In this document: one piece after another, positions 1-40,887 of the stretch
How positions within the stretch are numbered: position 1 is the stretch's first letter
How the letters are laid out: each line of letters opens with the position of its first letter
Assembly (NCBI GenBank): GCA_017645985.1
Contig: JAGCNK010000207.1
Location: forward strand, 1 to 40,887
DNA length: 40,887 bases
Source: Bacteroidales bacterium
GTDB lineage: Bacteria; Bacteroidota; Bacteroidia; Bacteroidales; UBA3824
Reading direction: 5' to 3'
Position numbers and translations under genes: made by a program
Notes under the pieces: model-generated
What the model was told of the DNA's origin: nothing
Seen by the model: only the letters and a program-made list of their open reading frames with translations
Databases searched by the model: none

Positions 1-593
1 ACAGCAATATTATTAAGGCTGTGGCTGAGTTTGACCGTACTACCAAAGAGCAGACTCCCGGCGTTAGTATCAAATATTTCGCAATCGGCAAAAAAGTTTC
101 TGAGCAGATAACCAAACGCGGATTTGATTTGTATAAATCTGATTTTGAGTCGATTGAAAAAGTTTCGTACGAAACCGCTGGAAAAATTGCCCAAGAAATT
201 ACCGATATCTATCTTTCGGGTGAGTTCGACTGTGTTAAGGTTATTTACAACAAGTTTGTAAATGCCGCAGTGCAGAATACCGAAATCGAAAATTTCCTTC
301 CGTTGCAATTTAAAGCCGAGCCGACAAAATTCAAAACAGACTATATTTTTGAGCCAGATAAGATTACAATTGTAAACAAAACTATACCACAATGGCTTAA
401 AACGCAGTTTCTTTCAATCCTTGCCGAAAGTGCTGCTGGCGAGCAAGGTGCGCGAATGACCTCGATGAACAAGGCCACCGACAACGCCACCGAACTTATC
501 AAAGAACTCAACATCAGTTACAACAAAGTACGTCAGGCATCCATCACCAACGAAATTATCGAAATTGTTTCGGGTGCAAACGCGGCTAAGTAA
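1..593 (+). CDS. atpG: F0F1 ATP synthase subunit gamma, C-terminal part (5' end lies outside the window)
   Basis: The frame is open from the window edge (codons from nt 3: SNIIKAVAEF...) to TAA at 591-593. The tail GARMTSMNKATDNATELIKELNISYNKVRQASITNEIIEIVSGA is the conserved gamma-subunit C-terminal helix. Confidence 0.9.
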   Translation, partial: SNIIKAVAEFDRTTKEQTPGVSIKYFAIGKKVSEQITKRGFDLYKSDFESIEKVSYETAGKIAQEITDIYLSGEFDCVKVIYNKFVNAAVQNTEIENFLPLQFKAEPTKFKTDYIFEPDKITIVNKTIPQWLKTQFLSILAESAAGEQGARMTSMNKATDNATELIKELNISYNKVRQASITNEIIEIVSGANAAK

Positions 594-627
594 CTTTTAA
601 TCAGATTACAACACATTATCAAAATAT

Positions 628-1758
628 ATGGCAAAGCAAAATATTTTTACAAGATTCGACAGCATAGTTAAAAACGCAGGTCTAGGCCGCAAGTATGCCT
701 TGCACGCCTATATGCGCTACACCGACCTGTTTACCAAAGAAGACCGCGAACAGGTAGAGAGTTTCCGTAAACTCTACAACGAAAGCGGCAACAACATTAC
801 AGTAATGGAGTCGGCAGGATATTCCGACAACCAAATTGACATAATCGACAGGTTTGTATCTTTTTGTCAAGGTTTGCCGAGCACACGGTTTACAGGTTGG
901 CTGAGATGGTTGTTTAGCCGCCGTCGTGCAATTAAAGAGCGCGAATACAAAGAACTCAATGGTTCGGCTAAGCAGGCTTCGTCGAAGAAAACTCGCAAAG
1001 CGTTTGAAACCGAGAACGATTTCTTGGAAAACCGATATTTTGACCAGCAGCAATATTTTAGCAATAAGTCAGGGCAATTTAAGAAAGATTACCATCACAA
1101 TCAAAAAAGAATTATGCTTTTTAGCGTATCTGTGTCGGTAATATCCGTGCTTTCGGTATTTGTGGGCAATTTGGTTTGCTCCATATTCCATTTCGAGAGT
1201 TCGCCTGAATGGTTAGTAAACGGATTTAGTCTGTTAGTGGCTGTAATTTCCGCTGTTACGGCTTATATATCGTCAAACGACAAACTTTGCCAGAATCTTG
1301 ATTTGTGGGTTCGTTTCCGTGTGGCAAGTGAAAAATTGAAATCGGAATACGCATTGTATCAAGGTCGTTGCGGCGACTACAATATTCCTGGCGACCATAA
1401 GGATGCCGCCGGACACACCGCTGCCGAAAAACGTTTCCGCGAGAATGTGGAGTCTATTGTGCAGGAAGCCAACGATAATTTCACCAAGATATTCCAGAAT
1501 GGTAACGGTAATTCTCAGCCTAACCCAGAAGAGCAGCACCATATTCCAGCCGCTCCAAAACCTGTGGCTCCGCCCCAGATTACAGAGTTAGAAACTAAGC
1601 CTGAAACTAAGCCAGAGAATGTTTCTGAAGATGTTTCTGAAAATGTTCCTGAAGATGCTCCTGGCGGCTATGGCGACGATAGAGCCACCGTATCTGACGA
1701 ACAGACTCCGCCACCTATTTCTGACGATGAGTTCGCAGAAGCGGATTCATTAGGATAG
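628..1758 (+). CDS. DUF4231/SLATT-like two-TM protein with an N-terminal extension and an acidic/proline-rich repeat tail
   Basis: RYFDQQQYFSNKSGQFKKDY is followed by two hydrophobic helices (IMLFSVSVSVISVLSVFVG and GFSLLVAVISAVTAYI) and then WVRFRVASEKLKSEYALYQG. From memory this is the DUF4231/SLATT layout. The ORF at 40346 is a clear paralog. Confidence 0.6.
   Translation: MAKQNIFTRFDSIVKNAGLGRKYALHAYMRYTDLFTKEDREQVESFRKLYNESGNNITVMESAGYSDNQIDIIDRFVSFCQGLPSTRFTGWLRWLFSRRRAIKEREYKELNGSAKQASSKKTRKAFETENDFLENRYFDQQQYFSNKSGQFKKDYHHNQKRIMLFSVSVSVISVLSVFVGNLVCSIFHFESSPEWLVNGFSLLVAVISAVTAYISSNDKLCQNLDLWVRFRVASEKLKSEYALYQGRCGDYNIPGDHKDAAGHTAAEKRFRENVESIVQEANDNFTKIFQNGNGNSQPNPEEQHHIPAAPKPVAPPQITELETKPETKPENVSEDVSENVPEDAPGGYGDDRATVSDEQTPPPISDDEFAEADSLG
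1591..1662 (+). repeat. Six tandem 12-nt units inside the SLATT-like CDS, encoding ETKP ETKP ENVS EDVS ENVP EDAP
   Basis: Read directly: gaaactaagcct gaaactaagcca gagaatgtttct gaagatgtttct gaaaatgttcct gaagatgctcct. Confidence 0.85.
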
Positions 1759-1816
1759 TTATCCTCTTTTTTGGATGAAAGTTTAAAAAAATTTTTTTTT
1801 ATCTGAAATAAAAACT

Positions 1817-1824
1817 TAACTTTG
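1817..1824 (+). promoter_or_regulatory. Bacteroides-type -7 box TAACTTTG (TAnnTTTG)
   Basis: Exact match to the TAnnTTTG consensus, 84 nt upstream of the greA ATG. I saw no clear -33 TTTG. It lies upstream of the 1836-1867 hairpin. Confidence 0.35.
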
Positions 1825-1835
1825 CGGTGTACTTG

Positions 1836-1885
1836 GAGAAACCGTAATATAACAATTACGGTTTCTCTTTTGTTTTATTTTTTTT
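1836..1885 (+). terminator. Rho-independent terminator after the SLATT-like gene
   Basis: 13-bp perfect stem GAGAAACCGTAAT/ATTACGGTTTCTC (1836-1848 and 1855-1867), a 6-nt loop, then the T-rich run TTTTGTTTTATTTTTTTT. Confidence 0.7.
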
Positions 1886-1907
1886 GGAACAAAAACAACA
1901 TTTTAAA

Positions 1908-2381
1908 ATGAGCAAAATAACATATCTTACAGAAGAGGGGCTCAAGAAACTTAATGACGAACTCGACCACCTGATTGCTGTGGAACGCCCCAACATATCG
2001 AGACAGATTGCCGAGGCCCGCGAAAAAGGCGACCTCTCGGAAAATGCTGAGTATGACGCCGCTAAAGAGGCACAGGGTCTGCTCGAACTCAAAATCTCCA
2101 AACTTCAGGAGACTATCAAAAACTCGCGCGTGCTCGACAAGTCGCAGATTCAGAGCGACACCGTGCAGATTTTAAGCAAGGTTACTATTCAGAATGCTAA
2201 GAATAAGGCTAAAATGACTTACACACTCGTGGCCGAAACCGAAGCCAACCTCAAAGAAGGCAAGATTTCGATTGAGACTCCCATCGCCAAAGGACTTCTG
2301 GGCAAGAAAGTGGGCGAAACAGTGAAAATCAAAATTCCCGCTGGCGAAACCGAGTTCACTATTCTCGACATTAGTATCTAG
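1908..2381 (+). CDS. greA: Transcription elongation factor GreA
   Basis: MSKITYLTEEGLKKLNDELDHLIAVERPNISRQIAEAREKGDLSENAEYDAAKEAQ is the canonical GreA N-terminal coiled coil. I prefer the ATG at 1908 to the TTG at 1884 given in the ORF track. Confidence 0.9.
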   Translation: MSKITYLTEEGLKKLNDELDHLIAVERPNISRQIAEAREKGDLSENAEYDAAKEAQGLLELKISKLQETIKNSRVLDKSQIQSDTVQILSKVTIQNAKNKAKMTYTLVAETEANLKEGKISIETPIAKGLLGKKVGETVKIKIPAGETEFTILDISI

Positions 2382-2428
2382 TTGATAGTTAACAGTTGAA
2401 AATTCATAATTTGTAATACATATTTATT

Positions 2429-2821
2429 ATGGCAACAATATTTACACGTATTATCAATGGCGAGATTCCTTGCTACAAGATTGCTGAAAACGACGAGTTT
2501 TTCGCTTTCTTGGATATCAATCCCGTGCAGAAGGGTCACACCCTCGTAGTACCCAAGGAAGAGGTTAGCTACATATTTGACATCAACGACGACAAGCTCG
2601 GCCGATATATGGCTTTTGCAAAACGTGTTGCCGCCGCCATCAAGGCTGCTGTTCCCTGTATCAAGGTGGGCATAGCTGTGGTGGGATTGGAAGTGCCTCA
2701 TTCGCACATCCACCTTATTCCGCTCAACGAGGTTAACGACCTCAACTTCGAGCATAAGATGACACTCCCAAAAGAGGAGATGGAGCAGATAGCTCAAAAT
2801 ATCATCAAAAACTTTAAATAG
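2429..2821 (+). CDS. HIT (histidine triad) family protein
   Basis: 130 aa containing QKGHTLVVPKEEV and the histidine triad HSHIHLIP. Confidence 0.85.
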   Translation: MATIFTRIINGEIPCYKIAENDEFFAFLDINPVQKGHTLVVPKEEVSYIFDINDDKLGRYMAFAKRVAAAIKAAVPCIKVGIAVVGLEVPHSHIHLIPLNEVNDLNFEHKMTLPKEEMEQIAQNIIKNFK

Positions 2822-2840
2822 CAATTAGTTACACATCATA

Positions 2841-2870
2841 AGACCGGCTTAATAAACCGGTCTTTTATTT
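2841..2870 (+). terminator. Rho-independent terminator after the HIT gene
   Basis: Stem AGACCGG (2841-2847) pairs with CCGGTCT (2857-2863) and is followed by TTTTATTTT. Confidence 0.7.
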
Positions 2871-2886
2871 TATACTCAAAAATCAA

Positions 2887-3741
2887 ATGGGAACATTAGA
2901 GGCTTTTATTTTAGGTATAGTACAAGGACTTACAGAATTTCTTCCGGTCAGCAGCAGCGGACATTTGGAGATAGGTCAGCATTTGTTGAACGTGGGCGAT
3001 GCCGGCGGACTTACTTTCGACATCGTGGTGCACGTGGCTACAGTGCTTGCCACAATCACTATTTTCCGTAAGGAGATTTGGGCTTTGATTATCGGATTTT
3101 TCAAGAAACTTAATCCCGATACCGACCTTCCGCTCTGGCGCAGGCTCAACGACGCTCAGCGTTATGTTATTCTTATTGTGATTTCTATGATTCCGATCGG
3201 AATTGTAGGATTGTGTTTTAAAGACAAGGTGGAGGAGATATTCGCGTCGAGCATTGTGGTGGTGGGCTGCTGCCTGATTGTTACCTCGATATTGCTGGCT
3301 CTCACTCACTTTTTCAAGTCTGATCCCGACAAGGAGAAAAAAGAGATTTCGCCTCTCAATGCTTTTATTATCGGTATAGCTCAGTCGATAGCAGTATTGC
3401 CTGGACTTTCGCGCTCGGGCAGCACCATAGCCACAGGACTTCTTCTTGGCAACAAGCGCGAGAATGTGGCTCAGTTCTCATTCCTTATGGTTATTCCTCC
3501 GATTTTGGGAGAGGCTCTGTTGGACTTTAAGCACATAGTAGCCCCCTCGGCAGAATATCTTGCCGAGCACGGTGCAACGGCTCAGATTCCTGTAGCAGCA
3601 TTGTTGGTAGGCTTTGTAGCCGCCTTTGTCAGCGGCTGTTTCGCCTGCAAATGGATGGTGCAGCTGATTAAGAAGTGCAAACTTATCTACTTCGCAATCT
3701 ACTGCTTTGTAATGGGATTGATCTGTATTACTTTGTTGTAG
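2887..3741 (+). CDS. uppP: Undecaprenyl-diphosphate phosphatase
   Basis: GLTEFLPVSSSGHL and PGLSRSGSTI motifs in a polytopic membrane protein of 284 aa. Confidence 0.9.
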   Translation: MGTLEAFILGIVQGLTEFLPVSSSGHLEIGQHLLNVGDAGGLTFDIVVHVATVLATITIFRKEIWALIIGFFKKLNPDTDLPLWRRLNDAQRYVILIVISMIPIGIVGLCFKDKVEEIFASSIVVVGCCLIVTSILLALTHFFKSDPDKEKKEISPLNAFIIGIAQSIAVLPGLSRSGSTIATGLLLGNKRENVAQFSFLMVIPPILGEALLDFKHIVAPSAEYLAEHGATAQIPVAALLVGFVAAFVSGCFACKWMVQLIKKCKLIYFAIYCFVMGLICITLL

Positions 3742-4315
3742 CCTCCTCGGTCTCCTTCTCTTTGTAGACGGGCTGTACCACAGTTTTGTCTTTATATTTG
3801 AATACGTTTACGCGCTCGGAGGTGATTAGCTTGGTGGTATCCTCCTCGTAGGCGCGTATAACAACGCCGTTGTAGGTGAGCTTGTGGACATAAATCAGAA
3901 TGTCGTAAGTGTCCAATGTGTCATATTTGTATTCAACGTCGATGGTGTCGAGCAGATAAGGAGTGTGAACGAAGTATCTGAAATGGGTGCTGTCGTAGCA
4001 GCCTTTGTTGAAGCTGTACCAGTATGTCTTGCCGTCGGAGTCTTTGCCGATTCCGTCGTAGTTGCTCAAAAACAGATTGTTAGACGTAGCCGATCTCAGC
4101 GAAATATCAGGCTTCTCTTCTACATACGATATGGGATAGGTGGCAGACTTGTTGAAGTCTATCATCGAATTGCCGGTGCTATCGTAAAAATAGTATGGAA
4201 TTGTATTAGAATAGATGAAATATCTGTTTGCATCATCGGAACTGTTGTCAAATTTGTCGGAGCAAGCGCTCATTATTAAGCCAAATAACAGTGTAGGTAA
4301 AAGAAACTTTTTCAT
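3728..4315 (-). CDS. Hypothetical lipoprotein
   Basis: MKKFLLPTLLFGLIMSAC signal peptide with a lipobox Cys. I chose the internal ATG at 4315 over the track start at 4363. No family recognised. The 3' end overlaps the uppP 3' end convergently by 14 nt. Confidence 0.6.
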   Translation of the reverse strand: MKKFLLPTLLFGLIMSACSDKFDNSSDDANRYFIYSNTIPYYFYDSTGNSMIDFNKSATYPISYVEEKPDISLRSATSNNLFLSNYDGIGKDSDGKTYWYSFNKGCYDSTHFRYFVHTPYLLDTIDVEYKYDTLDTYDILIYVHKLTYNGVVIRAYEEDTTKLITSERVNVFKYKDKTVVQPVYKEKETEEATTK

Positions 4316-4393
4316 ACAAGATTGTTTTAAATTTTTGACAAAAATAGACATAATAATTGTCAAATGTGCATCAATTGTGTTAAATGATTCTGA

Positions 4394-5137
4394 TTATCTG
4401 CAAAAAAATTGCCCTAGCTTGCGTAAGTTCTTGAATATCAATGTTACTATTCCGCCTATTTTGTTGGTGCGGGCGGCACGGAGATCTTCGCGCATTTTTT
4501 GGCAGATGTTTCTGAACGAACGGTTGCTTATGCCCCCTGTACGCATCTTAACAGCGGTTATGGGGCAGTACGTTAGCTTGAAACCTGGTTTTGATACAAA
4601 GCGCATCATTAGGTCGTAGTCGGCTGCTATTCGGTACGATGTGTCGAACACGCCGTAAGATTCGTATGCAGTTTTCTTGGCAAAGAATGTCGGGTGCGGC
4701 GGCATCCATCCGTATTTCAACCGTTTTGGCTTGAACTCGCCCGAATGCCAGTAGCGAACCACTTTGTCCACATTCTCTTTGGCTACATATTCAAGGTCGG
4801 CGTATGCTGCGTCGGAGTTTTCTTGCTCTATTGCCGATACCATCTGGCTCAGTACGTTGTTTGACGCAAAAATGTCGTCGGCGTGCAAGAATGCTATTAT
4901 GTCGCCAGTGGCCAAGGATATGCCCTTGTTGGCTGCGTAGTACATGCCTTGGTCGGGTTCTGATTGCAGGATGTCGGGATTGAACTGCTTTATTATATAT
5001 AAGGTGTTGTCGGTGCTGGCTCCGTCGATAACGATATGCTCCTTGTTGGGATAGTCTTGCGTCTGAAACGACCGCATCGCATCGGCAATAGTCGCCTCGT
5101 TGTTTTTGCAGAGCGTAATTACCGAAATCTTAAGCAT
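4394..5137 (-). CDS. Family 2 glycosyltransferase
   Basis: ISVITLCKNNEATIADAMRSFQTQDYPNKEHIVIDGASTDNT and LHADD are typical GT2 (GT-A) N-terminal motifs. Confidence 0.8.
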   Translation of the reverse strand: MLKISVITLCKNNEATIADAMRSFQTQDYPNKEHIVIDGASTDNTLYIIKQFNPDILQSEPDQGMYYAANKGISLATGDIIAFLHADDIFASNNVLSQMVSAIEQENSDAAYADLEYVAKENVDKVVRYWHSGEFKPKRLKYGWMPPHPTFFAKKTAYESYGVFDTSYRIAADYDLMMRFVSKPGFKLTYCPITAVKMRTGGISNRSFRNICQKMREDLRAARTNKIGGIVTLIFKNLRKLGQFFCR

Positions 5138-5684
5138 TTATCTCCCTCTCCTTTATTTTGGTTGCTGGATTGCCCTTATATATTCCGTAAGGCTGCATTT
5201 CGGAGGACGCTGTGCTGCCTGCCGAAAGTACCGAATGGCTGCGGCATACAGTGCCGGCTGTAACTACCGATTTGGCGCAAATCCATACGCCGTCTTCAAT
5301 TGTTATCGGTGCTGTTATTAGGTAAAAATCAGTACTTTTGGTGTTGTGACTTCCAGTTTCGATTAAAGCTCCTTGCGATATGCAGCAGTTGCTTCCGATG
5401 GTCACCTGCGCCAAATTGTCGATCCATACTTCTTCGCCAATCCACGAATTGTCGCCTATGGCCAGCAGCCACGGATATTTGATATTTACTCGTGGTTTTA
5501 TCACCACTCCTCTGCCAATTTTGGCTCCGAATATCTTCAGTATCAAGCGCTTGATGCCGTTGAACGGGAAAAACGGCGACATAAGGAGCGTGTAGTTTAC
5601 AATGTACCACAACGCCCTTGTTATCACGTTGCGCCCGGGCGTGTAGCCGTGCTTGGAGTATGAGGACAAATCGGTTGTTTTCAA
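5130..5684 (-). CDS. Hexapeptide-repeat O-acetyltransferase (WcaF-like)
   Basis: The N-terminus TPGRNVITRALWYIVNYTLLMSPFFPFNGIKRLILKIFGAKIGRGVVI and the left-handed beta-helix repeats resemble colanic-acid WcaF-type acetyltransferases. Confidence 0.75.
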   Translation of the reverse strand: MKTTDLSSYSKHGYTPGRNVITRALWYIVNYTLLMSPFFPFNGIKRLILKIFGAKIGRGVVIKPRVNIKYPWLLAIGDNSWIGEEVWIDNLAQVTIGSNCCISQGALIETGSHNTKSTDFYLITAPITIEDGVWICAKSVVTAGTVCRSHSVLSAGSTASSEMQPYGIYKGNPATKIKEREINA

Positions 5685-6038
5685 TTACTTGACTAACTTG
5701 TTGGTGGCGGTGTCGGGAAATATCACGCTCGGTTTGAATTTCTTGGCCTCTTCAAAGTCCATAGAAGCGTACGAGATAATGATCACGATGTCGCCCGGAA
5801 GCACTTTTCTTGCCGCCGGACCGTTGAGGCAGATGCAGCCGCTGCCGTGCTCGCCGCGTATCACGTAGGTTTCCAACCGCTCGCCGTTGTTGATGTTTAC
5901 TACCTGAACTTTTTCGTTATCGATAATATTGGCGGCATCCATCAACTCGCCGTCGATGGTGATGCTGCCAATATAGTCTAAGTTTGCCTGTGTAACGGTT
6001 ACACGGTGTATTTTCGACTTTAATACTTCTATATTCAT
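5685..6038 (-). CDS. panD: Aspartate 1-decarboxylase
   Basis: [29 protein letters not shown] includes the self-processing G-S site. 117 aa. Confidence 0.92.
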
Positions 6039-6043
6039 TTGGT

Positions 6044-6889
6044 TTACAAAAGGATATTGTCGATAAGTCGTGTCTTGCCGTCGTATACGGTGATGCAGAT
6101 AACCGCATTTTTGGGTTTGTCGCCAGGAATCGGAAGCAGGGTGTCGCGGTCGGCAATCTCCACATATTCGAGGCAGAGGTTGGCGTCGGTGGCAATGTTC
6201 TGCTTGATGAAGTCTCTGATTTGTTTCTGCGATGCTCCGTTGTCAGCCATTTCCTTAGCCTCAAAAAGAGTCTTGGAAATCAGCAACGCGCTTTTGCGCT
6301 GTTCGGGCGAAAGATGCACGTTGCGGCTGCTGAGGGCAAGGCCGTCGGTTTCGCGCTTGATGGGGCACGATACAATCTCACCTTCAAAGTCGGGCATATA
6401 TTTGCGCACCATGGCTTTCACTACAGCTATCTGCTGGTAGTCTTTTTGTCCGAAGTATGCGCGGTCGGGCTCCACAATGGCAAGCAGCTTGCTTACCACC
6501 TGGCATACGCCGTTGAAATGTCCCGGACGGTATTTGCCTTCCATCACTTCAGCCACCTTGCCGAGCGAGAACACGCGGGTGTCGGGCTCTGGATACATCT
6601 CCTCAACCGAGGGGGCGAACACTATGTCGCACGAGTTTTTTTCCAACAGTGCGAAGTCGGCGTCGGGGTCGCGGGGATATTTTTCAAGATCCTCCTTGTT
6701 GTTAAACTGTGTGGGGTTCACAAAAATGCTCACCACAGTGATGTCGTTGTCTTTGTTGGCCTGCTCCACAAGCGACATGTGTCCTTGGTGCAGTGCTCCC
6801 ATTGTGGGAACAAATCCTACTGTCTTTGACTGCGAACGAAGCTTTTGAAGCCTCTGTTTCAGCGAATCGATTTCTTTGAATATTTCCAT
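6044..6889 (-). CDS. panC: Pantoate--beta-alanine ligase
   Basis: [18 protein letters not shown] and FGQKDYQQ motifs. 281 aa. Confidence 0.92.
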
Positions 6890-6934
6890 GTAGACTGTTT
6901 AAAAATTCGGGTGCAAAATTAAATAAAAAAACTC

Positions 6935-7375
6935 TTATTTGAGCAGGATGGAAAACTCCTTGGTGCCGGCAAACTCTACCTGGGTGTCGTTGGCCTTGCA
7001 TTTGATCTGCACTTCCCACCAGCCCTGGCGTGCGTTTTTCTTCTCGCACTTAACGTACACAAGGTTGTTTTCTGCCTCTGAAAGGTTGGCGTTTACTGTG
7101 GTGGTGCCCATCAGGGTTTTCTTGGTGCTCATATAGTAGTACCAGCGGAATTCAAAGCTTACGTTTTCGGTGTTGAGCTTGAGCAGCTCGGGCAGGCTGA
7201 ATACCGCCTCCAAGTCAAGGTCGGTCGAGAGCTTTACGCCTTCGGTCTTGGCTTCCTTGAGGGTTACCTTGTTGCCTCCGCAGTTGAATATCACTTGTGC
7301 CGGTGTAACTTCGGTCTGCGCCTGGATGCCTGCGGCCGCAAACAGCGCTATCAACAACATAGTTATTATTTTCAT
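6935..7375 (-). CDS. Small secreted hypothetical protein
   Basis: Signal peptide MKIITMLLIALFAAAGIQAQ followed by a beta-rich mature part. No family recognised. Confidence 0.55.
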   Translation of the reverse strand: MKIITMLLIALFAAAGIQAQTEVTPAQVIFNCGGNKVTLKEAKTEGVKLSTDLDLEAVFSLPELLKLNTENVSFEFRWYYYMSTKKTLMGTTTVNANLSEAENNLVYVKCEKKNARQGWWEVQIKCKANDTQVEFAGTKEFSILLK

Positions 7376-7531
7376 AGTTCAAACAGTTTTTAAGATTAGT
7401 TGCAAATTTTTTGCCGAAATGAACCGACAGATTGTTAATCTATTTTAAGTTACCGAGTTTTAATCTCTATTAAATGATTAAAAATCGCGGTAAAGTTAGA
7501 AATTATTATCCATATATATATCCTTTATTCG

Positions 7532-7539
7532 TATATTTG
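7532..7539 (+). promoter_or_regulatory. -7 box TATATTTG upstream of the peptidase gene
   Basis: Exact TAnnTTTG match 50 nt upstream of the ATG at 7589, in an AT-rich divergent intergenic region. Confidence 0.4.
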
Positions 7540-7588
7540 TATTCGCAATAAATCTATAAACAATATAAACAACCAATTCAACACAGAA

Positions 7589-9100
7589 ATGAAAAAACAC
7601 CTTCTTAGCGTAATGTCTGTTGCTGCGATGATGACGTTGTCGGCTTGCTTCGGCGGTGGCGACAATGGTGGCAGCAATGGTTCAGACAATGGATCTGACA
7701 ATGGTGGCGGACAAAACATGTCGTCTGCCGAAATCATCAAACGTGCCGACGGTTCAGTAATTCGTCTGGGCGGTTACAAGGCTTCCGCTCCCGACATCGA
7801 CGCTCCTATGTACAGCGCATCGCTCAAGGCCGACAATCTTCCCTCTAAGGTTGACTTGCGCCAATACCTCACTCCCGTAGAAAACCAAGGTCAGCTCGGT
7901 TCGTGTACTGCCAACGCCACAGCTGGTGCCTACGAGTATCTTATGTGGTGGCACAAACAAAGTCAGTTTGATTTGAGCCGTCTGTTTCTCTATTACAACA
8001 CCCGCGTTATCGAAAATACTGTAAACGTGGATAATGGAGCTATGATTTTTGATGTAATCAAAGCTTTGCACGACAATGGCGTTTGTAGCGAAAACTCTTG
8101 GCCCTACGTTATTCAGAAATTCAAACAGCGTCCGCCTGAGAACTGTTATGCTGAGGCTAAAGAACACAATATCAGCAAGTATGAACGCATAGCGTTGGAT
8201 CTCGACACTTGGAAAAGCGTTCTTGCAGAGGGCTATCCTATTATTTTTGGTGTTCAGATATTCAATTCGTTTCAGAATCCCCGCAACGGCTTCATCTCTA
8301 TGCCAAGATCCAATGATCAACCTTTAGGCGGTCACGCTATGTGCTGCGTAGGCTATTCTGATCCCGACCGCGTGTTTATCGTGCGCAACTCGTGGGGTCA
8401 CCAGTGGGGCGACAAAGGATACTGCTACATTCCCTACGACTATATGATGAACCGCAAATACAACGACGGCGACTCTTGGGTAATCTACAGCATGGACGGC
8501 GAAATCAATACCGACCAAATCGAGGAAGAGGCTTGGAACGACGACGAGGAGTCGATGTTTGTGGATATGGAAAACGAGTTTACCGATATGTCGGACGAGA
8601 ACTGGGACGCTATGTGTGAAGAACTTGGCGACTATGACATCGTGTTCCGCCTTGGTGCGCTCTACAATTATGCTTGTTGGGGTGACGAGGAGGCTGATCC
8701 CGCAGAAACTAAGGCTGCACTTGAGAAACTCAAAAAAATTCTCGTGATGTTCGGTCTCGACTACTCGCCCAAAAAGGTGCTCAAACACTGCGAGAACCTT
8801 TGGAGCAGCAAGGATAATTTCCTTGAAGAGACGGTAGAGATTCTCTCAAAATATCTGTCGGATGGTGCTCGTGCCACTATCGCAGCCGATATGCTCGAAA
8901 TTTGCGAAGCCGATGGCGATGCCGCAGAAAACGAACGCGTGTTGATTGCAGACCTTGTGACCGAATGGCTCAACGATGACCTCCTTGAGGAATACTACTC
9001 TGAGTATTTCGACGAGGAAGACGAAGACGACTACGACTATTACGAAGACGAAGACGACTATTACTATGATGAAGACTTCGACTATGGTGATGAATTGTAA
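7589..9100 (+). CDS. Lipoprotein papain-family (C1) cysteine peptidase fused to a TerB-like domain and a D/E/Y-rich tail
   Basis: Lipobox MTLSAC plus a G/N/S/D linker. The C1 triad contexts are QGQLGSCTANATAGAYEY, GGHAMCCVGY and VRNSWGHQWGDKGYCYIPYDY. The C-terminal helices carry WGDEEADPAETKAALEKLKKIL and ICEADGDAAENERVLIADLV (TerB-like ADG-x5-E pattern). The tail is EEYYSEYFDEEDEDDYDYYEDEDDYYYDEDFDYGDEL. Confidence 0.8.
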   Translation: MKKHLLSVMSVAAMMTLSACFGGGDNGGSNGSDNGSDNGGGQNMSSAEIIKRADGSVIRLGGYKASAPDIDAPMYSASLKADNLPSKVDLRQYLTPVENQGQLGSCTANATAGAYEYLMWWHKQSQFDLSRLFLYYNTRVIENTVNVDNGAMIFDVIKALHDNGVCSENSWPYVIQKFKQRPPENCYAEAKEHNISKYERIALDLDTWKSVLAEGYPIIFGVQIFNSFQNPRNGFISMPRSNDQPLGGHAMCCVGYSDPDRVFIVRNSWGHQWGDKGYCYIPYDYMMNRKYNDGDSWVIYSMDGEINTDQIEEEAWNDDEESMFVDMENEFTDMSDENWDAMCEELGDYDIVFRLGALYNYACWGDEEADPAETKAALEKLKKILVMFGLDYSPKKVLKHCENLWSSKDNFLEETVEILSKYLSDGARATIAADMLEICEADGDAAENERVLIADLVTEWLNDDLLEEYYSEYFDEEDEDDYDYYEDEDDYYYDEDFDYGDEL

Positions 9101-9127
9101 CAGTCTGTAATACAAACCATTAAAATG

Positions 9128-9161
9128 CCGTCTGTGATTTTTGTCGCAGACGGTTTTTTTT
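9128..9161 (+). terminator. Rho-independent terminator after the peptidase gene
   Basis: Stem CCGTCTG (9128-9134) pairs with CAGACGG (9147-9153), followed by T8. Confidence 0.75.
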
Positions 9162-9316
9162 ATTCTGCCTTAATGAAAAAAATGACAAAAAAAAGTAAAA
9201 TATTTCACTTTTTATATTAGGGTGCGAAGGGGTTGGAGTGTTATATTAATGAGGATTTGAAAAAACAAACCCCCGATGCAGAAAACTTAAAAATCAACTT
9301 TTAAAATATCACTACC

Positions 9317-9448
9317 ATGAACAATACATTCTACACCCCAGCAAGTTTTGACGCCGATCTGATGGAGTCTGCCGACACAACATCTTTAGTAGAAATGATA
9401 GCAACTCTCGCTATGGACGACGCCGACGATTTTTACAGCGAAATCTAA
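9317..9448 (+). CDS. Possible 43-aa acidic small protein (speculative)
   Basis: ATG to TAA ORF encoding MNNTFYTPASFDADLMESADTTSLVEMIATLAMDDADDFYSEI. It is the only clean ORF in a 470-bp intergenic gap and sits between two strong terminators. It is below the ORF-track size cutoff. Confidence 0.25.
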   Translation: MNNTFYTPASFDADLMESADTTSLVEMIATLAMDDADDFYSEI

Positions 9449-9498
9449 CAAAACTATAACTTTGTGAGCACTTAATCAAACTCGCAACCTAATCAAAC

Positions 9499-9557
9499 AC
9501 AAAAACGGATTGTTCTAAAACCGCGTGTCCGCGTCTTGAACAATCCGTTTTTTTTTA
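9499..9557. terminator. Bidirectional rho-independent terminator (queA on the minus strand, small ORF on the plus strand)
   Basis: 11-bp stem ACGGATTGTTC (9505-9515) pairs with GAACAATCCGT (9538-9548). An A-run lies on the 5' side and a T-run on the 3' side, so each strand reads a hairpin followed by U-rich sequence. Confidence 0.75.
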
Positions 9558-9571
9558 TTTTATTTAACTAA

Positions 9572-10624
9572 CTACAATATAAGCATAGCGTCGCCGTAGG
9601 GTCCGAAGCGGTAACCTTCTTTGAGCGCTATCTGGTACGAGCTCATCAAAAAGTCGAAACCTGCGAACGCCGCCGTGGTCATCAGCATTGTGCTGTACGG
9701 ATGGTGAAAGTTGGTAATGAGGCTTGACGGCACGCTGAACTCGTAGGGCGGGAAGATAAACTTGTTGGTCCATCCTTCGAATGGTTTCAAGAATCCGCTG
9801 GTAGATACAGAGCTCTCCAATGTGCGTGCTGTGGAAATGCCCACCGCGCATACGTTTTTGTGCTCCTCTTTGCCTTTGTTTACAATTTCTACGCACTCGT
9901 CGTTGATGAAAATCTGCTCGCTGTCCATTTTGTGCTTGGTGAGGTCTTCGACATCCACGTTGCGGAAATTGCCCAGACCTACGTGAGCTGTCACTTCTGC
10001 AAAGTTGACACCTACGATCTCCAAACGTTTCAAGAGGTTTTTGCTGAAATGCAGACCTGCTGCCGGAGCAGCCACCGCGCCTTCGTGCTTGGCGTAGATG
10101 GTCTGATAGTTTTCTGCGTCCTCGGGTGTTACGGGGCGGTTGATATATTTTGTGGGCAGAGGAGTCTCGCCCATACTGAAAAGTATCTTTTTGAAATCTT
10201 CGTACTGACCGTCGAAAAGGAATCTGAGTGTGCGGCCGCGTGAGGTTGTGTTGTCGATAACCTCAGCCACCAGGCTGTCGTCTTCGCCGAAATAGAGCTT
10301 GTTGCCAATGCGTATTTTGCGGGCGGGGTCTACAAGTACGTCCCACAGACGCTGTTCGCGGTTGAGTTCGCGGAGCAGGAATACCTCAATTTTAGCGCCG
10401 GTTTTCTCTTTGTTGCCGTACAGCCTTGCCGGAAACACCTTGGTGTTGTTAAGCACCATAACGTCGCCGTCGTTGAAATACTCCACAATGTCTTTGAAAA
10501 TCCTGTGTTCTACAGCCTTGGTCTTGCGGTTGATAACCATAAGCCGTGCCTCGTCCCTGTTTTCGGTTGGGAACATAGCCACCTGCCTGTCGGGAAGTTC
10601 GTACTTAAACTTTGATAATTTCAT
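9572..10624 (-). CDS. queA: S-adenosylmethionine:tRNA ribosyltransferase-isomerase
   Basis: [19 protein letters not shown]..., FPARL and [11 protein letters not shown] are typical QueA motifs. 350 aa. Confidence 0.92.
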
Positions 10625-10669
10625 TTGTCAGTTAACTATTTACAAATTTTGTATACAAATTGCAACGTT

Positions 10670-10677
10670 GCAAAATT
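10670..10677 (-). promoter_or_regulatory. -7 box TAATTTTG for queA
   Basis: The reverse complement of caaaatta is TAATTTTG. It lies about 45 nt upstream of the queA ATG, immediately after the truB stop. Confidence 0.4.
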
Positions 10678-10682
10678 ACAAA

Positions 10683-11414
10683 TTATTCTTGATAATTATC
10701 CAAATTTTTTTCGAAATCTTCTAATTTTATTGCAGTTTCTAACGAAATGGAGCCTATTTTTGTACGTCTGAGGCCGGCAAGGTGAGCGCCCACGCCGAGA
10801 CGTTCGCCTATGTCGTTGGCAAGCGAGCGTATGTAAGTGCCTTTGCTGCAAGCTACTGATGCTTTGAAGAGTTTCTTCTCATCGTCCCATTCTGTAATCT
10901 CTATGGAGTATATCTCGATGGGGTGCGGACGCATTTTTACCTCGTCGCCACGTCCTTTGTGCGCCGAAATGTATGCGGGTTTGCCGTCGATTTTTTTTGC
11001 GCTGTATACCGGAGGATACTGTATCTGGTTGCCTACGAATGATTTAAGGCACTCTTCCACCTGCTCACGGGTGATGTCAGATACGTCTTTGAAGTTTTCG
11101 GGTTCGGTTTCGAGGTCGAAACTCGGAGTGGTGGCTCCAAGCTGCACTGTGGCTATGTACTCTTTGTCGTGGTCTTGAAACGTGGTTATCTCTTTGGTTT
11201 TGCGTCCGGTGCATACTATCAGCAGACCCGATGCCAGGGGATCGAGAGTGCCGGCGTGTCCCACTTTGATTTTTTTTATGCCGAGATGTGTCTTGAGCAT
11301 ATAGCGTACTTTGTTGACAAGGTCGAACGATGTCCATCGTAGCGGCTTGTCAAATACCAATACTTGTCCTAATGTGAAGGGGTCTGTGGGTTGCTGTGTC
11401 TGATTGTCAGGCAT
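10683..11414 (-). CDS. truB: tRNA pseudouridine(55) synthase
   Basis: VGHAGTLDPLASGLLIVCTG contains the catalytic Asp motif. 243 aa. Confidence 0.92.
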   Translation of the reverse strand: MPDNQTQQPTDPFTLGQVLVFDKPLRWTSFDLVNKVRYMLKTHLGIKKIKVGHAGTLDPLASGLLIVCTGRKTKEITTFQDHDKEYIATVQLGATTPSFDLETEPENFKDVSDITREQVEECLKSFVGNQIQYPPVYSAKKIDGKPAYISAHKGRGDEVKMRPHPIEIYSIEITEWDDEKKLFKASVACSKGTYIRSLANDIGERLGVGAHLAGLRRTKIGSISLETAIKLEDFEKNLDNYQE

Positions 11415-11428
11415 ATAAATATGAAGTT

Positions 11429-11716
11429 TTAATGTGTGTATTTCTGTTTTGCACGTCGTAGGGCTCTACGGATCTTGTAAAAGTTTGGCGGCGGCACGGG
11501 GTCGTATCCGTGCGTGCCCCAGGGATTGCAGCGCAAGATGCGCCAGGTGGCAAGTATTGTGCCGCGTATTATACCGTGATACTCAACAGCTTGCATAGCG
11601 TAAACCGAACATGTGGGGGTGTGACGGCAGGCGTCGGGCAGCCACGGCGAAATGCAGGCGCGGTAAAACCGTACCGGCAGAAGGTAGATTTGTCTAATTA
11701 CAGCCGCAAGATTCAT
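11429..11716 (-). CDS. yidD: Membrane protein insertion efficiency factor YidD
   Basis: [50 protein letters not shown] is the canonical YidD signature. Confidence 0.85.
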
Positions 11717-12293
11717 TAAGCAACTCTTTTACGTTGGATATTTTGCTGTAACATTCGCGGCAGAGCGGTTCGTAAGTGTTTTTTTCTCCGAGACTTACCA
11801 GATTGTCGTCGGCAGATAGGCGGTGCGAGAACTGCGCCAGCGATCCGCAGCGTGTGCAGACGGCGTGCACCTTGGTTACGTCGTCGGCTATGCACATCAT
11901 TGAACCCATAGGTCCGAACGGACGTCCGAGATAGTCCATGTCTAATCCGGCTGCTATCACCCTCACGCCTCTGAATGCGAGTGTGCGGCATACGCTGGTG
12001 AGGTCGTTGTCGAAAAACTGCGCCTCGTCGATGCCTATCACCTGAGCGTCGCCGGCAAGCGCCAGTATGTCGGTGCTTTTGGCCACTACGGTAGATTGTA
12101 TGGAATGCTTGTCGTGCGACACCACGGCGGTGGCGCTGTAGCGGGTGTCGGTCGACGGTTTGAATATGGCGGTTCTGAGTCCTGCAATCTGTGCGCGGCG
12201 CAGACGGCGGATGAGTTCTTCAGTTTTGCCCGAAAACATTGAGCCTGAGATTACTTCGATGCTTCCGGCGTGGCATTTGGGTTCAAGAAACAT
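11694..12293 (-). CDS. tdk: Thymidine kinase
   Basis: P-loop [11 protein letters not shown] and a C-terminal zinc ribbon (CTRCG...CRECY). 199 aa. Confidence 0.9.
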
Positions 12294-12321
12294 AGCTTAA
12301 GTATTGATTTTTTTGCGATGG

Positions 12322-12352
12322 CAAATGTAACCAAAATGCGGATATTTTCAAA
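12322..12352 (-). promoter_or_regulatory. Bacteroides-type promoter for tdk (-33 TTTG, 19-nt spacer, -7 TACATTTG)
   Basis: The minus strand reads TTTGaaaatatccgcattttggtTACATTTG. It ends about 28 nt upstream of the tdk ATG. Confidence 0.5.
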
Positions 12353-12368
12353 CACGGCGGCCAATAAT

Positions 12369-13055
12369 TTACTTGGCGTTTTTGGTGCGTGAAATTACAA
12401 ACTGGGCGAAGTTGATGTCGTCGAACGTGGTGATTTTGATGTTGTTTTTTTCGCCTTCGATAAGGTTGATGGTTTCGCCGTACTGCTCCACCACCGAGGC
12501 GTCGTCGGTAAACATCTGAGTGTAAGGCTGCTGGTATGCCTTGCGCAGAACGTCGGCGTGAAACACCTGAGGGGTCTGTATCAGTTTTACTGTGTTGCGG
12601 TCTATGATTTTGCTGCTGCCGTCGGCTGCCACGGTGCGTATCGATTCGGGCGGATTGATGCACGGCACGGCGTTGCCTTTGAGTGCCGCCTGGGTGTAGC
12701 ACTGCGCTATGCACGATACCGACACGAGAGGTCGCACTCCGTCGTGAACTCCCACAATGTCGACCTCGGGTCCGAGTGTGTCAACTGCGTTTTTTACCGA
12801 ATGAAACCGCTCTGCTCCGCCGTAGACATATCTGTAAGAGTCGGGACGGAGAAAAGGCTGCGAGAGTTTTCTCCAAAACTCACCGAGACCTTGCGGCAGC
12901 ACCAGTATCACCTCTATTTCGGGGTCGAAACTGCGAAACTGGTTTACAGTGCGGCACAGGATGGGCATGCCGTCGAGGTCAAGAAACTGTTTGGGCGTAC
13001 TCATACCCATGCGCAGGCCTTTGCCGCCTGCCACAATTATTACGGCGCGTTTCAT
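12369..13055 (-). CDS. ispD: 2-C-methyl-D-erythritol 4-phosphate cytidylyltransferase
   Basis: AVIIVAGGKGLRMGMSTPKQFL and VHDGVRP motifs. 228 aa. Confidence 0.9.
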   Translation of the reverse strand: MKRAVIIVAGGKGLRMGMSTPKQFLDLDGMPILCRTVNQFRSFDPEIEVILVLPQGLGEFWRKLSQPFLRPDSYRYVYGGAERFHSVKNAVDTLGPEVDIVGVHDGVRPLVSVSCIAQCYTQAALKGNAVPCINPPESIRTVAADGSSKIIDRNTVKLIQTPQVFHADVLRKAYQQPYTQMFTDDASVVEQYGETINLIEGEKNNIKITTFDDINFAQFVISRTKNAK

Positions 13056-13915
13056 CAGGCTGCGGGTGTGATGTTGTCAGATATGTACTGCGCCACGCGC
13101 TTGTTGATTTTTTCGGAGAGCAGCGCCATGTTGAAGTTCTTCTTCTCAAATGTGGCTAACTCTACAAGCGCCACGGTCTGCTTGCCGTAAACGAGCGGTA
13201 TAAATATAAGGTGTCGTGGCGAACCCTGACCAAGTCCTGAAACTACCACTTGGATGTAGTTTTCGGGAATGTTGTCGAGTTCGAGGGTCTTCTTGTCCTT
13301 GGCTACCTGACCGTTGATGCCTTCGCCGATTTCGAATGTGCGGTCGGTGTCGGGCGTGTAGTATGCGTAGGTGCTTTTGATTTCGTACTTTCCGATTTTG
13401 GGATTGAGCGCGTAAGCCACACCCTGCACAATGTCGAACACTTTGGCAAAGTTGCTGAGCAGCTTGTCGAAATATTCGTTGAGGTCGGCAGTCTGTTCCA
13501 GGTCGGCGGCAATCTGGTTTGCCACCTGGTCGAGGTGCTTGTTTTCCTCCGCCTCGCGTTTGGCTTTCTGCTGTTTCTCCTGGCGGGCCTTCTCCTGCTT
13601 TATTTCCTCGTTGTTGTCGTCGGCATCGCTGCGTGCGTTGGCTAGGTCGTCGGAGTTTACTCTGTCGGTAGAGCCTTTTACAGAGAGGAAGTCGAGCTGC
13701 GACTCGGTAACGCTTGCCTGGTGGAATATTTTCTTGGCGTAGGCAGTAGTGGCGGCTGCCCATATAGCCGAAACCGCCGCAAATCCCAGGAGTATGTTTT
13801 TATAGTACTCTTGAAGTTGCGGTATCAAGGCGGCTGTAATCACCGCTACGCACACCACAATCCATATTGTGAGCGCAGTAGCTATATTTTTTTTGGCCTT
13901 GTCGAATTTTTTCAT
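13055..13915 (-). CDS. Two-TM protein with an E/Q/K-rich coiled-coil linker and a C-terminal GAF-like domain
   Basis: The TM helices are IATALTIWIVVCVAVITAALI and ILLGFAAVSAIWAAATTAYA. The linker is EEIKQEKARQEKQQKAKREAEENKHLDQVANQIAADLEQTADL. The C-terminus (FAKVFDIVQGVAYAL...GEGINGQVAKDKKTLELDNIP...IFIPLVYGKQTVALVELATF) has a GAF-like pattern. Its stop overlaps the ispD start (TGATG). Confidence 0.65.
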   Translation of the reverse strand: MKKFDKAKKNIATALTIWIVVCVAVITAALIPQLQEYYKNILLGFAAVSAIWAAATTAYAKKIFHQASVTESQLDFLSVKGSTDRVNSDDLANARSDADDNNEEIKQEKARQEKQQKAKREAEENKHLDQVANQIAADLEQTADLNEYFDKLLSNFAKVFDIVQGVAYALNPKIGKYEIKSTYAYYTPDTDRTFEIGEGINGQVAKDKKTLELDNIPENYIQVVVSGLGQGSPRHLIFIPLVYGKQTVALVELATFEKKNFNMALLSEKINKRVAQYISDNITPAA

Positions 13916-13925
13916 GGTATGATCG

Positions 13926-14480
13926 TCATTTAAGGTTTTTCAAAAAGTCAATTATCTCGTTTGTTACCATTATGTGGTCTACTTCGGTGGCTTTGATGGC
14001 AGCCGTGGTCATTGTCTTTACCTGGCATTCGTCGGGCGACTGCACTATCACCGTGCCTCCGGCGTCTTTGATGGCCTTGAGCCCGAGGGCGCCGTCCTTG
14101 TTGGCTCCTGAGAGCAGTATTCCCACCGAGTCGGTTTTGAAGGTTTTGGCTATCGAAAAGAATGTTACGTCGATCGACGGCCGCGAATGGTTTACAGGTT
14201 CTTCTGTTGATAGCGAAAACTGGTTGTTGGCGTCAACGTACATGTGATAGTTGGCTGGAGCGAGGTAAGCTATGCCCGGCATCACGGTGTCTTTGTCGAA
14301 AGGCTCGCAAATCGGTATGTTTGATTTAAGCGATAGTGCCTCCACAAATCCGCCCCTGACGTTTTTGAGACGGTGCAGGCATAGGAAAATAGTGTGAGGG
14401 TAGTTGCGCGGTATGCTCGATAGCAACGCCGTCACCGTTTGAAAGCTTCCTGCCGATCCTCCTATTACAATGTTGCCCAT
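13926..14480 (-). CDS. cheB: CheB-type protein-glutamate methylesterase, catalytic domain only (no receiver domain)
   Basis: 184 aa starting directly with MGNIVIGGSAGS. The Ser, His and Asp contexts are GGSAGS, FLCLHR and LSGANKDGALG, plus NHSRPSIDV. Confidence 0.8.
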   Translation of the reverse strand: MGNIVIGGSAGSFQTVTALLSSIPRNYPHTIFLCLHRLKNVRGGFVEALSLKSNIPICEPFDKDTVMPGIAYLAPANYHMYVDANNQFSLSTEEPVNHSRPSIDVTFFSIAKTFKTDSVGILLSGANKDGALGLKAIKDAGGTVIVQSPDECQVKTMTTAAIKATEVDHIMVTNEIIDFLKNLK

Positions 14481-14487
14481 AACCTTT

Positions 14488-15321
14488 TTACTTTTGAACT
14501 TTTACAAAAATGTTTTCGTTTTTCGACACCGGGATAAATGTTCCACGGTAGTCGCATCCGCTGAGATTCTCGCGTATGCCTATTATGAAGTATCCGCCGC
14601 TGACGATGGTCTTGGCAAGGTTGTCAACCACCATTTTCTTGGTCTGGACGTTCATGTATAGCATACGGTCGCGAAACAGCACAAGGTTGAATCCGTTGTC
14701 GGGCGGAGGAGTGCTGATGATGTCGCCTTTGAGGAATATGACGTTGTCGAGCAGCTGCGACGAAAAATAGTCGTATTTGTCTTCTCGGGTGAGATAGTGA
14801 GTCAGTTCGGCGTCCGGGTCTATTTTTTTGAAGTTTGCCGAGCTGATTTCTAATTTCTTCTGGTCGATGAATCCGCTTTTGGCGTCGTTGAGTATCTTGT
14901 GGATGGGCGATGTGGCGTATACAGTGCACCGGTTGAGGATGCGTTTGCGGTGGAGAATCACCAGCAGCGAGTAGAGCTCGTCGTCGCCGCATATCTGGGG
15001 AATCCATATTTTGCAGAGCGTCTCGTTTTTGAGTTTCTCCACAATGTTGTCTTCCAGAAACTTCCACATAGAGTAGTCGCGAAACATCTCGGTTGTAGGC
15101 ACGAATATTTCCGACACGAACAGGTCGGCAAAGTAGTTGTCGGCCATAAGCTTGTTTACGAGGCGGTCGGGAGTCTGCACGCCGTGCATATACATCGACC
15201 TTGTCATACGGTGCATAAGGATGTCTTGCGAGTAGTACGAGAAGTCTACGTCGCGGAGCGTGCGCACTGTCGAAATGATTTTTCTGAAATCCTCGTGTGG
15301 TATGTTAAGAAATTCGTCCAT
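14488..15321 (-). CDS. CheR-like protein with a degenerate SAM-binding motif
   Basis: It has the CheR fold landmarks (TTEMFRD and the N-terminal helical domain). However, motif I reads IWIPQICGDDELYS instead of W-x-AGCSTGEE-x-YS, ATD is replaced by ATSP, and the post-motif reads VLFRDRMLYMN. Confidence 0.7.
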   Translation of the reverse strand: MDEFLNIPHEDFRKIISTVRTLRDVDFSYYSQDILMHRMTRSMYMHGVQTPDRLVNKLMADNYFADLFVSEIFVPTTEMFRDYSMWKFLEDNIVEKLKNETLCKIWIPQICGDDELYSLLVILHRKRILNRCTVYATSPIHKILNDAKSGFIDQKKLEISSANFKKIDPDAELTHYLTREDKYDYFSSQLLDNVIFLKGDIISTPPPDNGFNLVLFRDRMLYMNVQTKKMVVDNLAKTIVSGGYFIIGIRENLSGCDYRGTFIPVSKNENIFVKVQK

Positions 15322-15324
15322 AGC

Positions 15325-16185
15325 CTAAAACACTTTTTTGTTGTAAATCAGACCTTTCTTTTCGTACTTTACGCTCGTTGGGCCGATGATGCTCTCATGT
15401 ATTCCCAGCACGAGCGATCCGTATGTGTCGAGGTAATTCCAAAAATCAATAAACAGCTTGTTTTGCAGTGTGTTGTTGAAGTAAATCAGTACATTGCGGC
15501 ACAAAATGATGTCGTACGACACGTTGAAAGGGTTGGGGTCGGTAACGAGGTCGTGCTTTTTGAAAATTGCCTTGTCGAGAAATTCGCGCTTTATTTTAAA
15601 GGTGTCTTTCACCTTGTTGATGTCGAAATATTTCTCGTATGTTACCACAAGATGCTCGTCGAAGTTGTAAGGATTTTCGCACAGCACCTTGTTGAAGTTG
15701 TCGAGATATTCAGACACCGACCTGTAGCTGTATACGCCCGACTGGGCGGTTTTGATTACGTCGGTGTTGAGGTCGGTGGCGTAGATGTTGCAACGGTGAA
15801 GCATGTTCATCTCGTTGAGCAGTATTATCATAGAGTACACCTCCTGACCTGTGGAGCATCCTGCGTGCCAGATGTTGATTTCGCGCTTGCTTGCAAGGCG
15901 TGGCAGTATGCGGTATTTGATTGCGTGCCATACCTGAGGGTCGCGAAACAGCTCGGTGGTGTTTACAGTGATGTCTCTGACCACCTGCTCCAAAAACAGA
16001 CGGTCTTCTTTAACTTTGGCTATCAGCTTCGACAGGTCAAGTTTGTAGTCCATCATCACCTTTTCCACCCGCCTTAGAAACGATTTTTCGGAGTAGTTGG
16101 CAAAATCGTATCCAGCGTAGTCGCGCAAGGTTCTAATAAGTGTCAGTATGTTAGGGTCTTCAAACATTTTTCTATAAGTATACAT
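15325..16185 (-). CDS. cheR: CheR-type protein-glutamate O-methyltransferase
   Basis: TTELFRD, INIWHAGCSTGQEVYS, IYATDLN and IILCRNVLIYF motifs. I prefer the ATG at 16185 (MYTYRKMFEDPN) to the TTG at 16206. Confidence 0.85.
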   Translation of the reverse strand: MYTYRKMFEDPNILTLIRTLRDYAGYDFANYSEKSFLRRVEKVMMDYKLDLSKLIAKVKEDRLFLEQVVRDITVNTTELFRDPQVWHAIKYRILPRLASKREINIWHAGCSTGQEVYSMIILLNEMNMLHRCNIYATDLNTDVIKTAQSGVYSYRSVSEYLDNFNKVLCENPYNFDEHLVVTYEKYFDINKVKDTFKIKREFLDKAIFKKHDLVTDPNPFNVSYDIILCRNVLIYFNNTLQNKLFIDFWNYLDTYGSLVLGIHESIIGPTSVKYEKKGLIYNKKVF

Positions 16186-16220
16186 GCCCCCCTGGGGCTT
16201 TTGCAAAAAAAATTATAGTT

Positions 16221-16228
16221 CAAATATA
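16221..16228 (-). promoter_or_regulatory. -7 box TATATTTG upstream of the cheR operon
   Basis: The reverse complement of caaatata is TATATTTG. It lies about 36 nt upstream of the ATG at 16185. Confidence 0.4.
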
Positions 16229-16287
16229 AGACATTTTTTGCAAAAACGTATGTTTTTTTACGCCGATAATTATTTTTTTTAAGATTT

Positions 16288-17325
16288 TTAATAGACGTCG
16301 CGTTCGTAGCCGAGCATGGGCGGAACCATCTGGGTTCTGTTGCCGCTTACGCCGATGGCTTTTAGAGCGGGCAGGTTTTGCAGCAACTCGGGAAATTGAG
16401 CGAAAAGATTGTTGCAGAGGTTGAGGTCGTAAAGGTTCTCAAATTTTACCACTTCGTTGGGCAGACGTGTGAGCCTGTTGTTGCTCAGGTCAAGGAACAC
16501 AAGGCTTGTGAGCTTGGTGATGTCGGTGGGCACGGTTGTGAGGCTGTTGTGGCTGAGTATCAGACGCTGAAGGTTGTACAATTGCGATATTCTTGTGGGA
16601 ACCGACATCAAGCCGCATCCCGAGAGCGACAATCTGGTGAGTGTGGTGATGTTGCATATCTGCGTCATGTCGCGTATCTTGTTGTTGTCTAAGTATAACA
16701 CTTTGAGCGACTTGAAGTTGGCTACCGTGGTGGGCAGCGATGCTATTGTGTTGCCGGCAAGCATCAGCACCTCAAGGTCTTTGAGGTTGGTGAGTGCGCC
16801 CTGGAATGCTGTTATCTTGTTGAACGAGAGGTCTAACTCTTTGAGCGACTTCATATTAGAAATCGTTGCGGGGATGACTGTAATCAGGTTGTTTGACAAT
16901 GTGGCAGATTCGAGCTGCGTGCAGTTGGTTAGCTGCGCCATTTCGCTTATGCGGTTGTTGGCTAAGGAGATGCGTTTCAATTTTTTGAGTCCTGCCACCT
17001 CGCCAGGTATGCGTGCTATGGCGTTCTGGTCGGCAAAGATGAACCTCAGTTCGGTAAGCTGAAACAACTGAGGCGGCAATGTGGTGAGCGTGTTGCCCTG
17101 TATGTATATGGCTTTGAGGTTTTTGAGCTGGGCTATGTCGGCGGGCAGCGACGATATGCCCTGGTTGCTCAGGTCGAGCACCTCGGCTTTGTCGGCGTTA
17201 GAGAGCGCCTCTTCTACCGATGTGTATGCTATCTGTTTGGCAAGCCACTGGTCGTTGTAGTCCTGCGCGTATGTGGCGGCAACGGCTGTGAGCGTTATTG
17301 CGAGCGATAAGATAAGTCTTTTCAT
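16288..17325 (-). CDS. Secreted leucine-rich repeat (LRR) protein
   Basis: Signal peptide MKRLILSLAITLTAVAATYAQ, then about a dozen roughly 23-residue LxxLxLxxNxLxxLP repeats (for example LKELDLSFNKITAFQGALTNLKDLEVLMLAGNTIASLP). Confidence 0.8.
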   Translation of the reverse strand: MKRLILSLAITLTAVAATYAQDYNDQWLAKQIAYTSVEEALSNADKAEVLDLSNQGISSLPADIAQLKNLKAIYIQGNTLTTLPPQLFQLTELRFIFADQNAIARIPGEVAGLKKLKRISLANNRISEMAQLTNCTQLESATLSNNLITVIPATISNMKSLKELDLSFNKITAFQGALTNLKDLEVLMLAGNTIASLPTTVANFKSLKVLYLDNNKIRDMTQICNITTLTRLSLSGCGLMSVPTRISQLYNLQRLILSHNSLTTVPTDITKLTSLVFLDLSNNRLTRLPNEVVKFENLYDLNLCNNLFAQFPELLQNLPALKAIGVSGNRTQMVPPMLGYERDVY

Positions 17326-17326
17326 T

Positions 17327-18109
17327 TTAATTGTCATTTTCTGAATTAAACATATTATTAACAAAACAAATATAATGCCTATATTTTGAGCGGCTGTGCT
17401 TTTTGGCGCAGTCGGAGGCGTTTTTGATTCCTCCGAGATAATAACGTTGAAACCACGGCAAAACGCATAAAATTGCAGTCCAATTGCCGTAATTTTTTGC
17501 CAAATATACTCCGAGCATTGCCAGCGACCCCAGAATCACCTCCGACGACACGCCGTCTATCACACTCAGCGACATATACTGCCCAAGTCCAGGCACTATG
17601 GCGCTTGCCACGCCTGCCACCGCCGGCGACGGTTTCGACTTCTTTTGCCATTTTTTCGACAGTTTCAAAAACTCGTCGCGGCGTTCTTCTGGCAGTGATT
17701 TTAGAAAGCATTCAGTTGATTTGTCGTACTGACCGAGACAGTAGTAGCAGATGCCCAGACGTCGGTTCACTTCGTTTTGGATGCTGGGTTCGGCGGCGGT
17801 GTCTGCTTGCATAAGCGAAGCCACGGCGTTGAAGTATTTTTTTGCTGCGATATAGATATCGGCTTTTGTAATAAGAACTTTACTACGCTCGTCCTGGGTG
17901 GCGGCGTAGAGGTATGCCTGATTGATGAACATCTCGGCAAGACGGAGGTTTTCTGCCTCGGACGATAGCTGTGCGGCGGCTATATAGTTCTGGTTGCTGG
18001 TGTGCAATGTGTCGAACAGTATGGCACGCTGCAACTCTTTGAACTGGTTTTGTGCGCTAACCGTTAGGCTAAAAAAGATTATCGTGCATATAGTCCACAA
18101 TTTGTTCAT
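17327..18109 (-). CDS. Signal peptide plus TPR-like helical region plus C-terminal DUF5683-like membrane segment
   Basis: Signal peptide MNKLWTICTIIFFSLTVSAQ. TPR-like helices such as LGICYYCLGQYDKSTECFLKSL. SAIVPGLGQY is followed by hydrophobic helices. It has the same architecture as the upstream gene. Confidence 0.55.
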   Translation of the reverse strand: MNKLWTICTIIFFSLTVSAQNQFKELQRAILFDTLHTSNQNYIAAAQLSSEAENLRLAEMFINQAYLYAATQDERSKVLITKADIYIAAKKYFNAVASLMQADTAAEPSIQNEVNRRLGICYYCLGQYDKSTECFLKSLPEERRDEFLKLSKKWQKKSKPSPAVAGVASAIVPGLGQYMSLSVIDGVSSEVILGSLAMLGVYLAKNYGNWTAILCVLPWFQRYYLGGIKNASDCAKKHSRSKYRHYICFVNNMFNSENDN

Positions 18110-18869
18110 CGTGCTTTTTCTTTATTGTGTTGTTGTATTTGTTTACCGACTTGGCTGTGCCGAATATGTTGCCCACATAAAAGCAAGCCGACAATGACGC
18201 AAAAAATAGCGGATAAGGGTCTTTGTAACCATATTTGTGAAATCCGTACGCCACGTGTGCCAGTTCAAAACCGCTCCGCAGCAGAGCCATGATGCCTTCG
18301 CGAACGTAGCCGCAGTAGATACGTCCCGAGCCTGGCAATACCGCCGACATTGAAACGGCTATCAGCATAGATTTTTGGTCTAATTTCTTTTGACAGAATG
18401 ATTTGACTTCGGGTGTCAGCAGCGGATTGTTGATGTCGGCGGGTGTCTGGTTGATAACCGCCAGGCAGTTTTTTATGTTTGTGCCTTTGATGGTGTATGG
18501 CGATTGCAGCGAGTCGCAAAACGTGTATGCCTTGGCGTATTCACCCGAGTTTATCAGTAGTTTTACATAGTGGAAATAATATCCAGGTTGAGTTTGGCAT
18601 TGCGGCAGAATGTATTTTTCAAAGGTCTTTTCGGCATTTTTGTAGTCATAGATAATTGAATAACAGTCTATTGTTTTGAATGCGTAATCTAAACTATTGC
18701 TGCAAGTGCTGTCGGCAAGGCGTGCATACTCCTCGGCGGCAAACTGGTATTGCTGTGTGTTGTACAGATATTCGGCAAAAATTCTGGTGTGCGTGGTGTC
18801 GTAGAGGTTTTGCGCTGCGCACATCTGCGCCGTGAGGCATAATAATATTGCTATGGCGGCGTGTTTCAT
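18069..18869 (-). CDS. Signal peptide plus TPR-like helical region plus C-terminal DUF5683-like membrane segment (paralog)
   Basis: Signal peptide MKHAAIAILLCLTAQMCAAQ. Helical repeats (FAAEEYARLADS, YKNAEKTFEKYI, GEYAKAYTFCDSL). SAVLPGSGRIYCGYVREGIMALL is followed by a second hydrophobic helix. Confidence 0.55.
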   Translation of the reverse strand: MKHAAIAILLCLTAQMCAAQNLYDTTHTRIFAEYLYNTQQYQFAAEEYARLADSTCSNSLDYAFKTIDCYSIIYDYKNAEKTFEKYILPQCQTQPGYYFHYVKLLINSGEYAKAYTFCDSLQSPYTIKGTNIKNCLAVINQTPADINNPLLTPEVKSFCQKKLDQKSMLIAVSMSAVLPGSGRIYCGYVREGIMALLRSGFELAHVAYGFHKYGYKDPYPLFFASLSACFYVGNIFGTAKSVNKYNNTIKKKHDEQIVDYMHDNLF

Positions 18870-19828
18870 TGCTTTCTTTTCAATGGATAGTCGATTAGCA
18901 GTCCGTCGTTGCCTTGAAGGTAGCCCGGCTTGTTGATTCCGCTGCAGCGAAGCAGTCGGTCAAACGTGTCGGCAAAGCCGTAGAAGAATCCGTTTTGACT
19001 GAAAGTCATCTGGCTGTAATGCGAGCAGGAAGGGTAAAAACTACATCTCTGTATGTCCTGGGGCGATATTACACGTCGGTAAAATGCGAACAGCGGGTTG
19101 AGGCTTGTTTCTTCGTATTCTTCGCATTTTTGAGGTGCGGTGCTGATGGGTGTTACGCATTGTAACTGAGCGGTATCACCGTCTACAACTACGTTGGTGT
19201 AGATGGTTTTGGTGTATATTTCGCCGTTGCCGCTTGCCACCGACACTATCTGTGTGGGAAAATCTATTCCGTCAACGTTGATGTAGTTGTAGTAGAATGT
19301 CCTTACCATCGGGCTGCCTTTGCGGTTGAGCATCACTGCTGCGCTGAGGCGGTTGTCGGCTTGTGAAATGATGATTTTGCATACCAGTCCCGACGATGTG
19401 TCTGCGTAGTTTTCGGGAAGTGAATATTCGGTAAGCACTGCTCCGTTGCGCCAGGAAACGTCGGTAATGTGGTAGTTAAAATCTTCTGCGCCGCCGTTGC
19501 CTATTGTTCCCATTATGGCCTGATATGGCAGCGATGATTTCAGTAGCGACGAGTCAACACTGATTTCGGCTTGCTTGTGGTTGTTTTGCCATTGGGCCAT
19601 TTTGTCGAAGGTGAGTTCCACAGTGTAGACCGCTGGGTAGATGTAGCTTGTGGTGAGGGTGTTGTTTCGGCTGTTGAATGATACACGGCCTTTGGCTACG
19701 TGGTTGATGGTGGCTCCGTCGGTGGTTTCTTCGGTAAAGTCGGCTGAAAGCGAATAGTGCAGTTGTGCAAACGCAGATCCTCCGGCGGCAAGTAAGACTG
19801 TAAGCGCGATTATTTTACCGACAGCCAT
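18866..19828 (-). CDS. Exported beta-rich protein with a C-terminal YidD-like domain
   Basis: Signal peptide MAVGKIIALTVLLAAGGSAFAQ and a beta-rich region of about 230 aa. The C-terminus FAFYRRVISPQDIQRCSFYPSCSHYSQMTFSQNGFFYGFADTFDRLLRCS matches the YidD signature (Y-x2-ISP, C-x-F-x-P-[ST]-CS-x-Y, R-x-x-RC). Confidence 0.7.
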   Translation of the reverse strand: MAVGKIIALTVLLAAGGSAFAQLHYSLSADFTEETTDGATINHVAKGRVSFNSRNNTLTTSYIYPAVYTVELTFDKMAQWQNNHKQAEISVDSSLLKSSLPYQAIMGTIGNGGAEDFNYHITDVSWRNGAVLTEYSLPENYADTSSGLVCKIIISQADNRLSAAVMLNRKGSPMVRTFYYNYINVDGIDFPTQIVSVASGNGEIYTKTIYTNVVVDGDTAQLQCVTPISTAPQKCEEYEETSLNPLFAFYRRVISPQDIQRCSFYPSCSHYSQMTFSQNGFFYGFADTFDRLLRCSGINKPGYLQGNDGLLIDYPLKRKQ

Positions 19829-20238
19829 TTGGCGAGTCCTCCCACAGCCGCGCCCGTGAGGCAGCCGTAAATAGCCAGTTTCACCTCGCGCCTGTCGCCG
19901 TGCTTGCAGGCGTAAACAATTGCCACAGCTATGGGACCCGCGCCCGCTCCGTAGAGCGTGTATGTGCCTACTGCCGATACCAAGGCTGTGAACACAAAGG
20001 TGGGCATACGTCCCGGCATTGCGCTTTGCGGATAAAGATTCACCATAGCGAAATTGTTAAACTCCGCTGTGTTGCAGCCGTTATTTGAAGCGATGGTTTC
20101 AATCTCGCAGGCTATGCTGTCGGCGGTGGCAAATTTTTCGGTAAGTCCGCTGTCAGAAAACCAGTCGGGGTCGGTGCCGTCGGCATAAACCACCGATGCC
20201 ACAAAGATTAACGATAATATGGCTGCTAACTTTTTCAT
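19810..20238 (-). CDS. Small signal-peptide protein with a glycine-zipper membrane C-terminus
   Basis: I prefer the start at 20238 (MKKLAAILSLIFVASVVYADG). The C-terminal segments FVFTALVSAVGTYTLYGAGAGPIAVAIVYA and LAIYGCLTGAAVGGLAKWL are Gly/Ala-rich. The track's 61-aa N-terminal extension overlaps the upstream gene and looks spurious. Confidence 0.5.
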   Translation of the reverse strand: MKKLAAILSLIFVASVVYADGTDPDWFSDSGLTEKFATADSIACEIETIASNNGCNTAEFNNFAMVNLYPQSAMPGRMPTFVFTALVSAVGTYTLYGAGAGPIAVAIVYACKHGDRREVKLAIYGCLTGAAVGGLAKWLSVK

Positions 20239-20239
20239 T

Positions 20240-20734
20240 CTATTTTGATTGTGAAATGCGCTCGCGGTTGGCGTTGATATACTTGTTGAGTGTGCGTTCA
20301 AGCAGTTCGATGTCTTCTGCCGACAAGGCGGTGATGTTAAACGAAGGATAGGTGAACTCTTGCAGCTGCTTTTCCTTGTTGTATCCGCGCACTGTGATGG
20401 ATATCTTTTTCTGCAGACCAAAAAAGCTCTTGGTGATGGTGTATTTGTGCAGCAGTTTTTTCTTGATGTTGAACGACAGGCAGCGGCGAAACAGCGGATA
20501 TGCCGTGTAGCGTTTTACTACTATCGGGTCTTTGTCGTCGTCGAAACTGAAATACGAGGGATTGATCAACAGCAGTACAATGTGAGCCACCACCATCACT
20601 CCGCAGATAATCAGGCAGGTTTTCATATTGTACTTGTCGAAATAGATATATGCCAATGAACCAATCGCCAGCAGTCCCGAAATGATATATGCCAGGCGAT
20701 ATTTTGATGTAGTTAAATTATTGTCTATAAACAT
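20240..20734 (-). CDS. Two-TM membrane protein with a small C-terminal soluble domain
   Basis: The TM helices are YRLAYIISGLLAIGSLAYIYF and CLIICGVMVVAHIVLLLI. A strand-rich domain of about 95 aa ends in a helix (SAEDIELLERTLNKYI); a bacterial PH-like fold is only a guess. Confidence 0.5.
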   Translation of the reverse strand: MFIDNNLTTSKYRLAYIISGLLAIGSLAYIYFDKYNMKTCLIICGVMVVAHIVLLLINPSYFSFDDDKDPIVVKRYTAYPLFRRCLSFNIKKKLLHKYTITKSFFGLQKKISITVRGYNKEKQLQEFTYPSFNITALSAEDIELLERTLNKYINANRERISQSK

Positions 20735-20761
20735 ATCTGATATTGTTATCTAATTAAATAA

Positions 20762-21817
20762 TTAAAGATTCATCTGGTTGTAAAACGAGAACGACTGGCA
20801 GATGTCCTCGTAGGTGCAATGCACGTCGTATTGGTATTTGCCAAAACCGCTTACGAGCGAGAACGATATTTTGCCTTCGGTGTTTTTCTTGTCGTGGTGC
20901 ATCAGTTCTATGAGCGTTTTGTAGATGTCCATACTGAAGCGGAACGGTTGGAAATACAGTCCTATAATCTTTGCCACTTCTATGAGGCTTTGAATAGGAA
21001 ATCCCATATAGTGGTTGCTCAGATATAGCTCGCAAACTATGCCCACAGCCACAGCCTCGCCGTGCAGAAGTGGTTTGTCGGTGTTGAACGAGAAGCTCTC
21101 CACAGCGTGTCCGATTGTGTGACCGAAGTTGAGCATTTTTCTCACGCCTTTTTCGGTGGGGTCGGCTGATGTGAACTCGTTCTTTATCATTATCGAGGTC
21201 TCCACAAGCTCGGTGAGCAGATTCCAGTCGGGCTGCTTGGGGTTGAACTGGCTGATGCGCTCAAAATAGTCCTTGTCGACCAGCAGTGCGTGTTTTATCA
21301 TTTCGGCAAAGCCGGAAATAATCTGCGCCGTGGGCAGCGATTTCAAAAACTGTGTGTCAACGATTATCTTGTCGGGATTGCGGAAAATTCCAATCTCGTT
21401 TTTAAAGTTCTGAAAATCAACAGCTAACTTGCCTCCGCACGAAGCGTCCACCTGAGCCAGCAGGGTAGTGGGAACGTTTACGAACTTGATGCCGCGTTTA
21501 AACAGCGACGCCGCCAATCCGCCCATATCGCCGATAACACCGCCGCCAAGGTTGATAAACAGACTCTTGCGGTCGGCACCGAGATTGCTCAGCTTCGACC
21601 ATATAATACTCAGTGTGTCAAGGTTTTTGTGCTGTTCGCCGCTCTTGATTTCTATCACTGTGGCGCCGTTTTGGCTGATGCAGGGTAGGAGAGGGAGGCA
21701 GTGCCGGGAGGTGTTCTCGTCAACAAGTACAAACACTTTTGACGAAACGCTTTTGATTATTTCCGACAATACTGCGTCGGCGTTTTGCGTACATACTACG
21801 TTTTCAGGCAGATTCAT
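20762..21817 (-). CDS. aroB: 3-dehydroquinate synthase
   Basis: GGGVIGDMGG, LNFGHTIGHAVE and HGEAVAVG motifs. 351 aa. Confidence 0.9.
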   Translation of the reverse strand: MNLPENVVCTQNADAVLSEIIKSVSSKVFVLVDENTSRHCLPLLPCISQNGATVIEIKSGEQHKNLDTLSIIWSKLSNLGADRKSLFINLGGGVIGDMGGLAASLFKRGIKFVNVPTTLLAQVDASCGGKLAVDFQNFKNEIGIFRNPDKIIVDTQFLKSLPTAQIISGFAEMIKHALLVDKDYFERISQFNPKQPDWNLLTELVETSIMIKNEFTSADPTEKGVRKMLNFGHTIGHAVESFSFNTDKPLLHGEAVAVGIVCELYLSNHYMGFPIQSLIEVAKIIGLYFQPFRFSMDIYKTLIELMHHDKKNTEGKISFSLVSGFGKYQYDVHCTYEDICQSFSFYNQMNL

Positions 21818-21845
21818 ACTGTGGTTTCAATTTTTATTTCGGTTT

Positions 21846-21853
21846 CAAAATTA
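21846..21853 (-). promoter_or_regulatory. -7 box TAATTTTG upstream of aroB
   Basis: The reverse complement of caaaatta is TAATTTTG. It lies about 29 nt upstream of the aroB ATG. Confidence 0.4.
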
Positions 21854-21935
21854 TAAAAAATCGGCAATAATCAGACCGAGAAAATGTAATTCTAAATTTT
21901 TTTTTAAAATGATGGCTGTATAACAAAAATGTTTG

Positions 21936-21943
21936 TAACTTTG
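21936..21943 (+). promoter_or_regulatory. -7 box TAACTTTG upstream of the metK leader
   Basis: Exact TAnnTTTG match 134 nt upstream of the metK ATG. This leaves a leader of about 125 nt that contains the candidate riboswitch. Confidence 0.45.
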
Positions 21944-21964
21944 CACCAACAAAAAGGTAAATAA

Positions 21965-22020
21965 TGCGGACGGATTTGGTTTGATTGCAACCGCTTAAAA
22001 AAAATGCTAAAGCAACGCCG
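21965..22020 (+). promoter_or_regulatory. Candidate SAM-II-like pseudoknot riboswitch in the metK 5' leader
   Basis: The RNA is UGCGGACGGAUUUGGUUUGAUUGCAACCGCUUAAAAAAAAUGCUAAAGCAACGCCG. It forms the hairpin GGUU(21978-81)/AACC(21989-92), or alternatively GCGG/CCGC. Loop UUGC (21985-88) can pair with the downstream GCAA (22012-15). The GAUUU, A-rich linker and AAAGC elements resemble my memory of the SAM-II consensus. The context (a SAM synthetase leader) fits. Confidence 0.35.
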
Positions 22021-22077
22021 CCTTCCCAATTATAATACCTCAGAATTTTTTTTAGTAATCAACACAATTAACTTAGT

Positions 22078-23358
22078 ATGTCATATTTTTTCACATCAGA
22101 ATCAGTTTCTGAGGGACATCCCGACAAAGTGGCAGATCAGATTTCTGACGCACTTTTGGACGAATTTTTAAAACAGGACTCAGAAAGCAAGGTGGCTTGC
22201 GAAACTTTCGTTACCACCGGTCTTGCCGTTTTGGGTGGCGAGGTAAAAACAGAGGCTTATGTCGACGTGCAGCAGACTGCCCGCGACGTTATCAACCGAA
22301 TCGGCTACACCAAAGGCGAATATATGTTTGACGGCAACAGCTGCGGCGTGATTTCGGCTATCCACGGTCAGAGCCAGGATATCAACCGAGGCGTTGAGCG
22401 CGAAGACCTTGACAATCAAGGCGCTGGCGACCAGGGTATGATGTTCGGCTACGCTGTTAAAGAGTCGCAGAACCTTATGCCTTATAGCATCGAGCTGGCT
22501 CACAAGCTGCTTATCGAACTTGCAGCCATCCGCCGCGAGGGTAAGGAGATGACTTATCTCCGTCCCGACAGCAAGAGCCAGGTAACTATCGAATACGGCG
22601 ACAACAATGTTGCAAAACGTATCGACACTATCGTTATCTCTACTCAGCACGACGAGTTTATTAAGGCCGATACTGCCAAAAAACAGCTCAAGGCCGACAA
22701 GGATATGGTGGCAAAAATCACCGAGGATGTCCGCGACATTCTCATCCCCCGTCTTCTTAAAAAGCTCAGCGCCAAAGAAAAAGCTCTTTTCAAGGGCGAC
22801 TACAAACTGTTGGTTAACCCCACTGGCAAGTTTGTTATCGGCGGACCTCACGGCGATACCGGCCTCACAGGACGCAAGATTATCGTTGACACCTACGGCG
22901 GCAAGGGCGCACACGGCGGCGGAGCTTTCTCGGGCAAAGACCCCTCAAAGGTAGACCGCAGCGCAGCATACGCTACACGCCATATTGCCAAAAACTTAGT
23001 GGCAGCCGGCATTGCCGACGAGTGCTTGGTGCAGGTGGCTTACGCTATCGGCGTGGCTCAGCCCGTGGGCTTGTATGTTAACACTTACGGCACAAGCAAG
23101 GTAAAAATTAGCGACGGCGAAATTGCTGAGAAACTTCTCAAGATTTTCGACCTCCGTCCCGCCGCTATTATCCGCAGATTGAAACTTAAAAACCCAATCT
23201 TCTTGGATACAGCTGCTTACGGACATTTCGGCCGCGAACCTTACTCCAAAAAAGTGGAAGTTATCGAAAACGGCAAAAAGGTGAAAAAAGAGGTTGAGTT
23301 CTTCACTTGGGAAAAACTCGACTATGTGGACACTCTCAAAAAGGAGTTCGCCATTTAA
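22078..23358 (+). CDS. metK: S-adenosylmethionine synthetase
   Basis: [33 protein letters not shown] and [19 protein letters not shown] motifs. 426 aa. Confidence 0.95.
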
Positions 23359-23390
23359 AACTTTTTTAACCTCTTGATACAATATTTGGC

Positions 23391-23431
23391 AAGGAATATG
23401 GTTATATAATTGTAATCATATTCCTTTCTTT
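23391..23431 (+). terminator. Rho-independent terminator after metK
   Basis: 10-bp stem AAGGAATATG (23391-23400) pairs with CATATTCCTT (23417-23426), followed by TCTTT. Confidence 0.7.
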
Positions 23432-23497
23432 AAAAACAAAAAGGAAGTTTTTCCGTATAAAGATTTGGATGATAACAACCACGGTATAAATATCGAT

Positions 23498-23743
23498 ATG
23501 AAAAAGTCAAAATACATAAAATTCGCACTCTGCTTGGCGCTGGGCTGTTTCTTCAGCCTTGGTGTGTTTGCTGAAGATTACAATGGTGTCGGTGACGACC
23601 CAAACAAGGATGTGCCAAAAATTCCGATTCCAATTGATGGTGGAGTGTCTGTTTTGATAGCCGCAGGTGTTGGCTACGGTGTAAAAAAGTACCGTGACTA
23701 TCGTTTAAGTAAGAAGGATATCGAACCTCGTTGTTCTGAATAG
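23498..23743 (+). CDS. 81-aa precursor with an N-terminal signal peptide and a PID-type C-terminal sorting signal
   Basis: The signal peptide is MKKSKYIKFALCLALGCFFSLGVFA. About 20 polar residues follow (EDYNGVGDDPNKDVPKIPIP). Then come IDGG, the hydrophobic stretch VSVLIAAGVGYGV and the basic stretch KKYRDYRLSKK. This is the tripartite layout of PEP-CTERM-class signals. I prefer the ATG at 23498 to the TTG at 23465. Confidence 0.55.
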   Translation: MKKSKYIKFALCLALGCFFSLGVFAEDYNGVGDDPNKDVPKIPIPIDGGVSVLIAAGVGYGVKKYRDYRLSKKDIEPRCSE

Positions 23744-23757
23744 GATAAAACCCTTTT

Positions 23758-24323
23758 ATGTCTTCAAAGTTTTATTGTAGTTGGTCTCCTTTGGGTAAGG
23801 CAGCTTTCAATATTGCTGTTGCGGGCTTGGTAGGTTTTGTTTTCTTCTTCTTCCTAAAAAAAATTACTTCTTCTTCAATCTTTACGAATATGGCGTCTAT
23901 TGCCTTACTGAGCTGATAGCCAATTCGGTAAAGTTTGTCCTTAATTTATTCGGCTTCAAATGCCTGACATTTGGCAAGATTATTTCCAACACCGACGGAG
24001 TGTCGCTTATTTTAGACCGCGGATGCGTTGGACGTAATGTGCTTGTGGTGTTTGCGGCTTTTATCATTGCCACTCCTGCCGAGGTTTGGCGAAAGTTTGC
24101 CTATATTGCCGCCGGACTTGCCGTTATCGTTTTGCTCAATGTGCTGCGTATTTCGTTGCTGATGTATGTGGGCACCTATCACAACGAGTGGTTTCACTTT
24201 GCCCACGAATATCTGTTTAAATACACGCTCTACGCTGGAGTGTTTTTGCTGTGGGTGCTGTGGATGAACAAGTTCAGGTCTTCATCTTCTTTTTCTTCGC
24301 CGCAGGAAAAAGCACATTGTTGA
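23758..24323 (+). pseudogene. Small exosortase-family protein (XrtF-sized), reading frame interrupted at an A8 tract
   Basis: The ATG at 23758 opens MSSKFYCSWSPLGKAAFNIAVAGLVGFVFFFFLKK..., which stops at 23914-23916. The -1 frame is open from 23799 and reads NYFFFNLYEYGVYCLTELIANSVKFVLNLFGFKCLTFGKIISNTDGVSLILDRGCVGRNVLVVF...LLNVLRISLL...FHFAHEYLFKY...WVLWMNKF through to 24323. The conserved Cys, Arg and His spacing and the joined length of about 188 aa fit small exosortases. That frame has no start codon between 23799 and the GTG at 24000. Confidence 0.6.
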
Positions 24324-25530
24324 GTATCAGACGGTAGCCTGGCGAGTTTGGATGCAGGTCGAGGTCGGTGGGAGGATCGCCCACATAGTGCAGATAATCT
24401 TCGGGGTCGTGTCCGCCGTACCAGGTCCAAGTGCCTTTGCCGTATTCGCCGTGTATGTAGCGTGCTTCGTTGGCGGCTTTGTTTTCGCCCATAATCAGAA
24501 CTGAACTTTTCAGCACTTCCTTGCGGTACGATGTGGTCTGTCCCATAAATCCGTCGATAATGTTCTCATGGTTCTGACATAGCATAGTGGGCACAGGATC
24601 CCACTTGGCAGAAAATTCAAACAGTGAGAATATGTCGTTCTCTTTTTGCACGCGCCGTGTGGTGGTGGCGTCTATGTCGCTGTATTCGTACACGTTGGGG
24701 TTGAGCTCAAGACGAAAATCTTTGAATGCGAATGTGGCGCTGTAGTCGAGCTTGGCTTGGCAGTTGGGGTCTATCGGGTCGCCGTCGAACATTGGCTGGC
24801 AGATGTCGGTGTTTTCGGCGGCGAGGGCAATGTCGAAACTGTCGGTGGCACTGCACATTGCAAACATGAATCCGCCGTTTTCTACAAACTGCTTTATGGT
24901 TTTGGCTACTGCGAGTTTAAGCTTCGACACTTTGCTGTAGCCCATCTTCTGAGCCAGCGCGTTGAACTCGATCACCTGGTTTTTATACCACGGAACATTT
25001 TTGTACGATGCGTAGAATTTGCCGAACTGACCAGTGAAATCCTCGTGGTGAACGTGCAGCCAGTCGTATTTCGACAGTTCGCCTGTGAGAATCTCCTCGT
25101 CGTAAACCACCGTGTAGGGTATTTCGGCGTAGGTGAGCACAAGCATCACGGCATCGTCCCACGGCTTGTAGGTCTTGGGGGCGTATACTGCTATTTTGGG
25201 AGCTTTCTCAAGTTTGATATGCTCCATGTTAACATCGTTGCGCGAAATCTGAGCCAGAATGTTGTCGGCTGCGGCGTCGGGGATCTGCTGGAAACTTACG
25301 TTGCGCACCCTGCATATCGTGGCTATCTGGTCGGTGTAGTCGGTGAGAAAACTGCCTCCACGGTAGTTGAGCAGCCATTCTGCCGTTAATCCCGCCTCCA
25401 ATATGGTGTAGGTAACGCCGTATGCTTTGAGATGGTTGGTTTGTGTCTCGTCCATCGGGATGAGGATTTTCATCGCCTGACACTTCGCCACCGAAATCAA
25501 CGCTAACAATATGGCTGCTATCAGTTTCAT
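24274..25530 (-). CDS. Conserved secreted hypothetical protein (possibly a class I glutamine-amidotransferase-like fold)
   Basis: Signal peptide MKLIAAILLALISVAKCQA. The nucleophile-elbow-like GGFMFAMCSATDSF and the C-terminal WYGGHDPEDY are the only suggestive motifs. The start is 6 nt after the dnaB stop. Confidence 0.5.
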   Translation of the reverse strand: MKLIAAILLALISVAKCQAMKILIPMDETQTNHLKAYGVTYTILEAGLTAEWLLNYRGGSFLTDYTDQIATICRVRNVSFQQIPDAAADNILAQISRNDVNMEHIKLEKAPKIAVYAPKTYKPWDDAVMLVLTYAEIPYTVVYDEEILTGELSKYDWLHVHHEDFTGQFGKFYASYKNVPWYKNQVIEFNALAQKMGYSKVSKLKLAVAKTIKQFVENGGFMFAMCSATDSFDIALAAENTDICQPMFDGDPIDPNCQAKLDYSATFAFKDFRLELNPNVYEYSDIDATTTRRVQKENDIFSLFEFSAKWDPVPTMLCQNHENIIDGFMGQTTSYRKEVLKSSVLIMGENKAANEARYIHGEYGKGTWTWYGGHDPEDYLHYVGDPPTDLDLHPNSPGYRLILNNVLFPAAKKKKMKT

Positions 25531-25536
25531 GACTTT

Positions 25537-27138
25537 TTAGAATGGAGCTTCGCCGGTGTTGCCCATCGGCGGTTGATATTGAGGTTGCTGTTGTGGAGCA
25601 AAGGGGTCGTAGTCGCTTACGCCCATATCAGCACCCATCATCGGAATGCCTGCCATCGGGTCGGACGCTCCTCCGCCGTTCATTTTGCTTACAAATGTCT
25701 GCGTTATCTGTCCCGAGTCGTCAGATACCATAAGTCCTTGATTGTCCCACTCTTCGAATCGTGCAAACTCGGCACGGAAATGTAGGTTGACATCTTCCAA
25801 TGCGCCGTTACGGTGCTTGGCTATGATTATCTGTCCGAGACCTTCGGTAGAGTTGCCCTGCTCGTCTTGCATAATGCCGAACTTTTCGGGACGGTGGATG
25901 AAGCATACAATGTCGGCGTCCTGCTCTATCGCACCAGATTCACGGAGGTCGCTCAGCTGAGGACGCTTGTCGCCGGCACGCATTTCTACCTGACGGCTCA
26001 ACTGCGAAAGTGCAATGATAGGAATGTTCAACTCTTTGGCTATAGCCTTGATACCACGAGAGATAGTTGACACCTCCTGCTCGCGGTTGCCTCGTACCTC
26101 GGGCGGACCGGTCATAAGCTGCAGGTAGTCGATGATTACCATCTCTATGTTGTGCTGCATTTTCAGGCGGCGGCACTTGGCACGCAGCTCAAAGAGCGAA
26201 ATGCCCGCTGTGTCGTCGATATATAGGGGTGCGCCTTCAAGGTTCTTGATTTTCTTTTCGAGCTGCATCCATTCAAAGTCCTCAAGCTTGCCGGTGCGTA
26301 TCTTGTCAGACGGAAGCTCGGTTTCGGATACGATAAGACGGTTGACAAGCTGCACCGCCGACATCTCGAGTGAGAATATCGCCACGGGTACTTTGTGGTA
26401 AACAGTCATATTGCGTGCCATAGAGAGCACAAACGCGGTCTTACCCATTGACGGACGGGCTGCCACCACAATCATATCGCTTCGCTGCCAGCCTTGTGTT
26501 ATTCGGTCGAGCGATGTAAAGCCCGAAGGCACGCCGCTGAGACCGTCGGTGCGTTTGCTTGCCTCCTCCAACTGCGCCATTGCCTCTTTGAGCACTTGGT
26601 CCATGCTCTGAGTGTCGTTTTTGATATTGCCGTAGGCTAGGTCGAAGATTTTTTTCTCCGAGAAGTTGAGCAGGTCGTCCACGTCGCTGCCAAGGTCGTA
26701 CGCCTTGTTCTCGATTTCGGACGCTACCTTGATAAGCTCGCGCTGGATATATTTCTGAGCAATGATGCGTGCGTGAAACTCCAAGTGAGCCGCGCTACCC
26801 ACACGCTCGGTAAGCGACGCTATATAGTACGCTCCGCCAATATCTTCCAGTTCGCCCTTGGCTCTGAGCCTCTCGCTCACCGTGTAGATGTCGATGGGCA
26901 GGTGCTCGGTGGAGAGCTGGATGATTACCTCGAAAATCTTTTTGTGTTTGTCGGAATAGAAACTTTCGGGCTTGAGAATGTTCATCACCTCAATTTCGGA
27001 ACCCTTCTCGAGCATAATGGCACCGAGAACCAAGCCTTCGAGCTCTTCTGCCTCGGGTGGCTTGCGTCCGTATTGGGCGTTGATGTCGATGATGTCCTGC
27101 TGTTTCTTTTTCGGACCCTGGCTGTTGTAGGATGGCAT
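25537..27138 (-). CDS. dnaB: Replicative DNA helicase
   Basis: PPEAEELEGLVLGAIML, Walker A ARPSMGKTAF, IIDYLQLM and SQLSR motifs, plus a Q/P/M-rich C-terminal extension. Confidence 0.93.
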   Translation of the reverse strand: MPSYNSQGPKKKQQDIIDINAQYGRKPPEAEELEGLVLGAIMLEKGSEIEVMNILKPESFYSDKHKKIFEVIIQLSTEHLPIDIYTVSERLRAKGELEDIGGAYYIASLTERVGSAAHLEFHARIIAQKYIQRELIKVASEIENKAYDLGSDVDDLLNFSEKKIFDLAYGNIKNDTQSMDQVLKEAMAQLEEASKRTDGLSGVPSGFTSLDRITQGWQRSDMIVVAARPSMGKTAFVLSMARNMTVYHKVPVAIFSLEMSAVQLVNRLIVSETELPSDKIRTGKLEDFEWMQLEKKIKNLEGAPLYIDDTAGISLFELRAKCRRLKMQHNIEMVIIDYLQLMTGPPEVRGNREQEVSTISRGIKAIAKELNIPIIALSQLSRQVEMRAGDKRPQLSDLRESGAIEQDADIVCFIHRPEKFGIMQDEQGNSTEGLGQIIIAKHRNGALEDVNLHFRAEFARFEEWDNQGLMVSDDSGQITQTFVSKMNGGGASDPMAGIPMMGADMGVSDYDPFAPQQQPQYQPPMGNTGEAPF

Positions 27139-27157
27139 CGCGCTGATTTACTTTTTT

Positions 27158-28111
27158 TTAGTTTTCACAAAATACGCCCATGCCGGCGAATTTATCGAGA
27201 CGCTCTTTGATAAGCTGCTCGGTGGGTATTTTTTTCAGTGCTTCGAGATTTTCGATTATTGTGCGCTTTACGGTCTTGAATATTTCTTCGGGATTGTTGT
27301 GCGCTCCTCCCAATGGTTCCTTGATGATGCCGTCGATGAGACCGTTTTTGTACATATCCTCGGCAGACAGCTTGAGGGCCTCGGCTGCGTCGCGTTTGAA
27401 GTCCCAGCTGCGCCATAGAATGCTTGAGCAAGATTCGGGAGCGATAACCGAGTACCAGGTGTTTTCGAGCATGAAAACCTTGTCGCCCACGCCGATGCCG
27501 ATAGCGCCGCCCGACGCGCCTTCGCCGATAACTATGCAGATGATAGGCACTTTGATGCGGAACATCTCGTAAATGTTGCGGGCAATAGCCTCAGCCTGTC
27601 CGCGCTCCTCAGCCTCTGCGCCCGGATATGCGCCGGGAGTGTCGATGAAGGTGACGATAGGTTTGTTGAATTTTTCGGCCATACGCATGAGGCGGAGAGC
27701 CTTGCGGTAGCCTTCGGGATTGGCCATACCAAAGTTGCGGTACTGGCGCATCTTGGTGTTGACGCCCTTCTGCTGACCTACGAACATAATGCTCTGGTCG
27801 CCGATAGTGCCCCATCCGCCTACCATAGCGGTGTCGTCCTTGATCTGACGGTCGCCGTGAAGCTCGATGAAGTCGTCGCAGATGGCGTTGATATATGCCA
27901 ATGTGTATGGACGTTCGGGATGTCTTGAAACTTGAACCCTCTGCCACGGAGTGAGATTCTCGTAAATCTCCTTGCGGGTAGTTTCTATTTTGTTCTGCAA
28001 GTCGGCGATGGTCTGGTCAATATCTACCGAGCCAGCTTCCTTTATCTCCTTGGCTTTTGCCAACTGGTTCTCTAATTCCTGTATTGGTTGTTCAAATTCA
28101 AGCAGTTGCAT
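27158..28111 (-). CDS. accA: Acetyl-CoA carboxylase carboxyltransferase subunit alpha
   Basis: [19 protein letters not shown] and GEGASGGA motifs. 317 aa. Confidence 0.93.
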
Positions 28112-28150
28112 AAATTTTCTTTTTAATAATTAACTTTTTGTGTCGGTGTG

Positions 28151-28158
28151 CAAAATTA
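28151..28158 (-). promoter_or_regulatory. -7 box TAATTTTG upstream of accA
   Basis: The reverse complement of caaaatta is TAATTTTG. It lies about 40 nt upstream of the accA ATG. Confidence 0.4.
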
Positions 28159-28387
28159 ATAAAAATCGGTAAAAACAACGAAATTTTTCGGGCAAAATAG
28201 TTGCTATATTCTTTTGTGAATATTTTGCTGGTTTGTATTGTATTTGCGATATATTTCTATAATTATTTTCTTTTATTATATTGTGCTAAACAATTATTCC
28301 ACTATGTTATCTTTTTTAGATAGTCATTTAGTGTATTTACGGTTTTTGTAAATTTTTTTTGCAAATTCGTAATTGTTGTTTAACTTT

Positions 28388-29026
28388 ATGGCAAAATTAA
28401 GAGCTATGAAACGCAACTTTTGTTTTAGCCAGCAGCAACTTATAAACCGTGCCTTGAAGCTCTCAGCGGCGTGTGAGCGCGATTTGTCGCGTCTTACCAA
28501 TATCGGTTTCACTCCCGATATGCTCAAAAACCTTACCGAAATGAACGCCGAATTTATGAGAATGAACCCCGACCGTGGTTTTTTGAAAGAGATTGCCACC
28601 CTTACCGACAGGCGCAAGGCTATTAAGAAGGAGATTGTGAAGCAGATACGCATTATACAGCTTCGTCTCGAAATTCTTGGCTGTCAGCAGTCGGATATTT
28701 ATAACTTGCTGAAAAACATCAAGGTGCACAATGTTTCTGATGAGGTTTTCCTTAGTGGAATGAGGCAGATACAGAGTTGCGGCGTAAAGCTTTGCTCTAT
28801 GGGTGTTTCTGCCTCGCTCACAGGCACGCTCAACGGACTTATCAACGATTTTAAAAAGCAACTGGAATCGCTTGCGAAACTCAACGCCGACCGCAAGAAC
28901 GACAGCGAAAGCCGTATCTCCCTGGCAAACAATATTATTTCGCTTATGGGCAGAATATGCAAGATGGGCAAACTGCTCTGGAAAGATACCGACGAGGCTA
29001 AATACAAAGATTATGTGCTGTATTGA
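28388..29026 (+). CDS. All-helical hypothetical protein
   Basis: 212 aa from the ATG at 28388 (MAKLRAMKRNF...). No signal peptide, no motif recognised. It ends ...LLWKDTDEAKYKDYVLY and is flanked by long AT-rich spacers. Confidence 0.5.
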   Translation: MAKLRAMKRNFCFSQQQLINRALKLSAACERDLSRLTNIGFTPDMLKNLTEMNAEFMRMNPDRGFLKEIATLTDRRKAIKKEIVKQIRIIQLRLEILGCQQSDIYNLLKNIKVHNVSDEVFLSGMRQIQSCGVKLCSMGVSASLTGTLNGLINDFKKQLESLAKLNADRKNDSESRISLANNIISLMGRICKMGKLLWKDTDEAKYKDYVLY

Positions 29027-29124
29027 TTTGTTGTTTTAAATTGCTTAAAATAATACTATGCATTACATATTGTATTTTATTCACGGTTAATTATTTACTC
29101 TGATTTTATTATTTAAACCTATAA

Positions 29125-29188
29125 TTCACATTTGTATTATGATAATTTGCTAATTATCTATAATTGTAAACATCGATACAAATGTGAA
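29125..29188. repeat. 13-bp perfect inverted repeat TTCACATTTGTAT / ATACAAATGTGAA with a 38-nt spacer
   Basis: Read directly: arms at 29125-29137 and 29176-29188. It lies between the convergent 3' ends of the 28388 gene and radA, so it may be a shared terminator with an unusually large loop. Confidence 0.8.
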
Positions 29189-29203
29189 CGATGCAGTCGA
29201 GAG

Positions 29204-30580
29204 CTATGCGTGGGCGGTATTTTTGCGTACAAACAGCAGACGAAACACCTCTTCGATTTTTGATACTGTGGTAATATCAATGGTGTGGCGAATGTTTTCA
29301 ATATTTTTGTTGTGCGCCGACGAGATGATAATCTTCTTGAATCCGATTTTTTCTGCCTCGGCAATTCGCTGCTCCACTCGTGACACGGGACGGATTTCGC
29401 CGGTGAGTCCCACCTCGCCAGCAAAGCACACGTCGTGCGGAATGGCTATGTCGAGGTCGCTGCTTAGCACTGCCGTTATTACCGAAAGGTCCATTGCCGG
29501 GTCGTTGATTTTGATGCCGCCCGCAATGTTGAGAAACACGTCTTTGGTGTTGAGGCGGAAACCGCAGCGGCGTTCCAATACAGCCAGCAGCATGTTTAAT
29601 CGTTTGGCGTCGAATCCTGTGGTGCTTCGCTGCGGCACTCCGTATGCCGCTGTGCTTACAAGGCTCTGCACTTCGATCAAGAACGGACGCAATCCTTCCA
29701 CCGCCGCCGTAACTGTTACGCCCGGCGTGTCGTTGTCGTGATGGTGTATGAGCAGTTCGCCTGGGTTCGACACCTGACGCAGTCCGTCGCTTAGCATCTC
29801 AAAGATGCCCACTTCGGATGTAGTGCCAAAACGGTTTTTGATTCCGCGCAGCACACGGTACACGTGCGAGCTGTCGCCTTCGAACTGGAGAACCGTGTCT
29901 ACCATGTGTTCCAGTATCTTTGGTCCTGCTATGTTGCCGTCCTTGTTGATATGTCCGATGAGGATGATGGGCACGTTGTTTTCCTTGGCAAAGCGTATCA
30001 GCATGTCGGCACATTCGCGAATCTGGGTTACAGTTCCAGGTGCCGATTCGGCGTTTTGTGTGCGCAGGGTCTGTATCGAGTCGATGATTACGAGCGACGG
30101 GTTGGTCTGTCGTATTGCGGGAATAATGTTTTCAACTGTTACCTCACATAGTATCAGGCAGTTGTCGGAAGTTTTTTTGATGCGGTCGGCACGTAGCTTT
30201 ATTTGCGACGCGCTTTCCTCGCCCGAAACGTATAATGTCTGCTGCGGAATGTTGAGGGCTATCTGAATGGAGAGGGTGGACTTGCCGATGCCGGGTTCGC
30301 CGCCGATGAGTATTACAGAGCCGGGAACAATGCCGCCGCCGAGCACGCGGTTAAATTCGGTGTTGTTGGTGTCGATGCGTTCAGCGGTGTTGGTCTCTAT
30401 TTCGGAGATCCTCACCGGCTTAGCCTCGCTTAATGCGTTGGGCGACAGTCCGTTTTTGGGACCTGCCGACACTATTTCCTCCACGTAGGTGTTCCACTGC
30501 TGGCACGATGGACATTTGCCTACCCATTTGGGCGACACCGCGCCGCAGTTTTGACATATATATACGTTTTTTTGCTTCAT
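29204..30580 (-). CDS. radA: DNA repair protein RadA
   Basis: Zinc ribbon YICQNCGAVSPKWVGKCPSCQQWNTY, Walker A GGEPGIGKST, KNRFG and a Lon-like C-terminus. I prefer the start at 30580. Confidence 0.93.
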   Translation of the reverse strand: MKQKNVYICQNCGAVSPKWVGKCPSCQQWNTYVEEIVSAGPKNGLSPNALSEAKPVRISEIETNTAERIDTNNTEFNRVLGGGIVPGSVILIGGEPGIGKSTLSIQIALNIPQQTLYVSGEESASQIKLRADRIKKTSDNCLILCEVTVENIIPAIRQTNPSLVIIDSIQTLRTQNAESAPGTVTQIRECADMLIRFAKENNVPIILIGHINKDGNIAGPKILEHMVDTVLQFEGDSSHVYRVLRGIKNRFGTTSEVGIFEMLSDGLRQVSNPGELLIHHHDNDTPGVTVTAAVEGLRPFLIEVQSLVSTAAYGVPQRSTTGFDAKRLNMLLAVLERRCGFRLNTKDVFLNIAGGIKINDPAMDLSVITAVLSSDLDIAIPHDVCFAGEVGLTGEIRPVSRVEQRIAEAEKIGFKKIIISSAHNKNIENIRHTIDITTVSKIEEVFRLLFVRKNTAHA

Positions 30581-30599
30581 TGTCAATTGTTTAGGAGTG

Positions 30600-33572
30600 T
30601 TACAACTTCCACAGCACGTCAACTTTCCACTTGGATTTTACCGACTGTTTTCGCGGATATTCCACCACCCGTTCGGGATATTCGTGTTTGAGATAGTCGC
30701 CGGTGTCCCATTTTTTGTTTGAGTTGCGGTCGTGAATTATTTTGAGAGTGTAGTCGGCAGGCAGAATGTAGTCGAACACCACCTTGCCGTCGCAAGTGGC
30801 TGTTTTTGAATAAAGTACGTTGCCGTTGTCGTTGCATAGGCAAACGATGAGAAATCCTTTCGACAATGCAGTGTAGTTGGCTGTGGAGTCGGTGACCAGA
30901 GGCGCACGCTTGCGCACACGTACACGGGCGGTGTCCACGTCCTTAAAGGGCGGAAGGTCCTCGTCGATGTCGGGATAATGCTCTATGTTGCCGGTGTTTA
31001 TCAGGTTGATGGTCATACTGCCGTAGTAATCGTCTTCACGGATTTTGCCCTTGCTGCTGAAATAGAGGTTGGGCGTGTTGAGAATGCTTGTGAACACCGA
31101 GTCGTCAACCACCAGCTCGTATTCTTTGGCTGCTTCCCAGTTGTATTTGATAAGCTTGTCGCGCAGGTGAAGAGTGTCGTCGATAAGTTCGTACTTAACA
31201 GGTATGCGCAGAAGAGCGCTTATCTGCTTTTTCTGGTTCTCGGCTTGTTCTTTCTGAGCCTCGAGACCCAGTTCGCTGCGGCGACGGCGGTCGGTGCGCT
31301 GTGCCTGGTTGGTTTGCTCCACAGGTTTGAGCGACATTAATGTGTCGGTTTGCAGCCTTTCGTTTTCAAGACGGTCGATCGTGAGATATGAAATCGAGTA
31401 GCGGAGTGTGTCTTTATTTGCGGCAAAGTCGTTGAGCGCCACTGTCATAGTGTCTCTTTTTTCCGACAGCTGGATGTTGTACCATGACGTGTTGTAGTCG
31501 GTGTCGGTGAGCTTGAGCACCGGACGGTCTTTGAGCGGATATGCGAATACAAATTGCATAGTGTCGGCCGAGATGCGCTCGGTCTTCTTGATTTTCTGCA
31601 TTTTAACGTTGTACATCGCAAAAAGCGTGTCCTTGAATGTGCGTTCGGTTATCTTGCCGCTCTTTTTTGACAAAATGTAACGGTCGAAAGTTGTGAGCTT
31701 TATGGCAAGTGTGTCTTTAAACACGGCGGCGGTGTCGCGAAGAATGATGGTCATATTGTGACCGTCGGGATAGGTCTCGTACCACGGGTCGTAAGTGGTT
31801 GACACATTGATGGCTGAGAGTTCCACATCGCGCACTGTAGGCTTTTCGAATACGATTTTGATGCTGTCGCGCGAGGGACGTTCGTATTTCAGCATTTTTT
31901 GCGGCACAATGGTGGTGGGCACGGTGTCGCGCAGTTTCTGCACCTCGCCAAGGTAATACTCGTTGTAATATTTGAGCATATTTTTGAAGTTGCCTTTCTT
32001 GGCTATGCAGGTGTCGTTGATGGTGATGTCCACGGTGTCGCGCTCCTGGCTGTAATTGGCTGTGAACCAGTTTTTATCCACCACAGTGTCGGTGGGGTAG
32101 AAGATGATGTCGCCTTTGATACCACGTTTAAACACCAGTCGGAAATGCGTGCTGTCTAAACGTACCGCTTTCAGCAGCTTTTGGTTCATATCGTCGTCGA
32201 ATGCGCTGTCGCACAGCTGGTAAACGTGAATTTTGGAGGTGTCGATTTTTACTGTGGGAATAGGCAGCTGAATGCTTGCCAGTCCGTTTTGGTCAAAGTC
32301 GCCGTTGAAGTTTGACTTGACAGTAAAATTGAGCGAGTCGATAGGCGGCTTGGCGTTGGCCTTGTCTTTCTTGTTGTCGCCTTGTTTGGCCTTTTTTGCC
32401 GAATAGCGCAGACGCACTGTGTCGGTTTCGGTGGTGGGATTCTGCAGCGAGTCGATAGTGGAGAATGTGACACGCAGTTGCAGCGTGTCGTTGCGCACGT
32501 CGGCGGTGTCGAGCAGCCAGACATAGAGGCTGTCGCGGTTGTAGTTGAAGTCGTAAACCATCTGTGGCGATTTGAGCGTGTCTTCAACGTAAGTGATTAA
32601 CACAGTGTCGCGTTCTACCGACTTGTTGAAACTTAGCAAAAACCTTGTTCGGAGGTCGCGCTGACGTTCCGAAATATATTGTACGGTTTTAATCTGGTTG
32701 AACGAGAACAGCGTGATGTTGTTAGGCGTGGTGTAGAGGATGTTTTGAATAATGACAGTGTCGTTGAGCAGTGTGTCGATTATGCGGTGCTTGGGGTCGC
32801 CTGTGTGAAGCACAGTACCGGCGGGAAGCGAGTCGATTTTTGTAACTGTCTGAGCCTCTGGCTCTATCACTGTGTTGATGTAACCAATTTTCTCGTCTTC
32901 AAGGTCAAACTTCTGTGATTCGTTGATATCTTTGAGAACGAAAATCTTGTAACGTCCTGGTGCGATGTTTCTTACTGAGAATTTTCCGGCGGTGTCGGTT
33001 CGTGTTATGTAGTTAGGCTTGTATTTTATCACGCACGAATCTTCGCCGATAACGTTCTCTGAGTATAGTCCCACGAGGATGTCTTCTTCTTTGGCAAGTG
33101 TTTCGGCGTCGCGCACTGTTCCGCTGATGGCAAACGAGTCGCAAACTGCGGCGGTGGAGAACACAAAGTCGAAATTTGGATCGTGGTTGCCTTCGTGATA
33201 GTCATGAATACAGTCGAAAAACTGCAATGTGTATGTGGTGTCGTCGCGGAGAGGCTCTTTGAACTTGACGATGATTTTTTTGCCGCGTTCCTTGATCTTG
33301 GGAGCTTTTTCAAACTGCGGTGGCGACATTAGAAATTTCTGGTCGATTTTTTCGAGAGTGAAAAACTCGTTGAATTTCATTTTTACCTTTTTTTTGTGAA
33401 AGTCGCCCGAATACATTTTTGGTTTTGAGTGTTTGAGCACGGGCGGATCTTCGTCTTCGTCGCCGCCTTCGATGTTTCCCATCTGGGCGCAAGAGTACAT
33501 CAGCACCGCAGTAAAAGCCATTACTACGGCTGTTCTGATTGAAAATATTAATTTGTTTTTGTCAATAATCAT
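30600..33572 (-). CDS. Large lipoprotein with an N-terminal SbsA/Big_5-type Ig-like domain and a DUF2141-like C-terminus
   Basis: Lipobox AVLMYSC. The segment PPVLKHSKP...KMKFNEFFTL...MSPP...DDTTYTLQFFDCIHDYHEGN follows the Big_5 pattern. The C-terminus GKVVFDYILPADYTLKIIHDRNSNKKWDTGDY resembles DUF2141. I prefer the start at 33572 (MIIDKNK). Confidence 0.7.
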   Translation of the reverse strand: MIIDKNKLIFSIRTAVVMAFTAVLMYSCAQMGNIEGGDEDEDPPVLKHSKPKMYSGDFHKKKVKMKFNEFFTLEKIDQKFLMSPPQFEKAPKIKERGKKIIVKFKEPLRDDTTYTLQFFDCIHDYHEGNHDPNFDFVFSTAAVCDSFAISGTVRDAETLAKEEDILVGLYSENVIGEDSCVIKYKPNYITRTDTAGKFSVRNIAPGRYKIFVLKDINESQKFDLEDEKIGYINTVIEPEAQTVTKIDSLPAGTVLHTGDPKHRIIDTLLNDTVIIQNILYTTPNNITLFSFNQIKTVQYISERQRDLRTRFLLSFNKSVERDTVLITYVEDTLKSPQMVYDFNYNRDSLYVWLLDTADVRNDTLQLRVTFSTIDSLQNPTTETDTVRLRYSAKKAKQGDNKKDKANAKPPIDSLNFTVKSNFNGDFDQNGLASIQLPIPTVKIDTSKIHVYQLCDSAFDDDMNQKLLKAVRLDSTHFRLVFKRGIKGDIIFYPTDTVVDKNWFTANYSQERDTVDITINDTCIAKKGNFKNMLKYYNEYYLGEVQKLRDTVPTTIVPQKMLKYERPSRDSIKIVFEKPTVRDVELSAINVSTTYDPWYETYPDGHNMTIILRDTAAVFKDTLAIKLTTFDRYILSKKSGKITERTFKDTLFAMYNVKMQKIKKTERISADTMQFVFAYPLKDRPVLKLTDTDYNTSWYNIQLSEKRDTMTVALNDFAANKDTLRYSISYLTIDRLENERLQTDTLMSLKPVEQTNQAQRTDRRRRSELGLEAQKEQAENQKKQISALLRIPVKYELIDDTLHLRDKLIKYNWEAAKEYELVVDDSVFTSILNTPNLYFSSKGKIREDDYYGSMTINLINTGNIEHYPDIDEDLPPFKDVDTARVRVRKRAPLVTDSTANYTALSKGFLIVCLCNDNGNVLYSKTATCDGKVVFDYILPADYTLKIIHDRNSNKKWDTGDYLKHEYPERVVEYPRKQSVKSKWKVDVLWKL

Positions 33573-33611
33573 CTTAATTGCGCAATTTTTGATATTTTTG
33601 GCAAAGAAAAC

Positions 33612-33645
33612 AAAAAAACGGCATTTATCGGCTAACAAAATGCCG
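33612..33645 (-). promoter_or_regulatory. Terminator-like hairpin plus U7 in the putative 5' leader of the large lipoprotein gene
   Basis: The minus strand reads CGGCATTTtgttagccgatAAATGCCG followed by TTTTTTT (8-bp stem, 11-nt loop). It sits 40 nt upstream of the ATG at 33572 and downstream of a TACTTTTG box. Confidence 0.4.
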
Positions 33646-33679
33646 CAATAATCAGGATTTCACAATTTGTTAAAAACAG

Positions 33680-34648
33680 ATGGACAAAAGTAGCTGTTAT
33701 ACACCGCTTTGCGAAATGTTTGCAACGGTGGCTCAAAAAGAGAAAAAAAATATCGTGGCTCCGCTGAAACTTGTGAAGGGCGGACTCAGGTTTGTGGCTT
33801 TTGCCAAAACCAAGGCAGAAACCGCCGCCGCCGAAACCATCCACCGCTTTGCGCCTAACCTGGTGTACGGTGAAAAGGTGTATATCGCTGCCAAAGGCGG
33901 AATCAGGGCACTGTTCTCGTTTGGAAGTATTGCCACCAAAGAGTCTCCAGATGTGTTTAGAGACGGTGTTTCGCTAACTCCGGGCTTTACGCTTAAGTCG
34001 GCTCCCGCTTATCGTGTCAATTATTCGCGGTTGTGGGTGGCTGCTCTGCGCACGCTGAAACAGATGGGCTGCGAAATCTCTTATTCCGAAAAATCTACTC
34101 CCGAGGTGGGCTACAAGCCGGTTACGATTATGGAGGGTGTTTTCCGTCAGTCGCCGATTAAGAAGACCGTGATTATTCCGCTCGACGATGCTGAAATTAT
34201 GCTTATGAACCGTGGCGACACCTTTTATATAATAGGCAACAATATTTGCGACCAACAAAAAATTGTGACCACAGTTAACAGCGTGCTCACAAACGCAAGT
34301 GTCTATCTCAAAAACTTTAAATCTATTACCACGCTGAATATCAGCGAGTCGGAACGGTTGTTTGAATCGTGGCTTCAAGGTGTGGATGCCGACAAAGTGA
34401 GTCTCAACGGCTGTGCTTTTGAATTTTCGCCATCAGCTGCCGACGTTATCGGCTACTCTGATATGAAGTATGACGAGGTTAAGCGTATGGATATAAGTGT
34501 CAACAGCTTTAAGAATGCGGTTTTTGACTTCGGCACCAATATCGACACCATAATAGAACAGACCTACGACCTTTATTCGGAGTATCACAAAGGTCAGGCG
34601 GCTTTTGACGCAGCGGTGGAGAAGTGGGTAGGAGAGGAGCTTGACTAA
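33680..34648 (+). CDS. Hypothetical cytoplasmic protein
   Basis: 322-aa ORF with ordinary amino-acid composition. No signal peptide and no motif I recognise. Confidence 0.5.
   Translation: MDKSSCYTPLCEMFATVAQKEKKNIVAPLKLVKGGLRFVAFAKTKAETAAAETIHRFAPNLVYGEKVYIAAKGGIRALFSFGSIATKESPDVFRDGVSLTPGFTLKSAPAYRVNYSRLWVAALRTLKQMGCEISYSEKSTPEVGYKPVTIMEGVFRQSPIKKTVIIPLDDAEIMLMNRGDTFYIIGNNICDQQKIVTTVNSVLTNASVYLKNFKSITTLNISESERLFESWLQGVDADKVSLNGCAFEFSPSAADVIGYSDMKYDEVKRMDISVNSFKNAVFDFGTNIDTIIEQTYDLYSEYHKGQAAFDAAVEKWVGEELD
33685..33692 (-). promoter_or_regulatory. -7 box TACTTTTG on the minus strand
   Basis: The reverse complement of caaaagta is TACTTTTG. It would give a leader of about 105 nt for the 33572 gene. 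It overlaps the first codons of the divergent plus-strand gene. Confidence 0.35.
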
Positions 34649-35844
34649 CGGATTCTGCGTGCCGGAATTATTGCTGCTACGAATCCTACAAGCGTTACGC
34701 CAACGAATGTGGCTACCACGTCCCAAAAGCGGATGTCGACAGGATAAGAGTCGATAATAAACGATCCGTCGGGAAACTCTATCACCCCGAAGTATTTCTG
34801 TATCAGGCACAACGCCAGACCAATCAATATGCCCGACACCGAACCGATAAGCGTGATGAGGCGTCCTGTGCCAACAAATATGCGGCGGATGAACACTGTG
34901 TCGGCTCCTATGTGCGACAGTGTTTCGATGTCGCCCTTCTTGTCGATGATGAGCATCGTGAGCGCACCGATAATGTTAAACGAGGCTATGATGAATATGA
35001 ACATCAGCATCACGAAGATGGAGAGCTTTTCGCTCTTCATAATTTTGTACAGAAGGTCCTGCTGCTGATAGCGGTTTTTCACGGTGAAGTCGCCGCCCAT
35101 AATGTCGCGAATTTCGGGAATGAGGTTGTCGGCGTCGAAACCTTCGTCGACAAATATCTCAATCGACGAAACCTCGTTTTTGGCATATCCCAGCAGCTCG
35201 CGTGCAAAGTCGATAGGCACGTAGACAAATTTGGAGTCGTAGTCTTGATGAATGTGAAACACTCCCGACGGCATAGCCAGTGCACTGTGAAAAGCCTCCT
35301 CGGGTATGAGCGTGATTCGGCTGTTGCGTATCGGCACATATATCTTCAGGTAGTGGAAACCATTGAGCACAACGTTGAGCTTGCCGGCTATGTCGCTGCC
35401 TATTACGCACATAGGCTCGTGAAACTGGTCGCGCAGCATAAATGCGCCCGCAAATGTGGCTTCAGCTACGCCGTTGCAGTGCACATAGTTTGAGTCCACG
35501 CCTTTGAGCACCGATATGTTCTGATGTTTCTCGTATTGAAACAGAGCTGTCTCTTCGATGTTTTCCACAAAGTATCTAACGCCTTTGAGGTTGATAATCT
35601 GCTGTTTCTTAACGCTGTCGACCACAAAGCTCTTGCCCTTGGCGGGTTCTATTTTGAGGTCGGGGTCCACCTGGTTGAGCAGGCTGCTCACCACCATGTC
35701 GAATCCGTTGAAAACCGAGAGGATAACAATCAGCGCGGCAGTCATTCCGCCCACTCCGAAAATCGAAATCTTGGTGATGATGTTTACCAAGTTTCGTTTT
35801 CCACCAAAAAGGTAACGTTTGGCAATGAGCAGCGGCAGGTTCAT
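34645..35844 (-). CDS. FtsX-like ABC transporter permease (LolC/LolE family)
   Basis: MNLPLLIAKRYLFGGKRNLVNIITKISIFGVGGMTAALIVILSVFNGF, a large periplasmic loop, and a C-terminal FtsX 3-TM bundle. Confidence 0.85.
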   Translation of the reverse strand: MNLPLLIAKRYLFGGKRNLVNIITKISIFGVGGMTAALIVILSVFNGFDMVVSSLLNQVDPDLKIEPAKGKSFVVDSVKKQQIINLKGVRYFVENIEETALFQYEKHQNISVLKGVDSNYVHCNGVAEATFAGAFMLRDQFHEPMCVIGSDIAGKLNVVLNGFHYLKIYVPIRNSRITLIPEEAFHSALAMPSGVFHIHQDYDSKFVYVPIDFARELLGYAKNEVSSIEIFVDEGFDADNLIPEIRDIMGGDFTVKNRYQQQDLLYKIMKSEKLSIFVMLMFIFIIASFNIIGALTMLIIDKKGDIETLSHIGADTVFIRRIFVGTGRLITLIGSVSGILIGLALCLIQKYFGVIEFPDGSFIIDSYPVDIRFWDVVATFVGVTLVGFVAAIIPARRIR

Positions 35845-35850
35845 AAGTTA

Positions 35851-36663
35851 TTATTTTACAGCCTTTACAATAAGTCCCGTGCCTGTGCGGTGCGTGGTGA
35901 CGGTGTCGATCCAGTCGAGCAGAAACGCCCAGGGGAATGTGACCAAATAATAAGGTATCAGCACAATGAACATCAGCTTGCTGAAATTGAGCATTGTGAT
36001 GGGCCATTTCATACTGAGACGCCAGGCGATGCTGCCCGGAGTGCCGTAAGAGTATCGTTTCTCAACCTTAGAGAATCCTGCGCGGAGCAGTTTCTGTTCA
36101 ATGTCGTCGATATTGTAGCCGTCGCGCACATGCTCGTCGATAAACGAGTGGTCGTCTTCGTCGTGCACATCGCTGCCGCCCTGGTCCGACGGGGTGGATA
36201 TTAGCAGCACTCCGCCTTTCTTCATACTCTGGCAGAGGTTGCTGAACACAAGTTCGTCCTCGAGGATATGCTCCATAACGTCGACCGACAGCACCAGGTC
36301 GTATTTTTCGGGGTCGGTATACTTGGTGAGGTCGGCGTATTGGAATTTTACACGGTCGGCGCGGTTTATCTTGCCAAAAAACTGGTTGCAGTCTTCGATC
36401 TGCTCCTCCTTTACGTCCACGCCGAGGATTTTGGCCTTGCGCAGATACGAGGAGATGAAGAAGCTGTATTGTCCGAATCCCGACCCTGCGTCAAGCACGT
36501 TGGCTTCGGCATTGCGGTTTTTGGAATAAAGGCTCTTGATTTCGCGCTTTATATACCACGCTCTAAGTAGAAGGATATCAAGAAGTTTGTAAAATATTTT
36601 GCGTAAAAACGGTGTCTTGTTGAAAACATTTCCGAGCGAGCGTTTAACGGGATCGTACTGCAT
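35851..36663 (-). CDS. Class I SAM-dependent methyltransferase with a hydrophobic C-terminus
   Basis: Motif I VLDAGSGFGQYS, then LGVDV and DVMEHI. Its start overlaps the rbfA stop by 1 nt (TAATG). Confidence 0.8.
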   Translation of the reverse strand: MQYDPVKRSLGNVFNKTPFLRKIFYKLLDILLLRAWYIKREIKSLYSKNRNAEANVLDAGSGFGQYSFFISSYLRKAKILGVDVKEEQIEDCNQFFGKINRADRVKFQYADLTKYTDPEKYDLVLSVDVMEHILEDELVFSNLCQSMKKGGVLLISTPSDQGGSDVHDEDDHSFIDEHVRDGYNIDDIEQKLLRAGFSKVEKRYSYGTPGSIAWRLSMKWPITMLNFSKLMFIVLIPYYLVTFPWAFLLDWIDTVTTHRTGTGLIVKAVK

Positions 36664-37022
36664 TATTGTTCGGAGTTAAGGTTCTTATCTTTGTTTAATA
36701 GCGAAGTGATGCGTTCGGCGTAGTCCAGAGTCTCGTCGGTGATGAAAAGCAGGTTTGGAATACGGCGCAGCTGGTGGCGCATTTTGGCTGCCAGCTCAAA
36801 ACGTATCTGCTTGAGGTCGGCGTTGATCTTGCCCATTGTCCTGATGCGTTTTTCGGTGGGAAAAATGCTGACAAAGATTCTCGCCTCGTCAAGGTCGGGT
36901 GTTACCCTCACTTCGGTAACAGAGATTATAACTCCCTGGTAATCGCCCTGATGTGTCAGGAAATATGAAGCCGCTTCTTTCTGAACCAGGCGGCTGATTT
37001 TGTTCTGTCGTGTGCTGTCCAT
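36663..37022 (-). CDS. rbfA: Ribosome-binding factor A
   Basis: RQNKISRLVQKEAASYF...ISVTEVRVTPDLDEARIFVS is a typical RbfA sequence. 119 aa. Confidence 0.9.
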   Translation of the reverse strand: MDSTRQNKISRLVQKEAASYFLTHQGDYQGVIISVTEVRVTPDLDEARIFVSIFPTEKRIRTMGKINADLKQIRFELAAKMRHQLRRIPNLLFITDETLDYAERITSLLNKDKNLNSEQ

Positions 37023-37044
37023 TTAAAATCAATTTGAAACGCCG

Positions 37045-37074
37045 CAAAGTTACAAATAATACCTAATAATCAAA
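37045..37074 (-). promoter_or_regulatory. Bacteroides-type promoter for rbfA (-33 TTTG, 18-nt spacer, -7 TAACTTTG)
   Basis: The minus strand reads TTTGattattaggtattatttgTAACTTTG, about 22 nt upstream of the rbfA ATG. Confidence 0.45.
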
Positions 37075-37088
37075 ACCCCCAATAATAG

Positions 37089-37457
37089 TTATTTTTTGGG
37101 TTTGATTACCTCGGCGGCGGCAAGTTTCATTCTTTCGAAGTATTCGTCGGCGGGCGACTTGCGCATGTGGTTTCTTGCCTGTATCTCCTTTATCGGGTTG
37201 TCGCTCTTGAATTTGATTTCCTGCAGACGTTTCTCCTCGGCGGCACGAGCCTCTTCGCGGCGTTTTTTCTCCTCGGGAGTCATTCCGCGTTCAAGGGTGA
37301 TGTGGTTGAGCGTGGCAGAGAAGTCGTTGAGGTTCTGTTTTTCGATAGTGCGCTCCTCTTCGTCGTCCGACTTGTTTTTTTTGAGCACGAACACCATGGC
37401 GGCTACGAATGCCGCTATGATGATAATCATTATACATGCGAATGCTGATCCGTTCAT
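37089..37457 (-). CDS. Single-TM protein with a charged K/E/R-rich C-terminal region
   Basis: N-terminal helix FACIMIIIIAAFVAAMVFVL, then KKNKSDDEEERTIEKQ...EEKKRREEARAAEEKRLQEIKF. Confidence 0.5.
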   Translation of the reverse strand: MNGSAFACIMIIIIAAFVAAMVFVLKKNKSDDEEERTIEKQNLNDFSATLNHITLERGMTPEEKKRREEARAAEEKRLQEIKFKSDNPIKEIQARNHMRKSPADEYFERMKLAAAEVIKPKK

Positions 37458-37466
37458 CTTTGAGTA

Positions 37467-38591
37467 TTATTTAAAAAAGTTTTTGAATATGTGACGTTTT
37501 CTCTTTTTCTTGTGCTGGTCTTTCATCCGTTTGTCGGTTTTCTTGTGGTGCTTTTTCATCTCTTTCATCTTCTTGGTGTCCTGAATCTGAAGAAGCGCCT
37601 TTTTGGCCTTTTTGTAGTGCTTGGCGTCGGCGATGCGCTGTTTGCGCTGCTCACGTTCCAGTTCGCGTTTCTCTTTGGTTTTGAGTTCGCCGCCGTGAGC
37701 CGCACGCAGGCGCAGTTCTTTCTTGCGGTCTTCTTCCGCCTTTACCTTCTGCTCTTTCTTGGCCTGTTTCTCGCGGATTTTTGCGTTCTTTTCGTGGTCT
37801 ATGTGTCCGTCGCCAGAGCTCTTTTTGAACTCCTTGGTGGCTTTCTTGATTTTTTTCTGCTTTTCGAGCTCCTCGGGCGTCAGGTCTTTTTTCTTTTTCT
37901 TCGCCTCCTTGGCGGCGGCTTTCTCTTCTTTCTTCTTGGCCTTCTTGTCCACCTCCTCGGGCTCGTCTACCACTACTTGCTTCTTGGGCGTGCGGTCAAC
38001 GTTTTCAAATTCGAGACTTTCGCCCTCGTTTACAAACTCGTCTTCGGTGCGGAAGTCGGCGTCGAGATCCTGCACTTCGTCCTCGTCGGTTTCGGGCAGT
38101 TTCTTTTTCTTTTTCTCCTTCTCTTTCTTTTTTTCTTCCTTGGCTTTCTGTTTCAGAGCCTTCTTGTCTTCCACGGCTTCTCCGTCTTCGCCTTTGGCTT
38201 CGGCTTTCTCTTTCTTTTTCAGGGCTTTCTGCTCTTTTTTGGAGAGTTCGGGTTCGCCGTTTTCGTCGAGTTCTGGCTCGGTTTCGGCTTTCTGGGCATC
38301 CTTGATGGCTTTCTTCTCGGCTTTTTCGGCGGCTTTCTTGTCTTTTTTCACCTTCTTCTTTTCCAGCTTGGCTTTTTTCTTCTTGTATTTTTTCGAGAGG
38401 CGTTTTTTCTTCTTATTAGAAAGACCTTTTTCGATCAAAAAACCGTCCTGAGAGTACTGACTGCCGCTTGGAGCCACGTCGGCGGAGGGGTTGAACTTGC
38501 CAAAGTCGGGCCCTTGCGCCTCAGCTACGCCGAGCGACGAAATGAGTATTATTAGCGATAAAAATATAGTTTTTATGTATGATGCCTTCAT
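37467..38591 (-). CDS. Signal-peptide protein dominated by K/E/A low-complexity sequence
   Basis: MKASYIKTIFLSLIILISSLGVAEAQG is followed by about 340 aa of KKKKRLSKKYKKKKAKLEKKKVKKDKKAAEKAEKK-type sequence. The coding strand is inferred from the signal peptide and from the operon partner 10 nt downstream. Confidence 0.55.
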   Translation of the reverse strand: MKASYIKTIFLSLIILISSLGVAEAQGPDFGKFNPSADVAPSGSQYSQDGFLIEKGLSNKKKKRLSKKYKKKKAKLEKKKVKKDKKAAEKAEKKAIKDAQKAETEPELDENGEPELSKKEQKALKKKEKAEAKGEDGEAVEDKKALKQKAKEEKKKEKEKKKKKLPETDEDEVQDLDADFRTEDEFVNEGESLEFENVDRTPKKQVVVDEPEEVDKKAKKKEEKAAAKEAKKKKKDLTPEELEKQKKIKKATKEFKKSSGDGHIDHEKNAKIREKQAKKEQKVKAEEDRKKELRLRAAHGGELKTKEKRELEREQRKQRIADAKHYKKAKKALLQIQDTKKMKEMKKHHKKTDKRMKDQHKKKRKRHIFKNFFK

Positions 38592-38641
38592 CTGAAATTT
38601 ATTTAATAATTTTGCAGCAAAATTACAATAAATAAAACGCT

Positions 38642-39088
38642 GTGAAAACTAAATTGTTATACATAGTTGTATTTTTTGGATTTCTGCTCGTTTCTTGCGG
38701 ACATTCGGAGCAGCCTGTGCCGTCGGTGAGCGTGGATTTCTATGTGCAGCTGTACGACGCAAGGTTCGCGGCGTTGCAGAATCCAGGCGGATGGTGCTAT
38801 GTTACAGGCGGATACAACGGTATTTTCATTTACAATCTCGACTGTACCACTTATTACGCCTACGACCGTGCTTGCCCGGCGTCGCAAAAGCACACCGCTC
38901 TGATTTACGACGAGAAAACCCACTCGCTGTGCCATACCGACACTGTGAACAACTGCAATACCAGATACAGCGTGCTGCTGCAGGGTGCTGTGCAGAGCGG
39001 CGACTCAAAATATCCGCTGAAAAAATACGCCGCGCGTAGGGTGGGCGACCGTCTGCATGTGGTCAACGAAGAATACTATTTAGATTAA
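38642..39088 (+). CDS. Cys-rich hypothetical lipoprotein
   Basis: GTG start. Lipobox FLLVSCG. Eight further cysteines (for example CYVTGGYNGIFIYNLDCTTYYAYDRACP). No family recognised with confidence. Confidence 0.55.
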   Translation: MKTKLLYIVVFFGFLLVSCGHSEQPVPSVSVDFYVQLYDARFAALQNPGGWCYVTGGYNGIFIYNLDCTTYYAYDRACPASQKHTALIYDEKTHSLCHTDTVNNCNTRYSVLLQGAVQSGDSKYPLKKYAARRVGDRLHVVNEEYYLD

Positions 39089-39094
39089 TATATA

Positions 39095-40249
39095 ATGGAA
39101 CTATTTGATATTACCGCAACTACATTTTTCGGACTGGAAAATGTGCTTAAAGAAGAACTTGAAGCCCTTGGCGCTAAGGATATTTCGGTGCTAAACCGTG
39201 CCGTGATGTTCCGTGGCGACACTACGCTGCTATATAAGTGCAACCTCTGGCTCAGAACGGCTTTGAAAGTGCTTGTGCCTATAGCCAAGTTTAACGCCAA
39301 CGACGAACGCGCCCTATACAATCAGATTTACAAGATTGACTGGGAGAAATATTTTACTGTGAATCAGACTTTTGCTATCGACCCAGTGACCAGCGGAACG
39401 GTGTTTACCCACAGCAAATATGCCTCGCTGAAGATGAAGGACGCTATTTGCGACTATTTCCGCGACCGCCGTGGCAAACGTCCCGATGTGGACACAGAAT
39501 ATCCCGACATCAGGTTCAACCTCCATATCTACAACAGCGAATGTATCGTATCGCTCGACAGCACCGGCGTGCCTATGAGCCGACGCGGATACAAGGTTCG
39601 TCAGACTTTTGCCCCGCTCAACGAGGTGATGGCTGCCGGAATTTTAAAAATAGCTGGTTGGGACGGTCAGCAGACTCTTCTCGATCCTATGTGCGGTTCG
39701 GGAACGTTTCCGATTGAGGCCTGTCTGATGGCTCGCAACATAGCTCCGGGCACTTTCCGCAATTTCGCTTTTGAAAAATGGAACAATTACGACCACGAGA
39801 TTTGGTCGGCACTTAAAAAAGAGGCTAAGAATGCAGTAAAACGTGAATCTAACACACGTATCATTGGTTACGACATTGACCCGGCTTCACTCGACGCCGC
39901 TTCACGCAATGCCGACAAGGCCGGTGTGGAAGATTTTATCGATTTTGACCGTATGGATTTCTTCAAAAACGAAGAACCTTTCCGCAATATATTTGTGATA
40001 ATGAATCCTCCCTACGGCGAACGTCTCGAAGATGCGGCTGAGATGACAGAGTTTTACAAGAATATCGGCAACCGTCTGAAGGCTTCGTACACCGACAGCA
40101 AGGTGTGGGTGCTGAGCGGAAACCTCGGCGCACTGAAAAATCTCGGACTTCATCCTTCGCGTAAGGTGAAACTCTATAACGGTGCTATTGAGTGCAAGTT
40201 AGAGTGTTTTGAACTTTACAGCGGAAGTAGGAAGGGGAAGAGTATGTAA
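39095..40249 (+). CDS. THUMP domain-containing class I SAM-dependent RNA methyltransferase (RlmL/YpsC-like)
   Basis: THUMP-type N-terminus (MELFDITATTFFGLENVLKEELEALGAKDI...LWLRTALKVL), SAM motif DPMCGSGTFPIEA, and catalytic NPPYGERL. Confidence 0.85.
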   Translation: MELFDITATTFFGLENVLKEELEALGAKDISVLNRAVMFRGDTTLLYKCNLWLRTALKVLVPIAKFNANDERALYNQIYKIDWEKYFTVNQTFAIDPVTSGTVFTHSKYASLKMKDAICDYFRDRRGKRPDVDTEYPDIRFNLHIYNSECIVSLDSTGVPMSRRGYKVRQTFAPLNEVMAAGILKIAGWDGQQTLLDPMCGSGTFPIEACLMARNIAPGTFRNFAFEKWNNYDHEIWSALKKEAKNAVKRESNTRIIGYDIDPASLDAASRNADKAGVEDFIDFDRMDFFKNEEPFRNIFVIMNPPYGERLEDAAEMTEFYKNIGNRLKASYTDSKVWVLSGNLGALKNLGLHPSRKVKLYNGAIECKLECFELYSGSRKGKSM

Positions 40250-40312
40250 TTTTTGTTTTTGGGGAAGGTAAAAAAAGTGTTGTGAGATACTTGATATATA
40301 ATTATATTTTCT

Positions 40313-40320
40313 TATCTTTG
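40313..40320 (+). promoter_or_regulatory. -7 box TATCTTTG (with CTTG 19 nt upstream) for the second DUF4231 gene
   Basis: Exact TAnnTTTG match 26 nt upstream of the ATG at 40346. The -33-like TTG is at 40291-40293. Confidence 0.4.
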
Positions 40321-40345
40321 GGTGTAATATTAAAAACTCAAAGAT

Positions 40346-40887
40346 ATGATATTTCAATTATTCAACCGCTATTTTTGCCTTCGCCGACAGTCTCAAAGAA
40401 ATGGCTTTGAAACCGAGAATTGTAATCTCAATTTCTTGGGACTTTATCTCGGCATAGGTCGAAAGGCTTATCGCGCCAAGGCAAGGGAACAGTCTATTAA
40501 AGACAACGATATTTCAGCATATATCGATAAGCGATGGCGCGATCAGAGAGAGTATTTCTCGAATAAATCTGTACAAATGCAAGGTAAATTTCGTCGTGTA
40601 CAGATTTTTATAATACTATTGAGTGCCTTGTCTGCCACTGTGCTTGCCCTTAATTTTGATGATTTATTTGGTAAGCATCTTTTGAAAATAGTGGATAATG
40701 AGGAATTAATATTTATTAAGCCACACAAATGGTATAACAATAGGATAGTATGTGCTTTGCTTACCATGGCGGTGATTGTTCTAACAGGTATCGACAAGTT
40801 GATGCAATACCGAGAGGAATGGATAAAAAATCGCAAGGCAGCAGAACACCTTAAAAGCGAATACTGTCTTTATCGAATGGGCGTAGG
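40346..40887 (+). CDS. DUF4231/SLATT-like two-TM protein, 3' end outside the window
   Basis: It is absent from the ORF track because the frame is still open at the window edge. I translated it by hand from the ATG at 40346 and found no stop. It reads ...DKRWRDQREYFSNKSVQMQGKFRRVQIFIILLSALSATVLAL...IVCALLTMAVIVLTGI...REEWIKNRKAAEHLKSEYCLYRMGV. This is colinear with the 628-1758 protein (YFSNKS, two TM helices, E-x-LKSEY-x-LY). Confidence 0.6.
   Translation, partial: MIFQLFNRYFCLRRQSQRNGFETENCNLNFLGLYLGIGRKAYRAKAREQSIKDNDISAYIDKRWRDQREYFSNKSVQMQGKFRRVQIFIILLSALSATVLALNFDDLFGKHLLKIVDNEELIFIKPHKWYNNRIVCALLTMAVIVLTGIDKLMQYREEWIKNRKAAEHLKSEYCLYRMGV

Follow-up and report, generated by a model that had tools for sequence, protein, structure and literature searches.

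A conserved gene block for two CheR-like proteins, a receiver-less CheB and a membrane GAF protein in uncultured Bacteroidales

Organization of the locus

The window analysed here is a 40,887 bp stretch of DNA from a Bacteroidales bacterium (GCA_017645985.1, JAGCNK010000207.1). As the original prediction had it, the window contains four closely packed minus-strand ORFs, which are found at the positions given in Table 1 with spacers of 3, 7 and 10 nt. The domain assignments proposed for them are recovered by hmmscan, with PF01739 in both CheR proteins, PF01339 in CheB and GAF_2 in the last gene.

Table 1. Features of the four-gene block and its immediate neighbours (window coordinates).
Feature	Coordinates	Strand	Support
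CheR1, protein-glutamate O-methyltransferase with intact SAM motifs	15325..16206	-	PF01739 8.9e-39
CheR2, divergent CheR paralogue with degenerate SAM-binding site	14488..15321	-	PF01739 1.2e-19
CheB, methylesterase/deamidase catalytic domain only, 184 aa	13926..14480	-	PF01339 3e-47
TM-GAF protein: 2 TM helices, disordered hinge, 47-residue charged helix, C-terminal GAF	13055..13915	-	GAF_2 2.7e-7
ispD, downstream neighbour	12369..13055	-	PF01128 4e-45
Leucine-rich-repeat (LRR) protein with signal peptide, upstream neighbour	16288..17364	-	LRR_4, LRR_8 at 1e-39, 1e-37
Candidate Bacteroidetes-type -7 promoter box TATATTTG	16221..16228	-	Read from sequence

The one-base overlap between the last gene of the block and ispD is confirmed, the TGA of the GAF gene and the ATG of ispD sharing a nucleotide within TGATG (13053-13057). 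The ispD gene is kept downstream of the block in the gut/rumen clade, follows it in 19 loci and is probably co-transcribed with it; no evidence of a functional link between the two was seen. On the upstream side, 16 gut/rumen-clade loci and locus L038 have an LRR homologue directly before CheR1 in the same orientation, and L012 has one 10 kb away; the LRR protein is a conserved neighbour and a possible member of the module. The TAnnTTTG box noted earlier (TATATTTG) is indeed present, in the 81 nt that separate the LRR gene from CheR1, but because this motif is common (49 in the window versus 29 expected) the box is only consistent with a promoter and is weak evidence by itself. Translation of CheR1 more likely starts at the ATG at 16167 (280 aa) or the ATG at 16185 than at the TTG at 16206; many homologues are 279-281 aa long.

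Pfam scans of 36 further ORFs in the window identify housekeeping or unknown families only, and small ORFs in the gaps resemble HIT, PanD and RbfA (by inspection only). Six-frame phmmer searches of the window with MCP, SpoIIE, SiaB and SiaC queries give no match, nor does a CheW probe (one query sequence), in agreement with the earlier statement that the 40.9 kb contain no cheA, cheW, cheY or MCP gene.

The CheR and CheB proteins

CheR1 (PF01739, 133 bits) has B. subtilis CheR (5FTW) as its closest solved relative, at 5.4e-30. All hallmark motifs originally quoted for it are present in the translation, and TELFRD, AGCSTGQE, ATD and CRNVLIYF are near-invariant across 75 orthologues (dN/dS 0.03-0.06). 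The CheR_N domain (PF03705) scores 19-20 bits in both CheR1 and CheR2, under the 27-bit cut-off; alignments to 5FTW begin at 12/28 for CheR1 and 12/20 for CheR2, and so span the N-terminal all-alpha region. By inspection, CheR1 presumably lacks the Gly-rich beta-subdomain loop that binds NWETF in enteric CheR, which we count against an MCP substrate.

CheR2 is more distant (71 bits; 4.6e-13 to 5FTW). Across 74 orthologues AGCSTG of motif I is changed to P-E/D-V-S-S-G (PQICGDD in the window copy), and in 55 of them the ribose-binding Asp of ATD is replaced by Ser. Nearly all retain TEMFRD, and 65/74 retain the Arg-Asn pair, the window CheR2 having Arg-Asp. The SAM features present in CheR1 (motif I, A-x-C-S-T-G-E-E, and the Asp of A-T-D) are therefore replaced family-wide in CheR2, which bears out its earlier description as degenerate. 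CheR2 is not decaying, since its dN/dS is 0.05-0.08, and it is a conserved, probable pseudo-methyltransferase that we infer to be inactive.

The PF01339 match in CheB (161 bits) covers residues 4-179 of 184 and leaves no room for a receiver domain, and the motifs GGSAGS, LCLHR and SGANKDGA are present, as predicted. Orthologues are 183-191 aa long, CheB matches the structures 3SFT and 1CHD (each 1.6e-23), and the columns of the Ser/His/Asp triad, aligned to 1CHD, are invariant in 80/80 orthologues (dN/dS 0.01-0.05). Without a receiver, the usual control of CheB by CheA is impossible, as had been proposed.

Conservation and selection

The block is kept as a unit. CheB and the TM-GAF gene are adjacent in 80/80 species-level loci, all from MAGs, with a median spacer of 6 nt, and the full four-gene order is found in 72 of the 75 loci with enough upstream sequence. 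The closest locus is in a yak-rumen Bacteroidales MAG (CheB 98% and QueA 97% identical), which supports the Bacteroidales context assigned originally. The literature searched gave no description of this gene set, consistent with the earlier remark that no system of this composition has been characterised. We conclude that uncultured Bacteroidales have in this block a conserved protein-methylation module that is so far uncharacterised.

The degenerate motifs of CheR2, the receiver-less CheB and the missing Che core in the window could be taken to mean that the block is a functionless leftover, in decay, of a chemotaxis system since lost. Selection and conservation both contradict this, and we regard it as very improbable: dN/dS is 0.01-0.10 across all four genes, similar to ispD and indicating strong purifying selection, every species-level locus whose contig extends far enough has unbroken ORFs of unchanging length, catalytic residues are invariant, and the CheR2 changes are old and shared by the whole family, unlike decay in single lineages.

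Chemoreceptors in related genomes

Two assemblies with the same short block encode HAMP+MCPsignal receptors. These are GCA_016293845.1 (MAG027; L006 on JAEDDH010000013 and L089 on JAEDDH010000001) and GCA_045597465.1 (SGB_3926; L015 and L092 on JAZLKG01), and in one of the two, CheR1 and CheB are 88% and 89% identical to those of the window. In two further species (L016 and L018) an MCP gene is 3 kb from the block, and sister MAGs carry MCP orthologues 72-97% identical to that of MAG027, two of them with the same synteny. The earlier premise that MCPs are lacking thus fails for relatives' assemblies and contigs that have the same block, and the block probably services ordinary chemoreceptors in these close relatives.

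The 120 best-scoring MCP homologues share the canonical hairpin tip; in most, the site [ASTG][ASTG]xx[EQ][EQ]xx[ASTG][ASTG] occurs about three times, and 106 carry x[FY]xxF at the C terminus, a tether-type pentapeptide of the form [DE][FY]E[RKS]F. Receptors with such pentapeptides are reported to be abundant in Bacteroidetes (PMC7390727).

The window, the 80 species-level loci (~1.5 Mb of fragments) and nine distinct MCP neighbourhoods gave neither CheA nor CheW, as judged by Pfam lists and the one CheW query sequence. A complete Che pathway encoded elsewhere, which would make these ordinary adaptation enzymes, is therefore seen in part, because MCPs are present in relatives but CheA and CheW were not found in the loci examined.

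We consider the chances about even that the block is a Bacteroidales-specific methylation (adaptation) module acting on MCPs, with the pseudo-CheR and the TM-GAF protein in accessory or regulatory roles. Counted in favour are the intact CheR1 and CheB residues, the low dN/dS, the MCPs in block-bearing assemblies and contigs with their methylation sites and tether, and the precedent for a receiver-less CheB in F3 systems (PMC9239204). Counted against it are that the MCPs are known from relatives, the window itself having none, and that CheA and CheW were unseen in the 1.5 Mb and the nine MCP neighbourhoods. We also count against it that module-bearing genomes may have other CheR/CheB paralogues.

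A SiaABC-type switch follows the block in most species

In ~54/80 species the block is followed immediately by genes for the PP2C phosphatase, kinase and phosphoprotein of a SiaA/SiaB/SiaC-type switch and for an ABC transporter. The order in these long-form loci is GAF-PAS-PAS-SpoIIE, DUF6272 and SiaC; DUF6272 matches P. aeruginosa SiaB (6KKO_A) at 3.9e-15, and the Bacteroidales SiaC matches 6KKO_C at 1.2e-16. A TerB-ABC transporter gene is next in 44/54. None of the window's six frames encodes SiaA, SiaB or SiaC, and the switch is thus a trait of the wider family and not of the window locus. In most other species the block is thus linked to a phosphatase/kinase switch and not to CheA, and this is its most informative context, although it lies outside the window. 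Two gut-clade contigs have SiaC and the orthologous ABC gene (6e-268) near an MCP gene, adjoining it in L091 and at a distance of 7.5 kb in L092, and in L001 SiaC is 7 kb from the block.

This arrangement, together with the lack of CheA and CheW in the neighbourhoods examined, would fit a CheA-independent pathway, in which MCPs and/or GAF-module receptors adapted by CheR1, CheR2 and CheB would signal via TM-GAF to SiaA (PP2C), SiaB (kinase) and SiaC (phosphoprotein), with the TerB-domain ABC transporter as output and the window holding only the adaptation half. We think such a pathway unlikely. The MCP hairpin tips are fully canonical, and a canonical tip normally reflects CheA/CheW binding; gene neighbourhood is circumstantial evidence, the window has no SiaA, SiaB or SiaC gene, and CheA and CheW were looked for in ~1.5 Mb of fragments, with one CheW query sequence. 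Adaptation of MCPs by the block is the reading we retain; in all 54 long-form loci the 10 kb around the block are free of MCP genes, which we count against it.

The TM-GAF protein

An AF2 model of the TM-GAF protein (pLDDT 81.5) predicts helices at residues 2-30, 32-78 and 90-136, a low-confidence segment at 80-87 and a GAF domain at 145-282. The GAF_2 match (31 bits) is over the 28.6-bit cut-off, and the fold is generic, with Foldseek searches of the model giving probability 1.0 to PtsP, NifA-like and fRMsr GAF domains. Homologues form 710 clusters at 50% identity (E<=1e-30).

In line with the original prediction of a non-MCP substrate, CheR1 and CheB could instead reversibly methylate or deamidate the TM-GAF protein itself, or the paralogous GAF modules of the SiaA-like phosphatase or the Cache-HAMP-GAF-PAS receptor, such that methylation of a non-MCP substrate tunes a GAF-sensor pathway. 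The invariant coupling of GAF and CheB genes is tighter than any link to an MCP (which we also count against an MCP substrate), TM-GAF and the sensor region of the SiaA-like phosphatase are paralogues (phmmer 1e-9 to 1e-20), and the receptor-like genes of long-form clusters encode GAF-module proteins only, interleaved with the CheR genes; in the model, the 47-residue E/Q/K-rich helix would be accessible. We nevertheless find a non-MCP substrate doubtful. The methylation consensus is nearly absent from these proteins (TM-GAF 1/80, SiaA-like 0/51, SiaB 0/47, SiaC 0/45), and none of the cluster's own proteins, including TM-GAF with its charged helix, has a canonical or conserved methylation motif. 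This helix differs among members in both length and sequence, P0028 lacks part of it, and a conserved Pro breaks it in many long-form members; no E/Q motif common to the three GAF-module classes was found, and the conserved E/Q residues of the GAF domain are generic fold motif positions. Canonical tethered MCPs are moreover encoded in the same genomes as the block in relatives.

Comparison with known systems

CheR1 and CheB are clear homologues of canonical CheR and CheB (E. coli/Salmonella and B. subtilis; 1AF7, 5FTW, 1CHD, 3SFT) with all catalytic residues kept, and the likely substrates are likewise MCPs with canonical sites and a C-terminal aromatic pentapeptide tether. The block differs in its receiver-less CheB, in the obligatory presence of a SAM-degenerate second CheR and a TM-GAF gene, in having no cheA, cheW or cheY in the cluster or neighbourhoods seen, and in sharing an operon with housekeeping ispD or a Sia-type switch.

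To our knowledge, no CheR or CheB belongs to the Pseudomonas SiaABCD system. The Thr of the LNTSS segment, which by count we take to be SiaC T68, has a Thr opposite it when the Bacteroidales protein is aligned. SiaABCD is a partner-switching pathway of Pseudomonas aeruginosa (PMC7647112, PMC8457831; PDB 6KKO, 6K4F), and it resembles the genes after the block in most species in its PP2C phosphatase, SiaB and SiaC. Long-form loci lack the SiaD diguanylate cyclase and have an ABC transporter instead, the phosphatase sensor is TM-GAF-PAS-PAS in Bacteroidales and HAMP in Pseudomonas, and none of the Sia genes is in the window.

The F3-class chemosensory systems of Campylobacterota have a CheB without a REC domain (PMC9239204), similarly paired with a separate CheR. 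Their defining features, a CheA-REC fusion and a core operon cheVAW, were not seen with the block, and they lack a pseudo-CheR and a GAF partner. In the MAC1 and MAC2 systems, as outlined in a later summary (Wuichet & Zhulin 2010, summarised in bioRxiv 10.1101/2022.05.07.491037), CheR and CheB are similarly tied to a non-MCP, non-CheA signalling protein, the MAC protein, which combines a receptor-like coiled coil with a histidine-kinase module; the same summary describes them as experimentally uncharacterised and some of their hosts as having no other Che system. By domain content the block differs, as HisKA, HATPase_c and MCP-like coiled coils are missing from it, from the rest of the window and from the extended clusters.

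A proposed model for the module

If the block adapts chemoreceptors, CheR1 would methylate HAMP-MCP receptors, encoded at other places in the genome, at their Glu/Gln sites, and CheB, constitutively competent and without a receiver, would demethylate or deamidate such sites on the same receptors. These may recruit the enzymes via the [DE][FY]E[RKS]F pentapeptide, carried by a flexible tail rich in Pro, Ala and Lys. MCPs are thus its putative substrate. CheR2, having lost its SAM-binding signature, may act as a non-catalytic receptor-binding or regulatory subunit. We infer every role given here to the TM-GAF protein; it could be a membrane-anchored sensor or scaffold replacing the control classically provided by CheA phosphorylation of the CheB receiver, or alternatively it may couple the module to a SiaA/B/C-type partner switch. 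Should a CheA/CheW-independent pathway prove true, it would represent a chemosensory architecture in which a Ser/Thr phospho-switch replaces the histidine kinase.

Organization of the CheR/CheB operon

Between coordinates 13055 and 16206 the minus strand of the window carries four tightly packed ORFs, separated by 3, 7, and 10 nt, and the stop codon of the last gene (TM-GAF) overlaps the ispD start codon within a shared TGATG. A Pfam hmmscan returns CheR, a weaker CheR match, CheB methylesterase, and GAF_2 (see table), and the ORF positions, spacers, overlap, and domains all agree with the original prediction; with the NCBIfam equivalog models for CheR and CheB the similarity is sub-threshold only. 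CheB had been described as a catalytic domain alone, and the methylesterase domain does fill the entire protein. For CheR1 the ATG at 16167 is the most likely start of translation, because the resulting protein has the length of its orthologues. In the AlphaFold2 model of TM-GAF (pLDDT 81.5), two N-terminal TM helices and a disordered hinge precede a single long charged helix (90-136), which leads into a generic GAF fold.

The TAnnTTTG box noted 5′ of the block is present, but such boxes are common across the window and it carries little weight. An Rfam scan of the block gave zero matches, and a repeat search found short repeats only, at chance level. An ORF antisense to CheR1 and CheR2 and two further ORFs are Val/His-rich and shadow-ORF-like, and are taken as spurious.

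Features of the window and of related Bacteroidales loci (L numbers denote loci of relatives)
Feature	Location	Strand	Match or remark
CheR1	15325-16206	-	Pfam CheR, 8.9e-39
CheR2	14488-15321	-	Pfam CheR, 1.2e-19
CheB, 184 aa	13926-14480	-	Pfam CheB methylesterase, 3e-47
TM-GAF	13055-13915	-	Pfam GAF_2, 2.7e-7
392-aa ORF	14899-16077	+	taken as spurious
Val/His-rich ORFs	12558-13190; 13146-13763		taken as spurious
LRR protein, signal peptide	16288-17364	-	directly 5′ of CheR1
Five-gene group	17327-20734	-	5′ of LRR gene
SAM-II long-loop riboswitch	21960-22020	+	RF01726, 62.7 bits, E 7e-10; directly 5′ of metK (22078-23358)
374-aa protein, signal peptide	37467-38591	-	no Pfam match
376-aa protein	628-1758	+	DUF4231 (1.7e-8) at 152-257
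HAMP-MCP receptor	L001 13778-15886	-	arrays also in L085, L087, L089, L090
Ten-gene long-form cluster	L003 10799-18965		also in 44-54 other long-form loci
Cache-HAMP-GAF-PAS-PAS receptor	L067 5841-8219	+	~12 other loci
~800-aa protein	L030 5106-7520; L041 3172-5574; L046 764-3166		no Pfam match; directly 5′ of CheR1, same strand
Hpt-domain protein, 118 aa	L086 21059-21415; L089 21110-21466	-	1.8e-6; by clpB

The rest of the window

The remaining genes are housekeeping genes (atpG, greA, uppP, panC, queA, truB, tdk, ispD, aroB, metK, dnaB, accA, and a radA-like gene) together with unknowns. No MCP, CheA, CheW, histidine kinase, SpoIIE, SiaB, or SiaC is encoded in the 40.9-kb window, and the claim that cheA, cheW, and MCP genes are missing from this stretch holds. 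Its sole Rfam match is the riboswitch 5′ of metK, whose location 6 kb from a SAM-using CheR operon is probably a coincidence.

Homologues of the LRR gene next to CheR1 are found, equally placed and oriented, in 16 gut/rumen-clade loci and in L038; L012 holds another at a distance of 10 kb. The protein is fast-evolving (33–92% identity), and its gene may belong to the module, or may encode a surface protein and be transcribed from a promoter of its own. Upstream of it is a group of five genes, conserved in the nearest relatives, that encode a TPR/membrane protein, three products without Pfam match, and a 320-aa protein (18866-19828) with a C-terminal YidD domain; the window also has a stand-alone yidD (11429-11716). 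The 374-aa protein is nearly all Lys/Glu/Asp low-complexity sequence and accounts for a strong AT-skew anomaly at 36-39 kb; an overlapping 354-aa ORF on the opposite strand is probably spurious. In the 376-aa protein the regions flanking DUF4231 have no assignment; DUF4231 (SLATT-like) proteins are frequent in conflict systems.

The block is conserved and under selection

TM-GAF homologues are almost confined to uncultured Bacteroidales. Among 1.84 billion representatives, searching with a profile gave 710 clusters at E<=1e-30, and nearly all of the best 150 of these are ~245-290 aa. Scanning with one genome per species yielded 80 loci, all from MAGs (rumen, gut, sediment, bioreactor); a search for a cultured host via the ‘Draconibacterium’ MAG lineage gave unnamed metagenomic proteins and nothing else. 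CheB lies immediately 5′ of the GAF gene in 80/80 loci, and of the 75 loci with sufficient upstream sequence 72 have a pair of CheR genes ahead of CheB. The four-gene block is conserved as a unit in these loci, with median spacers of 20, 9, and 6 nt. All four genes have dN/dS values of 0.01-0.10 relative to three relatives, as does ispD to a similar degree, which rules out a decaying, non-functional remnant.

The Ser/His/Asp columns of CheB are invariant and the CheR1 SAM motifs nearly so. Throughout the CheR2 family motif I and the ribose-binding Asp are lost (Ser in 55/74), and TEMFRD is retained in nearly all members, as is an Arg-Asn pair in 65/74 (Arg-Asp in the window copy). CheR2 is thus a selected paralogue of ancient origin, not a gene in decay, and is probably non-catalytic.

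Genomic forms and linkage to Sia genes

The short form of the locus, present in ~20 gut/rumen species including that of the window, has the order (LRR)-CheR1-CheR2-CheB-TMGAF-ispD(-tdk-yidD) and forms one clade in a CheB neighbour-joining tree of uncertain rooting. In the long form (~54 species) the block runs on, on the same strand and with short spacers, into further genes. The first encodes an 870-aa TM-GAF-PAS-PAS-SpoIIE (PP2C) protein, a SiaA-like phosphatase with a sensor part of which TM-GAF is a paralogue; it is followed by a DUF6272 protein matching P. aeruginosa SiaB (6KKO_A, 3.9e-15) and a SiaC homologue (6KKO_C, 1.2e-16). A TerB-ABC transporter (~1020 aa) and two more conserved ORFs (317 and 150 aa, without Pfam matches) complete, in that order, a ten-gene cluster in 44/54 long-form loci. 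This part of the relatives’ loci, which lies outside the window, thus matches SiaA/B/C by sequence but is without SiaD, and the ABC transporter is a candidate for the SiaC output in its place.

About 13 long-form loci have a Cache-HAMP-GAF-PAS-PAS transmembrane receptor without output domain between CheR1 and CheR2. In a few loci the neighbours are different; L030, L041, and L046, for instance, encode a ~800-aa protein and represent a third cluster form, without SiaABC.

Candidate substrates of methylation

It was proposed originally that the enzymes act on a non-MCP substrate, which the GAF-module proteins could be. The invariant coupling of CheB and GAF genes and the occurrence of long-form clusters without an MCP speak for this, but no conserved acceptor motif is evident: there are practically no matches to the canonical methylation consensus in the proteins of the module or the Sia part (a neighbouring MCP, with 4 sites, served as positive control), an alignment of the linker and GAF regions of TM-GAF, SiaA-like, and Cache-type proteins has shared GAF core motifs and no common E/Q motif, and the charged helix of TM-GAF varies in both length and sequence. 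We consider GAF-module substrates unlikely.

Gut and rumen Bacteroidales are generally regarded as lacking chemosensory signalling, and the prediction presupposed that MCPs were absent. This premise does not hold for the relatives. The short-form loci L001/L018 and L016 have a HAMP+MCPsignal gene for a protein of 702-714 aa at a distance of 3 kb from the block, and two assemblies contain both a short-form block and a separate MCP locus: GCA_016293845.1 (L006 and L089), which shares 88% (CheR1), 89% (CheB), 80% (TM-GAF), and 93% (QueA) identity with the window, and GCA_045597465.1 (L015 and L092). Orthologues of the GCA_016293845.1 MCP, 72-97% identical, are found in sister MAGs, two with matching synteny. 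The organism of the window is thus likely to carry MCPs as well.

The block-neighbouring MCP has a canonical hairpin tip (32 residues), four canonical methylation sites, and a Pro/Ala/Lys-rich tail ending in EFERF. It belongs to a family with very many members in Bacteroidales MAGs, which likewise have Pro/Ala/Lys-rich tails; the tip is present in all of the best 120 homologues, three methylation sites in most, and a [DE][FY]E[RKS]F C-terminus in 106. This terminus has the x-aromatic-x-x-aromatic pattern of the pentapeptide that tethers CheR/CheB, and the abundance of this pentapeptide in Bacteroidetes was reported earlier (PMC7390727). The MCP genes form tandem arrays of two to four, frequently 3′ of a CTP_transf_like-radical SAM gene pair.

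CheA and CheW were found neither in the window and the 80 species-level loci nor in the nine distinct MCP neighbourhoods walked, a limited sample; probing 1.5 Mb of related loci with an E. coli CheW sequence gave no matches, which is weak evidence. Two MCP-bearing gut Bacteroidales contigs (L086 and L089) encode a stand-alone Hpt-domain protein, and L086 contains, in addition, two orphan SiaC genes.

The best-supported reading of function, to which we give about an even chance, takes CheR1 and CheB as adaptation enzymes that act on these MCPs alongside two family-specific accessory proteins and outside CheA-receiver control. The block works like the Che adaptation modules, but its CheB has no receiver domain and no CheA/CheW core is visible; a CheB without receiver is also known from F3 systems (PMC9239204). 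Among described contexts of CheB/CheR without CheA, MAC1 and MAC2 come closest, but these require a kinase-bearing MAC protein, and the block has none. We found no literature description of the four-gene module or of its linkage to Sia genes, in keeping with the earlier impression that this composition is not known from a characterised system.

A more radical reading, a CheA-independent receptor pathway feeding the Sia-type partner switch, seems doubtful to us. In the gut clade an ABC transporter orthologous to that of the long form (6e-268) and SiaC are neighbours of an MCP gene in L091, while in L092 an MCP gene is 7.5 kb away, and PP2C genes are near MCPs in L090 and L092. The neighbourhoods form a triangle of module and Sia/ABC genes (long form), MCP and ABC/SiaC genes (gut clade), and MCP and module (L016/L018), linking the parts.

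Our results show, for gut and rumen Bacteroidales, a methylation module that is conserved and under selection; for their relatives, families of tether-tailed MCPs; and for many environmental Bacteroidales, a physical link between the module and a SiaABC-type partner switch. With MCPs as the substrate, the module would be the adaptation branch, with a conserved pseudo-CheR, of a so far unstudied receptor system in a dominant host-associated order. With the GAF module as substrate, or the Sia switch as output, reversible Glu methylation would extend beyond CheA-based pathways. Either way there are concrete components for testing, namely the four small genes and one defined family of receptors.

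Follow-up and report, generated by a model that had tools for sequence, protein, structure and literature searches.

The six consecutive minus-strand genes designated g1 to g6, which follow aroB in the window (the whole stretch of DNA analysed here, 40,887 nt), make up the membrane-bound and periplasmic half of a larger system of 10 to 12 genes, so far undescribed, that is found in uncultured rumen and gut Bacteroidales. The original prediction took the six genes ending at position 16288 as the unit and left out four conserved partner genes directly downstream of g6 (13055–16185), which encode two CheR-type proteins, a CheB and a GAF protein. The functional unit is modular: g1 and g2 form a hub, g3 to g5 make up one module, and the leucine-rich-repeat (LRR) gene g6 with the CheR-CheR'-CheB-GAF block makes up another. 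Gene content, folds and domains, paralogy, modular co-occurrence, purifying selection and promoter-like boxes were established directly. The source genomes are all uncultured MAGs and the evidence is wholly comparative. Overall, the earlier observation was partly confirmed and the interpretation placed on it was partly supported.

Table 1. Features of the gene cluster and its surroundings in the window.
Feature	Position	Strand	Description
Promoter box TAATTTTG	21846–21853	−	Bacteroidetes-type −7 box, 29 nt before the aroB ATG
aroB	20762–21817		
g1	20240–20734	−	164 aa; inner-membrane protein, two membrane helices (14–32, 39–57), putative PH-like domain
g2	19810–20238	−	142 aa; signal peptide, variable periplasmic segment, glycine-rich two-helix hairpin
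g3	18866–19828	−	320 aa, exported; signal peptide, LolA-superfamily half-barrel (~23–216), YidD-like domain (246–303)
g4	18069–18869	−	266 aa; signal peptide, TPR-like periplasmic domain, PGSGRIY membrane segment, basic C-terminal tail
g5	17327–18109	−	260 aa; g4 paralog, signal peptide, TPR repeats, PGLGQY DUF5683-like membrane segment
Promoter-like box TATATTTG	17367–17374	−	Internal, within the g5 3' end, 42 nt before the g6 ATG
g6	16288–17325	−	345 aa; exported leucine-rich-repeat protein, 12–13 repeats of 23 residues
Promoter-like box TATATTTG	16221–16228	−	In the gap before CheR1
CheR1	15325–16185	−	CheR-type methyltransferase; Pfam CheR 133 bits
CheR2	14488–15321	−	Divergent CheR paralog, degenerate SAM-site motifs
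CheB	13926–14480	−	Stand-alone methylesterase/deamidase domain, receiver-less; Pfam CheB_methylest 161 bits
TM-GAF	13055–13915	−	286 aa; two N-terminal membrane helices, K/E/Q-rich charged coiled coil, C-terminal GAF
yidD	11429–11716		Housekeeping copy

An ORF check of the window reproduced all six genes with the coordinates and junctions that had been predicted. A single nucleotide separates g1 from g2, g2 overlaps g3 by 19 nt, g3 overlaps g4 by 4 nt (ATGA), g4 overlaps g5 by 41 nt, and a single nucleotide again separates g5 from g6. As also predicted, g1 starts 27 nt past the aroB stop, and a scan found no terminator-like site on the minus strand. The TAATTTTG box proposed upstream of aroB is present and probably drives aroB together with g1–g5 in the window lineage; a TAnnTTTG box is absent before g1 in loci where aroB precedes this gene, and stands at −29 of g1 in L021, where aroB does not. 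The claim that no other obvious promoter box exists had to be abandoned, since two TATATTTG boxes precede g6 and CheR1. Both are position-conserved in 5/5 relatives checked that share the gene order of the window; in these the second box is kept 55–58 nt before CheR1, within a gap of 81 to 120 nt. The g6-type box likewise precedes the LRR gene by 41–50 nt in L001, L004, L006, L010 and L019, and by 54 nt in L015.

Absent annotation (g1, g2 and g4 belong to no Pfam family) is all that would speak for unrelated small genes packed together by chance, or for spurious ORFs, downstream of aroB, and we regard such an origin as extremely improbable. It is refuted by dN/dS values of 0.04–0.15 for all six genes (dS about 0.8–1.2) and by orthologs in the same order, at 25–35% identity, in unrelated contexts; conserved overlap lengths and confident structure models also stand against it. 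Each of g1–g6 is under purifying selection, and the 19-, 4- and 41-nt overlaps are found again in relatives with as little as 45–50% identity in g3.

The description of g1 as a protein with two transmembrane helices and a small soluble domain was borne out. Its soluble part was modeled (AF2 pLDDT 84) as a PH-like β-sandwich with a C-terminal helix cap, and the best Foldseek matches were PH/PTB domains (E 0.05–0.1, prob 0.9–0.97), which points weakly to a PH-like domain that is predicted to be cytoplasmic. We presume a resemblance of g1 to the bacterial membrane-anchored PH-like (bPH) proteins of the YdbS/YdbT type. As in those proteins, a pair of membrane helices at the N-terminus leads into a small β-sandwich and a helix cap; unlike them, g1 has no Pfam bPH match, and the structural E-values are only those just given. 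Orthologs of g1 were found in all architecture types except L028. For g2, the signal peptide and the glycine-rich C-terminus were both recovered, the latter as a nearly invariant hairpin (PGRMPTF...YGAGAGPIAVAIVY...GCLTGAAVGG). The protein has no Pfam or PDB match and its family is rare, with 316 representatives among 1.84 billion representative proteins at E≤1e-3. The best reading of these sequences is that g1 and g2 would act as the hub, with g2 as the hallmark of the system.

The third product had been described as β-rich with a YidD-like end, and this proved correct, the β-rich part having a LolA-superfamily fold. The best Foldseek match of the N-terminal domain (AF2 pLDDT 80–90) was 3buu, a LolA-superfamily entry, at E 1.8e-10, followed by other members of the superfamily and by LolA, LolB and RseB entries (E 1.8e-10 to 1e-5, prob 1.0, ~190–215 aligned columns). 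The fold is shared with the periplasmic half-barrel lipid/lipoprotein binders of the LolA/LolB/RseB superfamily, including P. gingivalis LolA3 (PDB 9tp6), and, like LolA and RseB, the domain is exported by a signal peptide. Unlike these families, it shows 7–15% identity and no Pfam or NCBIfam family match, is fused to, or adjoins, an exported YidD-like domain, and is clustered with TPR membrane proteins and CheR/CheB; compared with Lol, a LolCDE or LolB partner is absent from the locus. The YidD-like part, in a region of the model with low confidence (pLDDT below 50), scored above the curated cutoffs for YidD, the membrane protein insertion efficiency factor (PF01809, 59.2 bits vs 27; TIGR00278, 56.9 vs 40). 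It keeps three Cys residues and the P-[ST]-C-S-x-Y core, and an RCNG/RCNR-type sequence replaces the C-terminal RCNPWG-GYDPVP motif. Canonical YidD is small, lacks a signal peptide and is encoded in each of these genomes (Table 1); the g3 copy is an exported paralog for which a periplasmic location is predicted, since a signal peptide or an exported LolA-like domain precedes it. In distant lineages g3 is split into two genes that both encode a signal peptide, and the LolA-like product has 226 to 233 aa.

The proposed paralogy of g4 and g5 was confirmed (hhalign 98.7%, E 2e-16), and the TPR and DUF5683 assignments made at the same time correspond to matches below threshold. DUF5683 (PF18935) was matched by 7/8 g5 orthologs and 3/8 g4 orthologs, all sub-threshold (best E 2.9e-6), with g5 of the window aligning to only the first ~25 profile positions; TPR_2 was matched, again sub-threshold, in 7/8 g5 orthologs. 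The C-terminal segments, which in g4 contain approximately three hydrophobic helices, also gave weak TM2 matches, and resemble DUF5683/TM2-type 'PGxGQ' domains below the Pfam gathering thresholds. Unlike such domains alone, both proteins also have a TPR domain and, at the N-terminus, a signal peptide. About a dozen repeats had been expected in g6, in agreement with our count; Pfam LRR_4 and LRR_8 scored 134 and 128 bits, and the C-terminal residue is Tyr in all orthologs examined. The signal peptides of g3–g6 are followed by Gln (position +1 in g3 and g4), which is the Bacteroidetes pattern for signal-peptidase-I substrates.

None of these proteins could be placed by profile, structure or literature in a described complex, and the statement that the cluster does not map to Bat, Lol, Tol, T9SS or Sus stands. 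A divergent member of a characterised Bacteroidota envelope system (Bat, Tol-Pal, Lol, T9SS, Sus or a Bam accessory) would have to be argued from faint matches to PorE (11.4 bits vs a cutoff of 600) and CmpA (12.9 vs 300) and from the likeness of the g3 N-terminal domain to P. gingivalis LolA3 at 8–9% identity. LolA3 itself stands alone and has a separate function that is not yet known (PMC13103446), whereas g1, g2, g4, g5 and the g3 N-terminal domain have no above-threshold Pfam, NCBIfam or PDB-sequence match, and we found no literature linking these parts. We therefore consider this origin very improbable.

The start of CheR1 may be the ATG at 16167, giving 280 aa as in relatives, and alignment to 5ftw showed that its SAM-binding motifs are intact (AGCSTGQEVYS, ATD, CRNVLIYF). 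The corresponding motifs of CheR2 read CGDDELYS, ATS and FRDRMLYMN. This paralog always adjoins CheR1, has a dN/dS of 0.055, and to judge from its motifs is probably non-catalytic yet conserved. The Ser-His-Asp triad positions of CheB are conserved in alignments to 1chd and 3sft, and the TM-GAF gene is always the last of the block. As in chemosensory adaptation modules, CheR1 has a full N-domain and SAM domain and CheB the catalytic triad; unlike in those modules, CheB is receiver-less, a degenerate CheR invariably accompanies the intact one, a 2TM-coiled-coil-GAF protein and an envelope complex are the partners, and no MCP, CheA, CheW or CheY is encoded in the window or at any of the loci. 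GAF relatives likewise stand beside CheR-CheB in non-chemotaxis CheBR sensor neighbourhoods, the distant examples of which adjoin HAMP-GAF, GAF-PAS-SpoIIE phosphatase and CHASE3-GAF-histidine kinase proteins and, by analogy, offer a precedent for non-MCP partners. The cluster differs from them in that its GAF protein lacks an enzymatic output domain (no kinase, cyclase or DNA-binding domain is present in the cluster) and in that its block is linked to g1, g2 and LRR, whether g3–g5 are present or not. To our knowledge, the function of such CheR-CheB/GAF/PAS/HAMP neighbourhoods has likewise not been established.

Synteny was found in relatives, as the original prediction required, even where every flanking gene differs (L012, L068, L029, L070, L021). 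Three arrangements occur in distant Bacteroidales: g1–g5 alone, g1-g2-LRR-CheR-CheR-CheB-GAF without g3–g5, and the full set. The last is contiguous in the window lineage and again, in a different context, in L029 and L070, and the order of all 11–12 genes is kept between these two unrelated contexts at 25–35% protein identity. The order g1-(OM barrel)-g2-LolA-like-YidD-g4-g5 recurs at 25–33% identity without aroB, adjoining bamA/ompH/murI in L012, L029 and L070 and tig/clpP/clpX in L068. Because some arrangements sit in such contexts, aroB adjacency is specific to two lineage types: the position downstream of aroB is true of the window and is not a general linkage. The barrel-like gene, which encodes 187 to 192 aa with an aromatic C-terminal residue, lies between g1 and g2 in L012, L026–29, L068 and L070 and is absent from the window lineage.

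The LRR gene g6 tracks the CheR block, not g3–g5. It accompanies the block where g3–g5 are missing (L014, L015, L022–25, L038–45), with the whole series preceded by aroB, g1 and g2 in L014, L015, L022–25, L038, L041, L042 and L045, and it is missing beside g5 in L012 and L068, where g1–g5 occur without an adjacent LRR gene or CheR block; hence the g3–g5 module can work without these, at least locally. These separations, the conserved promoter-like boxes before LRR and CheR1, and the insertion of ~7 kb of unrelated genes between LRR and CheR1 in the L021/L035 lineage would suit two independent systems, a g1–g5 envelope complex and an LRR-CheR-CheR-CheB-GAF signalling unit, that remain neighbours by descent in an ancestral gene order. 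We consider this quite unlikely, given that g1–g2 accompany either module, that the same gene order is maintained in two unrelated contexts, and that all GAF-anchored loci with enough upstream flank, bar L035, had g1 and LRR upstream (and, L040 excepted, g2 as well).

Of the roles suggested earlier, assembly, insertion or signalling, the last has better support: in several lineages the hub is accompanied by LRR, CheR, CheB and GAF alone, which argues for signalling over trafficking as its role. The main rival is an envelope biogenesis or trafficking machine, in which the LolA-fold domain would ferry a lipid or a lipoprotein through the periplasm, the exported YidD-like domain would assist membrane insertion, g4/g5 would be TPR scaffolds, g1/g2 inner-membrane anchors and the small outer-membrane barrel of distant lineages the acceptor, with CheR/CheB/GAF either regulating it from the same locus or forming a system of their own. 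LolA and LolB among the structural matches, the YidD family membership of g3, the barrel-like gene (three of these loci adjoin bamA/ompH) and the g1–g5 sets lacking an adjacent CheR block are consistent with such a machine. We judge it unlikely because the hub-LRR-CheR-CheB-GAF loci of many lineages have no LolA, YidD or TPR genes, neither an ATPase or another source of energy nor any LolCDE-, Mla- or Lpt-like component is present, and the barrel is absent in the window lineage; moreover, the system is rare and so cannot be a general biogenesis pathway. The combination of LolA-fold, YidD-like domain and outer-membrane barrel also fits a transport or insertion role.

We tentatively favor a multi-subunit envelope sensor tuned by methylation, and infer its topology, physical assembly, ligand, output and the substrate of methylation. 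Against a sensor speak the lack of an output domain in the cluster and of MCP, CheA and CheW at all loci, the g1–g5 sets with no LRR gene or CheR block beside them, the separation of LRR from CheR1 in the L021/L035 lineage, the weak PH-like assignment of g1 and the low model confidence for the YidD-like part of g3. Its hub would consist of g1 and g2, both small inner-membrane proteins. One periplasmic input could come from g3, with its LolA-fold hydrophobic cavity and exported YidD-like domain, held at the membrane by the TPR paralogs g4 and g5 through their DUF5683-like segments, and another from the LRR protein g6; RseB, a LolA-fold envelope-stress sensor, may serve as a precedent for the former. 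On the cytoplasmic side, the hub would work with the membrane-anchored coiled-coil-GAF protein and with a reversible methylation set comprising the active CheR, its degenerate paralog and the receiver-less CheB. The LolA-like cavity would bind a hydrophobic molecule of the envelope (acyl chains of a lipid or lipoprotein), and/or the LRR a protein ligand, altering the membrane complex; the cytoplasmic PH-like and GAF domains would register this change, and methylation and demethylation of glutamates would set the gain of what may be a modular, lineage-restricted sensor.

The original prediction of six consecutive minus-strand reading frames downstream of aroB, here called g1 to g6, was borne out by the ORF listing of the window, as were the junctions that it had described: neighbouring genes are 1 nt apart at both ends of the series (g1/g2 and g5/g6) and overlap in between, by 19 nt (g2/g3), in an ATGA (g3/g4) and by 41 nt (g4/g5). 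The start of g1 lies 27 nt past aroB, and a scan of the minus strand across the aroB-g1 interval returned no terminator-like site. Overlaps of 19, 4 and 41 nt are kept in relatives whose g3 identity is only 45–50%, and comparison of the window with one relative (L006) gave dN/dS values of 0.04–0.15 for g1-g6 at a dS of ~0.8–1.2. These are genuine genes, and the idea that they are packed together by chance is scarcely credible. The proposal that the six form a unit held for the genes themselves and failed at its boundary, as four more genes on the same strand follow directly downstream, encoding CheR1, CheR2, CheB and a GAF protein (TM-GAF), together referred to as the CheR block. Past TM-GAF, the window continues with ispD, tdk, yidD, truB and queA.

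Coordinates of genes and transcription signals in the window
Feature	Position	Strand	Description
aroB	20762-21817		Pfam DHQ_synthase
g1	20240-20734	minus	164 aa
g2	19810-20238	minus	142 aa
g3	18866-19828	minus	320 aa
g4	18069-18869	minus	266 aa
g5	17327-18109	minus	260 aa
g6	16288-17325	minus	345 aa
CheR1	15325-16185	minus	intact CheR motifs
CheR2	14488-15321	minus	SAM-binding motifs degenerate; dN/dS 0.055
CheB	13926-14480	minus	methylesterase domain only
TM-GAF	13055-13915	minus	2TM-coiled-coil-GAF; last gene of block
TAnnTTTG box before aroB	21846-21853	minus
TAnnTTTG box 42 nt before g6	17367-17374	minus	position conserved in the five type I relatives checked
TAnnTTTG box before CheR1	16221-16228	minus	position conserved in the five type I relatives checked
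Housekeeping yidD	11429-11716	minus	95 aa, without signal peptide, between tdk and truB
C1 peptidase gene	7589-9100	plus	papain-family cysteine peptidase
Hairpin 3' of C1 peptidase gene	9127-9154		only strong hairpin of intrinsic-terminator type within the scanned region; stem of 12 bp, then T8
PIPIDGG protein	23465-23743	plus	small; signal peptide, C-terminal PIPIDGG, membrane helix and basic tail; orthologs in relatives match Pfam PID_CTERM
Exosortase (EpsH)-like ORF	24000-24323	plus	107 aa; relatives have 180-186 aa
Signal-peptide protein	24274-25530	minus	418 aa, no Pfam family, adjoins dnaB

Since the sigma-70 consensus is inapplicable to Bacteroidota, a sigma-70 scan was set aside and the Bacteroidetes -7 motif TAnnTTTG was used instead. 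The window holds 49 copies against 29 ± 5 expected, with boxes 20–60 nt 5' of many start codons, among them those of tdk (12322-12329), queA (10671-10678), panC (6914-6921) and accA (28151-28158). In this genome the motif is a workable marker of promoters. Where aroB lies ahead of g1, g1 has no box of its own; L021, a locus in which g1 is without a preceding aroB, has one at -29. On the basis of the box positions, the predicted transcription units are (i) aroB-g1 to g5, with possible read-through into g6, (ii) g6, and (iii) CheR1 to GAF, possibly including ispD.

The gene families were mapped in related loci from other genomes and metagenome contigs (L numbers), using HMMs derived from the window together with those loci. 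Homologs of g3 formed only 15 clusters, all from uncultured Bacteroidales, and their loci all share the metK-to-queA region; g2 was therefore chosen as the anchor, yielding 81 homolog clusters and 14 GTDB species-representative loci, and the GAF protein served as an anchor from the other side in a scan of metagenome contigs. Only loci in differing genomic contexts were counted as evidence. L001-L011 say nothing on functional linkage because the whole metK-queA region is common to them. Among the other genes of the window, the PIPIDGG protein and exosortase pair adjoins metK in every close relative spanning that region; the shortness of the exosortase ORF could come from a frameshift or truncation, or from a start that was not listed. 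The 418-aa signal-peptide protein likewise keeps its position in every close relative spanning its region.

Architectures of the cluster
Type	Loci	Gene order
I	window, L001-11, L016-20, L030, L032-33	aroB-g1-g2-g3(fused)-g4-g5-LRR-CheR1-CheR2-CheB-GAF-ispD
II	L014/15, L022-25, L038, L041/42, L045; L040 (also without g2)	aroB-g1-g2-LRR-CheR1-CheR2-CheB-GAF-ispD, without g3-g5
III	L021, continued by L035	g1-g2-LolA-like-YidD(split)-g4-g5-LRR, ~7 kb of unrelated genes (greA, HIT, bacA and others), CheR1-CheR2-CheB-GAF
IV	L012/13, L068/69; L026/27 truncated	g1-small OM barrel-g2-LolA-like-YidD-g4-g5; without aroB or nearby LRR/CheR
V	L029, L070	type IV set, one unrelated gene, LRR-CheR1-CheR2-CheB-GAF

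These arrangements revealed that g1 and g2 are a hub. One module that accompanies it is g3-g5, the other is LRR plus the CheR block, and the hub occurs with one of them or with both. Type IV loci adjoin bamA/ompH/murI or tig/clpP/clpX. In type IV, the g3-g5 module stands on its own, with no CheR block beside it. The complete set has an unchanged gene order in two genomic contexts that are unrelated, at a protein identity of 25–35%. That we are dealing with two independent neighbouring systems is, in our estimate, unlikely. Membership of aroB in the system was considered and rejected: the gene is adjacent only in types I and II, is encoded by the other strand in L021, and is absent in L012, L029, L068 and L070.

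In distant lineages, a small gene lies between g1 and g2 (L012 9383-9952, L026 852-1415, L027 9126-9692, L028 9290-9868 and L029 9425-9988). Its product of 187–192 aa has a signal peptide, beta-strands in an alternating pattern and an aromatic residue at the C-terminus (...NIYF). This protein resembles a small barrel of the outer membrane and is absent from the window lineage. Divergent from g1, minus-strand genes for a hexapeptide transferase, a SiaC-family phosphoprotein and a DUF6272 protein were observed in L012 (6336-8519), L029 (6200-8542), L068 (6051-8278) and L070 (5444-7497). This trio, which is not in the window, stays with the cluster in two contexts (the murI side and the clpX side) and could be a partner-switch output of the system.

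Within the hub, g1 has membrane helices at residues 14–32 and 39–57 with basic flanks, and its structural model (pLDDT 84) displayed a sandwich of 6–7 strands capped by a long C-terminal helix. The closest structural matches are PH/PTB domains, albeit weak ones (E 0.05–0.1, TM 0.35–0.45) and without a Pfam bPH match. In g2, a signal peptide and a segment of variable sequence come before a glycine-rich hairpin of two helices, which varies hardly at all among relatives; the g2 family counts 316 representatives among 1.84 billion proteins. Neither Pfam, applied to 48 family members, nor a PDB sequence-profile search placed g2 in a family or found a relative, and for want of a Pfam family the idea of a SlyB/Pcp-type glycine-zipper outer-membrane lipoprotein was dropped: Gly-zipper_Omp matched one of the 48 members (E 0.42), and the signal peptide ends in VYA-DG, without a lipobox Cys. 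The reading of g2 as a bacteriocin or toxin was likewise rejected, since a leader-cleavage motif, a transporter and an immunity-type partner are all lacking and g2 is always paired with g1.

A YidD domain occupies residues 246–303 of g3 (Pfam YidD, PF01809, 59.2 bits against a cutoff of 27; TIGR00278, 56.9 bits against 40). In an alignment including the YidD of the window and its relatives, this part shares with canonical YidD the invariant C21, C27 and C54 and the P-[ST]-C-S-x-Y core, but departs from it at the C-terminal motif. Canonical YidD is a small stand-alone protein without a signal peptide that acts at the cytoplasmic face with YidC, whereas the g3 copy is fused to an exported LolA-like domain that begins with a signal peptide, and is predicted to be periplasmic; the split YidD-like gene of L012, L021 and L029 carries a signal peptide of its own. 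Neither yidC nor rnpA is found near the g3 YidD-like domain. Since a housekeeping yidD is also present, each genome carries a canonical YidD and an exported cluster paralog.

The AF2 model of the g3 N-domain (pLDDT 80–90) is an open half-barrel with a helical plug, as in the LolA/LolB superfamily; the YidD part of the model has a pLDDT <50 and hence was left uninterpreted. In Foldseek searches of the PDB, the best match was the LolA-superfamily entry 3buu (E 1.8e-10, prob 1.0), with 9tp6 (LolA3), several LolA entries, LolB and RseB ranked lower. LolA3 is described as a stand-alone paralog of unknown role (PMC13103446) and is distinct from the present system. No Pfam or NCBIfam LolA or LolB model matched g3 at E<=0.1, a PDB profile search gave nothing relevant, and no Lol genes (LolCDE, LolB partners) were detected in the window or any related locus. 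The combination of LolA fold, YidD and outer-membrane barrel is also compatible with a role in trafficking; this alternative to signalling we consider rather unlikely.

The g4 and g5 proteins are paralogs (hhalign 98.7%, E 2e-16, 238 columns). Both carry a signal peptide, helices of TPR-like character, a membrane segment with PGxG(R/Q)xY and a tail rich in basic residues. DUF5683 (PF18935) matched the window g5 over profile positions 2–25 only, at 16.2 bits against a gathering cutoff of 26.7, and sub-threshold matches were obtained in 7/8 g5 and 3/8 g4 orthologs (best E 2.9e-6). For TPR_2, g5 scored 26.1 bits against a cutoff of 27 and seven of eight orthologs matched; g4 gave only scattered weak matches. 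The LRR protein g6 consists of a signal peptide and 12–13 LxxLxLxxN repeats in a 23-residue register, with LRR_4 (134 bits) and LRR_8 (128 bits) above cutoff. The orthologs examined (g6, C-terminus at 16288-16310, L014, L015, L021 and L029) all end in Tyr (DVY, IAY, IVY, CMY and NIY), which could be a docking motif. Gln immediately follows the predicted cleavage site in all of g3-g6, and is typical of Bacteroidetes signal-peptidase-I substrates.

In the CheR block, CheR1 (133 bits) has intact SAM-binding motifs, with AGCSTGQEVYS, ATD and CRNVLIYF aligning with 5ftw. In CheR2 (71 bits), CGDDELYS, ATS and FRDRMLYMN replace CSTGEEPY, ATD and CRNVxIYF, and the L014 and L029 copies carry the same changes. 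CheR2 is nonetheless under strong constraint (dN/dS 0.055) and is kept beside CheR1 wherever the CheR1-CheB interval is intact; the more distant L053 joins CheR1 directly to CheB. CheR2 looks like a pseudo-enzyme partner. The CheB motifs GGSAGS, LHR and NKDG align with GASTGG, QHM and GNDG of 1chd and 3sft, and the catalytic Ser-His-Asp triad of CheB is conserved; the 184-aa protein is without the N-terminal receiver domain. The 40.9-kb window holds no MCP, CheA or CheW, and none was found up to 10 kb away at any of the related loci. More distant CheR-CheB-GAF neighbourhoods adjoin HAMP-GAF, GAF-PAS-SpoIIE or CHASE3-GAF-kinase proteins, which shows that CheR/CheB are placed beside non-MCP sensors elsewhere. 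L014 has a 721-aa TPR and SpoIIE (PP2C phosphatase) protein at 6078-8243 (minus), divergent from aroB-g1-g2-LRR-CheR; it is not at that position in L015.

Because type II loci keep the hub with only the periplasmic LRR, CheR/CheB and GAF proteins, we favour a signalling role, as a sensor, at somewhat less than an even chance. In such a sensor, g1, g2, g4 and g5 would be the membrane subunits, the LolA-YidD and LRR proteins would provide periplasmic inputs, the PH-like and GAF domains would be cytoplasmic readouts, and gain would be set by methylation. RseB is, by analogy, a precedent for a sensor with a LolA fold. Counting against signalling are the lack of an output domain in the cluster, the lack of a known methylation substrate and the independence of the g3-g5 module noted for type IV.

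Among g1-g6, no component HMM of Bat, Tol-Pal, T9SS, Sus or Lol scored above cutoff (best PorE, 11.4 bits against 600, and CmpA, 12.9 bits against 300), and no relevant Pfam match placed them in these systems. PDB sequence-profile searches with g1, g2 and g3 gave only noise, NCBIfam gave faint, meaningless matches to SecD, CmpA and PorE, and the parts of the cluster are connected neither by a profile model of Pfam or NCBIfam nor by a sequence in the PDB or a publication; literature searches on CheR/CheB with GAF, on DUF5683 and on YidD with LolA or YidC returned nothing relevant. That the system has already been described is very improbable. Each domain is a member of, or similar to, a known family; the combination of an exported YidD paralog and a LolA-fold domain with a CheR/CheR'/CheB/GAF block lacking an MCP at the locus is undescribed. 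We would place the system with transmembrane sensing that is modulated by CheR/CheB, its receptor being made of several subunits and not an MCP. The fuller proposal, which we hold to be on the doubtful side, is an unrecognised trans-envelope apparatus of periplasmic YidD paralog, LolA-fold binder of lipid or lipoprotein, two TPR-membrane paralogs and the glycine-hairpin/PH-domain hub, its state coupled to cytoplasmic glutamate methylation by CheR/CheB of a non-MCP substrate, either that hub or the protein with coiled coil and GAF domain.

The system is found only in uncultured lineages, and rarely; all functional statements on it are inferred. If the apparatus exists, chemotaxis-type adaptation would have been repurposed for envelope surveillance or biogenesis, with the CheA pathway absent at the locus. 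If our reading holds, CheR/CheB methylation would gain a non-MCP receptor, with a bearing on the unexplained CheR-CheB genes that many non-chemotactic bacteria carry next to GAF, PAS and HAMP sensors. YidD, whose mechanism is poorly understood, would have an exported, extracytoplasmic paralog paired with a LolA-fold domain, a new handle on the role of the YidD fold. Abundant uncultured rumen and gut Bacteroidales would possess a conserved modular envelope system, whose hallmark genes, g2 and the degenerate CheR2, are trackable in metagenomes.

Follow-up and report, generated by a model that had tools for sequence, protein, structure and literature searches.

A PID-CTERM mini-protein gene next to a small exosortase gene in a Bacteroidales bacterium

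Results

The mini-protein gene

The DNA analysed here is a stretch of 40,887 nucleotides from an uncultured rumen Bacteroidales bacterium (the window). Between metK and a convergent gene it carries two short plus-strand genes, the first of which runs from an ATG at 23498 to a TAG at 23741-23743 and encodes 81 amino acids; if translation began instead at a TTG at 23465, the protein would have 92 amino acids. The mini-protein is composed of MKKSKYIKFALCLALGCFFSLGVFA, then EDYNGVGDDPNKDVPKIPI, PIDGG, VSVLIAAGVGYGV and KKYRDYRLSKKDIEPRCSE, and its gene divides as follows.

23498..23743, plus strand: PID-CTERM mini-protein gene, 81 codons plus stop; model NF046080, and PF28310 on orthologues
23498..23572, plus strand: predicted signal peptide MKKSKYIKFALCLALGCFFSLGVFA (residues 1-25), with hydropathy highest over residues 7-25
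23573..23629, plus strand: linker or putative "cargo", residues 26-44, EDYNGVGDDPNKDVPKIPI; acidic, Pro/Gly-rich and variable
23630..23644, plus strand: motif P45-I-D47-G48-G49, the presumed sortase recognition or cleavage region
23645..23683, plus strand: putative transmembrane stretch V50-V62, VSVLIAAGVGYGV, 13 hydrophobic residues, from alignment and hydropathy
23684..23740, plus strand: basic tail, presumably cytoplasmic; K63-K-Y-R-D-Y68 invariant, followed by a variable polar end

The sequence and its hydropathy reveal an N-terminal signal peptide and a tripartite C-terminal signal, so that the layout described in the original prediction (signal peptide, about 20 polar residues, PIDGG, a hydrophobic stretch of 13 residues and a basic tail) is the one that is seen. 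The family name PID-CTERM given in the original prediction is also correct. The mini-protein scores 46.9 bits against the NCBIfam model PID_CTERM (NF046080; cutoff 26, E=1.7e-12) over residues 45-67, and PF28310 is flagged on its orthologues. From this E value, and from the retention of the reading frame beside the same sortase gene in all ten related loci, it follows that the frame is not a chance ORF.

Signal peptidase I is predicted to cut after VFA (VFA25). In close strain variants of the mini-protein the residue at +1 is Q, with the cut between FA and Q, and in 64% of 246 PID-CTERM family members one of A, S, G, C or T is followed by Q at this junction. A glutamine at +1 of the signal peptide cut agrees with the Q-rule described for Bacteroidetes (PMC5837995).

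The two halves of the mature protein evolve in very different ways. In an alignment of the mini-proteins (A3) there are 20 invariant columns, all of them in the start methionine and the sorting signal and none in the linker. The invariant block reads P-x-D-G-G-V-S-x-L-I-x-A-G-V-x-Y-G-x-K-K-Y-R-D-Y; P45, D47, G48 and G49 are among its fixed positions and lie at the centre of what NF046080 recognises, and the commonest tail among 253 family members is KK[YIVL]RD. The linker is a hot spot of change at the strain level, and the signal is nearly invariant. In the public run X5, 7 of the 13 substitutions relative to the window fall in the linker region 23573-23618 (p=6e-7). In-frame insertions of 9 nt in X5-X7 all lie in the same interval, as do most of those in X9. 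All linker indels keep the frame, which means that the signal downstream must remain translated. Over 253 members the linker is of low complexity (P 18%, D 13%, G 13%), and after the A/Q junction it has a median of 13 residues and a length between 2 and 46. A diversity-generating retroelement was considered as the source of this hypervariability and rejected, as a template repeat of the linker is absent throughout the window.

Fast change between strains is known from some peptide pheromone and bacteriocin systems. Together with the short product and the one-to-one pairing in an operon, it could mean that the mini ORF encodes a precursor from which a signalling or antimicrobial peptide is released, with the sortase acting as a maturation protease only. 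Such a peptide would be expected to look different from a low-complexity linker that has no conserved core and varies in length, and no immunity, transporter or receptor genes are found next to the pair; we regard this reading as very improbable.

The sortase gene

The second gene has its ATG at 23758, 14 nt after the stop codon of the mini ORF, at the spacing originally reported. It comprises the following features.

23758..23863, plus strand: sortase 5' part, codons 1-35 (MSSKFY...FFFFLKK), frame 1; matches the N-terminus of the intact homologue P0001
23856..23863, plus strand: homopolymer of eight A (A8), the frameshift site; nine A (A9) in relatives
23862..24323, plus strand: sortase 3' part, N36-C188 plus stop, with the catalytic core, frame 3; TIGR04178
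24024..24026, plus strand: codon of Cys90 (DRGCVGR), the presumed catalytic nucleophile; invariant in 20 homologues
24147..24149, plus strand: codon of Arg131 (NVLRISL); invariant in 20 homologues
24204..24206, plus strand: codon of His150 (FAHEYLF); invariant in 20 homologues

The three motifs named beforehand as exosortase landmarks, DRGCVGRN, NVLRISL and FHFAHEY, are all present, and Cys90, Arg131 and His150 align with the Cys, Arg and His of a bona fide XrtX. The comparison with exosortase profiles that had been proposed as a check of the downstream protein comes out in its favour: when the frame is corrected, the sortase scores 57.2 bits against TIGR04178 (cutoff 23) and 33.2 bits against PF09721 (cutoff 25.7), and the uncorrected 107-aa fragment alone scores 59.7 bits against TIGR04178. 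An AF2 model of moderate confidence (pLDDT 74) predicts five long helices and a small beta region before Cys90, and places Cys90, Arg131 and His150 in the predicted helices H88-105, H110-141 and H143-178. No related solved structure is found by sequence, and none by fold (all E>2).

The assignment to a specific family is less straightforward. The nearest curated family is XrtX (NF046081), against which the sortase scores 86.9 bits with a cutoff of 170; XrtX is rejected on this score and on the missing partner gene. The orthologous sortases score 80-94 bits against the same model, and a true XrtX, from Nafulsella, 191 bits. The XrtX-associated membrane protein (NF046082) is not detected, either by tblastn with the Nafulsella partner (E>1) or among the small ORFs of the window (0/10). 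XrtF (TIGR04128) is rejected in the same way, with 65.6 bits against a cutoff of 90 and no partner gene: the exosortase F system-associated protein (TIGR04127) is not adjacent to the sortase gene, and none is present among the small window ORFs scanned. The protein is therefore, as had been supposed, of XrtF size without the XrtF partner, and to this extent the comparison with XrtF stands; it does not extend to the family as such, since XrtX is the closer model and both cutoffs are missed. Judged by these profile scores, the sortase belongs to the XrtX/XrtF lineage, outside both curated families, as a divergent branch without a family name. NCBI labels its orthologues only as "archaeosortase/exosortase family protein". 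An exosortase thus accompanies the PID-CTERM gene as its direct neighbour in every locus of the clade, and this exosortase is XrtX-like and below the XrtX cutoff.

The frameshift at the A8 tract

The original prediction treated the sortase as one ORF of about 188 aa, and for the window this has to be given up. The interval 23758-24323 has 566 nt; this number is not divisible by 3, so that the sortase is not encoded by a single ORF here. Frame 1 continues for 52 codons and ends at the stop codon 23914-23916. In relatives the tract reads CTA AAA AAA AAT, i.e., L-K-K-N, and a public contig that is 99.5% identical to the window (L001) has A9 and an intact sortase of 188 aa. Twelve public data sets cover the tract: eleven are sequencing runs, each compared through its contigs, and the twelfth is the JGI contig L016. 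The frame is kept in all twelve and eleven have A9: the extra A relative to the window is found in the contigs of X1-X7, X8, X9, X10 and X12, and X11 has the in-frame variant A7+T.

From the missing A it follows that the sortase is not made, or that it is made by slippage on A_AAA_AAA, or that the assembly is in error. Comparing the window with four of the runs over about 34 kb gives two fixed indels only, one at the tract and one at 16186 (C6/C7). Eighteen other homopolymers of at least 8 bases have no fixed length difference in relation to these four runs, and a minority length variant occurs at just one of the 18, the A8 at 21997-22004. A general homopolymer error in the window is not supported by this count of just two fixed indels per about 34 kb. 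A programmed frameshift as a feature of the family is rejected, because all relatives are in frame, with A8 or A9 and a matching Leu codon, two lineages have no such run, and every other sample is in frame too.

The A8 may be a real deletion of one base, which would leave the cassette dead in this strain; the sortase gene would then be a pseudogene, or its slippage-prone tract would be in the OFF state. Runs of nine A are natural hot spots of slippage, and this speaks for such a deletion, as do the contrast between A8 in the window and A9 in 11 public runs and the single other fixed indel in about 34 kb, which shows that the assembly is not prone to homopolymer errors in general. Against it, A8 is seen in no second data set, both fixed indels are contractions of a homopolymer by one base in the window, a pattern that consensus errors produce as well, and the remainder of the sortase gene is undamaged and 99% identical to the intact P0001. 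A dead cassette is therefore quite possible, although we think it doubtful.

As to a switch, AAA-AAA encodes the two lysines in every lineage with KKN, compared with 36% of the Lys-Lys pairs in the genes of the window, and these lineages are not independent of each other. This codon choice is at most faintly suggestive of a phase-variation tract under selection. Two lineages lack the A run altogether (KQN in L007 and RQN in L010), and a tract that is not universal as a homopolymer speaks against a selected phase-variation switch.

Adjacency of the two genes and their neighbours

Two features border the pair.

23388..23429, plus strand: hairpin after the metK stop codon, with a U-rich stretch behind it; probably the intrinsic terminator of metK
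24274..24323, both strands: tail-to-tail overlap of 50 nt between the sortase 3' end and a 418-aa orphan gene

The hairpin has a stem of 16 bp and a predicted stability of -20.6 kcal/mol (z=-4.5); all 200 shuffled sequences fold less stably. The consensus terminator scan does not list it, because its stem is poor in GC. A likely terminator of metK at this place implies that the cassette has a transcription start of its own. Metatranscriptome contigs (X16) span metK and the 3' overlap region and do not span the mini gene.

The original prediction had proposed to look at whether the two genes stay together in other genomes, and they do: the mini gene lies immediately 5' of the sortase gene in ten of ten related loci (L001-L010), whose hosts are uncultured rumen or gut Bacteroidales. 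The same adjacency is found in L015, L016, L017 and L025. Two of these loci, L010 and L025, have the pair in another neighbourhood, with genes for a Big_5 protein and pdxA, and as it is intact there it moves as a unit.

The convergent gene of 418 aa (24274-25530, minus strand) was considered as a third component and rejected, as it matches no family and no solved structure. The overlap of 50 nt is identical in L002 and L015. We take this gene to be unrelated to the pair, since it is conserved at 94-96%, like the housekeeping flanks, and is absent beside the pair in L010 and L025.

The PID-CTERM family at large

PID-CTERM is already known, in that NCBIfam and Pfam both model it, and the pair of the present clade appears from sequence comparison to be a divergent branch. 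A profile of the domain only finds 1,967 cluster representatives, and the best 150 of these 1,967 are 35-125 aa long with the domain starting near residue 35-45. The near-cargoless design is the rule for the family and not special to this locus. No further PID-type tails are found within the 40-kb window.

Elsewhere most mini genes have no sortase gene beside them: of the 24 loci where 3 kb or more is available to either side, only 4 have one. Among the upstream ORFs that end at most 200 nt from the mini gene, 48 of 56 have Por_Secre_tail at their end, compared with 10 of 97 control ORFs of at least 300 aa from the same loci (Fisher p=2e-21). Outside this clade, then, most PID-CTERM mini genes directly follow cargo genes of type IX secretion. 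In Nafulsella a PID-CTERM gene for 72 aa and the gene of a canonical XrtX (191 bits) are separated by 1.8 kb, in L087 a near-XrtX is immediately 3' of the mini gene, and in L014 a sortase above the XrtF cutoff (108.7 bits) is 3.6 kb from a PID-CTERM gene. The literature searched contains no mention of PID-CTERM, its matches to XrtX or "exosortase X" are unrelated or incidental, and no experiments on PID-CTERM proteins or XrtX were found in it.

Discussion

Proposed mechanism

Family membership of both products, conserved adjacency of their genes, the invariant Cys/Arg/His triad, an invariant sorting signal behind a variable linker, and a size that is small throughout the family together argue that the locus is a two-gene operon of a PID-CTERM mini-protein and a dedicated small exosortase, the product of which, after cleavage, would be a short peptide. 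We consider this reading probable.

In the proposed mechanism Sec would export the precursor of 81 aa, and signal peptidase I would remove its signal peptide behind VFA25. This would give a single-pass membrane peptide with about 20 acidic, Pro/Gly-rich residues in the periplasm, P-I-D-G-G at the outer face of the membrane and KKYRDY in the cytoplasm. The five-helix sortase would then cut at PID-GG by means of Cys90, with Arg131 and His150, and hold the short N-terminal piece as a thioester. Finally, this piece would be handed to an acceptor, which may be a glycan, a lipid or water, and the remnant with the transmembrane stretch and the basic tail would be discarded. What results would not be a surface protein but a peptide that is short, at roughly 13-22 residues, and variable in sequence.

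Comparison with known sortase systems

The rumen cassette is most like the XrtX system: the mini-protein has the typical PID-CTERM size and layout, XrtX is the best specific model for the sortase, and the triad aligns. It differs in that the rumen sortase has just 28% identity with a true XrtX and is encoded in an operon directly behind the mini gene, whereas the Nafulsella XrtX lies in a polysaccharide or glycosyltransferase locus. In canonical XrtX and XrtF loci the gene of an associated membrane protein overlaps the sortase gene, and here there is none.

With XrtF of F. johnsoniae (Fjoh_1448/1449) the rumen sortase shares its nature as a Bacteroidota exosortase of about 180 aa, the same triad and a partial profile similarity. 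Without XrtF, biofilm formation and the colonisation of surfaces are impaired (PMC10936215, PMC12188702). It has no published target, its targets being reported as "not yet known" (PMC12188702), in contrast to the rumen cassette with its adjacent candidate target.

PEP-CTERM/XrtA (EpsH) has the same tripartite signal of motif, transmembrane helix and basic cluster, the same PF09721 domain and a presumed Cys transpeptidase. XrtA has about 500 aa and many large PEP-CTERM proteins per genome, compared with 188 aa for the rumen sortase, and its motif is P-E-P, where here it is P-I-D-G-G in a sole visible substrate with about 20 mature residues. PGF-CTERM/ArtA of Haloferax volcanii belongs to the same superfamily and has the same signal layout. 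It is archaeal, with a large S-layer glycoprotein as cargo, and the rumen sortase matches TIGR04125 only weakly (19.4 bits, cutoff 75). ArtA is the member of the superfamily in which experiments have demonstrated cleavage and the attachment of a lipid, and for this reason the proposed mechanism is modelled on it. Its cleavage and lipid attachment are reviewed in PMC6098224.

A possible partner instead of a substrate

A difficulty with the substrate model is that cleavage would discard the conserved part of the mini-protein and leave a "product" that is not conserved. From this follows that the role of a partner which is never cleaved fits equally well. The mini-protein could be a stable partner or regulator of the sortase, a pseudo-substrate that replaces the XrtX- or XrtF-associated membrane protein. 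The invariant columns cluster in the transmembrane helix and in KKYRDY on the cytoplasmic side, and the exposed part varies, as one would expect of such a partner; no associated membrane protein of either type is found in the window, although canonical loci have one, and in F. johnsoniae deletion of the small partner has the same phenotype as deletion of xrtF (PMC10936215). The mini-protein, however, has no similarity to the NF046082 or TIGR04127 proteins, its architecture passes a curated sorting-domain model, and its invariant P-x-D-G-G is placed at the outer membrane face, like PEP, PGF and other motifs that are cleaved. Genomes elsewhere, moreover, have several mini genes far from any sortase gene, and this suits many substrates better than a stoichiometric subunit. 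On these grounds an uncleaved partner is distinctly unlikely.

A possible link to type IX secretion

Most mini genes elsewhere trail a type IX cargo gene and not a sortase gene, which points to a function beyond the simple substrate model. Processed by sortases of XrtX/XrtF type, PID-CTERM peptides might serve the display or anchoring of type IX cargo on the surface; the rumen cassette would then be this arrangement in its smallest form, detached from the cargo genes. The high frequency of Por_Secre_tail in the upstream ORFs favours such a link, and so do the reported lack of known XrtF targets and the finding that deletion of xrtF or of its partner in F. johnsoniae gives a phenotype of the porU/porZ class (PMC10936215). 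The locus itself fits less well, since in the window and in all its close relatives it is metK, with its own terminator, that lies upstream, there is no adjacent cargo gene, and Por_Secre_tail is found in none of the ten large window proteins scanned. The mechanism is, furthermore, hypothetical, and by the Q-rule (PMC5837995) the peptide should have its N-terminus blocked as pyroglutamate, which would speak against a role as amine acceptor. A function of this kind is rather unlikely.

Taken more broadly, the PID-CTERM mini-proteins could be the missing substrates of all the small exosortases of Bacteroidota (XrtF, XrtX, XrtY and the rumen branch), carrying as cargo a short, fast-evolving peptide tag that is coupled to type IX display, with the rumen cassette as the minimal, self-contained form and hence the cleanest place for working out the chemistry. 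This generalization is tentative, and rather unlikely to hold.

Significance

For annotation, the locus illustrates how one base in a homopolymer would lead to a sortase that is miscalled as two fragments, and that ORFs of 60-90 aa of the PID-CTERM type are real genes. Exosortases are widespread, and the chemistry of the bacterial ones is almost unstudied. In the two-gene operon a sortase and a single candidate target are encoded 14 nt apart, and the mature part of the target, with about 20 residues, is of a size suited to mass spectrometry, so that cleavage site and acceptor are directly testable. The usual position of mini genes behind type IX cargo genes suggests a link between two surface-sorting systems.

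The Two-Gene Region

The two genes under study lie between metK and a convergent orphan gene, and the features of the region are the following.

22078–23358: metK (TIGR01034, 508 bits), one flank
23388–23429: strong hairpin after the metK stop (z = −4.5)
23498–23743: mini gene, an 81-aa ORF opened by the ATG at 23498
23758–24323: exosortase-family gene (sortase), its ATG 14 nt past the mini-gene stop
24274–25530, minus strand: convergent 418-aa orphan gene, the other flank, followed by dnaB and accA

The mini-protein begins with a signal peptide, MKKSKYIKFALCLALGCFFSLGVFA, and continues with a linker of 19 polar residues, EDYNGVGDDPNKDVPKIPI, the motif P-I-D-G-G, a hydrophobic stretch of 13 residues, VSVLIAAGVGYGV, and the basic KKYRDYRLSKK before a short polar end, which agrees with the layout originally predicted. 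It passes the NCBIfam model for PID-CTERM sorting signals, NF046080 (46.9 bits, cutoff 26), and Pfam PF28310 is flagged on its orthologues. The 3′ end of the sortase gene overlaps by 50 nt with that of the orphan gene on the opposite strand, and this overlap may be the reason why the SSSSFS-QEK-HC tail is conserved in the sortase.

A Frameshift in the Sortase Gene

The original prediction had a single downstream ORF of about 188 aa, but this ORF is not intact in the window; on every other point the original observation is confirmed. The 566 nt of the sortase span contain more than one ORF: frame 1 runs for 52 codons to a stop at 23916, and DRGCVGRN, NVLRISL and FHFAHEY, the segments around the presumed catalytic residues, are encoded in frame 3. 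The two frames meet at a run of eight A (23856–23863). L001, a public contig with 99.5% identity, has nine A at the tract and encodes an intact protein of 188 aa, which equals both pieces of the window joined (...FFFFLKK-NYFFF...). The extra A is also found in contigs of eleven public sequencing runs from several studies; a twelfth run has an A7+T variant, which is in frame and gives N36Y, and the sortase is likewise intact in a JGI contig (L016).

When about 34 kb of the window is compared with four of the runs, the sole other fixed indel is C6/C7 at 16186, and the other 18 homopolymers of at least 8 bases have no fixed length difference. From this it follows that the window is not generally prone to homopolymer errors. 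At this site (16186–16192) the window reads C6 and the four public runs read C7, shortly before the likely ATG of a gene for a CheR-like methyltransferase (15325–16185, minus strand). Of the 18 homopolymers only the intergenic A8 run upstream of metK (21997–22004; also given as 21995–22004) has a minority variant, which is shorter by one base and occurs in three runs, a sign that the length of such tracts varies naturally. The A8 in the sortase gene may be either a real allele of the strain or a rare error in the consensus. A_AAA_AAA makes a perfect −1 slippery site, and runs of eight or nine A are prone to transcriptional slippage; if A8 is real, slippage could still give some full-length enzyme. 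That the family as a whole uses a programmed frameshift is unlikely, since every relative is in frame and the run is absent from two lineages.

Identity of the Sortase

When corrected for frame, the sortase passes the exosortase/archaeosortase signature TIGR04178 (57.2 bits, cutoff 23) and PF09721 (33.2 bits, cutoff 25.7). Its best specific model is NF046081, exosortase X (XrtX), which it fails with 86.9 bits at a cutoff of 170, as it fails TIGR04128, XrtF, with 65.6 bits at a cutoff of 90. It is 28% identical to the true XrtX of Nafulsella turpanensis (191 bits), with Cys, Arg and His aligned, and the presumed triad C90, R131 and H150 is unchanged among 20 homologues. In an AF2 model (pLDDT 74) there are five long helices, and Cys90 is preceded by a small beta region; no solved structure resembling the sortase was found by sequence or by fold. 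At NCBI, orthologues are named only "archaeosortase/exosortase family protein".

The genes for canonical XrtX and XrtF overlap one for a small "associated membrane protein", whereas no such protein was found in the window. The locus is of the known PID-CTERM/XrtX kind and forms a divergent branch of it that has no name; it differs from the canonical form in its gene arrangement and in lacking the partner protein. As both genes pass their PID-CTERM and exosortase models, the overall interpretation as a minimal sorting-signal peptide with a small exosortase is supported.

Distribution and Conservation of the Pair

The sortase subfamily is rare, with 24 clusters in a search of 5.8 billion proteins and presence in 7 of 185,579 species genomes; all seven belong to uncultured Bacteroidales of yak, goat, cattle and pig gut. 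In every locus an ORF of like design, 62–81 aa long, lies directly upstream of the sortase. L010 and L025, which are the most distant members, have the pair in another context, between a Big_5 protein and pdxA, so that the two genes travel together. They are also the fastest-evolving element of the neighbourhood.

Amino-acid identity of relatives to the window
metK: 90–99%
418-aa orphan: 94–96%
dnaB: 90–93%
aroB: 81–90%
sortase: 65–83%
mini-protein: 53–74%

The orphan, so conserved across the clade, is a secreted protein for which neither a family match in Pfam or NCBIfam nor a relative in the PDB was found.

Aligned mini-proteins have 20 invariant columns, made up of the start Met and the block P-x-D-G-G-V-S-x-L-I-x-A-G-V-x-Y-G-x-K-K-Y-R-D-Y, and a linker with zero conserved columns and variable length. 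The linker is a hot spot of change between strains of about 99% identity: of the 13 substitutions in run X5, 7 fall within 46 of 1,001 nt, as do all inserted bases (p = 6e-7). The insertions stay in frame, with 9 nt in X5 and 12 nt in X9. No template repeat of a diversity-generating retroelement was found for the linker in the window.

Small Size as a Family Property

A domain-only PID-CTERM profile of 36 positions, without the signal peptide, was searched against 1.84 billion cluster representatives and gave 1,967 matches at E ≤ 0.001. The best 150 of these are all 35–125 aa long, with the domain starting near residue 35–45; a full-length profile gave 1,720 matches, of which the best 120 are 58–99 aa. 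A protein consisting of almost only targeting information, as originally predicted, is thus real, but in the best-matching members the design is family-wide and not peculiar to this locus. The family is already modelled by NCBIfam and Pfam, and no mention of PID-CTERM was found in the literature searched. Across 253 members the tail is KK[YIVL]RD, and the 15 residues before the motif are rich in Pro (18%), Asp (13%) and Gly (13%). A junction [ASGCT]|Q occurs in 64% of members, in agreement with the Q-rule described for substrates of signal peptidase I in Bacteroidetes (PMC5837995, PMC10653852), with a median distance of 13 residues from the Q to the motif.

Type IX Secretion outside the Rumen Clade

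The wider context was taken from 80 metagenome loci with a PID-CTERM mini gene. A same-strand ORF ends at most 200 nt upstream of the mini gene in 56 of the 72 loci with enough upstream DNA, and 48 of these 56 ORFs have PF18962, the C-terminal domain of type IX secretion, at their end, compared with 10 of 97 among the remaining ORFs of 300 aa or more at these loci (Fisher p = 2e-21). Examples of a mini gene placed immediately behind a large gene for type IX cargo, among loci L011–L095, are L011:1–4219, L012:456–4216 and L013:7280–10207. Two environmental contigs, Ga0209278_1000042 (L026, L028) and Ga0070682_100000119 (L024, L054), carry two mini genes each, every one behind its own large cargo gene, which implies several peptides per genome outside the rumen clade.

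A sortase is present in only 4 of the 24 mini-gene loci that extend for 3 kb or more to each side. Among the four, L087 (4881–5651) has an almost-XrtX sortase (165.5 bits) directly downstream of the mini gene, and L041 (4905–5861) an XrtY-like one (112.9 bits). In L014 (10001–14339), within a polysaccharide locus, the mini gene is 3.6 kb from a sortase that scores above the XrtF cutoff (108.7 bits) and has an XrtF-associated-like neighbour. In F. johnsoniae, deletion of xrtF or its partner gene gives the phenotype class of the type IX mutants porU and porZ (PMC10936215), and the targets of XrtF are reported as unknown (PMC12188702). The mini genes near sortases, the cargo adjacency and these reports together suggest that PID-CTERM peptides may be the targets of the whole small-sortase group and may have a link to type IX display. 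The rumen clade departs from this pattern, with its mini gene behind metK and fused to the sortase; no type IX tail was found among the ten large window proteins scanned.

Other Observations in the Window

A CheB-like gene and two CheR-like methyltransferase genes are clustered at 13926–16206, adjoined by a secreted leucine-rich-repeat protein (16288–17364); in relatives a GAF-domain gene follows the cluster (L015). In runs X1–X3 some contigs join 1811 to 9290 via 37 other bases, so that about 7.5 kb is skipped. This interval, which contains greA, a WcaF-type polysaccharide acetyltransferase (5130–5684) and a papain-family protease (7589–9100), is present in other contigs. The junction reflects either an indel between strains or an effect of the assembly graph at T-rich runs.

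Proposed Working of the Pair

Set beside the observed family memberships, adjacency, invariant triad and signal, and variable linker, the best-supported reading is that mini-protein and sortase would be a dedicated substrate and its sortase. The mini-protein would be exported by Sec and cleaved by signal peptidase I, the sortase would then cut at the PID-GG motif in a Cys90-dependent manner, and an acceptor, or else water, would receive the short N-terminal peptide. Archaeosortase A, for which such processing is known, serves as the model, and exosortases are assumed to act alike. The chief competing reading makes the mini-protein a partner that the sortase does not cleave, which would suit both its conservation pattern and the missing associated membrane protein. 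The pair belongs to a PID-CTERM/XrtX kind that is known to database curators and experimentally unstudied, and the compact rumen cassette would be a good place for testing such systems.
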